Assembly: GCF_000020385.1 (NCBI RefSeq)
Contig: NC_010814.1
Span: forward strand, 1,470,001 to 1,502,000
Origin: Trichlorobacter lovleyi SZ
GTDB taxonomy: Bacteria; Desulfobacterota; Desulfuromonadia; Geobacterales; Pseudopelobacteraceae
Length of the DNA: 32,000 nt
Direction of reading: 5' to 3'
Part shown: positions 1 through 32,000 of the stretch, piece after piece
Layout: every line of letters begins with the position of its first letter
Numbering within the stretch: the stretch's first letter is position 1
The notes under the pieces: generated by a model
Database searches by the model: none
Told to the model about the DNA's origin: nothing
Seen by the model: only the letters and a program-made list of their open reading frames with translations
Program-made: the position numbers and the translations under genes

Positions 1-709
1 GGCGCCGATAGGTTGCGATGGAAACGTAATGGTCGGTTTCTTTCCCCCCCTTCTCCACGGTAGCAACAATACCAATCGGCTTGCGGGTGACCGGATCAGG
101 GATGATGCCGCGCAGGCCAGTTGCCGTCAGGGGATTCTTTAATCTGCGGTTACTCGGTGCGCCGACCCCTTCGGTACGAAGGCCCCCTTCATACTGCAGC
201 GACGCCTGGAGCTGGAATGTCTTGCTCCTGATGGTCGCTATGAGCAGTACCGGGTCTGGATATGCCCGGTTATCGAATACCTTGCTCGATTTTCGCAACA
301 CTCTTCGGCTCAGGGCATAGTACTCAAGCCGGAGTGGTTCCGTCTCCACTAATGGGACGTCAAGGCAATGCTGGCGGATGTAAAGGTTCAGGGCATACTC
401 GAACTTTCCCAGTGCCGAGAGCATAGTCTCCATGGTCTGGCGGGAGCGTTTCTTTTCGTAATAGTAGGTCAGCATGTGCTCCAGATACTCCGCCATGTCG
501 TCGTGTACCGACAGGGTGTCCAGCAGGCTGGTCCGGCCTTTGCCGATCATGAAGTCGACAAAGCGATGGGCATGGCTTCTGTAAGAATCCCAGGAGCCGA
601 AGGATCGTAATCCGAATGGATTGCTCTTTTTCATTTCCCGGATCGAACGAATCCCATGAAATATTGCTTCCATCTGCGAATGTGGTGATGTTGGCCATCG
701 ATGATTCAT
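1..709 (-). CDS. tyrosine recombinase (phage-integrase family), C-terminus beyond left window edge
   Basis: The minus-strand frame is open from ATG at 709 (GAGGAA 8 nt upstream) to the window edge, so it is absent from the ORF track. Translation: MNHRWPTSPHSQMEAIFHGIRSIREMKKSNPFGLRSFGSWDSYRSHAHRFVDFM...NRAYPDP...YEGGLRTEG...VEKGGKETDHYVSI. This is collinear with the recombinase at 7119-8009 (GRAYTGE, ACGLRAHEL, SGKGGLRRTVMIS). The track ORF 360-839(-) is an out-of-frame shadow of it. Confidence 0.6.
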   Translation of the reverse strand, partial: MNHRWPTSPHSQMEAIFHGIRSIREMKKSNPFGLRSFGSWDSYRSHAHRFVDFMIGKGRTSLLDTLSVHDDMAEYLEHMLTYYYEKKRSRQTMETMLSALGKFEYALNLYIRQHCLDVPLVETEPLRLEYYALSRRVLRKSSKVFDNRAYPDPVLLIATIRSKTFQLQASLQYEGGLRTEGVGAPSNRRLKNPLTATGLRGIIPDPVTRKPIGIVATVEKGGKETDHYVSIATYRR

Positions 710-925
710 GTTTTAGTTCCTCTGGCCGTTGCCGGCCTGCGTGGTAAGATGACATGCTCTTTTTCCGGCATCGCCATGCCGACGGTAGCAGCTCCGTCTT
801 CCTGCTTTTCGTAGTGTCCCTTATATGTGGACCTGGCAAGGATTCCTGCCAATAGTCTGCTGTCTGTCGTGAACCGGGACTCTACCGGTGGATCACGTTA
901 AACAGGTCCTCGATTGTGCCTGCCA

Positions 926-1068
926 GAAAATGCCTTTCCAGGGCGCCGGACTTCGGGGGTATTCCCGGTCCTTCCTCAGATTCCGGATCAACAGATACAT
1001 ATCGTTGAGCGGAAACGCCTTTCCATGGGCGCCGAACCGGGAGTATTCCGGTCGTCTTCGGATTTCTG
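926..1068. repeat. two ~45-bp imperfect direct repeats (period ~85 bp) with ATTCC(C)GGxTC sub-repeats; candidate iterons
   Basis: 926-970 GAAAATGCCTTTCCAGGGCGCCGGACTTCGGGGGTATTCCCGGTC matches 1011-1053 GGAAACGCCTTTCCATGGGCGCCGAACCGGGAGTATTCCGGTC. The ATTCCGG-type motif starts at 961, 980 and 1045. The repeats lie just downstream of the Rep-like gene, next to an AT-rich tract (about 1207-1257). Confidence 0.4.
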
Positions 1069-1287
1069 ACTGCGTACGGTCATGCGAGGGGGAGGTGCGT
1101 GTACCTCGACATGAAAGGGCTCTGCTTAGGTTGGCCAATCCCGTGGGTGGTGTCCGGCCGGGCCAAGTGGCTCGACGGCTCTGGGTACACCGGGCAATGA
1201 TGCTGCGAAAAATCTCTCCTATCTGAAAAGTTGTAACTGTTTTGTTTGTTTCCTAATACCCGGCAACATATTGATTACTTGTCGCTT

Positions 1288-2274
1288 TCACGGCGATGGC
1301 TCAATAGTGGCTCCGGTATTTGTGATCATTTGTTTGCGACAGCCCCAAGCCTTTGACTTGGCAAGTGCAACCACTCCTATCTCCGGAATGAACTTACCAA
1401 TTGGCGATGAATTCTTTTCATCTTCGATGAATTTATTTTGGTCCGCTTCGGACAGGGAGTGCCAGTAGTCATCACGTTCTTTTGACTCCTGTGCTTCCGC
1501 CTTCTTCAGTTCCTCATGCTTATCGTCTTCGGCACGTTTCCGTTCTGCGGCCGCCTCTGCATTGGCAGCGCGAACATGCGGGGGCTCGTACCATTCCGGT
1601 ACGACGAGATTCACACAGAATGTTTGGAGATAGCCGCCGGGGTTCTTGATTTCTTTGCGCTCACGTCGCCATTTTTCTGCGGCAATATCAGCAGCCTGCA
1701 TAACCCTTTCGTTACCGTGGCGCTTGATCAGAATCCTCACCTCTTTTTCAGAGATTTTTGACAATGGCGTGCCGGATAACAACAACCTGATTTCTTCTGT
1801 TGTTGTCGTTTCACTATTTGATTCTCTTGTATGATTCTCTTTGGGTGACATATCTGACACCAGGTGGTGTCGTTTATGACACTGGGGGGTAGTGACATTT
1901 GTGACACCACCCCTGGTGTCATTTTTGTCACCAGGGTCCGTAAGACCATCATCTGAAAAAGTCTGGTGCCAGAGAAAAGCATAGATATTGGAAGTAAAAC
2001 CACCATCACCCTTCTTTCGCCCGACCGGTTTGATCAAGCCATAATCGACAAGTTCCTTCACGGCCCTTATGGCCTGACGGCGTTCCACGCCGACGTCACC
2101 GGCAAGAGTTTTATAGCTCGGATACGCCTGCCCGTTTTGGCCGGCATACTGACAAAGCTTCCCGAAAACCAGTTTTGCTGTCGAAGACAATTCGGTGCTC
2201 CTTGAGATGGCATTCGGAATAATGCAACCGATAAACAGGCGCCAAGGATTGTAGAATTCGCCTGCAGAGTGCAT
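1288..2274 (-). CDS. winged-helix/HTH domain protein, putative replication initiator of the element
   Basis: 328-aa ORF. The N-terminus (STELSSTAKLVFGKLCQYAGQNGQAYPSYKTLAGDVGVERRQAIRAVKELVDYGLIKPVGR) looks like the HTH_36/DnaD-type winged helix of phage and plasmid Rep proteins. The centre is acidic or low-complexity, and the C-terminus is charged. The start codon abuts the stop of the upstream excisionase-like gene (TAAATG), suggesting one operon. Confidence 0.55.
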   Translation of the reverse strand: MHSAGEFYNPWRLFIGCIIPNAISRSTELSSTAKLVFGKLCQYAGQNGQAYPSYKTLAGDVGVERRQAIRAVKELVDYGLIKPVGRKKGDGGFTSNIYAFLWHQTFSDDGLTDPGDKNDTRGGVTNVTTPQCHKRHHLVSDMSPKENHTRESNSETTTTEEIRLLLSGTPLSKISEKEVRILIKRHGNERVMQAADIAAEKWRRERKEIKNPGGYLQTFCVNLVVPEWYEPPHVRAANAEAAAERKRAEDDKHEELKKAEAQESKERDDYWHSLSEADQNKFIEDEKNSSPIGKFIPEIGVVALAKSKAWGCRKQMITNTGATIEPSP

Positions 2275-2529
2275 TTATCGTGAGGTCAAAATTATCAGCA
2301 CAATGGCCAATGCAACCCGGTACATCTCCAGCCAGCGGTCAAGGTCATCTTTCAAATAGATGATCTTCCGACCAAGCTTGATGAACGGTGGAGGAGGCAT
2401 GCGGTTTTCTCGACGGCCTTCACAACGACCTTGACGTAATGAAATTGCCGCAACACCAATATATTCAGCAGCAGCATTTTCAGACATTCCTCGTGGTGTG
2501 ATTGATGGCTCTGACAATTTCTTTCCCAT
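2275..2529 (-). CDS. excisionase/AlpA-family HTH DNA-binding protein
   Basis: The sequence MGKKLSEPSITPRGMSENAAAEYIGVAAISLRQ...FIKLGRKIIYLKDDLDRWLE shows the MerR-like HTH_17/excisionase pattern. The RBS AAGGGAG lies 8-9 nt before ATG at 2529. The GTG at 2538 in the track has no spacing to that RBS. Confidence 0.6.
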   Translation of the reverse strand: MGKKLSEPSITPRGMSENAAAEYIGVAAISLRQGRCEGRRENRMPPPPFIKLGRKIIYLKDDLDRWLEMYRVALAIVLIILTSR

Positions 2530-2600
2530 AATTTGCACTCCCTTCAGTTCTTCGTAGAATTTTGAATCATATAATGTTATGTTTTGTCATACCATGGTAC

Positions 2601-2627
2601 ACATTTAACGCAATATGCGTTAAATGT
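2601..2627. promoter_or_regulatory. perfect 12-bp-arm inverted repeat (candidate operator) in the divergent repressor/excisionase intergenic region
   Basis: ACATTTAACGCA-ATA-TGCGTTAAATGT. It sits between the divergently transcribed genes ending at 2529 and starting at 2657. A TATAAT hexamer is at 2570-2575. Confidence 0.55.
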
Positions 2628-2656
2628 CAATACTGATATCGCATTTTGAGGCCAAG

Positions 2657-3379
2657 ATGTTTGTAGCGAGATCCGCAAGCGAAGTACTCGATGAAATTCG
2701 GCGAATGAAGGGGCTTGGCTCCGATGCTGCTCTGGGAGATGTATTCGGGGTCAGGCAGTCGACGGTGTCTTCTTGGCGGGCTCGTAACTCGCTACCCTAT
2801 GAAGAAATTATCGCGTTCTGTGTCAGAGAGGGGATTTCTACCGATAATCTGTTGCTTCATCAAGGACCGGTCAGAATTATTAAAGAGAAGATCGGAGACT
2901 CCGGCAGGCCGGTTACCGTAACGATTGAGATCGATGATTTGTTCACCACACGGTTGATGCGAGAACTTGGGGAGAGGACAGTAGAGTGGCTTGCCGGGGA
3001 AAGCGGCTTAGAAACGGCCAGGGTTGAAGATATAATGGCCGGTCAGGATCTGCCTACCGTTGACGAGCTTGAATCCATTGCCGATACGCTGGATGTTAGT
3101 ATGAGTTGGCTGGCCCAGAGAAGCACGATTTCAAGTGAAAATTGGATGTTTGAGTTCTTCAAGAAGGGTGGTAAGGCAGTCTTTCCAGCGGAAATTTTCA
3201 AAGCATATTTGCTGGCGGCAGAAAATTACATCGAAAAAATGCAGGGCCTCGTAAAGTTATCCCCAGAACTCAAGGCTGATGTCATTACTACGGCATGTCG
3301 GGTACATATGAAAGAAACACCGAACAGTACAGATGTAAATGTGGAGTTGATCAGATATCTTCTGATGTTGCCAAGGTAA
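2657..3379 (+). CDS. phage CI-type repressor with two HTH modules, no S24 peptidase domain
   Basis: The N-terminus (EVLDEIRRMKGLGSDAALGDVFGVRQSTVSSWRARNSLPYEEIIAFCVREGISTDNLLLHQG) resembles the Phage_CI_repr HTH. A second XRE-like module follows (TVEWLAGESGLETARVEDIMAGQDLPTVDELESIADTLDVSMSWLAQ). GAGG lies 5 nt before ATG at 2657. The in-frame ATG at 2624 overlaps the palindrome and lacks an RBS. Confidence 0.6.
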   Translation: MFVARSASEVLDEIRRMKGLGSDAALGDVFGVRQSTVSSWRARNSLPYEEIIAFCVREGISTDNLLLHQGPVRIIKEKIGDSGRPVTVTIEIDDLFTTRLMRELGERTVEWLAGESGLETARVEDIMAGQDLPTVDELESIADTLDVSMSWLAQRSTISSENWMFEFFKKGGKAVFPAEIFKAYLLAAENYIEKMQGLVKLSPELKADVITTACRVHMKETPNSTDVNVELIRYLLMLPR

Positions 3380-3384
3380 AACCG

Positions 3385-4650
3385 TTACTTCTTCTTGACT
3401 AGCAGTCCAACTGCAGCAGCTTTATGTTCTGGTGCAAGATGGGCATACCGTAGGGTCATTTTCAGATCAGAATGCCCCAGCAGCTCACGAACCGTATTCA
3501 GATCAACTCCAGCCATCACCAACCAGCTTGCGAAATGGTGCCGCATATCGTGCCAGCGAAAGTTTTTTATCTGAGCAGCATCCAATACGGCCTTCCATGA
3601 CTTGTTCACGTTGTCCAAAGTCTTTTTGCCATCCCTGCCCGGAAATACCACGTCACCACTCGATTGCTTTTTCCAGTCCTTCAGGGCATTCAAAGCGATA
3701 CTGTTCAAGGGGACATGGCGGGTCTTTCCGCTTTTGGCTTTGTCGCCAATAACCGTAACCAGTGCCTTTTTCATATCTACCGAGTCCCAGGCCAAGCTGG
3801 CAAGTTCTCCCCAACGTATGCCGGTATTGAGAGAGACGAGGATCATGGGCTTCAAGTGATCCGCAAATGAGACAGAGTTCAGATCGGTATATAACGGGTA
3901 ACCTCTCTCCTTGCGCCACAAGTTAGCGGTTGCCCGTTCTGCCCGTGCCACTTCCTCCCGATCATCAAGAGCTTTCAAAAGTCGCTTTTCTTCATCGGCA
4001 GACAAGAAGCGCACTTTTGCCACGCTGTCGACTTTTAACGGTTTCACTTTTGCGAGGGGATGATGTTCAAGATGTTCCCATTCGACCGCCTTTGAGAGGA
4101 ATGCCTTTATCGCTGTGAGATCACGGTTACATGTTGCGGGTCGTTTGCTGTCCTTCAATCGCCCGGTACGCCACTTATCGACGATCAGAGGAGTAATTTC
4201 CGTAAGTGGCAGTTCAAGGAAATCAGAAAAACGGGATTTGAGCCTTTTGACAGTGGCTTTGCCATCTTTTCGTTGAGCTTCCGCCCAAGGAGAATATTCA
4301 TCTTCGAGGAAGGACTTGAAAGTGTGACTCACCTTGGGATGCTGCTTTTCAACTTTCGGGTTTATACCGTCTTTGATATTGCGAAGAATTTTTTCAGCTT
4401 TATCTCGCGCCTGGGCTGGTGTATATAAAGTGTGTCTGCCGATAATGATCCGTGATTGTTTACCACCTGGCAGTCTATAGCGAACAAGATACGTTTTTGC
4501 TCCAGGAATTATTTCACCTTTTTTGGAGACCGTGTCAGGATAAATCTTAAGCGTGAATCCTTTGAGCTTTGTATCGTTGATTTCAAAAGTCTTTTCTTTA
4601 GAATTGACCTTATTGCTTCGCAACAGCTCAACACCAATGTTTTCTTTCAT
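3385..4650 (-). CDS. int: tyrosine integrase, P4-type with N-terminal Arm (DUF4102-like) domain
   Basis: The Arm-like N-terminus is LKGFTLKIYPD...KTYLVRYRLPGGKQSRIIIGRHTLYTPAQARDKAEKILRNIKDGINP. The catalytic region is NTGIRWGEL ... WHDMRHHFASWLVMAGVDLNTVRELLGHSDLKMTLRYAHL. GGGGG RBS lies before ATG at 4650. The gene is adjacent to the tRNA-derived att repeat. Confidence 0.85.
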   Translation of the reverse strand: MKENIGVELLRSNKVNSKEKTFEINDTKLKGFTLKIYPDTVSKKGEIIPGAKTYLVRYRLPGGKQSRIIIGRHTLYTPAQARDKAEKILRNIKDGINPKVEKQHPKVSHTFKSFLEDEYSPWAEAQRKDGKATVKRLKSRFSDFLELPLTEITPLIVDKWRTGRLKDSKRPATCNRDLTAIKAFLSKAVEWEHLEHHPLAKVKPLKVDSVAKVRFLSADEEKRLLKALDDREEVARAERATANLWRKERGYPLYTDLNSVSFADHLKPMILVSLNTGIRWGELASLAWDSVDMKKALVTVIGDKAKSGKTRHVPLNSIALNALKDWKKQSSGDVVFPGRDGKKTLDNVNKSWKAVLDAAQIKNFRWHDMRHHFASWLVMAGVDLNTVRELLGHSDLKMTLRYAHLAPEHKAAAVGLLVKKK

Positions 4651-4837
4651 ATTACCCCCTGCAACTTCATGGAGCACTCATGGAGCACATTTTGAATATA
4701 TCACGGGGTAATACGGCAAACAATGATAAACAAGCAACCAGACTCAATATGCTGTTTATAATAGGTTTTATTGATTATTATTGTATATGGCCGTTCACTG
4801 GAGAAAATATAATTTCGGCTTTCACACGGCAGGGGTC

Positions 4838-4866
4838 ACTGGTTCAATCCCAGTAGCGCGCACCAA
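4838..4866 (+). repeat. tRNA 3'-end fragment (T-arm + acceptor 3' strand + ACCA); att junction shared by elements A and B
   Basis: ACTGG TTCAATC CCAGT forms a T-arm, followed by AGCGCGC, A and CCA. No complementary 5' acceptor strand (GCGCGCT) and no D or anticodon arms are present upstream, so this is not a complete tRNA. The 19-bp TCCCAGTAGCGCGCACCAA (4848-4866) is repeated at 24314-24332. Confidence 0.75.
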
Positions 4867-4916
4867 TTTTAATAATATCGGCATGTTGAACCAATGAATG
4901 TTTGCTGCATTACATT

Positions 4917-4932
4917 TTGCGAACATTTTTGG
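4917..4932 (+). repeat. 16-bp repeat TTGCGAACATTTTTGG (candidate integrase arm-type site), partner at 24243-24258
   Basis: Identical 16-mers lie in direct orientation just inside each end of island B. The similarity extends, with mismatches, upstream (TTTGCT..ACA..). Confidence 0.45.
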
Positions 4933-4940
4933 AGTGAGAC

Positions 4941-6677
4941 ATGCCGAAGTCGTTTCTGGCCCTGAGAAACGGTCGCTATCACTACGTGCGCCGTGTCCCG
5001 TCTGACCTTGTATCACTTTTCCCCTCACCAGTAATATCACGCAGTCTTCACACCACTGACCGTAAGTATGCTACTATTATCGCGTCGGCATGGGAATATA
5101 AGACCCATCAACTCTTTCTCCAGCTGAGGTCAGGTATGCTTGATGCACAACTTATGGACTATTTGATTGCCAGGTATCTCAACTCTGGCCTGCAAGCACT
5201 TGAGAGCATGGCTTATGGCAGGAAACCGCGCCGTGAAGAGTTTTCGACACCAGTGGCAATACGTGAACAATTTTCACCGTATGTTGCTGACCGGTCTGGT
5301 TTAGTGGCAGAAGAGATTCAGCAGATGCGTCAAGCTGTAATCAATAAAAATATTGAAGCAGCATACCCATATTTAGAAAGCTATTTAAAACCTGTTCTAA
5401 AAAGCGAATACAAGGTTAGTAGATTGTCTACTCATGAACACCTTGAACTGTCAGTGCGGCTCTTACAGACGCTTAGAACATTAGCATTGGCAGAAGAAGA
5501 GATTTTGAACGGCAACCTTGATCCGTTAACGGAATTAAGCTCAAAAGTTAAGGCGGGGTTGGAAAAACCTTATTTGGCGCTTGATAAAGTCATTGAACGT
5601 TATTCAGAGAAGTATAAAACAGATAATCATCCTATGGAGAAACGTGCTGAACAACACCTTGATACGGAATTGGATGTCATCCAAGAGATTTTTGGTAATG
5701 TTAGCCTTGATTTTGTCAACTCGCGTGAGGGCATTGTTAATTGTAAAAAAATCCTTAAAAAATACCCGTTGAATCGAGTGCAGCGTTTTGGTAAAAGGCC
5801 GAACCAAGAGGCCAAACCTAGTGAAAGGGTCCGTTCATTACAAGATATTATCAAGAATGAAGAGAGCTGTGAGGTGATCAAGCCTCAGACGGCAAATGCC
5901 TATATCAAGCGCCTCAAGGCAATAATAGATTATGCGAACGACTATGAAGAATTTGATCAGAGGAACAGGTGGGAAAATGAGTTGTTTCCTGTTAGAGCGG
6001 AAGACGAAAAGAAACGTAATCCTTATGATCAAGAAGATATAGATAGGTTGATAACCGCCATTTGCTCTCAAAACCTTTGGGTGTATGGCGATCCAAAGCC
6101 TGAAAGATTTTGGATTATCTTGATAGCGTTGTTGCAGGGGTTTCGGTTGGGTAATATTACTCGCCTTGGGAAGAAAGATGTTTTTCGGCGTAACGGAGTC
6201 TGGGTGTTTCGCCTAGTGAAAGGAAAGACGAAAAACACCGTTGATATGGTCTATCCGATCAATGATTGTTTGATTTTACTTGGTTTTATTGAGTGGGTGG
6301 ATTCATTGCAGCGAGACAATTTGTTCCAGGACACTTCTAAGCAGGCAAGTGTCTGGTATAACCGTATGGACCGCAATGAAGACGGCTCAGTTAAAGCTGC
6401 TGGATTCGAATACTCCCATGTTACCAAGGATGAATCGAAATGTTTGTATAGTCTGCGCCATAATTACGGCGGAGAGGTGTATTCGGTGACTACAGATATT
6501 AAGGCAACGGCAGCAGCAATGGGACACGCACCGATAGCAGGTGCTATAACCAATCGCTATATAGGTGAACTGAAGTTGAAAACAAGGCAGGAACTTGCCA
6601 GTAAGCTGAAATTCGATATCGACTTGGATGCGTTGGAGAAGCGAGTTGAAGAGCTATTCGGGATTAAGCCAAGCTAA
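4941..6677 (+). CDS. int: tyrosine integrase with DUF6538-like N-terminal domain
   Basis: The N-terminus (LRNGRYHYVRRVPSDLVSLFPSPVISRSLHTTDRKYA) matches the DUF6538-type pattern. The C-terminal catalytic region is LLQGFRLGNITRL ... LYSLRHNYGGEVY ... AAAMGHAPIAGAITNRYIGE. It is the first gene inside the att repeat. Confidence 0.8.
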   Translation: MPKSFLALRNGRYHYVRRVPSDLVSLFPSPVISRSLHTTDRKYATIIASAWEYKTHQLFLQLRSGMLDAQLMDYLIARYLNSGLQALESMAYGRKPRREEFSTPVAIREQFSPYVADRSGLVAEEIQQMRQAVINKNIEAAYPYLESYLKPVLKSEYKVSRLSTHEHLELSVRLLQTLRTLALAEEEILNGNLDPLTELSSKVKAGLEKPYLALDKVIERYSEKYKTDNHPMEKRAEQHLDTELDVIQEIFGNVSLDFVNSREGIVNCKKILKKYPLNRVQRFGKRPNQEAKPSERVRSLQDIIKNEESCEVIKPQTANAYIKRLKAIIDYANDYEEFDQRNRWENELFPVRAEDEKKRNPYDQEDIDRLITAICSQNLWVYGDPKPERFWIILIALLQGFRLGNITRLGKKDVFRRNGVWVFRLVKGKTKNTVDMVYPINDCLILLGFIEWVDSLQRDNLFQDTSKQASVWYNRMDRNEDGSVKAAGFEYSHVTKDESKCLYSLRHNYGGEVYSVTTDIKATAAAMGHAPIAGAITNRYIGELKLKTRQELASKLKFDIDLDALEKRVEELFGIKPS

Positions 6678-6708
6678 GTCCCGTTTAATCAAATAGGAAG
6701 ATCAATCA

Positions 6709-6737
6709 ACGCCCCGACAGTTTCGGGGCGTTTTTGT
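6709..6737 (+). terminator. rho-independent terminator after integrase B
   Basis: ACGCCCCGA-CAGTT-TCGGGGCGT followed by TTTTTG. Confidence 0.7.
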
Positions 6738-6888
6738 TTGAGTTGCAGTTTTTATTGCGCAGACGCCATCTTCTTGTTGTTGCGTGCATAGCTGGTTCAC
6801 TGCTCGCTGGGTCAGACTCTGAACCGACCCAGCAAGCAGGCACCAGCACTGCAATAGCGCCCATTAGGCGCAACGGAGGATGCGCACG

Positions 6889-7116
6889 ATGATAGATCAA
6901 CTCACAGCAGAGCTGGCAGCCATCCGCCAGCAGCGTCGTGTTGCCAGATGGCGACGCTATTACCGATCACGCCTCGACAGGTTCAGGGCGGAGATCGTAG
7001 CCCTGCGCCGAGCCGGAGCCACGCTGGCCGAGATCGTCGCCTGGTTACGAAAAAGACGCTGCAAGGTCGTTTGCTCGACCATCAGCCGCTACCTGGCTCG
7101 TCTGCCAGAGGTGTAG
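6889..7116 (+). CDS. small Arg-rich HTH protein coupled to the downstream recombinase
   Basis: MIDQLTAELAAIRQQRR...GATLAEIVAWLRKRRCKVVCSTISRYLARLPEV, with a Hin/resolvase-like C-terminal HTH. GGAGG lies 9 nt before ATG at 6889; the ATG at 6880 is too close to the SD. The stop is 2 nt before the next start. Confidence 0.5.
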   Translation: MIDQLTAELAAIRQQRRVARWRRYYRSRLDRFRAEIVALRRAGATLAEIVAWLRKRRCKVVCSTISRYLARLPEV

Positions 7117-7118
7117 CC

Positions 7119-8009
7119 ATGCCTAGTTTCCGTTCTGGGCGTGACCAAGCCCGACACGCCGTCAAACAACTTGCCGACATCGGCACCAGTCGCCATGCAA
7201 ACCGTGACGACGGACGGGTGCGATCACTCCGCACTGCCCGCAATTATGAGCAGGCCCTGTCAGGTTTGACTTCCTGGCTCCAGAACAACCGCCTCGGCAG
7301 TCTGCGCGACCTCGACCGTGACACCGCTCTGCGTTACCTCGGCGAGCGTTCCGAGCAGGTCCGACAACCCACGCTTGACCAAGACCGGCAGGCGATCCAG
7401 GCGCTGCTGTCTGAAAAGTTGCCACGTGTGGTATCTGAGTTGTCGTCGGCCCTATCAGGGCGGGCATACACCGGTGAACAGCTGGCAGCCATCGCAGCCG
7501 CCCAGACCGAGCGACATGCTCTAGCGACTGAGTTGGCGGCTGCCTGTGGGCTGAGGGCGCATGAGCTCCTGACCATTCGCCGGATCGAAGAGCAGCAGCC
7601 GAGCGGTCATCGGACCTGGCGGCCTGATATTCATACAGGTCGAGAGGGGGTGCTGTATGTTGTTAGCGGCAAAGGGGGGCTGAGGAGGACAGTCATGATC
7701 TCGGCTAACTTGGCCGACCGTCTGGAGGCCCGACGGCTGGATCAGGGGCTGATCGTGATGGACCGTGGCATTCGATATAAAGCCTGTTACGATATCGGCG
7801 GCGGTCAAGCCTGGTCGTCGTCGTTTGGATCGGCAAGTCGGCGGGTGCTGGGATGGAGTACTGGAGCCCACGGCTGCCGTCACAGCTATGCTCAGGCGAG
7901 GATGGACGAATTGCAGTCGGCAGGTTACCGCTACAAGGATGCGTTGCTCACTGTGAGCCAGGAAATGGGTCATTTTCGTGCGTCTATTACTGAAGTCTAT
8001 CTTCGTTGA
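7119..8009 (+). CDS. tyrosine site-specific recombinase
   Basis: The sequence MPSFRSGRDQARHAVKQL... contains CGLRAHEL (box I Arg), GAHGCRHSYA (H-x-x-R) and GHFRASITEVYLR (catalytic Tyr). The start at 7119 directly follows the upstream stop. The longer track ORF from 6948 overlaps the small-HTH gene in another frame. Confidence 0.75.
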   Translation: MPSFRSGRDQARHAVKQLADIGTSRHANRDDGRVRSLRTARNYEQALSGLTSWLQNNRLGSLRDLDRDTALRYLGERSEQVRQPTLDQDRQAIQALLSEKLPRVVSELSSALSGRAYTGEQLAAIAAAQTERHALATELAAACGLRAHELLTIRRIEEQQPSGHRTWRPDIHTGREGVLYVVSGKGGLRRTVMISANLADRLEARRLDQGLIVMDRGIRYKACYDIGGGQAWSSSFGSASRRVLGWSTGAHGCRHSYAQARMDELQSAGYRYKDALLTVSQEMGHFRASITEVYLR

Positions 8010-8346
8010 TTTTTTTGTTGACGGGCAATGCCGGGCTGCTAAGGAGAAACATACATTATTTGAGCCCATCAGAGCTCTCGTCGGAGTAAACCGACGGAAA
8101 ATAAACGAGAAAGGGGGAAAGTAGGCCAACTTTGCAGGATCGTGTGATCAGTGCCGACGACGCCTCTGGCCAGGCGCAAAGGGTGCGAATCGGGGAGATG
8201 TTCCATCCCCGCCTGAACTGATTCAGGATGGAATCTAACGAGCGAGACAGATTGTCGACAGTAACGTCAATGCCCCGACAGCATTTCTACTGTTGCAATT
8301 TGCAACCACAAAACTGAGCTCCACCCGAAAACTATTCCAGCCTAAA

Positions 8347-9156
8347 TTAGAGATTTCCGGCTTCTTGAAACTGATTCGCATACTCGTTCGGCGTCAGATT
8401 TTTCAGTGCCGTATGCGGTCTGAAATCGTTATATTCCTGTCGCCAGTCTTCGATCTTTTGTCTGGCATCGTCCATTGACAGAAACCAGTTAACGCTCAAA
8501 CACTCATCACGAAAACTACCATTAAATGACTCTATCAGCGCATTATCAGTGGGTTTGCCAGGTCTTGAGAAGTCAAGCGTGACACCGTTCTCGTAAGCCC
8601 AGCGATCTAGTGATTTAGAAATAAATTCACTGCCGTTGTCCAGAAAAATCCGCTTCGGGCAGTTACGGATCTGCGTCAGTTCAGACATTGCATCTACCAC
8701 ATCATCGCCTTTCATAGCCTGATCGACTCGAATGGCAAGGCATTGGCGACTCCAGTTATCCACTACAGTTAAGGCCCTGAAACGCCGACCATTGAACAGG
8801 CTGTCGGCAACAAAATCCATACTCCAAGAGTCATTTAAACTAGAGGCGACAGGCCGATTGGCTCGATGGGCCGCGCTAACTCTTCTACGCGGTCTTTTAC
8901 GGCGCAGATTCAGGCATTCTTCACAGTATATCCGGTAGACCCGCTTGTGATTGACGTGCCAGCCCTCACGTCGCAACAGGGTGTGGATACGAAGATAGCC
9001 ATAACGAATCCGCGTCTCGGCTATCTGGCGAATTCGCAACCGAAGGGCGGAATCGTCTTTGCCGTGATGAACATAACGATATGATCCCCGGCAGAGGAGA
9101 ACCACATCACAGCTGCGGCGCTCGCTTACACCGTAAGACAGATGCAAATGCCGCAC
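8347..9156 (-). CDS. IS3-family transposase OrfB (DDE/rve domain), expressed as OrfAB by -1 frameshift
   Basis: WSMDFVAD...TVVDNWSRQCLA...FLDNGSEFISK...PGKPTDNALIESFNGSFRDECL is the integrase-core DDE pattern. The frame stays open upstream to the slippery site (..KKVLKPAQRRNLVRHLHLSYGVSERR). Confidence 0.85.
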   Translation of the reverse strand: MRHLHLSYGVSERRSCDVVLLCRGSYRYVHHGKDDSALRLRIRQIAETRIRYGYLRIHTLLRREGWHVNHKRVYRIYCEECLNLRRKRPRRRVSAAHRANRPVASSLNDSWSMDFVADSLFNGRRFRALTVVDNWSRQCLAIRVDQAMKGDDVVDAMSELTQIRNCPKRIFLDNGSEFISKSLDRWAYENGVTLDFSRPGKPTDNALIESFNGSFRDECLSVNWFLSMDDARQKIEDWRQEYNDFRPHTALKNLTPNEYANQFQEAGNL

Positions 9157-9179
9157 AAGATTTCGCCTCTGGGCTGGCT

Positions 9180-9446
9180 TTAGAACTTTTTTGAGAGAAC
9201 GTCCTGAAGCATCTGCTTATCAAGACTTAGATCGGCCACCAGCTTCTTTAATTGCCGGTTCTCTTCTTCTAGTTGCTTCAATCTGCGAAGCTCAGAAAGG
9301 CCAAGGCCGCCGTACTTCTTCTTCCAGGTGTAATAAGTGGCGTCCGAAATCCCCATCTTACGGCATACTTCAGCCACCGATATCCCTGTCTCTGCCTGAC
9401 GTAACGCAAACAGAATCTGCTCCTCAGTGAATTTCGATTTCTTCAT
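9180..9446 (-). CDS. IS3-family transposase OrfA (HTH + leucine zipper)
   Basis: MKKSKFTEEQILFALRQAETGISVAEVCRKMGISDATYYTWKKKYGGLGLSELRRLKQLEEENRQLKKLVADLSLDKQML is the canonical IS3 OrfA pattern. Confidence 0.9.
   Translation of the reverse strand: MKKSKFTEEQILFALRQAETGISVAEVCRKMGISDATYYTWKKKYGGLGLSELRRLKQLEEENRQLKKLVADLSLDKQMLQDVLSKKF
9186..9192 (-). other. A AAA AAG programmed -1 ribosomal frameshift heptamer of the IS3 element
   Basis: The minus strand reads CTC TCA AAA AAG TTC TAA at the end of orfA. A -1 slip joins it to the orfB frame. Confidence 0.7.
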
Positions 9447-9530
9447 GGCAGAATCACCCTCCTTCGTGGTGTAATTTTGCCAGAAAACTCTACTTTTGAG
9501 TGGAGCAATTTACTGGGAGGAGGTCAACTC

Positions 9531-9678
9531 ATGATTGACAGTAATTTACCGTCACCCCGAACTAAGGGGGTAGATCGCGGCATGGCGACCGGTGAAGTCA
9601 CCCTGCCTCTTCTGAGTGCGTTTCAAAAACTCGTTGCTTTGCTTGACAGTCCTGCGGACATTCCAATCCTTGCACCTA
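9531..9678 (+). pseudogene. internal fragment of an AraC-family regulator (AraC_N ligand-binding-domain type)
   Basis: The 49 codons ..GMATGEVTLPLLSAFQKLVALLDSPADIPILAP match the conserved LLRLLDxPxDIxVLAP segment of AraC_N-type regulators as I remember it. The fragment is cut by the IS3 on the left and the IS21 on the right. No N-terminal part or C-terminal HTH is found anywhere nearby. Confidence 0.4.
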
Positions 9679-9744
9679 TGTCAATCGGCATTGAAATTTG
9701 ACCCACCATCGGCGTCCAAAATTGACCCACCTCAGCGGTTGATT

Positions 9745-10509
9745 TTAGTCTGAGTTTCTGGTTTTGATTCTCCAGCTTTCATTTCCTGTTTCGACGATTT
9801 CGCAGTGATGGGTAACCCTGTCCAGAAGTGCCGTGGTCATTTTGCCATCACCGAACACCTGCGGCCATTCTCCAAAGGTCAGGTTAGTGGTAATGATAAG
9901 CGATGTTCTCTCGTACAGCTTTGATATAAGGTGAAACAGCAGCTGTCCTCCAGCCTTTGAGAACGGCAGATAGCCCAGTTCGTCCAGCACAACCAGATCA
10001 AGCCTGCAGAGTGCCTCTGCAAGCTTTCCTCCGCGTCCGCTTAGCTTTTCCTGTTCTAGTTGGTTGACCAGATCCAGCAGGTTGAAGTATCGGCCACGCT
10101 TACCGTTTCTGATCACCTGCCGTGCAATGGCAATGGCCAGATGGGTCTTGCCGGTACCGGTTCCACCTACCAGAATGATATTACTCTTTTCAGTAAGAAA
10201 GCCTCCCTCATACAGCATTCTGACCTGTGTCTCGTTGATCGGTGTATCCGTAAACTCAAAGTGATCCAGGTCCTTCTCTACTGGAAACCTTGCCTGACTC
10301 AGGCGGTAGCGGATACTTCTGATTCTCCGTTCAGCCAGCTCTGCATTAAGCAGCTCAAACAGGATCTTCTCCGGTGTGGCCCGTTGTTTGATGCCTGTGG
10401 CGATCAGCTCGTCACAGGCAGTCTTCATGCCATGCAGCCCAAGGGTCTCCATGGCCTTTTGCAGTTTCTCACGCAGTAGCACAGGCACCTCCGGCAAGCA
10501 GCAGGTCAT
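9745..10509 (-). CDS. istB: IS21-family helper ATPase IstB
   Basis: It has Walker A ([13 protein letters not shown]) and Walker B (LVVLDELGY), the typical IstB length, and sits downstream of and overlapping istA. An alternative GTG start at 10482 is preceded by GGAGG. Confidence 0.9.
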
Positions 10510-11983
10510 ACCGCCTGCAGTCAGCTACAGGCGGTATGATCAAAACCGGCAGTTTTGCTGCAGGATCTGCCGTTGGTGTCGGTTCTTCATCGTTTCGGGA
10601 CAACAGATTAAGCACGACATCCCGACTGATGGTATTGGCTGCCAATGCATCAGTGCATGCCTGTGTTACTGCTTCAATGCCATAGTAGGAGACAACCGCC
10701 AGTATCCCGACAAACTGCCGGTCACCATCACGGTGCTTGGCAAGGGCACTACGGATTTGCTCAATAGATTCCGGCAAATTCCATTCCTTAAACGGTGCAC
10801 CGTTTCTGAGTGCTCCCGGCTTCTTCTTCAGTGCCTCCAGATAGTGCCAGGGATCATAGAAGACCTGATCACGACCAAAGTGCCGTTTGTGGAATCCTAC
10901 GGTTCTGCCGCTCTGGACAAAGGTCAGACGATCAGCATAGGCCCGTACCGTGACCGGGTTGCCAACAGCAGAGACATGGACGCTGTAACGGTTGCGGTCA
11001 AATGAGACCAGGGAGGTAGAAGATACCTTGGCATCGCTTTCCAGATAACCGTCAAACGGAACCGTTACCGTGAGAAGCTGCCGGCGTTCCTCCTTAAACA
11101 GGTCATTGATCGTCAGGAGTGGGTTGTCAGGATGTTTCTGGGTTGCTGCGTAGTCCAGACATTGTTCCTGCAGCCACTGGTTTAGCTCAGAAAGGTTGGT
11201 AAATGTCCGCCGTTTGGCGAAGAAACGCTTGCGCACAAGGCCTACCTGATTCTCTACCTGCCCCTTCTCCCAGCCTGCAGCAGGAGTGCAGGCTATCGGT
11301 TCAAACAGGTAGTGGGAGGCCAGACTCAAAAACCGACGATTGAATACACGATCCTTGCCCATCAGGACTTTGGTTACTACGGTTTTTAGGTTGTCGTAGA
11401 TACCACGCCGACAGGCACCACCAAAGAAGCTGAATGCCTTGATATGAGCATCCAGAACCATCTCCAGGCTCTCACGTGTGTAGGCCACGCAAAATGGCAT
11501 CCGACTGTTACAGAGGCGAAACTGAGCAATCTTGACCTTTACGATGATCCCACCCAACTCAATCTGCTCATAGCTCCAGTCAAACTGAAATGCCTCACCA
11601 GGATCAAAGGATAGCGGAATAAAGGCTGCGGCTACGCCGCCGCCGGTCTCTTTGCGCTGCTGCTGGATGTAACGACGGACGCTGTCATAGCCACCTTCAA
11701 ATCCTTCCCGCTGTAGCGTCTCAAACAATAACTGGGCACTACGACGATGGCGGACTGGCTTTACGGCATCTTCAGACAACAGTCCTTTGAGACGTTCTTC
11801 AAATGCAGCAAGCTTTGGCCTGGGCTGTTCGGTGCGGGTATAAACCTGATCGGTTACGTCACTTCTGATGATTTTCTTGACGGTGTTCTTAGACAGATGA
11901 AACTCACGGGCTATCTGCCTGATTGGTTTCTTGTCCCGGTGGTAAGCCTGGCGGATTTTACGGATGGATTCCACTAGCAGCAT
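10469..11983 (-). CDS. istA: IS21-family transposase IstA
   Basis: The N-terminal HTH is [33 protein letters not shown]. The DDE core region includes FQFDWSYE and the protein is ~500 aa. Confidence 0.9.
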
Positions 11984-12108
11984 CTCCTTTCAAAGCTCCT
12001 CTCTCTGGATGATGCCAAAGAGAATGGAGGAGGTGCTGAGGTGGGTCAATTTTGGACGCCGATTACACCCGAAAGTGGGTCAATATTGCATGCCGATTCA
12101 CAGTTAAG

Positions 12109-12138
12109 GGCCGGTTCTTGCTTGAACCGGCCTTTTTT
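12109..12138 (+). terminator. rho-independent terminator stranded just outside the IS21 right end
   Basis: GGCCGGTTC-TTGCTT-GAACCGGCC followed by TTTTTT. No intact gene is left upstream for it to terminate. Confidence 0.6.
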
Positions 12139-12291
12139 CTGCCGATTACCCTCCCTGAAAAACGCACCCAAAATCACATTTTTGTAGGATTGTGCATTTT
12201 TTTTGTTGCTCTGTGTATTTAACAATCACCAACAGGAGCCTAAGATTCAAACATATGAGGACAATTAAAAACGTTAACAAGGAGATAAGAA

Positions 12292-13443
12292 ATGCATAAT
12301 TTCACTTTTTACAACACCACCAGAATTGAATTTGGCAAGGGCAAAGAAACTAATATTGGAGAATACGTCAAGAGCTTCGGCGTCGGTAATGTTCTGGTTC
12401 TGTATGGTTCAGAGCGGATCAAGAAGGATGGACTGTTCGGTCGAGTCACTGCTTCCCTTGAAGGCAAAGACATCAGCTTCAAAGCGCTGGGTGGCGTCGT
12501 TAGCAACCCGGTTATCAGTCTGGTGCGGGATGCTGTCAAGGTCGTCAAGAAGCACAACCTGCAAGGGATTGTGGCCGTTGGCGGCGGCTCGGTTGCCGAT
12601 TCTGCCAAGGCCATTGCTGCTGGCGCCAAGTATGACGGCGATGTCTGGGACTTTTTTATCGGCAAAGCCATTGTCAAAGATGCCATCCCCGTTTTCACTA
12701 TCATGACGTTAGCTGCCACTGGCAGTGAAATGAATCCCTATGGCGTGGTGACTAACGAGGAAACGCAGCAGAAATATAACCTCGGAGGGCCAGCGCTCTA
12801 CCCGAAGGTGTCCGCCATCAACCCGGAGTTAATGGCCACTGTTACACCCGACTATCTGGCCTATTCCGCTGTCGATATTTTTGCCCACTGCCTTGACCTC
12901 TATTTCACTGCCAAGGTGTTCCCGGAATTTACTGCCGCTCTGATTGAAAATATCCTGACAACCGTGATGCGCACCACCGATGTGCTGATGATGAACCCAG
13001 ATGATTATAACGCAAGAGGAGAATTCGCCTGGGCCTCGACCATGGCCCTCAATGGCAATACCTTTGTCGGCGTTGAGGGCAACTCCTTTGACACCCACAT
13101 GATTGAGCATGCCATGGGCGGACTGTACAACGTGCCTCACGGTGCCGGGCTCGCCGTCGTTCTTCCTGCCTGGATGAAGTCGATCAAAAACCAGATGCCG
13201 CAGCGCTTTGAACGCTTTGCAGAGAAGATGTTTGGTGAATCCGATGCCGAGGCAGGGATTGAAAAGCTTACCAAATGGTTTAGCGCAATTGGGGCACCGG
13301 TGACCTTTGCACAAGCAGGTCTTTCTGCAGACGCTGTTGATCCCATTGCTGAGAATGCGTTTGGCATTGCAAAGCTCTGGAAAATGGATCAGCTCTATCC
13401 TCAGCAGAGGATTGCTGAAATCCTCAAGCTGGCTGTGAAGTAA
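12292..13443 (+). CDS. iron-containing (group III) alcohol dehydrogenase, YqhD/BdhA-like aldehyde reductase
   Basis: FYNTTRIEFGKGK...VLVLYGSERIKKDGL...AVGGGSVADSAKAIA...HxxxH region (THMIEHAMGGLYNVPHGAGLAV). AAGGAG RBS. Confidence 0.85.
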   Translation: MHNFTFYNTTRIEFGKGKETNIGEYVKSFGVGNVLVLYGSERIKKDGLFGRVTASLEGKDISFKALGGVVSNPVISLVRDAVKVVKKHNLQGIVAVGGGSVADSAKAIAAGAKYDGDVWDFFIGKAIVKDAIPVFTIMTLAATGSEMNPYGVVTNEETQQKYNLGGPALYPKVSAINPELMATVTPDYLAYSAVDIFAHCLDLYFTAKVFPEFTAALIENILTTVMRTTDVLMMNPDDYNARGEFAWASTMALNGNTFVGVEGNSFDTHMIEHAMGGLYNVPHGAGLAVVLPAWMKSIKNQMPQRFERFAEKMFGESDAEAGIEKLTKWFSAIGAPVTFAQAGLSADAVDPIAENAFGIAKLWKMDQLYPQQRIAEILKLAVK

Positions 13444-13464
13444 CAAACAGAAAAGAGAACAGAA

Positions 13465-14505
13465 ATGAAGATACGCATTAAGTCCCTTACAACATCGTTA
13501 CTATGTCTGTCCCTGATCATCCCCGGCGTTGCTTTTGCAGCCAAAAAGCAGGCATGGGACAAAATATTTACCAAGAGCGATAAAGTCGACCACGAGAAGG
13601 TATCCTATAAAAACCGCTTTGGCATTACCGTGTCTGCTGACAAGTATCAGCCAAAGGGGTTGGATAAATCCCAAAAACATCCTGCCATAGTCATTGGCAC
13701 TCCTTACGGTGGGGTCAAAGAGCAGGGCGCTGGTATTTATGCTCAAGCAATGGCAGAACGCGGCTTTGTTACCATTGCTTTCGACGAGTCCTACAATGGT
13801 GAGAGTGGTGGTAAGCCCCGGCGAGTTTCGTCGCCGGATATTTTCGTTGAAGACTTCAGCGCAGGGGTTGACTACTTAGGCTCTCTTGCGTTTGTTGACA
13901 GAGATAGAATTGGCGCCATCGGTATATGTGGCAGTGGCGCATTCGCCATTACTGCAGCCCAGGTTGACCATCGAATCAAAGCGATTGCAACGGCGAGTAT
14001 GTACGACATGAGCCGCTTTATGCGCAATGGCTGGAAAGACGGAATGACTGATGAGCAGCGTAACAAAACGCTTGATCAGCTTGCAGTGCAGCGTTGGAAA
14101 GACGTTGATGGCCGAACCCCCGAACTGACACCGGCCTTCCCCAGCAAACCTGTTGACAAAATCCCGGAAGGACTCGACCCGATCACCAGTGAGTTCTTCG
14201 AATATTACGCCATGAAACGGGGGCATCATCCGAATTCTATCGCTGCGTTCACCAAGACGAGTGCCATGTCTTTTATGAATTTCCCATTGATGGACCACAT
14301 CAAATCCATCTCGCCACGCCCTATCCTGTTCATCATGGGCGAAAAGGCGCATTCCCGCTACTTCACGGAGGATGCATATACTATGGCCGCTGAACCCAAG
14401 GAGCTTTATATCGTACCGGGGGCGCGGCATATCGATCTCTATGATAGAATAGACATGATCCCGTTCGACAAACTGACGTCATTTTTTACCAAGGCATTGA
14501 AGTAA
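13465..14505 (+). CDS. exported alpha/beta-fold hydrolase (dienelactone-hydrolase-like, Cys in nucleophile elbow)
   Basis: The signal peptide is MKIRIKSLTTSLLCLSLIIPGVAFA/AKK. The nucleophile elbow GICGSG (TGT at 13927-13929) resembles the GxCxGG of dienelactone hydrolases. A C-terminal GARHIDLYD motif carries the likely His. Confidence 0.7.
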   Translation: MKIRIKSLTTSLLCLSLIIPGVAFAAKKQAWDKIFTKSDKVDHEKVSYKNRFGITVSADKYQPKGLDKSQKHPAIVIGTPYGGVKEQGAGIYAQAMAERGFVTIAFDESYNGESGGKPRRVSSPDIFVEDFSAGVDYLGSLAFVDRDRIGAIGICGSGAFAITAAQVDHRIKAIATASMYDMSRFMRNGWKDGMTDEQRNKTLDQLAVQRWKDVDGRTPELTPAFPSKPVDKIPEGLDPITSEFFEYYAMKRGHHPNSIAAFTKTSAMSFMNFPLMDHIKSISPRPILFIMGEKAHSRYFTEDAYTMAAEPKELYIVPGARHIDLYDRIDMIPFDKLTSFFTKALK

Positions 14506-14641
14506 GGGTATGTAGAGGAGACTGAAATGACAGAGGATCTTAAAAATAGTGTGATTTTTGACCGGGGAGAACTCAATCCTTACGGCAAATATTTTACCGG
14601 CACCAGCTATCTTAATATGTTGAAGTCTCGAAGGGGTCGTT

Positions 14642-14941
14642 ATGGGAAACGTCACCTTCGAACCGGGCTGCATTAACAATTGGCATATCCACAAAGCGGA
14701 TAAGGGTGGCGGCCAAATCCTCTTGGTGACCGGTGGACGTGGCTGGTATCAGGAGGAGGGCAAAGACGCTCAAGAGTTGCATACTGGAGATGTCGTCCAT
14801 ATTCCTGCAGGCGTCAAACACTGGCACGGGGCTGCAAAAGACAGTTGGTTTGTGCACATCTCCGTTGAAGTGCCGGGTGAAAACAAGTCAAACGAATGGC
14901 TCGAACCGGTTGACCAAGTCTCTTACAGCAAGTTGAAGTAG
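14642..14941 (+). CDS. cupin-domain protein (apparently 5'-frameshifted; see finding)
   Basis: GNVTFEPGCINNWHIHKADKGGGQILLVTGGRGWYQEEGK...GDVVHIPAGVKHWHGA is the cupin 2 pattern. A well-initiated ORF (GAGGAG + ATG 14527, MTEDLKNSVIFDRGELNPYGKYFTGTSYLNMLKS) encodes what looks like the family N-terminus. It is in a different frame and stops at 14676. Confidence 0.7.
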   Translation: MGNVTFEPGCINNWHIHKADKGGGQILLVTGGRGWYQEEGKDAQELHTGDVVHIPAGVKHWHGAAKDSWFVHISVEVPGENKSNEWLEPVDQVSYSKLK

Positions 14942-14996
14942 TGAGCGTTAGGCCGCAGGCGCAGACACTCATAAGAGTAGTGGAGGAGATACCATC

Positions 14997-15851
14997 ATGA
15001 TTTTACAGGAAACCTATACGCTCTCAAATGGCGTTGAAATTCCCAAGCTGGGCCTTGGCACCTGGCTTATCGACAAGGCAGATGCAAAACGGGCGGTGCA
15101 GGATGCCATAAATATCGGCTACCGTCATATTGATACCGCTCAGGATTATTTCAATGAAGCAGAGGTCGCTGCGGGGATCAAAGACTGCGGCATCAGCCGC
15201 AACGAAATCTTTCTGACCACCAAGCTTTCTGCACGGTACAAATCGTATCAAGACTCCGTAACTGCGATCGATGGCTCTCTACAACTCATGGGGCTTGATT
15301 ATGTCGATTTGATGATTATTCATAGCCCGCAACCCTGGGATAAATTTGGTCAAAGCGATCGTTTTTTTGCAGGCAATCAGGATGCCTGGCGTGCGCTTGA
15401 GGAAGCCCATAAGGCCGGAAAGATTCGAGCCATCGGTTTATCGAACTTCCAGCAACAGGATATCGACAATATCCTGAAATCCTGTTCAACTGTACCGGTG
15501 GTCAACCAGATCCTAGCCCATGTGAGCAATACGCCCTATGAACTGATCAAGTATTCTCAGGAGCAAGGGATGCTCATCGAGGCCTATTCTCCAGTTGGGC
15601 ACGGAGAACTCCTTAAAAACAGGCAAATAGTTGAGATGGCTGAAAAGTATGGCGTTTCAGTGCCGCAACTGTGCATTCGTTATTCCTTGCAGCTCAATCT
15701 TCTGCCCTTGCCCAAGACCGCAAACCCAGACCACATGAAGAACAATGCGGACGTAGATTTCGAGATTTCTGAAGAGGATATGGCAACCTTGAAGAGTATG
15801 GAAAAGATCAAAGATTATGGTGACGCCAGCATATTCCCTGTATACAAGTGA
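14997..15851 (+). CDS. aldo/keto reductase (DkgA/YtbE-like)
   Basis: IPKLGLGTWLIDK...GYRHIDTAQDYFNEAEVA...DLMIIHSPQPW...IGLSNF...IEAYSPVGHG are the AKR signature segments. GGAGGAG RBS. Confidence 0.85.
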   Translation: MILQETYTLSNGVEIPKLGLGTWLIDKADAKRAVQDAINIGYRHIDTAQDYFNEAEVAAGIKDCGISRNEIFLTTKLSARYKSYQDSVTAIDGSLQLMGLDYVDLMIIHSPQPWDKFGQSDRFFAGNQDAWRALEEAHKAGKIRAIGLSNFQQQDIDNILKSCSTVPVVNQILAHVSNTPYELIKYSQEQGMLIEAYSPVGHGELLKNRQIVEMAEKYGVSVPQLCIRYSLQLNLLPLPKTANPDHMKNNADVDFEISEEDMATLKSMEKIKDYGDASIFPVYK

Positions 15852-15879
15852 TGCTGGCATTTAATAGTTAGATTCAATC

Positions 15880-15911
15880 AAAGCCACCCTTTTCCAGGAA
15901 AGGGTGGCTTT
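15880..15911. terminator. rho-independent terminator (13-bp stem) closing the reductase operon
   Basis: AAAGCCACCCTTT-TCCAGG-AAAGGGTGGCTTT followed by T-rich sequence. Confidence 0.7.
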
Positions 15912-16004
15912 ACTTATTGTCATGATCGATTGCACGCGAAGTTGCAACTAAAGCGGCAGATCTGGCGTCTTAGTGTGAAAGTTTTTACCCTTCAACTACT
16001 GCTT

Positions 16005-16035
16005 TACAAAAATGAGCGCCGCTCGAGGCGGCGCT
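16005..16035 (-). terminator. rho-independent terminator of the sigma54 activator gene
   Basis: The minus strand reads AGCGCCGCC-TCGA-GCGGCGCT followed by CATTTTTGT, 12 nt after the stop at 16047. Confidence 0.6.
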
Positions 16036-16046
16036 GGTGGAGTACA

Positions 16047-17591
16047 TTACGGGTTTCCACCTTCTTTTCGATTCACCCCGAGCTTTGCCATCCGGCTCCT
16101 TAATGTGCTTGGATTGATACGAAGCAACTCTGCCGCGCCACCGGTTCCGTTAATCTTTCCCTTTGTGAATGTAATGACTTTTCTGATGTGATGGGCCATG
16201 GCCTCGTCGAGGCTTTCAGGTTTTTCGAGTTCCTGATTCACATTTGATGAAGGTGGCTCTTTCTGGGGAGATAAGGGGGGCAACAGCGATTCAAAGCTAA
16301 GAGAACCTCCTCTGTGGCGGATTAGTTCACGTTCCACAATATTTTGCAGTTCCCGCACGTTTCCAGGCCAGTCGCAGATCATGAGGCGCTCCAAAGCGCC
16401 CAATGCAATGGCTGGCACCTCCGTCAGTCCAAGTTCCCTGCTCTTTACCTGCACCAAGTGCCTAGCCAGTGCCGGGATATCCTCACGGCGCTGCCTTAGT
16501 GGGGGGATAAAAATAGGGAAGACATTTATTCGAAACCAAAGATCTTCTCGAAAATGACCTTCCGTGATCATTTGTTCAAGATTCCTGTTGGTTGCAGCGA
16601 TGATCCTGATGTTGATCGGAATAGGTTTGGCCCCTCCCACTCGTTCAAGCTCGCGGTTCTGTAGCACCCGCAACAGTTTTACCTGAGCCTGGAGCGGGAG
16701 TTCCCCAATCTCGTCCAAAAAAAGTGTCCCGCCGTTAGCACGCTCAAAACGCCCTCGTTTTTCCGCAACTGCCCCGGTAAAGGCCCCCTTTTCGTGCCCG
16801 AAAAGCTCGCTGTCGATTAGTGTATCTGCGATGGCTCCGCAATTGACCTTGACAAAGGGACCGCTACTACGCGTCGATCCATAGTGGATGGCGTTTGCAA
16901 TGACTTCTTTGCCGACGCCGGTCTCTCCAAGCAGCAGAACGGTATTGTTGAGTGGAGCCACTTGCCGGACCTGTTCCATCACGTTACGCAGGCCGCTCTG
17001 CTCTCCCACGATGTCGCCGCCATCAGAACCGGGAGAGAGTTCCCTTTGCAGGAAACGATTGTCATCAAGAAGTACATCTCGCAAGTGCAGCAACTCCTCG
17101 TGAGCAAGGGCGTTTGATAAGGCGATGGCTATCGGTTCAGCAACCAGGCGAATCAGGTCCGCATGTTCCTTACGGTAAACTCTGTCACCATTAGCCCTTA
17201 GAATGAGAACCCCAACCTTTTTGCCCTCGATGTGCAATGGCAGTGATAAATCTGATTTCCCTTCGTTTTTGGTGAGTGCGGCAATTTTTCTCACTATGGG
17301 ATCTTTGTTTGTGGAGTCTACGATTACCGGTTCGTGGACACTTTGAGCCCAAAACCAGACCTCCTCAGGAAGCGGTATGATCTCTGCCGGCTTGGGGGAA
17401 ACATCGACGGTCACATCAGCAATGCGTCGTATGGCTCCCAATTGCAAGTCGAGGATATCGAGAAAGATCTCATCGACCGGCAGAACTCCTCGTAGGTATA
17501 AGAAGCAGCGTTGAATCGCGATATTGATATCCAGGCTGCTGCAAAACCTTAGCGTTACTTCGCGAAAGAATTCTTCATGTTTAACTTTCAT
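16047..17591 (-). CDS. sigma54-dependent transcriptional activator (GAF sensor - AAA+ - Fis-type HTH)
   Basis: The GAF-like N-terminus includes ...[42 protein letters not shown]. The AAA+ core shows [24 protein letters not shown] and [12 protein letters not shown]. The C-terminal HTH is [34 protein letters not shown] lies before ATG at 17591 (MKVKHEEFF). Confidence 0.9.
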
Positions 17592-17605
17592 GGGACACGC
17601 TCCTC

Positions 17606-17617
17606 TCGATATATCGA
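17606..17617. promoter_or_regulatory. perfect palindrome TCGATATATCGA (candidate activator binding site / autoregulatory site)
   Basis: It lies about 110 bp upstream of the -24 element and a few nt upstream of the SD of the activator gene. It shares the ATCGA core with 17660-17671 and with GTATCGAAAT at 17631-17640. Confidence 0.35.
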
Positions 17618-17659
17618 TAAAATACATACGGTATCGAAATGTCACAACAAAAATATCTA

Positions 17660-17671
17660 AATATCGATATT
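17660..17671. promoter_or_regulatory. perfect palindrome AATATCGATATT (candidate UAS for the sigma54 activator)
   Basis: Its centre is about 55 bp upstream of the -24 GG of the sigma54 promoter. Confidence 0.35.
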
Positions 17672-17718
17672 AGCATTGCTTTTCAATCGCAACAAATTGA
17701 TTTTATTTAATTTATTTT

Positions 17719-17735
17719 TTGGCACACTTTGCGCA
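17719..17735 (+). promoter_or_regulatory. sigma54 (-24/-12) promoter
   Basis: TTGGCACACTTTGCGCA has GG at 17721-22 and GC at 17733-34 with the canonical 10-nt spacing. It is very close to the glnAp2-type TTGGCACAGATTTCGCT. It lies 35 nt upstream of the azoR start and is divergent from a sigma54 activator gene. Confidence 0.75.
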
Positions 17736-17769
17736 GACATACAAAGTAAACTGCAAAAAGGAGGCAACC

Positions 17770-18402
17770 ATGGCCAACATTCTTTACATTACCTGTAACC
17801 TGAAACCTCGCGAACAATCGCGTAGTCTCACCATCGGTAATGAATTCCTGAAAAGGTACTCGGAACGTCATCCGGAAGACAGGATAGACTTTCTGGACCT
17901 CTACCGCGACCCAATCCAGCGCATTGATACCGATGTGCTCAACGGCTGGGGAAAGCTGCGCACCGGTGCTTCCTTTGATTTGTTATCAGAGGACGAAGTG
18001 CGCAAAATCGGCAGGATTGGAGCACTTGCAGACCAGTTCGTGGCCACAGACAAGTACGTTTTTGTAACGCCAATGTGGAACCTGGGATTCCCGGCGGAGC
18101 TGAAGATGTATATCGATACGGTTTGCGTGGTTGGGAAGACCTTTACCTACACAGAGAGCGGAGCGGTAGGACTTTTGCGTGGCATGGGCAAGAAGTGCCT
18201 CCATATCCATTCCTGCGGCGGATTTCACTGCGGCTCCGCCGATGACCACTCGGTACCCTATCTGAAGTCGGTGATGAACTTCATGGGGATTGAAGATTTC
18301 AGGTCGGTTGTGGTGGAAGGGATGGACGCGCTGCCGCATAGAGCAGAAGAATTCATGGACAAGGCGCTGGCAGAAAGCCGGGAAGCAGCCGCCCTGTTTT
18401 GA
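17770..18402 (+). CDS. azoR: FMN-dependent NADH-azoreductase / flavodoxin-like quinone reductase
   Basis: [30 protein letters not shown]...[34 protein letters not shown] is the AzoR/AcpD family pattern. AAGGAGG lies 5 nt before ATG at 17770. The TTG start at 17719 in the track is the promoter itself. Confidence 0.8.
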
Positions 18403-18488
18403 CATAGGGCGAACTAGCTGAATACTACTGGGAACAACCTCCCACCCCGATGGAGTGCTTTCATCTTGTTAATTTACAGGAGGAATAC

Positions 18489-20678
18489 ATGGAAGAGATT
18501 CGTAGAAGTTATTGCGGTCTTTGTCATCCGCGATGCGGCACCTTGTTACACATGGACAACAACCAGGTTGTAAAAGTTACGGGCGATCCACAGCACCCAA
18601 TCTCTCGTGGAGCAATCTGCGAACGCGGCCGATTTATGGTCGAACACCTCTATCATCCGCAGCGCTTGAACTACCCCTTGAAAAGAATAGGCAAGAAGGG
18701 AGAGGGGCGCTGGCAGCGCATAAGCTGGGATCAGGCATTGGACGAGGTGGCGGAAAAATTGGCCAGCTTGAAAGAGAAGCATGGGGCAGAGACCCTGGCT
18801 TTTACCCACGGCACCAAGCGCACCTACCACTGGGACTGCCGGCGCTTCTTCAACCTATTCGGTTCGCCCAACACCTGCGGGGTCAATACCATCTGCATGT
18901 GCCCAAGCTACGCCACCGAATATGCCACCTACGGCGGTATGGTCATGGGGAGTGAGGTCATGGGTGCTCGATGTGTGGTTCTGTGGGGCAATAATGCCTC
19001 AAATTCCAGCCCGCTGTACCTTTCAGCTCACCTTGCCAAGGCGCGAAAAAATGGCGCTAAGCTGATCGTCATCGACCCGCGCCGGATTAAAGAGGCGGAA
19101 CAAGCCGACCTCTGGTTGCAGGTTCGACCGGGCACCGATCTGGCGCTAATGCTAGGCTGGATTCGCCTGATTATCGCCGAAGAGCTGTACGACCGAGAAT
19201 TCGTTGCCAACTGGACGGTTGGCTTCGATGAACTTAAAGCTGCGGTCGAAGCCTACACACCGGAGAAGGTCGCCGAAATCACCTCGGTGTCGGCGGAGTT
19301 GATCGTTCAGGCAGCCCGCATGTACGCCACCACCGGGCCGGCCGTCATCCCCTTTGGCTTTGGACTGGACAAGCAAGGTATCAATGCCACTCAGTGCGCA
19401 CGCGCCCGGGCGATTCTGAGGGCAATTACCGGCAATCTCGAAGTCTCTGGCGGTGAAAACTTCAGCATGACCGGTGAGGTTGGTAAAATCCATGACTGGG
19501 AGTACCTAGAGCTCAACGATACTCTGCCAGCCAGCCAGAGGGCCAAGCAGCTCGGTGCGAAGCAATATCCCATCTTCGGTTTCCCCGGTTGGGAAAGAAA
19601 CTCGGCTGCCAACAAAAAGTTGCCCGAGGGCTATGTCGCTCCACCCGAGGCTTGGCACTCCAACCTGGCCCATGCCCGCGAGGTGATGAATGCTATCATC
19701 ACCGGCAAACCCTATCCGGTGACCGCGGCAATTACCCTTGCCAACAATCCGCTGCTCGCTCTGCCGAATACCAAACGCGTATTCAAGGCCCTGCAGGCCC
19801 TTGAGCTCTATGTGGTGGTCGATTACTTCATGACACCGTCGGCTGCTATGGCGGATTATGTTTTCCCGGCTGCCTCAACGGTTGAGACTCCCGAACTCTG
19901 GCTGACCGGAGGTTTCTGTGTTGCCTGTCCACAAGCGATGGAGCCACTTTACGAGCGTCGCAACAGTTATGACTTTTACCGTGGGCTAGCCATGCGTCTC
20001 GGGCAAGAACAGTATTGGCCCTGGGAGACTGTGGAGGAGGTCTATGACCACTGCCTGGAACCGCTCGGTCTAAACTTTAAACAGTTACAAAATCAGCCTG
20101 GAATTTTTGGTGCGCGGGAATATCGGCGCTATGAGAAATTCGGCTTCGGCACCCCCTCCGGCAAGGTCGAGCTGAAATCTTCAATCTTTGAAGAGCTGGG
20201 AAAGGACGCCCTACCGCAGTATCGCGAACCGGTCTGGAGTCCCAAAGCCGATCCGACGCTGACAGAGGAGTATCCGCTGATCCTGATTACCGGCAGCCGC
20301 TATATGCCGATATATCACTCCGAGCATCGCCAGATCGAAGCGGCACGTAAAAAGATGCCAGATCCACTGGTCTCAATTCATCCAGTGACAGCCGAAAGGT
20401 TGGGCCTGGCCGAAGGCGACTGGGCGGTAATCTCGACCCCGCTTGCCTCGATCCGCCAGCGCGTAAAACTGTCTGACGCCATGGACCCTGCTATGGTTGA
20501 TATTCAGCACTCCTGGTGGTTCCCGGAGCGTGATCCAAAACTTCCGGAGCTCTTTGGCGTGTTCGAATCGAACGCTAACATGCTCTGCCCGGACGATCCA
20601 GAATTCTGCAGTCCGGAAATCGGTAGCTGGCCCCATTCCGCTTTGATGTGTCGGGTTGAGAAGGAGAAGCAATCATGA
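18489..20678 (+). CDS. cytoplasmic molybdopterin/tungstopterin (bis-PGD, MopB) enzyme, acetylene-hydratase-like
   Basis: AGGAGG RBS and ATG at 18489. There is no twin-arginine signal. The N-terminal [4Fe-4S] motif is C9-x2-C12-x3-C16...C44. MopB segments include RISWDQALDEVAEKL, KLIVIDPRRIKEAEQADLWLQVRPGTDLAL and the candidate metal-ligand region NTICMCPS. The C-terminal barrel region includes PLILITGSR...VSIHPVTAERLGLAEGDWAVI. Confidence 0.85.
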   Translation: MEEIRRSYCGLCHPRCGTLLHMDNNQVVKVTGDPQHPISRGAICERGRFMVEHLYHPQRLNYPLKRIGKKGEGRWQRISWDQALDEVAEKLASLKEKHGAETLAFTHGTKRTYHWDCRRFFNLFGSPNTCGVNTICMCPSYATEYATYGGMVMGSEVMGARCVVLWGNNASNSSPLYLSAHLAKARKNGAKLIVIDPRRIKEAEQADLWLQVRPGTDLALMLGWIRLIIAEELYDREFVANWTVGFDELKAAVEAYTPEKVAEITSVSAELIVQAARMYATTGPAVIPFGFGLDKQGINATQCARARAILRAITGNLEVSGGENFSMTGEVGKIHDWEYLELNDTLPASQRAKQLGAKQYPIFGFPGWERNSAANKKLPEGYVAPPEAWHSNLAHAREVMNAIITGKPYPVTAAITLANNPLLALPNTKRVFKALQALELYVVVDYFMTPSAAMADYVFPAASTVETPELWLTGGFCVACPQAMEPLYERRNSYDFYRGLAMRLGQEQYWPWETVEEVYDHCLEPLGLNFKQLQNQPGIFGAREYRRYEKFGFGTPSGKVELKSSIFEELGKDALPQYREPVWSPKADPTLTEEYPLILITGSRYMPIYHSEHRQIEAARKKMPDPLVSIHPVTAERLGLAEGDWAVISTPLASIRQRVKLSDAMDPAMVDIQHSWWFPERDPKLPELFGVFESNANMLCPDDPEFCSPEIGSWPHSALMCRVEKEKQS

Positions 20679-21520
20679 TTGAAAAATCAATTATTGAAGA
20701 CACCAACACTTTACTGGGATATCTCGGTTTGGATGAAGAGCCCATCGGCGTCTATTACGCTGACACTAAACCAGAAAATGCCTTTGGTCCCAAACCTGGT
20801 CCAATCATTACCCGCGAACTGGAAGAACAAGGCCAGATCGACATGCAGGCGGTTTTTCAAAAATTCTCCTGCGTTATCGGAAACATCTGGCTGGCAAGGA
20901 AGAAAAAGGGGACTGCCTATATCTCCACTGAAGAGTATGGGTGTCCTGGTGGTTCTTTCTACTGCTCCATGATGAAGCCCAATCTCAGATTCATTGAGCA
21001 CTATGTAACCACAGGGTTTGAAGGAACCCCCATACATGGTGAGCGTTATTTGCCATCACCTGAGGCTATGAGGAAATTCTTGGATACGGTCAACCCCCGA
21101 AAGGCTCCGGCCAAATATTGCCTCTTCAAGCCGTTGTCACTCTTTACCGGCAGTGAGGTGCCTGAGTTTGTGATATTTTTTGCTCGGCCCGAAGTGTTGA
21201 GTGGTCTTTTCACCCACACCATGTTTACGACCGGGGAGTTTGACAGTGTCGTTTCGCCATTCGGTGCAGGTTGCACCAACGTTATATCCTGGCCTCTGCA
21301 TTATCAGGAACGGGGCGTGGAAAAAGCCGTACTGGGCGGTTTTGACCCTTCTGCACGGAAGTATATGAAAACTGATGAACTAACCTTCACAGTCCCTTGG
21401 ACTCTGTATCAAAAGATGTTGAAGGCCATGCCTGAATCAATTTTTAGTGTTGACGGTGAATGGAAAACCGTACGCAAAAAAATAAATCATAGTGCCAAGA
21501 CGTGGGGAGAAAACCATTAA
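20675..21520 (+). CDS. DUF169-family protein
   Basis: LGLDEEPIGVYYAD...C-containing core...PEFVIFFARPEVLSGL...FGAGCTNV...DELTFTVP matches my memory of DUF169/COG2043 conserved blocks. Its start overlaps the upstream stop (ATGA at 20675-20678), suggesting translational coupling. Confidence 0.65.
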   Translation: MIEKSIIEDTNTLLGYLGLDEEPIGVYYADTKPENAFGPKPGPIITRELEEQGQIDMQAVFQKFSCVIGNIWLARKKKGTAYISTEEYGCPGGSFYCSMMKPNLRFIEHYVTTGFEGTPIHGERYLPSPEAMRKFLDTVNPRKAPAKYCLFKPLSLFTGSEVPEFVIFFARPEVLSGLFTHTMFTTGEFDSVVSPFGAGCTNVISWPLHYQERGVEKAVLGGFDPSARKYMKTDELTFTVPWTLYQKMLKAMPESIFSVDGEWKTVRKKINHSAKTWGENH

Positions 21521-21570
21521 TTTATATTCGCCAGATTTCTGAGAGTTTTGCCAATACGAGTTTTCTCTAC

Positions 21571-21608
21571 GAAAAGTCCCTTTAACTTTCTGGTCAAAGG
21601 GACTTTTC
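21571..21608 (+). terminator. hairpin terminator after the DUF169 gene
   Basis: GAAAAGTCCCTTT-(12-nt loop)-AAAGGGACTTTTC. The T-run is partly inside the stem, so this is a weaker call. Confidence 0.45.
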
Positions 21609-21815
21609 GATTATGCATCTATTTTTAATTGTAATAGCTGCGCCATCTATACAAGAGATGATCCGAGTCAAATATCTGATTATTGTCAATTTGAAGTACA
21701 CGCCTGCCTGACATCGTTTCACCCGCCTGATCACCGTCAATCTAAAGCCGCCCTTATCATTTGTCTGTCATAACCGAGAAGCTCTCTTGAGTCTATTCTG
21801 ACACCAGGAGGCAGC

Positions 21816-22382
21816 ATGGCAGGCAAATCTATCGGCTATGTCCGCGTCAGCACCAGCGACCAACATACAGACCGGCAACTGGCCGGACTGGAACTGGACC
21901 GCGTTTTCACAGACAGCGCATCAGGTAAAAACACTGATCGGCCACAACTTGGAGCCATGCTTGCCTATGTCCGTGATGGCGACGTAATCCATGTCCACTC
22001 TCTTGACCGCCTTGCCAGGAATTTGATCGACCTGCGTCGAGTTGTCAGTGACCTGGTTGAGCGTGGCATCGCAATTCACTTTCATACTGAGAATCTTGTC
22101 TTCACTCCAGATGAAACGATCAATCCGATGTCAACGCTGCTGTTGTCCATGCTGGGCGCCGTGGCAGAGTTCGAAAGAAGCCTGATCCGAGAGCGACAGA
22201 AAGAAGGCATTGCAGCGGCAAAAACCCGAGGCGTGTATCGTGGGCGTCGGCCCTCTCTGACACCTGATCAGATTGCCGAGATCAAACAGCTGGCCTCAAC
22301 AGGAGTCCCCAAAGCCAAGCTTGCTCGCCGTTATGACGTGTCGCGTGAAACTATCTATCAGGCCCTCAAATCAGCTCTTTGA
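21816..22382 (+). CDS. serine recombinase (resolvase/invertase family)
   Basis: IGYVRVSTSDQHTDRQ (catalytic Ser), HSLDRLARN, AVAEFERSLIRERQKEGIAAAK and the C-terminal HTH KLARRYDVSRETIYQAL. AGGAGG RBS. Confidence 0.9.
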   Translation: MAGKSIGYVRVSTSDQHTDRQLAGLELDRVFTDSASGKNTDRPQLGAMLAYVRDGDVIHVHSLDRLARNLIDLRRVVSDLVERGIAIHFHTENLVFTPDETINPMSTLLLSMLGAVAEFERSLIRERQKEGIAAAKTRGVYRGRRPSLTPDQIAEIKQLASTGVPKAKLARRYDVSRETIYQALKSAL

Positions 22383-22533
22383 ATTTTTTTGATGTGTACA
22401 GGCGCTGTCGGGGCATGCTGGGCACGCCTTTCGCTACATCCTCCTTATGGCAATGATCCATGACATGCAGATTATGCATAATATCCATGATGACCATAAC
22501 ATTGCCAGATAACCAAATCAGGGAGGAGGTACG

Positions 22534-23559
22534 ATGCAACCAGAGTTGGGTCATGTTGTGATGATTCAAGCAGATCAGGTATTGACTGCAATGCTGCAGA
22601 TGGGCTGGCAAGTAGGTAACAAGCCGCCCGGCTATGCTGCTATTCAAGCCCGCCTGCGCCAGCTGTTCGGCAACGGCGGAGACGGCAACCGGATGCGTGA
22701 ACTGCGAGAGGCAGCCATTCGTATGGCAACTGGACAGCCTGCCAGTGATGACGACCTGGGTCATGCCGACTTGCCGCCGCTGCCTGAGGAGATTCAGCAG
22801 GAGTTGCAGGCCATGGCAATCGCTTTTGAAGAGCAACTGACACGTCTGGATCATCGCTTGGCTCTATGCCTCGACAGTGCCTTGTCCGATATCAGATCTG
22901 AGGCCAGGATCAAGATTAACACGGTCAAACGCGACGCAGAGGAACGCTTGGCAGTTGCACATGAAGAACTCGACCAAGCTTTGACCGACTTACAGGTATC
23001 AGGTGCAACCCTCAGCGCTTTACAGGAAGAACTCACGAACACTCGAGAACTCGCTGCCAAAACATCTGGTCGTATCGAGGCCATGGAGCATGAGCAATCT
23101 GCCAAGACAGCCCGAATCAGCAGTCTAGAGAATGAACTGACAACGGCACACGCTGAAATAGCTACCTCAACGGGCCGGTTGGAAACTCTGCAGTCCGATC
23201 TACAAACAAGGATCAAGCACATAGAGATGCTTGATGCACGCCTGGCTGATGCCAGAGAGTCTGCTACAACGGCCATATCCAGAGCCCAGTCACTTGAAAA
23301 TGAGATGAAGAGCGGGGCTGAACAGGTGCAATGTCTTCAGGATGAACTTACATCCAACAAGGAGTCATCGGCTAGAAATTCTGGGCGTTTGGAGGTGCTT
23401 GAGCAGGAGCTGGCAGCCAAAACAGGCCGTATCATCGACCTGGAGGCCACGTTAACTGAGGCTACCACTGCCATGGCCACCGCCACCGGGAGGGCCGAGG
23501 TGTTGGAGCAGGAGTTGACAGCGGCCAGGGCCCATACCAGGAAGGGAGCCAAACCATGA
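22534..23559 (+). CDS. coiled-coil protein with KfrA_N-like N-terminal DNA-binding region and internal ~35-aa repeats
   Basis: GGGAGGAGG RBS. The N-terminus is ..ADQVLTAMLQMGWQVGNKPPGYAAIQARLRQLFG... About 230 aa of heptad-rich sequence follow, with a recurring TGRxExLEQELxAKTxRIxxLExxLTxA motif (SGRIEAMEHEQ, TGRLETLQSDL, SGRLEVLEQEL, TGRAEVLEQEL). Confidence 0.6.
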   Translation: MQPELGHVVMIQADQVLTAMLQMGWQVGNKPPGYAAIQARLRQLFGNGGDGNRMRELREAAIRMATGQPASDDDLGHADLPPLPEEIQQELQAMAIAFEEQLTRLDHRLALCLDSALSDIRSEARIKINTVKRDAEERLAVAHEELDQALTDLQVSGATLSALQEELTNTRELAAKTSGRIEAMEHEQSAKTARISSLENELTTAHAEIATSTGRLETLQSDLQTRIKHIEMLDARLADARESATTAISRAQSLENEMKSGAEQVQCLQDELTSNKESSARNSGRLEVLEQELAAKTGRIIDLEATLTEATTAMATATGRAEVLEQELTAARAHTRKGAKP

Positions 23560-23900
23560 ACAGCGAAGGCATGCTCCAAATTCGGTTCTCTGGACAGATC
23601 AGTCTGGTCCGGCGTATCTATGACCGGTTGTCAGTCAGGATACCCCGCGGCCCGCGTGGTGGGTTTAGGCATCGTTGCGGCATCAAGGAAAACAGCGACG
23701 GTGTGACGGCCAGGCTGTATGTTGATCTCCCGCCTGAGCTGTATGCCGATCTTTTTGCTGATCCGGCTGCCAGTCCACAAAAACAAGCCAAGACCACGTT
23801 GCAGGTCGGCTCAGAACGGATCATCAACGCCGAGACGGTCGAACCGGACCGGACGGCAAATAGGAGGCCCACCTACCGGATCGGCTATCGTTTGCAATAG
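23556..23900 (+). CDS. hypothetical protein, translationally coupled to the coiled-coil gene
   Basis: The start overlaps the upstream stop (ATGA at 23556-23559), with GGAAGGGAG upstream. The product is 114 aa and basic. I recognise no motif. Confidence 0.45.
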   Translation: MNSEGMLQIRFSGQISLVRRIYDRLSVRIPRGPRGGFRHRCGIKENSDGVTARLYVDLPPELYADLFADPAASPQKQAKTTLQVGSERIINAETVEPDRTANRRPTYRIGYRLQ

Positions 23901-23996
23901 ATGCGCTCTCAGAACGTCGAGCTGATCGTCGCCGTACTGCTCGCGCCAGATCGTGCACCACCGCTGCGACTATGGTCTGGCTGTCGTGCCGCAAAA

Positions 23997-24040
23997 ACAG
24001 AGAGGGCCTCGAAATTCGAGACCCTCTCTGTATTGTTTTT
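23997..24040. terminator. strong two-tier hairpin terminator near the right end of island B
   Basis: ACAGAGAGGG-C-CTCGA-AAT-TCGAG-A-CCCTCTCTGT followed by ATTGTTTTT. AAAAA precedes it, so it could act in both directions. Confidence 0.65.
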
Positions 24041-24242
24041 CCCCCTGTGGGGTGTCCCCTCTGGCCAGGGGTTGTAGCCTTTTGACAGGCTAGCGCGTCA
24101 ATGACGCGGTGAACAATCTGACAATATTTTGTCAGCAAGAAAAAATTCTGACTTTTTTATCCGGAGTCTGTGAATCCCAACTATAAAGCGCATTGAATGC
24201 TATTGATCGTTTGTGGGGCGTATGTTATTTTTGCTATACAAA

Positions 24243-24258
24243 TTGCGAACATTTTTGG
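24243..24258 (+). repeat. 16-bp repeat TTGCGAACATTTTTGG (partner of 4917-4932)
   Basis: It is identical to 4917-4932, in the same orientation, and lies 55 nt inside the right att repeat. Confidence 0.45.
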
Positions 24259-24306
24259 CGAAAAAATAGCGACATGCTCTAATAAAATCGGATAGTTGCG
24301 TAAATG

Positions 24307-24332
24307 GGTTCGTTCCCAGTAGCGCGCACCAA
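24307..24332 (+). repeat. right att repeat: tRNA 3'-end copy (19 bp identical, 26 bp with 2 mismatches)
   Basis: GGTTCGTTCCCAGTAGCGCGCACCAA compares with GGTTCAATCCCAGTAGCGCGCACCAA at 4841-4866. The T-stem 5' strand is not intact here, so it is not a functional tRNA. Confidence 0.75.
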
Positions 24333-24344
24333 ATACAGCACATG

Positions 24345-24377
24345 GGCCGACTGATCTAGTTTCAGTTGGCCTTTTTT
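24345..24377 (+). terminator. rho-independent terminator immediately after the tRNA 3'-end copy (native tRNA terminator)
   Basis: GGCCGACTGA-TCTAGTT-TCAGTTGGCC (10 bp, one G-U) followed by TTTTTT. Confidence 0.75.
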
Positions 24378-24390
24378 GTATCTCTACCGG

Positions 24391-24418
24391 TTGAAAACTG
24401 GACGAAGAACGATATAAC
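24391..24418 (+). promoter_or_regulatory. possible sigma70 promoter of the pilus-like cluster
   Basis: TTGAAA, a 16-nt spacer, then TATAAC. A second TATAAT is at 24424-24429. This rests on weak pattern evidence only. Confidence 0.25.
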
Positions 24419-24479
24419 AGGTATATAATTTAAGGCCTTATCTTGAGTTTTGCTGGAACTATGAACAGGGTACTTTTGA

Positions 24480-25007
24480 GTGCATGCCATGTCTGTCAGA
24501 GCCGCATACCTTCATAATCAGAAGGGGTTTACCTATCTGATCGCGCTGCTCGCCGTGATGCTGATCGGTATCATGCTTGGTGCTGCCGGTACCAGTTGGA
24601 AAAACGTCATGCAGCGTGAGCGCGAAGAAGAACTGCTGTTTCGCGGCATGCAGATTCAGGACGCCATTGGTCGCTGGCATCAGCCGCAAGGAAATGTGCA
24701 ACAACATGCTGCCACGCCGTTGAATGACCTGAAAGATCTTTTAAGGGACCCTCGTACTCCGGCAACCGTGCGCTACCTGCGAAAGCTGTACCGCGATCCC
24801 ATCACCAATCAGGACTGGGTTCTGATTGGTGAACCGGCCCGTGGCATCATTGGTGTTGCCAGCAGTAGTACCGAGCGGGTTATCAAGAAGGATAACTTTC
24901 CTGATCAGCTACAGGATCTGGTCAACAAAGAACGTTATGATCAGTGGCAGTTTGTCTATAAGCCGACACAGAAAACAGTGCAACAGGCAGTTCAGGTTTC
25001 CAGGTAA
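24480..25007 (+). CDS. prepilin-type (pseudopilin/minor pilin-like) protein
   Basis: ...HNQKG/FTYLIALLAVMLIGIMLGAAG is an N-terminal cleavage/methylation-type motif followed by a hydrophobic helix. Position +5 is Ile, not Glu. The start is either GTG at 24480 or ATG at 24489. Confidence 0.7.
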   Translation: MHAMSVRAAYLHNQKGFTYLIALLAVMLIGIMLGAAGTSWKNVMQREREEELLFRGMQIQDAIGRWHQPQGNVQQHAATPLNDLKDLLRDPRTPATVRYLRKLYRDPITNQDWVLIGEPARGIIGVASSSTERVIKKDNFPDQLQDLVNKERYDQWQFVYKPTQKTVQQAVQVSR

Positions 25008-25040
25008 ATGTTTGTGTGCAGCAAGGAAGGAAGGTCATTT

Positions 25041-28000
25041 ATGACTAACAAATTTCCAGTAAACCATCTGATTGTTTTGTTTGTACTCTGGATAGTTGCC
25101 CTTTTTAGTGCCGTTCCGGCGGTTGCATCCACAACATTGGATACTGCTTTTAATCCGGTGCTGTCTAAAGCCGGTCAGATAACCGGTATTGTTCCGCTGG
25201 TAAACGGCAAGGTCGTGGTGATTGGAAGTTTCTCCTCCATCAGCGGGGTAGCGCGTAAAAATATTGCGGTGTTGAATCCGGATGGCAGTGTTGATACCAG
25301 CTTTCAGCTGGATAGCCGGATACCGTCCGACATGATCTATGCTGCTGCAGTGCAGAGTGATGGCAAGATTCTGATCGGTGGTCAAATATCGATTATAGGT
25401 GCAACAGAATCGCAAAACTATCTGTTTCGCGTAAGCAGCACCGGTGTCTGGGACGAGACCTTTAAGCCGGGGCGGTATGTCTATACACCAGGTGTTACCT
25501 ATGGTCTGGATGGTGCTGTCAGGGCTATTACCGTGGATGGCAATGGCAAGATTCTGGTGGGGGGCGATTTTACTGCACCAAAGAATCATATTGTTCGGCT
25601 TAACCCCTTGGATGGTTCGGAAGATACCTCGTTTAATCCCGGAACAGGGGCCGATGGGACGGTTACCCATATTGCCCGGCAGTCCACCGGCCATATTATT
25701 ATTGGCGGCTCCTTTGCTACCGTGAATGGTACTGCCAAGGCCAAGGTGGCACGTCTGTCCGCAACAGGCTCCTTGGATGCCGCTTTTGGCACCGGGCTTT
25801 ATGGTGGCAGTCTGCAGGCCCTGGCGGTGCAGTCCGATGACAAGGTGCTGCTGGGCGGCAGTTTTTTCGGGTTGAACGGCACCTATGATCTGCCCAAGCT
25901 GATTCGGACTTCTGCCGATGGCGTGCTGGATGCGAGCTTTACGCAATTGGTGCCCTATTACGATAATCTAGGGGAGATTCAGTATACCGCTGCAGCCAAC
26001 TATTTTCAGGCCATTACCAGTCTTTTGGTTTTGCCGGACAAGATTGTAGTAGGCGGCTGGTATAGCTCCATTATCATGAGCGGAAACCCGCTTTACCATG
26101 ATGCCAGGATTTTTATCCTTGAAGCGGGTAATGGAGCCTATACGAGTTTGATGACCTTTAAAAGCGGGCCGACGAATACCGATGGCTCTACCCACTCGGA
26201 TGTCTTTGCCCTGGGAAAACGCAGTGACGGCCAACCCTTGGCTGGTGGCAGTTTTACCCAGAATGATTCCAATGAAGACTACTACTATGGCCTTTGCTTG
26301 ATCTCCAGCACCACTTGGCAGCCTGTCACTACCTATAAGCCGGTGGTGGGTGGCCAGCCTAATGTGAAGTCACTGGCCCTGCAAGCCGATGGCAAGCTGC
26401 TGGCAGCCGGCGATTTCTACCTGGTAGGCAGCACCCCTGAAAACGGTCTGGCCCGTTTCAGCACCACCGGTACGCTGGATACTACACTGGTTACTCCGCT
26501 TGTTAAAGGCGGGACAATCAATAGTGTGCTGGCACGCAGCGACGGCAAGCTGATTGTAGGTGGTTATTTTTATTATATATCTGACACTAGCGTATATCGT
26601 GATATAGCCTTGCTCAGTGCTGGTGGAGTTTTTGAATCAGGAAACGCGGTGGGGATGCACAACGCTCTGGCCCTAACGACAGACAACAAAGTGCTGACCG
26701 CCTTGTATCATAACCCTGGCATTAAGGGATTGAACGCTGATTTAACGGTTGATTCAAGTTTTGTCCCGGGTACCGGAATACCCAATAGTCAGACAGAGTA
26801 TGTCAATACTGTAGTGGTTCAACCTGATGGCAAGATTCTCGTGGGGGGCTCGTTTTCAAGTTTCAGTGGTGCTGTGCGGCAAAACATTGTGCGGCTGAAT
26901 AGTGATGGCAGTATTGATAATACCTTTGCGTCTCCTGTTTTTACCGTTTTTTACGGCCAGAGTGAGGTGTATGCAATAGCGGTGCAGCCTGACGGCAAGA
27001 TCCTGCTGGCCGGGCGCTTCTCTACGGTGGGCGGCGTTGCCAGCCCTACCGTGGTGCGACTGAACAGCAACGGCAGTGTGGATACCTCATTTCAGGCACC
27101 GTTCGGAGACTCCGGTTCCACTGCCTACGCACTGGCCCTGCAGCCAGATGGCAGGATACTGGTGGGCGGGAGTATGCAGATCGTTGAAGGAGAAAGCATC
27201 TATAATAGTCTGGTGCGGCTGTATCCCAACGGCAGTCGGGATAGCTCCTTTGGTAGTTCCATCACCGGCACCGTCAAGTCGATTGTGCTGAACGGCACGC
27301 AGATTGTGGCGGGTGGTACCATCGAGGCAGTGGACGGCACAGCCCGCCAAGGTCTGGCACGCTTCACTACGACTCCGGAATATCTTTTGACCGTAACAAG
27401 ATCGAGCGTAGCTGGTGGGAGCATTACCGCCAGCACCGGCACCTTCGGCTGGAGTGGAACGGTCGGTATGGCGGCTTATAACAGTGGAACCAGTGTAACG
27501 CTGACCGCCCAGGCGGGGGCGGGCTACATCTTCAGCGGCTGGTCCGGCGAGGGCTGCAGCGGTACCGGCAGCTGTACGGTTGCCATGTCTGCAGCACGTA
27601 GTGTCACCGCTACGTTTACTGCAATACCCCAAGTGGCCCTGACGGTAACACTGGGAGGCAGTGGCGGCGGTTCAGTCATCAGTACTCCTGCAGGTATCGA
27701 TTGTCCCGCTTCCAGCTGTTCCGGCCAGTTTGCTAGCGGTAGTACGGTCTCACTCACCGCTGTCCCCAACGCCAGCTCAACCTTTGATGGCTGGATTGGT
27801 TGTCAAACTACGAATGGTACGGTTTGTGGTGTGATCATGAATACTCCTAGAGAGGTGACTCCGCTCTTTAACTCAGCAAAAGCCCAGATCGGGGGTGTCG
27901 GTTATGCCACCCTGGCAGAGGCGTTTGCCACCAACTTTGGTACAACGCCGATACTCCTGCTCGACGGTAACCTTGCCGAGTCGTTGACCGTTACCAAGGC

Positions 28001-28124
28001 CGTAACCCTGAAAGGCGGCTATAATGCTACGTTTACAGCATTAACCGGACTTTTCAGCAACCTGACAGCTCCCTTGACTATCAGTACCGGCAGTCTGACC
28101 GCCTCCATGCTGGTCATTAAATAA
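25041..28124 (+). CDS. exported ~1027-aa protein: ~11 delta-60 (DUF5122-type beta-propeller) repeats + two InlB-B-repeat-like domains
   Basis: AAGGAAGGAAGG RBS. The signal peptide is MTNKFPVNHLIVLFVLWIVALFSAVPAVA/STT. A recurring unit reads LNxDGSxDTSF...VQxDGKILxGG..F. Near the C-terminus there are two YxLTV...GTSVTLTAxxxxGYxFxGWxG modules. Confidence 0.8.
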   Translation: MTNKFPVNHLIVLFVLWIVALFSAVPAVASTTLDTAFNPVLSKAGQITGIVPLVNGKVVVIGSFSSISGVARKNIAVLNPDGSVDTSFQLDSRIPSDMIYAAAVQSDGKILIGGQISIIGATESQNYLFRVSSTGVWDETFKPGRYVYTPGVTYGLDGAVRAITVDGNGKILVGGDFTAPKNHIVRLNPLDGSEDTSFNPGTGADGTVTHIARQSTGHIIIGGSFATVNGTAKAKVARLSATGSLDAAFGTGLYGGSLQALAVQSDDKVLLGGSFFGLNGTYDLPKLIRTSADGVLDASFTQLVPYYDNLGEIQYTAAANYFQAITSLLVLPDKIVVGGWYSSIIMSGNPLYHDARIFILEAGNGAYTSLMTFKSGPTNTDGSTHSDVFALGKRSDGQPLAGGSFTQNDSNEDYYYGLCLISSTTWQPVTTYKPVVGGQPNVKSLALQADGKLLAAGDFYLVGSTPENGLARFSTTGTLDTTLVTPLVKGGTINSVLARSDGKLIVGGYFYYISDTSVYRDIALLSAGGVFESGNAVGMHNALALTTDNKVLTALYHNPGIKGLNADLTVDSSFVPGTGIPNSQTEYVNTVVVQPDGKILVGGSFSSFSGAVRQNIVRLNSDGSIDNTFASPVFTVFYGQSEVYAIAVQPDGKILLAGRFSTVGGVASPTVVRLNSNGSVDTSFQAPFGDSGSTAYALALQPDGRILVGGSMQIVEGESIYNSLVRLYPNGSRDSSFGSSITGTVKSIVLNGTQIVAGGTIEAVDGTARQGLARFTTTPEYLLTVTRSSVAGGSITASTGTFGWSGTVGMAAYNSGTSVTLTAQAGAGYIFSGWSGEGCSGTGSCTVAMSAARSVTATFTAIPQVALTVTLGGSGGGSVISTPAGIDCPASSCSGQFASGSTVSLTAVPNASSTFDGWIGCQTTNGTVCGVIMNTPREVTPLFNSAKAQIGGVGYATLAEAFATNFGTTPILLLDGNLAESLTVTKAVTLKGGYNATFTALTGLFSNLTAPLTISTGSLTASMLVIK

Positions 28125-28126
28125 CC

Positions 28127-29344
28127 ATGCCGCTCTTTATCTGCAAACTGGGCAGTCCCGATGGCGCTATCCTGCAGCGAGAGCTGGAGGCGGTTGACGA
28201 AGCACAGTTGCGGGCAGGGCTGGAGGCGCAGGGTTATCACGTTTTTTCGCTGCAACGGTCCGGCCTGAAACTGTCGTTCAACTTTTTGAAGCCGCGCGGC
28301 GGTCGCATCGACAACCGGGAACTGTTGGCCTTTAATCAGGAACTGGTGGTGCTGCTGAAATCCGGTATGCCGATTGTGCCGGTGCTGGATGCAATCCTTG
28401 AGCATCGCCGAAAGGCCGGTGGTACTTTTGCCCAGGTGCTGGGACAGGTGCGGGAGGATGTCAAAGGAGGGGCTGCGCTCTCCACTGCCCTGGAGCGGCA
28501 CGGCAGGCTGTTTCCGCCGCTGTATCTTGCGTCTGTCCGGGCAGGAGAGCGGACCGGTGAGGTGCCCCAGACCATCCGTCGCTACATCCTGTTCCTGAAA
28601 AGGTCTGAGGAACTACGTAAAAAGCTGATCTCTGCACTGATTTATCCAAGTATTCTCGTGGTGGTGGCGGTACTGGCAATCATGTTGCTGCTGATCTATG
28701 TGGTTCCCACCTTCAGTCATGTCTATGCCGATTCCGGGTCTCAACTGCCCCTGCTGACCCGTCTGCTGATCAGCTTTACCAATACCTTGCAGTCGACTGT
28801 TGTGGTCTGGCTACCGGGGATGGTCGCGGCTGTTGTTGGCCTGCGCAGCTGGAGCCGCTCTGACGGAGGACGTCAGCGGATAGACCGCTGGAAACTGGCA
28901 CTGCCGGTGTTGGGTGACCTGTTTTTCGGGTATGCCGTATCGGTCTTTTCCCGTACTCTGGCCACGCTGCTGGGTAGCGGTATACCGATCGTTGAATCGT
29001 TGCGGATGTCTTTGGGCACCCTGAACAACCGCCTGCTGGAGCAAGGCATGGTCATAGCCATCCATCAGGTGGAAGAGGGAGGACGGCTCTCGGTGGCCCT
29101 TGAACAGCAGCAGTTGATGCCGCCGCTGGCATTGCGGATGTTGGGGGTAGGAGAGGCAACCGGATCAATGGAGGAAATGCTGTCCGATGTTGCCGAACAC
29201 CTTGAGGCCCAGGTTGAGGAGCGCTTGCAGCTCCTGACCACTGCCATTGAACCGGCAGTCATGCTGATTATGGGCCTGGTGATCGGTATCATCATCGTGG
29301 CCATGTATCTGCCGATCTTTAAACTTGCCGGAACAGTGGGGTAG
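28127..29344 (+). CDS. type II secretion / type IV pilus platform protein (GspF/PilC family)
   Basis: It has two T2SSF-type repeats, three hydrophobic segments and a length of 405 aa. The start is 2 nt after the upstream stop. Confidence 0.85.
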   Translation: MPLFICKLGSPDGAILQRELEAVDEAQLRAGLEAQGYHVFSLQRSGLKLSFNFLKPRGGRIDNRELLAFNQELVVLLKSGMPIVPVLDAILEHRRKAGGTFAQVLGQVREDVKGGAALSTALERHGRLFPPLYLASVRAGERTGEVPQTIRRYILFLKRSEELRKKLISALIYPSILVVVAVLAIMLLLIYVVPTFSHVYADSGSQLPLLTRLLISFTNTLQSTVVVWLPGMVAAVVGLRSWSRSDGGRQRIDRWKLALPVLGDLFFGYAVSVFSRTLATLLGSGIPIVESLRMSLGTLNNRLLEQGMVIAIHQVEEGGRLSVALEQQQLMPPLALRMLGVGEATGSMEEMLSDVAEHLEAQVEERLQLLTTAIEPAVMLIMGLVIGIIIVAMYLPIFKLAGTVG

Positions 29345-29354
29345 GAACAGCACT

Positions 29355-31079
29355 ATGGAGATGTCACAACACAAGAAACTCAGCCAGATCATGACGGAGC
29401 TGGATGCCCTGACTGCCGAGGAGATCGATCTGGTCCTGGCTCATCAGGCCGCGCAGGGGGGACGTTTTGGAGAGGCTGCCCGGGAGCTTGGCCTGGTGGA
29501 TGAAGCAATGGTTGCCAAGGCGCTTGCCGCCCAGTTTGGTCTGCCGTTTGTGGATCTTGGCAGTTTCAAGGTGGATCACGGGCTGTTCGACACCCTCCCG
29601 CCTGATCTGATGTACCGCTATCACTTTGTGCCGCTTTCCCTGGATGACGGTGTGTTGAACATAGCCATTGCCGATCCTACGGACGTTCTGATGCTGGACG
29701 AACTTGAACTGGTACTGGATCGGCCGGTCACCTTTTCTGTTGCCGCAACGCCAGCCATCAACAAACTGCTCAAGGGGGGAGAAGGGACCCGCCGGGTCTT
29801 GCGGGATGTGTCTGAGGACTTTCTGCTGCAACTGGTAAAAGAGACCGATAGCGGCGAAGAGGTTCTCTCTCTGGAGAGCCTGTCGTCAGATACCGCCTCC
29901 AGCCCGATCGTCAAACTGATCAATACCACCCTGCTGGACGCCCTGGGCCGTCGTGCCAGTGATATCCATGTTGAAACCGGTCATGACGGGGTCACCATCA
30001 AATACCGGATTGACGGGGTGCTTTACCAGGCCAATGATCCGATTGACCTCCACTTTCAGGGACCGATCATCTCCCGCCTCAAGATCATGAGTGAGCTGGA
30101 TATTTCTGAACGACGCATTCCTCAGGATGGCCGTTTCAAGATCCGTTTGGGGGACAAGTCGATTGACTTCCGGGTGTCGATCATGCCCAGCGCCCATGGC
30201 GAAGATGCGGTCATCAGGATTCTTGATAAAGAAAGTATTGCCGCCGAGATGAAAGGTTTAAGTCTTGAGCATCTTGGCATCCATCCCCGCGAACTGACCC
30301 GTATCAGGCGCAAGATTCGCGAACCGTACGGCATGGTGCTGGTGACCGGCCCCACCGGTTCAGGTAAGACCACCACCCTGTACGCTGCCTTAACCGAAAT
30401 CCATACCGGTCTGGACAAGATCATTACCATTGAAGACCCGGTTGAATATCTGCTGAAGGGGGTGCTGCAGATCCCGGTCAATGAAAAAAAGGGACTGACC
30501 TTTGCCCGCGGTCTACGCTCCATCCTGCGCCATGACCCGGACAAGATCATGGTGGGGGAGATCCGCGATCCCGAAACCGCCCAGATCGCGGTGCAGTCGG
30601 CCCTGACCGGACACCTGGTCTTTACCACGGTCCATGCCAACAACGTGCTGGATGTGATCGGGCGTTTTACCCACATGGGGCTCGATCCCTACAACTTTGT
30701 CTCTTCACTGAACTGTGTCATTGCCCAACGGCTGGTTCGTAAGGTCTGTAAAGAGTGTCGCCGGCCGGTCGACCTGACGGATCAACAGTTGCGCGAGGCG
30801 GCCATTGACCCTGCCTGGCGTGCCACTGCCACCTTCTATGAGGCGGTTGGCTGTGATGCCTGTAACAGTACCGGCTATCGGGGGCGTTCCGCCATTATTG
30901 AGATGCTGGAGATGAATGATGAGCTGAGGGATATGATCGTATCCAAGACGCCGGCGGTGCGGCTGAAACAGGTTGCCCGTGAACAGGGGACGGTCTTTCT
31001 GCGGGAGGCAGCAGTAGAAAAGCTGTGTGCCGGTGATACCACGTTGCAGGAAATCAACCGCGTGACATTTGTGGAATAG
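29355..31079 (+). CDS. GspE/PilB-family secretion ATPase with MshEN/T2SSE_N-type N-terminal domain
   Basis: Walker A is GPTGSGKTTT and the Asp box/Walker B is KIMVGEIRD. The tetracysteine motif is CKECRRP...CDACNSTGYRGR. The N-terminus reads ...AKALAAQFGLPFVDL. ATG at 29355 lies after the GspF stop at 29344. Confidence 0.9.
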   Translation: MEMSQHKKLSQIMTELDALTAEEIDLVLAHQAAQGGRFGEAARELGLVDEAMVAKALAAQFGLPFVDLGSFKVDHGLFDTLPPDLMYRYHFVPLSLDDGVLNIAIADPTDVLMLDELELVLDRPVTFSVAATPAINKLLKGGEGTRRVLRDVSEDFLLQLVKETDSGEEVLSLESLSSDTASSPIVKLINTTLLDALGRRASDIHVETGHDGVTIKYRIDGVLYQANDPIDLHFQGPIISRLKIMSELDISERRIPQDGRFKIRLGDKSIDFRVSIMPSAHGEDAVIRILDKESIAAEMKGLSLEHLGIHPRELTRIRRKIREPYGMVLVTGPTGSGKTTTLYAALTEIHTGLDKIITIEDPVEYLLKGVLQIPVNEKKGLTFARGLRSILRHDPDKIMVGEIRDPETAQIAVQSALTGHLVFTTVHANNVLDVIGRFTHMGLDPYNFVSSLNCVIAQRLVRKVCKECRRPVDLTDQQLREAAIDPAWRATATFYEAVGCDACNSTGYRGRSAIIEMLEMNDELRDMIVSKTPAVRLKQVAREQGTVFLREAAVEKLCAGDTTLQEINRVTFVE

Positions 31080-31211
31080 GTGGTACACTTTTTAAACCGA
31101 ACAAGTTTCTTATCTGCAGGATACATGTGACATCTGCCTGACTGCCGGCCGGTAACACCTTCCTCCACCCCTCCTGGCCAGCCTAGGCCGCTGTTAATCA
31201 GGAGGTGGCTT

Positions 31212-32000
31212 ATGAACCTTCAGTCCGGCCCGATAACGTTTACTTTTATAGTAGGAACCCTCCTCTTAAACCTCCGCTTCTTGTCCCTGCCTCGGATTCT
31301 TGTCCTTAGCCTGCTACTCACTGCGGTTTCGCCGGCATTCGTGCTTGCTGACGATATCTGCGGCTGGGGTACGTCCACCAAGTGGAAGGTTAAGATGCAT
31401 CTGACCCAGGTGCTGAGCAAGTCGGGAATTCTGCAATCAGGGCCTGACTGTACTGCCAACTATGTGCTGGCGCTGGACCATGTCTCGGATGTAAGAGGCG
31501 AGTTCATCAGCAGCGGAACGCCTGGCCAGTATCAGGGAGACCTGACGAGCACTGAGGTCGTGAACAACATGATGGACATTCCGTTCACCGGCAGGCCTGA
31601 GTGCAGCTATGGGAATGTCTACTTTACCGAAATAGGTACTGGAGAAGGAGCTGAAAGTGCTGTTCCGTTTACCATCGATACTGCGATGGGGAAGTACACC
31701 ATCAGATTTCCACATACCGGGGTTGATATTCCATTCAATTATATCACCATGTATGGAGGGTATTCGGGAACACTTAATAAAGAGATCAACGGCGGGTTCA
31801 TTATAGACTATCCAGGCATGGTACTTGCCGAAAGCCCATCCGATCCGGTCACTACCCTTGAATTTCCGCTGCCAGGCGCCTCCCCCCAAATCATCACCGG
31901 CGAAACCACCTTTCCTCACCAGCAGTACCCTGAAATTCCGGTCACCTGGTCATGGGAGTTGACACCTGATGCCGGCGGGGCTGAAAAGGAGCTGGGCGCA
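31212..32000 (+). CDS. exported hypothetical protein, 3' end beyond the window
   Basis: It is not in the ORF track because there is no stop in the window. AGGAGG lies 7 nt before ATG at 31212, and the frame stays open to position 32000. The N-terminus ...LPRILVLSLLLTAVSPAFVLA/DD is signal-peptide-like. The track ORFs 31220-31459(-) and 31437-31919(-) are shadows. Confidence 0.6.
   Translation, partial: MNLQSGPITFTFIVGTLLLNLRFLSLPRILVLSLLLTAVSPAFVLADDICGWGTSTKWKVKMHLTQVLSKSGILQSGPDCTANYVLALDHVSDVRGEFISSGTPGQYQGDLTSTEVVNNMMDIPFTGRPECSYGNVYFTEIGTGEGAESAVPFTIDTAMGKYTIRFPHTGVDIPFNYITMYGGYSGTLNKEINGGFIIDYPGMVLAESPSDPVTTLEFPLPGASPQIITGETTFPHQQYPEIPVTWSWELTPDAGGAEKELGA

Follow-up and report, generated by a model that had tools for sequence, protein, structure and literature searches.

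Organization of the locus

The window analysed here is a stretch of 32,000 nucleotides from the genome of Trichlorobacter lovleyi SZ, and all coordinates refer to it. A gene encoding a sigma-54 enhancer-binding activator (16047..17591, minus strand) is divergent from three plus-strand genes, which encode an AzoR-like FMN-dependent NADH azo/quinone reductase of 210 aa (17770..18402, with an AGGAGG ribosome-binding site), a cytoplasmic bis-MGD (Mo or W) enzyme of 729 aa with an N-terminal [4Fe-4S] site, here referred to as MopB (18489..20678), and a DUF169 (PF02596) protein of 281 aa (20675..21520). An earlier reading made from the sequence only had described these four genes, their domains, the overlap of the last two and a terminal hairpin, and all of them were found where it had placed them.

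The activator has the Pfam domains GAF_2, Sigma54_activat (240 bits) and AAA_lid_14, corresponding to a GAF sensor and an AAA+ domain with the GAFTGA loop readable in the translation, followed by a C-terminal Fis-type HTH with a weak match to HTH_8 (20.3 bits). Because its NCBIfam matches to NifA, FhlA and NorR were all under their cutoffs, it is considered an orphan activator. The azoR-like gene matched Pfam Flavodoxin_2 (137 bits) and the top PDB matches of its product were FMN-dependent NADH-azoreductases (E = 3.5e-61), with a score against NCBIfam PRK13556 of 145.7, below the cutoff of 188. MopB contains Molybdop_Fe4S4, Molybdopterin and Molydop_binding domains, and its start at 18489 matches that of its orthologues (MxEIRRSYCGLCHPRCG). 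The cysteine motif begins at residue 9, too close to the N-terminus for a Tat signal to precede it, which confirms the cytoplasmic assignment made earlier; the gene neighbourhood likewise agrees with the claim that partner subunit genes are missing. The ATG of the DUF169 gene overlaps the TGA of mopB as ATGA, and its product (139.6 bits) has four invariant cysteines (Cys66, Cys90, Cys149 and Cys200), with no structural relative found in the PDB search.

A terminator-like hairpin 3' of the activator gene (16015..16035, minus) faces another that closes the upstream aldo-keto reductase (AKR) operon (15880-15911, plus), both from the terminator scan. At the end of the three-gene operon there is a stem-loop (21570..21608, plus; dG -23.5 kcal/mol, z = -7.2), which has no clean U-tract and was not called by the scan.

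The region is, as had been suggested, cargo on a mobile island. A 26-nt direct repeat that is similar to the 3' end of a tRNA and is a putative att site occurs twice (4841..4866, plus, and 24307-24332). The two copies flank an integrase-like gene, IS3, IS21 (terminal inverted repeats at 9708-9736 and 12035-12063) and a resolvase; no intact tRNA was found.

Promoter and upstream sites

The sigma-54 -24/-12 promoter TGGCACACTTTGCGCA (17720..17735, plus; TGGCAC-N5-GCGCA, GG-N10-GC) has two mismatches to TGGCAC-N5-TTGCW, both in the -12 box. The site itself, described before as near-consensus, is retained, but its closeness to the consensus is not, given this poor -12 box; the TTTGC probably counted as the -12 box in the sequence-only reading has the wrong spacing. 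By itself the match is not significant, since 23 sites with two mismatches to the sigma-54 consensus were observed in the window vs 21 expected. The call is nevertheless supported by the comparison of loci, in which the pattern TGGCAY-N7-GCW, searched up to 1 kb upstream of MopB, was present in 6/6 loci with a divergent orthologous activator and in only 1 of the 72 others. Activator orthologues with 63-65% identity, divergent and upstream of MopB, occur in L001, L015, L031 and L033, and these four loci have two to three copies of a palindrome of the TGATATTTCA/TGAAATATCA type upstream of the promoter element (background of about 1 per kb). Palindromes upstream of the sigma-54 element are found in most activator loci, and conservation of the promoter and palindromes is limited to the loci that have the activator. 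Three elements related to this palindrome, TCGATATATCGA (17607-17618), CGAAATGTCA (17635-17644) and ATATCGATAT (17661-17670), are candidate activator sites in the window (17607..17670) and, judging from this resemblance, probably bind the activator.

The three genes form a real operon under sigma-54 control, as proposed for azoR, the acetylene-hydratase-like cytoplasmic Mo/W enzyme and DUF169 under a GAF-containing activator. A candidate sigma-70-type promoter inside the operon, between azoR and mopB (18399..18426, plus; TTGACA-16-AATACT), a consensus match only in a region where such sites are no more numerous than in shuffled sequence, could drive mopB independently.

Genomic context and conservation

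The closest relative of the locus is that of Desulfuromonas sp. KJ2020 (L081), with 95% amino acid identity in MopB. Positions 12099-15893 and 18477-21513 of the window have 80-89% nucleotide identity to KJ2020, and the segment between them (15894-18476), with the activator and azoR, occupies the position of a MarR gene in that strain. The genes for an Fe-ADH (YqhD-like), a secreted alpha/beta hydrolase, a cupin and an aldo-keto reductase (DkgA-like) (12292..15851, plus) are found in synteny in KJ2020, with 80% identity at the nucleotide level. They are part of the same conserved cluster. The true context is wider than the activator and operon considered initially, and is a modular set of genes for electrophile detoxification to which these upstream genes belong. 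A YqhC-like AraC regulator gene was destroyed by insertion sequences, and its remnant (9525..9680) matches the central part of the L081 AraC gene with 81% nucleotide identity.

This arrangement has the gene order and orientation of yqhC-yqhD-dkgA, the reactive-aldehyde response locus of Escherichia coli, with 35% identity between the KJ2020 AraC protein and YqhC, and 31% from the window genes to both YqhD and DkgA. Compared with the E. coli locus, the Desulfuromonas cluster adds the secreted alpha/beta hydrolase, the cupin, a second regulator, the Mo/W enzyme and DUF169, and the AraC gene, intact in KJ2020, is broken in the window.

The survey of the MopB family covered 80-81 genomic loci, 39 with at least 68% identity and 42 below this value. 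Among about 80 loci, the full set of activator, AzoR, MopB and DUF169 was found elsewhere only in Desulfosarcina cetonica (L033), with a near copy in NaphS2 (L031) that has a distant DUF169. The trio thus does not hold as a conserved pathway unit (2-3/81 loci), and the co-transcription of azoR and mopB may be a mere by-product of a regulator swap. According to this explanation, recombination of an activator-azoR cassette in place of MarR put azoR before mopB, and the three genes are functionally unlinked and act on separate substrates. The homology to KJ2020, which breaks off right at the two ends of the cassette (15893 and 18477), is consistent with it, as are the activator-MopB pairs without AzoR in L001 and L015, the absence of AzoR from most MopB loci, and the DUF169 orthologues without an adjacent MopB in L082, L083 and L084. 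However, Desulfosarcina cetonica and NaphS2 have this activator-AzoR-MopB order too, at only 64-72% protein identity, so the order is either old or arose repeatedly, and the DUF169-MopB adjacency recurs in both gene orders and also with distant DUF169 paralogues (L031, L035), which makes a set of unlinked genes unlikely.

The MopB genes are located in clusters of genes for stress detoxification in sulfate and metal reducers; Desulfosarcina species are among the carriers, and NaphS2 has at least four MopB copies over three loci. At least one detoxification-type gene (cupin, Fe-ADH, alpha/beta hydrolase, AKR, CMD, cyclophilin-like, FMN reductase, tautomerase, MBL or AzoR) was present within 7 kb in 17/39 loci with at least 68% identity vs 2/42 below, with none in the loci with 62-66% identity. 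DUF169 was found in 11 of the 39 loci vs none of the 42, and a TetR gene adjoins MopB in 12 of the 39. What is conserved as a unit is the Mo/W enzyme, in many cases accompanied by DUF169, beside quinone/aldehyde detoxification genes, and its ligand-sensing regulators (TetR, MarR, AraC or the sigma-54 activator) are interchangeable.

The molybdenum/tungsten enzyme

The best PDB match of MopB is acetylene hydratase (AH) of Pelobacter/Syntrophotalea acetylenica (PDB 2e7z; E = 4e-131, 36.8% identity), and the MopB clade was sister to AH in 298/300 replicates of a neighbour-joining tree. Both enzymes have the bis-MGD fold with about 730 aa, are cytoplasmic, have a single N-terminal [4Fe-4S] cluster on four cysteines, and keep the metal-ligand cysteine (Cys141 in AH, Cys136 in MopB) and Trp472. 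However, the position of AH Asp13 is His13 in the MopB family, invariant in 23/23 members, and 5/7 residues of the AH hydrophobic ring are altered, two becoming Gly and Pro. The pocket changes from AH to MopB include Ile113 to Gly, Ile142 to Met, Trp179 to Pro and Phe611 to Tyr, in addition to Ile14 to Pro, Trp293 to Phe/Trp/Tyr and Lys48 to Arg, and several MopB loops have dehydroxylase-type motifs in place of the AH sequence. The earlier label of acetylene-hydratase-like is thus appropriate for the overall similarity, but it misleads on the chemistry, since MopB lacks the catalytic Asp as well as the greater part of the hydrophobic substrate ring. The second-best structural relatives are the catalytic subunits of polysulfide/thiosulfate reductases, PsrA/PhsA (PDB 2vpw; E = 1.4e-84), which share the R-C-G end of the cluster motif; unlike MopB, they are Tat-exported and have PsrB/PsrC partners.

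The Gordonibacter catechol dehydroxylases Cldh and Dodh (Maini Rekdal et al. 2020, PMC7028382) have 31-34% identity to MopB (34% for Cldh and 31.5% for Dodh). They have in common with it C-H following the second Cys of the cluster, C(M/Y)xP around the Cys that binds the metal, and WG-x-N...SNP; the motifs shared with them and not with AH are C-H, GT-x-R, C(M/Y)xP, HSE(H/Q)RQ, HGWWFPE and LFGVF-x-N-x-N. These may be ancestral and of little informative value for the chemistry. In contrast to MopB, which retains all four cluster cysteines, Cldh and Dodh lack the first one, and their hosts are gut Actinobacteria and not Desulfobacterota. Based on these comparisons, MopB is assigned to an uncharacterised, highly conserved clade, sister to AH and related to the gut catechol dehydroxylases. 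No conserved electron-donor gene was present among the surveyed MopB neighbourhoods, as would also be expected of a non-redox enzyme such as AH.

In another reading, the Mo/W enzyme would be a reductive dehydroxylase that acts on hydroxylated aromatics in catabolism or respiration and serves growth, as in Eggerthella and Gordonibacter, and not detoxification. The active-site motifs in common with Cldh and Dodh are in favour of it. Aromatic degraders are among the hosts (NaphS2 and Desulfosarcina species), and putative dehydroxylase homologues were noted in Desulfobacula, Geobacter and Desulfomonile (eLife 2020). According to the legends of supplementary file 2, characterised dehydroxylases have 4Fe-4S partner or membrane anchor genes, and MopB has neither of these beside it and no Tat signal. 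Its neighbours are stress-type genes and one-component regulators instead of catabolic operons, and its clade branches with AH outside the dehydroxylases, all of which makes a role in growth distinctly improbable.

It is very unlikely that the enzyme is a true hydratase of acetylene or a substituted alkyne, whose aldehyde or ketone product would be reduced by the neighbouring Fe-ADH and aldo-keto reductase, since Asp13, reportedly required in AH according to mutagenesis, and most of the ring are replaced and bona fide AH-like sequences such as A8ZZM3_DESOH retain the C-D motif, even though the sister position in the tree, the top PDB match, the monomeric one-cluster cytoplasmic architecture, the lack of an electron-transfer partner nearby, the aldehyde reductase genes directly upstream in the window and L081, and a CrtC-like hydratase/lipocalin gene in a NaphS2 operon are in its favour.

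Proposed function

Here it is proposed, with a probability of about 0.5, that the operon is an inducible cytoplasmic detoxification module, likely for an aromatic, quinoid or unsaturated electrophile. In this module, a small molecule would bind the GAF domain of the activator, which, located on the AT-rich palindromes about 60-110 bp upstream, would remodel the sigma-54 RNA polymerase at the -24/-12 promoter (17720), giving a transcript that would cover azoR, mopB and the DUF169 gene and end at the hairpin. AzoR would carry out the NADH-dependent reduction of quinone- or azo-type electrophiles, and the Mo/W enzyme would transform the same compound or a related one, aromatic, quinoid or unsaturated in nature, probably by reducing it or by oxygen-atom chemistry, as in the related catechol dehydroxylases, and not through acetylene hydration. 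A general donor of the cytoplasm would supply the electrons, which would enter the enzyme at its own [4Fe-4S] cluster, and DUF169 would be a frequent but non-obligate companion.

In agreement with the sequence-only reading, no described pathway corresponding to the trio was found in the literature searched. A partial analogy may be drawn with Bacillus subtilis, in which the response to catechol, hydroquinone and quinones involves azoreductases, a carboxylesterase and dioxygenases under the control of MhqR, a repressor of the MarR type, and of the repressor YodB. These regulons (azoR1, azoR2, mhqD and others) bring together genes for azoreductases and for a carboxylesterase/alpha-beta-hydrolase under ligand-sensing regulators of the MarR type, as seems to be the case here; however, they are not known to include a molybdenum/tungsten enzyme, DUF169 or sigma-54 control, and their host is aerobic.

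The operon of T. lovleyi represents one of the regulatory variants of a modular set of genes in the Desulfobacterota, in which the same Mo/W enzyme, near aldehyde/quinone detoxification genes, is found under TetR, MarR, AraC or sigma-54 control.

Organization of the operon

The ORF list, the translations and the Pfam/NCBIfam scans bear out all four genes of the sequence-only reading. The activator gene (16047-17591, minus strand, 514 aa) encodes GAF_2 (41.6 bits), Sigma54_activat (240 bits) and AAA_lid_14 domains, with a GAFTGA loop readable in the translation and a C-terminal Fis-type HTH (HTH_8, 20.3 bits, slightly under the cutoff of 22), and so has the AAA+ sigma-54 interaction domain, the sensor and the DNA-binding HTH of an enhancer-binding protein. 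Because the NifA, FhlA and NorR models of NCBIfam match it only below their own cutoffs, it is regarded as an orphan GAF activator.

The divergent azoR-like gene (17770-18402, plus strand, 210 aa) is preceded by an AGGAGG ribosome-binding site and encodes a Flavodoxin_2 protein (PF02525, 137.5 bits in Pfam). Residues 1-209 match the PDB entries 6jxn, 6qu0, 3w78 and 2hpv (E = 1e-49 to 1e-61), the top match being an FMN-dependent NADH-azoreductase over the full length (E = 3.5e-61), and this similarity to a solved AzoR, together with the flavodoxin-like fold, assigns the protein to AzoR. It is a divergent member, since the curated NCBIfam subfamily cutoff is not reached (PRK13556, 145.7 bits versus 188). 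Next on the plus strand are mopB (18489-20678, 729 aa), which encodes the Mo/W enzyme MopB with all three MopB domains, and the DUF169 gene (20675-21520), whose ATG overlaps the TGA of mopB as ATGA. The operon is followed by a strong stem-loop (21570-21608, plus strand, dG -23.5 kcal/mol, z = -7.2) without a clean U-tract. The azoR-mopB spacer also has a sigma-70-like promoter by consensus match (TTGACA-16-AATACT, 10/12, at 18399-18426), which could allow expression of mopB and the DUF169 gene independently of the activator.

Conservation of the gene neighbourhood

With each species represented by one genome, a scan identified 80 loci that code for relatives bearing the YCGLCHPR motif; these were searched with the window proteins, and all their neighbouring ORFs were clustered. 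The full activator-AzoR-MopB-DUF169 arrangement was found, besides the window, only in Desulfosarcina cetonica (L033), with a near copy in the delta proteobacterium NaphS2 (L031), which has the activator, AzoR, MopB, a CrtC/lipocalin-like protein and a distant DUF169. Two loci (L001 and L015) have the activator and then MopB without AzoR, and in L035 the activator is followed by a distant DUF169 and then by MopB. In NaphS2, the CrtC/lipocalin-like gene belongs to the carotenoid hydratase family and lies between MopB and the distant DUF169 paralogue (L031, 12285-14134), and the genome has at least four MopB copies over three loci (L006, L026 with two copies, and L031).

The surroundings differ with the identity of the relative to MopB. 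An adjacent divergent TetR gene is present in 12 of 39 loci at ≥68% identity and in 0 of 42 at 62-67%, DUF169 within 7 kb in 11/39 and 0/42, respectively, and at least one accessory detoxification gene within 7 kb in 17/39 and 2/42. The accessory set comprised cupin, Fe-ADH, alpha/beta hydrolase, AKR, CMD, cyclophilin-like, FMN reductase, tautomerase, MBL-fold and AzoR-like genes. In the ≥68% group, DUF169 is mostly located directly upstream of MopB, frequently behind a MarR gene. From this survey and from the cases of DUF169 standing alone, the conserved unit is MopB and not the trio, with DUF169 as a frequent but not constant companion, under whichever ligand-sensing regulator precedes it and amid genes for carbonyl and quinone detoxification that vary from locus to locus. 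The alternative that the operon consists of independent genes fortuitously side by side, to be weighed with the rarity of the full arrangement on one side and the recurrence of DUF169 beside MopB on the other, is considered doubtful.

Predicted sigma-54 promoter and upstream sites

The proposed -24/-12 promoter TGGCACACTTTGCGCA (17720-17735, plus strand) has the GG-N10-GC elements with the correct spacing before the target gene. Its description as near-consensus was an overstatement, since the -12 box is GCGCA and not TTGCW and since sites with two mismatches are at chance level in the window (23 observed versus 21 expected); what stands is the spacing and the comparative conservation. The pattern TGGCA(C/T)-N7-GC(A/T) precedes the first operon gene by 40-140 nt in every locus with a divergent orthologous or paralogous activator (the window, L001, L015, L031, L033 and L035), and within 1 kb upstream of MopB it is present in 6/6 of these loci versus 1/72 of the others, which makes the promoter credible. 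In L001, L015, L031 and L033, the palindrome TGATATTTCA/TGAAATATCA, with a background frequency of about one per kb, occurs two or three times in the stretch from the activator gene to the promoter, and the window has the related copies TCGATATATCGA, CGAAATGTCA and ATATCGATAT at 17607-17670. On these sequence comparisons, the sigma-54 promoter and the putative upstream activator sites of the window are taken as real. L022 is the sole locus with a -24/-12-like element (TGGCATAATTGTGGCA, 9858-9873) upstream of MopB though no adjacent activator was recognised; the gene for its activator may lie at another place in the genome or have escaped recognition.

Regulator swap and mobile island

The closest named relative is Desulfuromonas sp. 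KJ2020 (L081), with 95% amino-acid identity in MopB. Its locus has cyclophilin-like, CMD and cupin genes in one direction and, in the opposite direction, genes for an AraC_N regulator, Fe-ADH, alpha/beta hydrolase, cupin, AKR, MarR, MopB and DUF169; it is chromosomal, flanked by uvrC and malQ and without mobile genes. In nucleotide alignments, the window is 80% identical to L081 from Fe-ADH to AKR (12099-15893), 88.6% in MopB (18477-20674) and 80% in DUF169 (20661-21513), and the position of MarR is filled by 15894-18476, containing the activator, the promoter and azoR. One breakpoint falls in the terminator hairpin that follows AKR, the other 12 nt ahead of the MopB start codon. According to this alignment, the operon is a regulator-swap variant within a larger cluster.

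The AraC regulator is reduced in the window to a 156-bp remnant (9525-9680) between IS3 and IS21 copies. The IS3 transposase gene (8347-9156) adjoins the remnant, and IS21 (istA/istB, 9708-12063), with perfect 29-bp terminal inverted repeats (9708-9736 and 12035-12063), occupies the position of the YqhC-like AraC gene of Desulfuromonas sp. KJ2020; the Fe-ADH/hydrolase/cupin/AKR operon of the window is probably left without its activator. The E. coli yqhC-yqhD-dkgA locus responds to reactive aldehydes and reduces them. The gene order is identical (window 12292-15851; L081 4593-9325), and E. coli YqhD, DkgA and YqhC are 31%, 31% and 35% identical to the window Fe-ADH, the window AKR and the L081 AraC, respectively; unlike the E. 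coli locus, the Desulfuromonas and window clusters have an extra signal-peptide alpha/beta hydrolase and a cupin. Judging from order and identity, these clusters look like an anaerobe counterpart of the reactive-aldehyde response locus.

The suggestion that the operon is cargo on a mobile island is supported by flanking repeats resembling a tRNA end, an integrase-like gene and a resolvase. Two 26-nt direct repeats (4841-4866 and 24307-24332; 24/26 identical, about 19.5 kb apart) resemble a tRNA T-arm, acceptor stem and CCA, and a second pair of 27 nt lies at 4906-4932 and 24232-24258; both are probably the att sites of an integrative island. They bracket the integrase-like gene, which adjoins the left repeat, IS3, IS21, the detoxification cluster, the operon and the resolvase (at 21816). 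No intact tRNA was found in the window by the ARAGORN and Rfam scans. Past the resolvase, a 341-aa protein (22534-23559) is coiled-coil-like and repetitive, with recurring ...LE.EL...A.TGR... units, and gave no confident Pfam match. Beyond the island there is a secretion or pilus locus (25008-31079), in which genes of the T2SS-F and T2SS-E/MshE types come after one for a 1038-aa protein that combines seven DUF5122 beta-propeller repeats with InlB-type B-repeats, and whose internal DNA repeats are families D1 and D2 of the repeat search.

Relation of MopB to known Mo/W enzymes

The best solved relative of MopB is the Pelobacter acetylene hydratase (AH; PDB 2e7z, E = 4e-131), followed by a Thermus polysulfide reductase. 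Against reference sequences supplied as source data with Maini Rekdal et al. 2020 (PMC7028382), identity is 36.8% to AH, 35% to an AH-like protein of Desulfococcus oleovorans, 34% to the Gordonibacter catechol dehydroxylase Cldh, 34% to a Gordonibacter homologue and 31.5% to the dehydroxylase Dodh, with partial matches only to Dadh. Since AH and Cldh share 26% identity (Maini Rekdal et al. 2020, PMC7028382), the MopB clade is intermediate between them. In a simple neighbour-joining distance tree (18 taxa, Dadh as outgroup), the clade is sister to AH in 298/300 bootstraps and joins the dehydroxylases in 2/300, with the Gordonibacter enzymes outside.

A Psr/Phs-type respiratory reductase (PsrA/PhsA) was ruled out, as MopB has neither a Tat signal nor PsrB/PsrC-type partners. 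The earlier description of an enzyme without Tat signal or partner genes was correct: with the cluster motif starting as early as Cys9, a Tat signal would not fit, and the window has no partner genes.

That MopB is a catabolic or respiratory dehydroxylase is suggested by at least six motifs shared with Cldh, Dodh and the Gordonibacter homologue around the metal site and missing from AH (C-H, GT-x-R, C(M/Y)xP, WG-x-N...SNP, HSE(H/Q)RQ, HGWWFPE and LFGVF-x-N-x-N). However, MopB branches with AH, and no gene for a 4Fe-4S partner, or for the membrane anchor of the Eggerthella-type enzymes, was found in the window or is conserved across the 80 loci; such partners are stated for Dodh and Hcdh by Maini Rekdal et al. 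2020 (PMC7028382). Cldh and Dodh have partly lost the four-Cys cluster, and the MopB clade keeps a complete one. Given the tree position and the missing subunit, MopB is not assigned to the catechol dehydroxylases, and this role is unlikely.

MopB shares with AH the fold, the four cysteines of the [4Fe-4S] site (Cys9, Cys12, Cys16 and Cys44) and a cysteine (Cys136) aligned with the W ligand Cys141. It lacks, however, the catalytic Asp13 beside Cys12, a position with C-D in AH and A8ZZM3_DESOH and with His13 in 23/23 members of the family (CGLCHPRCG). Where the hydrophobic ring of AH has Ile14, Ile113, Ile142, Trp179, Trp293, Trp472 and Phe611, MopB has Pro14, Gly108, Met137, Pro175, Phe289, Trp471 and Tyr609; Asp13, Ile14, Ile113, Ile142, Trp179 and Phe611 of AH are thus replaced by His, Pro, Gly, Met, Pro and Tyr, and Trp472 alone is strictly kept in the ring. 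As both defining features are missing, MopB is not considered an AH, and a true alkyne hydratase supplying the neighbouring aldehyde reductases is very unlikely. The simplest reading of these alignments is that AH would be a derived lineage and that the MopB clade would keep an ancestral dehydroxylase-like active site; the clade is placed by the same comparisons as an uncharacterised third clade of the AH/dehydroxylase branch.

DUF169

The DUF169 protein matches PF02596 with 139.6 bits (Pfam gathering cutoff 27), and its orthologues share 72-91% identity and a fixed length of 281 aa. A functional link to MopB is argued by adjacency in both orders, in three DUF169 subgroups. An obligate role for DUF169 as MopB subunit or chaperone was ruled out by orthologues that occur without MopB and with MarR (L082-L084): in Desulfosarcina widdelii (L083), DUF169 and MarR adjoin an extensive detoxification cluster and MopB sits elsewhere behind a TetR gene (L007), in Desulfuromonas sp. 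AOP6 (L082) it is in a syntenic cluster without MopB, and in Desulfoferula (L084) it stands alone. The single-strand cluster adjoining MarR-DUF169 in L083 (3875-14846) encodes SDR, two cyclophilin-like, MBL-fold, tautomerase, Flavodoxin_2, CMD, cupin, AKR and alpha/beta hydrolase proteins, families that recur near MopB at many loci; no literature description of such a gene set was found.

Single-sequence and profile searches found no relatives of DUF169 in the PDB, and its AlphaFold model (moderate, pLDDT 70.8) gave no Foldseek match at E < 0.001 in the PDB or BFVD. The literature mentioning the family gives no function for it, and no solved structure was found. The protein has four invariant cysteines (Cys66, Cys90, Cys149 and Cys200), which could bind a metal or a cluster.

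Proposed function and significance

The operon has its own sensor-activator, is a regulator-swap variant, is associated with detoxification genes and encodes an enzyme with an active site different from that of AH. That it is a real operon with a detoxification role is given a probability of about 0.5, and any specific chemistry is held with much less confidence. Here it is tentatively proposed that the CGLCHPRCG clade, within the AH/catechol-dehydroxylase branch yet neither alkyne hydratase nor respiratory dehydroxylase, may represent a new stand-alone cytoplasmic activity neutralising reactive aromatic, quinoid or unsaturated carbonyls in anaerobes, and that DUF169 would be dedicated to helping it, for instance by delivering electrons or the substrate or by taking part in its maturation. 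The GAF domain of the activator would sense a small electrophile of aromatic, quinoid or unsaturated type, and TetR, MarR or AraC would sense the same class in other genomes. AzoR would use NADH to reduce quinone- or azo-type compounds, and the Mo/W enzyme would transform the same or a related compound in a reductive or oxygen-atom reaction. It would receive electrons from ferredoxin or flavodoxin via its own cluster, and DUF169 would assist in some manner.

The literature search found no paper on the MopB clade, the gene set or the function of DUF169, and nothing relevant on AH homologues in sulfate reducers or on the detoxification genes. That such proteins exist is already known in broad terms, since an eLife paper (PMC7028382) mentions many uncharacterised AH/dehydroxylase homologues in environmental anaerobes. 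What is new is the tightly conserved stand-alone clade defined by the His13 signature, its modular regulation, and its association with DUF169 and with a yqhCD-dkgA-like cluster. The clade spans Desulfuromonadales, Desulfobacterales, Desulfovibrionales, Deferribacterales and Terriglobia at 62-95% identity and is annotated merely as 'molybdopterin oxidoreductase'.

These findings overturn nothing in current understanding. The clade bridges the non-redox hydratase and the reductive catechol dehydroxylases, which are chemically very different, and because it fills the gap between them, its active site may reveal how the hydratase/dehydroxylase switch arose. The four kinds of regulator on MopB are ready biosensors for the inducer and thereby the substrate, which makes it a good target for substrate discovery, and its neighbourhood is a first genomic handle on DUF169. 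If the proposed new activity is true, both families would gain their first function, and a new electrophile-stress regulon of anaerobes would be defined. Should the substrate prove to be a toxicant of the quinone, catechol or aldehyde type, the enzyme would be a metal-dependent arm of the electrophile defence of anaerobes, with a bearing on sediment biogeochemistry, pollutant fate and the biocide tolerance of sulfate reducers.

Follow-up and report, generated by a model that had tools for sequence, protein, structure and literature searches.

A delta-60 propeller gene in a T2SS-like gene set of Trichlorobacter lovleyi, and the C-terminal tail that its product shares with neighbouring exported proteins

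In classical type II secretion systems (T2SS; GspC-M, such as Klebsiella Pul and Vibrio Eps), Sec-dependent substrates are often encoded beside the machinery. An atypical T2SS, also termed Pul, has been described in Geobacteraceae and Pelobacter carbinolicus, with the genes pulF-E-M-N-O-P-Q-G-oxpG plus tklG (Aklujkar 2012, PMC3543383). In the Pul-2 system of P. carbinolicus, tklG-2 is followed by a hypothetical gene, a gene for an RHS repeat protein, and then pulF-2, pulE-2 and onward (PMC3543383). The homologous system of G. sulfurreducens was reported to be necessary for the secretion of OmpB (Mehta 2006, as cited in PMC3543383).

The window analysed here, a stretch of 32,000 nucleotides from T. 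lovleyi SZ (NC_010814.1, positions 1,470,001 to 1,502,000), contains four genes that form a type IV filament/T2SS-like set (Table 1), coding for a pseudopilin, a giant protein, a platform protein (GspF/PulF) and an assembly ATPase (GspE/PulE). Domain matches confirm the last three, and the gene order, positions and spacing given in an earlier sequence-only reading were also recovered, except that gene callers place the start of the pseudopilin at an ATG (24489) rather than at GTG 24480. Because the gaps between the genes are only 33, 2 and 10 nt, in gene order, and a terminator scan found no strong-stem terminator-like site between them, the four genes are probably co-transcribed, in keeping with the single transcript already proposed. 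With a probability of about 0.55, the region 24489-31079 represents one arm (tklG-X-pulF-pulE) of the already described Geobacter-type Pul T2SS of the Geobacterales (PilMNOPQ, three pseudopilins), with embedded genes for tail-bearing cargo.

Table 1. Features of the window, in positions of the 32,000-nucleotide stretch
Feature	Position	Strand	Basis
tRNA-Val(CAC) 3'-terminal remnant	24307..24331	+	alignment, repeat search; exact over 18 nt (24314-24331)
Intrinsic-terminator-like hairpin with 11-bp stem, and T-run	24344..24378 (hairpin 24344-24372)	+	terminator scan
Pseudopilin, 172 aa	24489..25007	+	sequence; leader MSVRAAYLHNQKG ahead of FTYLI, no Glu at +5
Giant protein, 1027 aa	25041..28124	+	ATG start, with ribosome-binding site AAGGAAGGAAGG ahead of it
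Predicted Sec signal peptide of giant protein, MTNKFPVNHLIVLFVLWIVALFSAVPAVA ahead of S	25041..25130	+	read from sequence
14 delta-60/DUF5122 repeat units, aa 45-779	25173..27377	+	Pfam, TIGR02608, iterated repeat HMM
Two Flg_new_2 (divergent InlB B-repeat) Ig-like modules, ~aa 781-945	27381..27875	+	PF18998, E=3e-15, 2 stretches
C-terminal domain (CTD) of giant protein	27843..28121	+	local HMM, alignments; profile match aa 935-1027
Inner-membrane platform protein PulF/GspF, 405 aa, two T2SSF domains	28127..29344	+	PF00482, E=1e-53
Assembly ATPase PulE/GspE, 574 aa	29355..31079	+	PF00437, E=1.5e-128; PF05157 (MshEN), E=3e-18
RHS/YD-shell protein with Sec signal, 5' part of gene, leaves window	31212..32000	+	translation; called genes and Pfam in L001-L006

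The tRNA that had been placed upstream of the operon is reduced to the 3' end of a tRNA-Val(CAC), followed by its terminator, and no intact tRNA gene was found in the window by ARAGORN or with Rfam. An intact tRNA-Val lies directly upstream of the pseudopilin in six other loci (L001, L002, L004, L007, L010 and L087; ARAGORN). In L001, identity to the window begins at 24307, and the terminator sequence is found unchanged 3' of the intact tRNA. The remnant is an attR-like repeat that an island left on integration, and the hairpin, formerly the terminator of tRNA-Val, forms the upstream limit of the operon.

PulF scores 327 bits with the GspF model TIGR02120 and 261-291 bits with PilC models, and PulE, which has an N-terminal MshEN domain, the Walker A motif GPTGSGKTT and a CxxC...CxxC motif, scores 536 bits as PilB and 507 bits as GspE; all of these scores are under the equivalog cutoffs. 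The identical PulE protein is encoded on at least 22 public contigs. Proteins neighbouring the operon are identical to ACD95172 and ACD95173 of T. lovleyi SZ. The RHS/YD-shell protein has a full length of 1464 aa in L002 (PF05593, E=6e-56), and in related contigs its gene is followed by one for a 331-340-aa protein with RHS, Flg_new_2 and CTD segments.

The sequence-only reading described a compact module and saw no secretin or assembly genes. The latter is true of the window, which also lacks other pseudopilins. In conspecific contigs, however, the same locus continues, about 20 kb downstream, with a second arm on the opposite strand that encodes PilM/N/O/P-like proteins, a secretin with TPRs, two pseudopilins bearing E5 and a small TIG protein; the description as compact therefore does not hold. 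In three loci from conspecific assemblies (L091, L092 and L093), read in the orientation of the window, tRNA-Val is followed by pseudopilin, giant, pulF, pulE, RHS1 and RHS2. The converging genes are, from left to right, TIG1095, M6, IS, 281 aa, C39-like, 948 aa, C10 and TIG223, and then two N_methyl genes (153 and 162), secretin 780, PilP-like, PilO-like, PilN and PilM-like.

By gene content and order, this locus matches Pul (PMC3543383) in its gene set, in the orders tklG-[X]-pulF-pulE and pulM-N-O-P-Q-G-oxpG, and in having three pseudopilins. It differs in that the slot between tklG and pulF, which holds a large secreted-type RHS protein in P. carbinolicus Pul-2, holds a DUF5122 propeller in T. 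lovleyi, in that the genes are divided between two convergent arms, and in that at least nine genes of the locus encode products with a shared Flg_new_2 plus CTD tail. The GspE-family ATPase, GspF platform, secretin and prepilin-type pseudopilins, one of them without Glu5 (as GspK), are held in common with classical Gsp systems. However, PilM/N/O/P-like proteins take the place of GspC/L/M, the pseudopilins number only three, an MshEN N-domain is present in the ATPase and N-terminal TPRs in the secretin, and every equivalog model scores under its cutoff.

Judged by gene position, the pseudopilin of the window probably represents the third, TklG-type, pseudopilin of the Pul system. Its family of 325 proteins and 285 genome loci, all Geobacterales by name, lacks E5 in all 21 aligned members and conserves the motif REREEELLFRG. 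The AF2 model (pLDDT 82) predicts an N-terminal helix of 54 residues and a small beta head. The gene adjoins pulG/oxpG in L157 and L158, where the order is pulQ-tklG-pulG-oxpG, and in L103 the genes are collinear as tklG-pulF-pulE-pulM..pulQ-pulG-oxpG-TIG.

The giant was read earlier as a delta-60 propeller protein with a Sec signal and two Flg_new_2 modules, unrelated to PilY1, and this description stands: TIGR02608 (249.8 bits; cutoff 76.5), PF17164 (DUF5122; E=6e-98, nine stretches) and PF18998 all match, the signal is read from the sequence, and Pfam gives no match to PilY1/PilC (PF05567) or vWA. The iterated repeat HMM finds 14 repeat units rather than about 11, which from the sequence would be enough for two seven-bladed beta-propellers; no sequence relative was found in the PDB. 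The giant is 66% identical to its T. thiogenes counterpart, as compared to 88-94% for TklG, PulF and PulE, which fits an exposed or secreted protein.

The sequence-only reading named absence of the giant from otherwise syntenic clusters as evidence against its proposal, and such absence was found in part. Only members of the T. lovleyi/T. thiogenes clade have the giant gene between pseudopilin and pulF; in at least six other lineages (L011/L087, L012, L015, L044, L102 and L103), pseudopilin, pulF and pulE are directly adjacent without it. Judged by synteny, the giant gene is a lineage-specific insert.

The C-terminal domain of about 90 aa that had been proposed for the giant is conserved and widespread, with 6857 representative protein clusters matching its profile, and it matches no Pfam or NCBIfam family. 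Its core spans ~aa 946-1027 of the giant and ends in ...SLTASMLVIK. The AF2 model (pLDDT 94) has only weak fold matches, to right-handed beta-helix lyases, and suggests a short beta-helix-like stub. Flg_new_2 and CTD together form a tail common to the giant and at least eight neighbouring exported proteins, which include C10, C39-like and M6 peptidases, a 1095-aa TIG/CarboxypepD_reg protein and the small RHS protein. C10, C39_2, M6, MAM, GH123, beta-helix and thaumatin domains are found on tail-bearing proteins. The CTD resembles that of the T9SS (TIGR04183) as a ~90-aa, mostly beta domain at the extreme C-terminus of many unrelated large exoproteins, ending in a hydrophobic stretch plus Lys/Arg, with several carriers clustered near secretion machinery. 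Unlike the T9SS domain, it has no TIGR04183 match, is predicted as a beta-helix stub rather than an Ig-like sandwich, can be internal, tandem or N-terminal (the last in one protein, L069), and shows no sign of cleavage or of a dedicated sortase.

Because this tail is shared with about eight neighbouring exported proteins, several of them hydrolases, the giant is more likely secreted cargo than a pilus tip, as far as its sequence indicates. Of the two roles suggested previously, dedicated secretion substrate is thus the better, and tip adhesin the weaker. If the upstream E5-less pseudopilin carried the propeller as a pilus or pseudopilus tip, in the manner of PilY1 on minor pilins, this would fit the position of the giant gene directly after this arm's only pseudopilin; PilY1/PilC of type IVa pili are likewise large beta-propeller proteins encoded beside a minor-pilin-like gene in a type IV filament locus. 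Beta-propellers are common adhesin modules, and lack of Glu5, constant in this pseudopilin family, is a property of tip-located GspK-like T2SS subunits. Nevertheless, such a tip is very improbable, given that the pseudopilin is conserved across Geobacterales while the propeller follows it in one small clade, that the giant has no sequence relation to PilY1, that the tail is also on peptidases and glycosidases rather than adhesins, and that an RHS protein fills the P. carbinolicus slot. An MSHA-like type IV pilus as the machinery, with the tail-bearing neighbours as unrelated surface or S-layer-type proteins, is also quite improbable. The MshEN domain, the slightly higher PilB score of the ATPase and the PilM/N/O/P-like assembly proteins are consistent with such a pilus, but no major-pilin-like abundant subunit is evident, the platform protein scores best on the GspF model, and the homologous G. 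sulfurreducens system is the one reported, through PMC3543383, as necessary for OmpB secretion.

The propeller might instead be a mobile surface-protein cassette, inserted incidentally into a recombination-prone region and exported or anchored independently of PulE/PulF, a possibility considered unlikely but one with evidence of its own. In this window, the adjacent tRNA-Val carries two islands integrated in tandem. In L007, pulF and pulE are separated by a gene in which the Fic motif HPFEDGNGR was read by eye, and in L092 an IS element lies within the operon or array; because the junctions also accept such non-cargo genes, adjacency could stem from a hot spot of insertion beside tRNA-Val. The absence of the giant from syntenic clusters points the same way, as does its GC3 of 0.555, below the 0.66-0.68 of pulF and pulE. 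The CTD also occurs away from T2SS loci, as no T2SS gene lies within 10 kb of three other CTD genes (L094, L095 and L096), and most loci with pseudopilin and pulF/pulE have no CTD gene within 10 kb. Against incidental insertion, a single T2SS locus has at least nine Sec-signal exoprotein genes with the tail packed into its two arms and the stretch between them, and the short gaps without a strong-stem terminator-like site imply co-transcription. In addition, two separate insertions within the operon share the tail, the giant gene and a thaumatin-Flg_new_2-CTD gene between pulF and pulE of a sister Trichlorobacter (L101), and the association recurs in a second lineage (L017/L097), where three CTD proteins are encoded beside tklG, TIG and pulE.

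If the giant is cargo of a Pul-type T2SS, the lineage of T. lovleyi and T. thiogenes would have acquired its gene by insertion between pseudopilin and pulF, and the gene would be co-transcribed with the machinery. The protein would cross the inner membrane by Sec, fold in the periplasm and be pushed out through the secretin by a short pseudopilus. PulG/OxpG would build this pseudopilus, PulE/PulF would power it, and the E5-less TklG-type pseudopilin would cap or prime it. The giant would end free or held on the cell surface. The new point is the tail that the giant shares with the neighbouring exoproteins, which may act as a common recognition or retention module.

The four-gene operon of the window is one arm of a type II secretion system (T2SS) whose kind is known and has been annotated before; it bears an insert that is specific to the lineage and resembles cargo. 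The new element at this locus is a widespread C-terminal module shared by about nine co-located exoproteins. The four genes were placed correctly by the sequence-only reading: the ORFs agree with the public gene calls, which have identical starts and gaps of 33, 2 and 10 nt in contigs that carry an identical ATPase. The ATG of the giant propeller gene is preceded by a strong AAGGAAGGAAGG ribosome-binding site. Within the operon a pattern scan reports a few weak hairpins of terminator type, with 5-8-bp stems and no more numerous than in shuffled sequence, and no strong-stem terminator-like site between the four genes.

Coordinates of genes and repeats in the window and in the compared contigs (L-numbers)
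Feature	Location	Strand	Remark
Tyrosine integrase	window 3385-4677	-	island
45-nt 3' half of tRNA	window 4821-4865		repeat at island
Tyrosine integrase	window 4941-6677	+	island
Mu-like transposase	window 10469-11983	-	island
Resolvase	window 21816-22382		island
18-nt exact 3' end of tRNA	window 24314-24331		repeat at island
Pseudopilin-like gene	window 24480/24489-25007	+	ORFs; public gene calls
Giant propeller gene, 1027 aa	window 25041 (ATG)-28124	+	ORFs; public gene calls
gspF-like gene (pulF)	window 28127-29344	+	ORFs; public gene calls
gspE-like gene (pulE)	window 29355-31079	+	ORFs; public gene calls
RHS/YD gene of T. lovleyi, 1464 aa, 3' of pulE	window 31212-32000; L001 11858-16252		Sec-type signal read from sequence
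RHS/YD gene, 2207 aa	L050 12045-18668
Small TIG genes	L093 7036-7707; L087 7847-8731; L089 10598-11521; L097 17112-18092; L103 19110-20039

The proposed domains (TIGR02608/PF17164, Flg_new_2, T2SSF and T2SSE) are likewise recovered by HMM searches. PulE is a GspE/PilB-family ATPase (PF00437, E=1.5e-128 in Pfam) with the Walker A motif GPTGSGKTT, a tetracysteine motif CKEC...CDAC and an N-terminal MshEN domain by Pfam and NCBIfam, and PulF is a polytopic platform protein with two T2SSF stretches (PF00482, E=1e-53). The giant protein matches the delta-60 repeat model TIGR02608 with 249.8 bits against a cutoff of 76.5 and DUF5122 (PF17164) with 321 bits against a cutoff of 27 (E=6e-98), and carries two Flg_new_2 modules. 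The presence of delta-60 repeats therefore stands, but an iterated repeat HMM counts 14 units at aa 45-779 rather than the roughly 11 first claimed, enough for two seven-bladed propellers. The PDB holds no sequence relative of the giant protein, and a literature search returned no paper mentioning 'delta-60 repeat'. The MshEN match of PulE covers aa 1-140 (window 29355-29780; PF05157, E=3e-18), and the match to the MshE-type c-di-GMP-binding motif is below threshold, at 27.4 bits against a cutoff of 38. A PilZ-domain gene lies directly 5' of the pseudopilin gene in contig L087 (3307-4023). The system may be under c-di-GMP control.

The order of the full locus was assembled by walking along conspecific contigs and is given in window orientation. 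The first arm runs from tRNA-Val through the genes for the pseudopilin, the giant protein, PulF, PulE and an RHS/YD protein of 1464 aa to a small RHS gene (331-340 aa). The convergent part then holds genes for a TIG/CarboxypepD_reg protein of 1095 aa, an M6 peptidase, an IS, a 281-aa protein, a C39-like peptidase, a 948-aa protein, a C10 peptidase, a TIG protein of 223 aa, two N_methyl pseudopilins of 153 and 162 aa, a TPR-secretin of 780 aa, and PilP-like, PilO-like, PilN and PilM-like proteins, the last four named from weak Pfam matches. The secretin, on contig L093, has TPR, Secretin_N and Secretin domains and lies outside the window in the same locus, and the two pseudopilins of this arm have Glu5 and match PF07963. 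Therefore the parts that seemed to be missing exist, about 20 kb past the window end. The absence of secretin and assembly genes holds within the window but not for the locus, and the reading of the operon as a compact, self-contained module is not supported. No prepilin peptidase (PilD/GspO) gene was found in the reconstructed locus of about 45 kb.

Two T2SSs have been described in Geobacteraceae by Aklujkar et al. 2012 (PMC3543383), one of which, the atypical Pul system, consists of pulF-pulE-pulM-N-O-P-pulQ-pulG-oxpG and a third pseudopilin gene, tklG. OmpB secretion in G. sulfurreducens needs the Pul pseudopilin OxpG (Mehta 2006, as cited in PMC3543383). Contig L093 and the window together reproduce the set of tklG, pulF, pulE, pulM, pulN, pulO, pulP, pulQ, pulG and oxpG, in a comparison with Table S4 of PMC3543383 in which names are given by position and Pfam match. 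Contig L103 is collinear, from tklG-pulF-pulE-pulM through pulQ-pulG-oxpG to a TIG gene. The Pul-2 cluster of P. carbinolicus (tklG-2, hypothetical, RHS repeat protein, pulF-2, pulE-2, pulM-2 ... oxpG-2; PMC3543383) has the same layout as the window, but a different large protein, the RHS protein, occupies its tklG/pulF slot. That the cluster might belong to an already characterised T2SS had been allowed for, and by this published layout it is of the known Pul kind. The MshEN-bearing ATPase and the PilMNOP-like parts would also suit a pilus rather than a secretion system, a reading that we consider improbable.

Two kinds of protein recur beside Pul-type genes. A small TIG/IPT-domain protein (223-326 aa) is conserved beside the TklG-type gene or oxpG throughout the Pul-type loci examined; it could be a conserved substrate or else a system component, for example a pilotin, that has so far gone unrecognised. 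RHS/YD-shell proteins are found in contig L050 and in P. carbinolicus, where Pcar_0129 lies between tklG and pulF (PMC3543383 table), as well as in T. lovleyi, whose large RHS/YD protein has a helical C-terminal extension of about 190 aa past the DPFG motif.

The window pseudopilin has a basic leader, a G/F junction and a hydrophobic helix, with Ile at position +5 and no PF07963 match. Its family, with 325 proteins in one search and 285 genome loci in another, is restricted to Geobacterales; in the alignment Glu5 is never present and REREEELLFRG is invariant after the transmembrane helix. The family occurs in Pul-type clusters in many arrangements, such as pulQ-tklG-pulG-oxpG in L157/L158 or divergent from pulE in L089, L113 and others. 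Therefore the window pseudopilin is read as the TklG-type third pseudopilin, an assignment by position. The AF2 model (pLDDT 82) combines an N-terminal helix of 54 residues with a small beta head. A PDB profile search and a Foldseek search with the model gave no significant match in the PDB, and the protein could not be assigned to the GspH, GspI, GspJ or GspK class. In most Geobacterales the pseudopilin-family gene lies away from pul genes, as in L088 (9502-13452) and L090 (9493-13453), where it overlaps a gene for a conserved protein of about 170 aa (MVLGFNHN...; no Pfam match) and is followed by genes for a HAMP histidine kinase, a sigma-54 response regulator, an NHL/Big protein of about 900 aa and multihaem cytochromes.

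The last 250 or so residues of the giant protein consist of the two Flg_new_2 modules and a terminal domain of about 90 aa, here called the CTD, that ends in LVIK. The same tail is found on the small RHS protein, the 1095-aa TIG protein and the M6, C10 and C39-like peptidases, and also on proteins of 948/940 aa, 792 aa (MAM) and 1017 aa; in each, Flg_new_2 precedes a terminal domain finishing in L[IVT][IV][KRQ]. The T. lovleyi RHS/YD protein of 1464 aa is without a CTD. In contig L101, from a sister Trichlorobacter, a gene encoding a thaumatin domain, Flg_new_2 and the CTD is inserted between pulF and pulE. In a different Geobacter lineage (L017/L097), the immediate neighbours of tklG, the TIG gene and pulE encode three CTD proteins, namely a GH123 glycosidase, a beta-helix protein and a 378-aa protein. 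A 164-aa gene beside the CTD gene of L095 was tested as a hidden TklG and rejected.

The CTD has no match in Pfam or NCBIfam even at E<=10. It differs from a T9SS-type C-terminal sorting domain in that neither the isolated CTD nor the whole giant protein matches TIGR04183/Por_Secre_tail in these databases, again even at E<=10. A 12-sequence profile run against 1.84 billion proteins recovers the CTD in 6857 representative clusters at E<=1e-3 and in 2921 at E<=1e-10; the domain is the very C-terminus in 96 of the 148 top clusters, often in tandem. Searches for homologues by word index, run with the CTD by itself and with an alignment of 36 CTD sequences, yielded no more than a few fragments of about 95 aa, without information on taxonomy or architecture, and tblastn of a CTD found no match in PLSDB plasmids. 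The AF2 model of the CTD is all-beta and confident (pLDDT 94); Foldseek matches it only to right-handed beta-helix lyases and esterases, none of them significantly. In L069 (13934-15985) a CTD-like domain stands N-terminally in a protein of 683 aa, right behind the signal peptide; tandem C-terminal pairs ending in NFVLQK or similar occur among representatives P0176-P0323, and partial copies are repeated 10-23 times inside proteins of 4-7 kaa. Given that it occurs internally, in tandem and N-terminally, the CTD seems to be less a strictly terminal signal than a portable beta-helix module.

The tail-bearing proteins all begin with a Sec-type signal peptide, as read from the sequences, and several of them are hydrolases such as T2SSs commonly secrete. 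From the observed anatomy and synteny we infer every functional step of the secretion model that seems most economical. The protein would be exported over the inner membrane by Sec, would fold in the periplasm, and would then be expelled through PulQ by a PulG/OxpG pseudopilus driven by PulE and PulF. The TklG-type subunit, which lacks Glu5, might cap or prime the pseudopilus, by analogy with GspK. The common tail would act as a recognition or cell-surface retention module. That Flg_new_2 and the beta-helix-stub module form such a tag for a family of Pul-type T2SS cargo is given a probability of about 0.2.

The sequence-only reading had placed the propeller as a possible tip adhesin, which is very unlikely. 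PilY1-type tip adhesins are recognised by PF05567 and by conserved co-occurrence with minor pilins, and the giant protein has neither, while its tail is common to enzymes. Of 160 loci from genomes and metagenomes, each centred on a member of the pseudopilin family, those with a propeller gene behind the pseudopilin gene all encode a pseudopilin with 87% or more identity to that of the window. The propeller is absent from most loci. The propeller-bearing loci make up the T. lovleyi/T. thiogenes clade (L001-L010, L098, L099, L101), and otherwise syntenic clusters elsewhere lack the giant gene, with an insert-free pseudopilin-pulF-pulE order in L011/L087, L012, L015, L044, L102 and L103; such an absence, taken as the mark of a recent unrelated insertion, is what the earlier reading had named as refuting it, and it is observed in part. 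Within the clade the propeller part diverges much faster than the machinery (66% identity to T. thiogenes, against 88% for TklG, 88% for PulF and 94% for PulE), and the GC3 of the giant gene is 0.555 against 0.66-0.68 for the machinery.

The upstream edge of the operon is a site of integration. Neither a tRNA scan nor an Rfam scan finds a tRNA gene in the window, and the tRNA claimed before the operon is only a truncated 3' end. In related contigs the pseudopilin gene is directly preceded by an intact tRNA-Val(CAC); of this tRNA the window retains the last 18-25 nt (24307-24331), together with the terminator hairpin (24344-24372), and identity to the related contigs starts exactly at 24307. 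From there to 32000, a T. lovleyi MAG contig matches the window with 99.97% identity, and neighbouring proteins are identical to T. lovleyi SZ ACD95172 and ACD95173. Two tandem islands are integrated at tRNA-Val(CAC) in window 1-24331, and Fe-ADH, a sigma-54 activator, a molybdopterin oxidoreductase and DUF169 are among their cargo; beyond the window start there must be an intact copy of the tRNA. A 341-aa ORF between the resolvase and the island end (22534-23559) has coiled-coil-like repeated segments, such as TGRLEVLEQELAAKTGRIIDLEATLTEA, and no Pfam match. The pulF/pulE junction is an insertion site too in sister Trichlorobacter strains, with a 376-aa ORF in L007 (9772-10902; Fic motif HPFEDGNGR, read by eye) and the 925-aa thaumatin, Flg_new_2 and CTD protein in L101 (10646-13423).

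An insertion hot spot could by itself account for the adjacency of tailed genes and secretion genes. Three other CTD genes examined (L094-L096) have no T2SS neighbours within 10 kb, and most loci with the pseudopilin and pul genes have no CTD gene within 10 kb. Unrelated genes lie inside the operon or array, namely the Fic-motif ORF of L007 and an IS in L092, and the locus adjoins the tRNA-Val integration hot spot. Therefore this explanation is plausible, if still doubtful. Even if the link were no more than an insertion hot spot, there would still be an unannotated C-terminal domain family that is well defined and very large, and the Geobacterales Pul system, with its third pseudopilin without Glu5, would be mapped more clearly.

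Substrate recognition by T2SSs has long been an open problem because, to our knowledge, no common linear signal is known, and a literature search by title and abstract found nothing relevant on a C-terminal secretion signal common to T2SS substrates. At this locus, genes for some nine putative substrates, all with a single discrete C-terminal module in common, are physically interleaved with those of a T2SS of known kind. T. lovleyi SZ is cultured, and the locus makes tag-swap and deletion experiments straightforward. If the tag reading is true, a Pul-type T2SS would handle otherwise unrelated cargo through one tag, from a propeller and RHS proteins to peptidases and glycosidases, and the T. 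lovleyi locus would be a supermodule of machinery plus tagged cargo. The tail would then become the first candidate T2SS substrate signal that is both discrete and transferable, and its domain family numbers over 6800 clusters and is annotated by no database.
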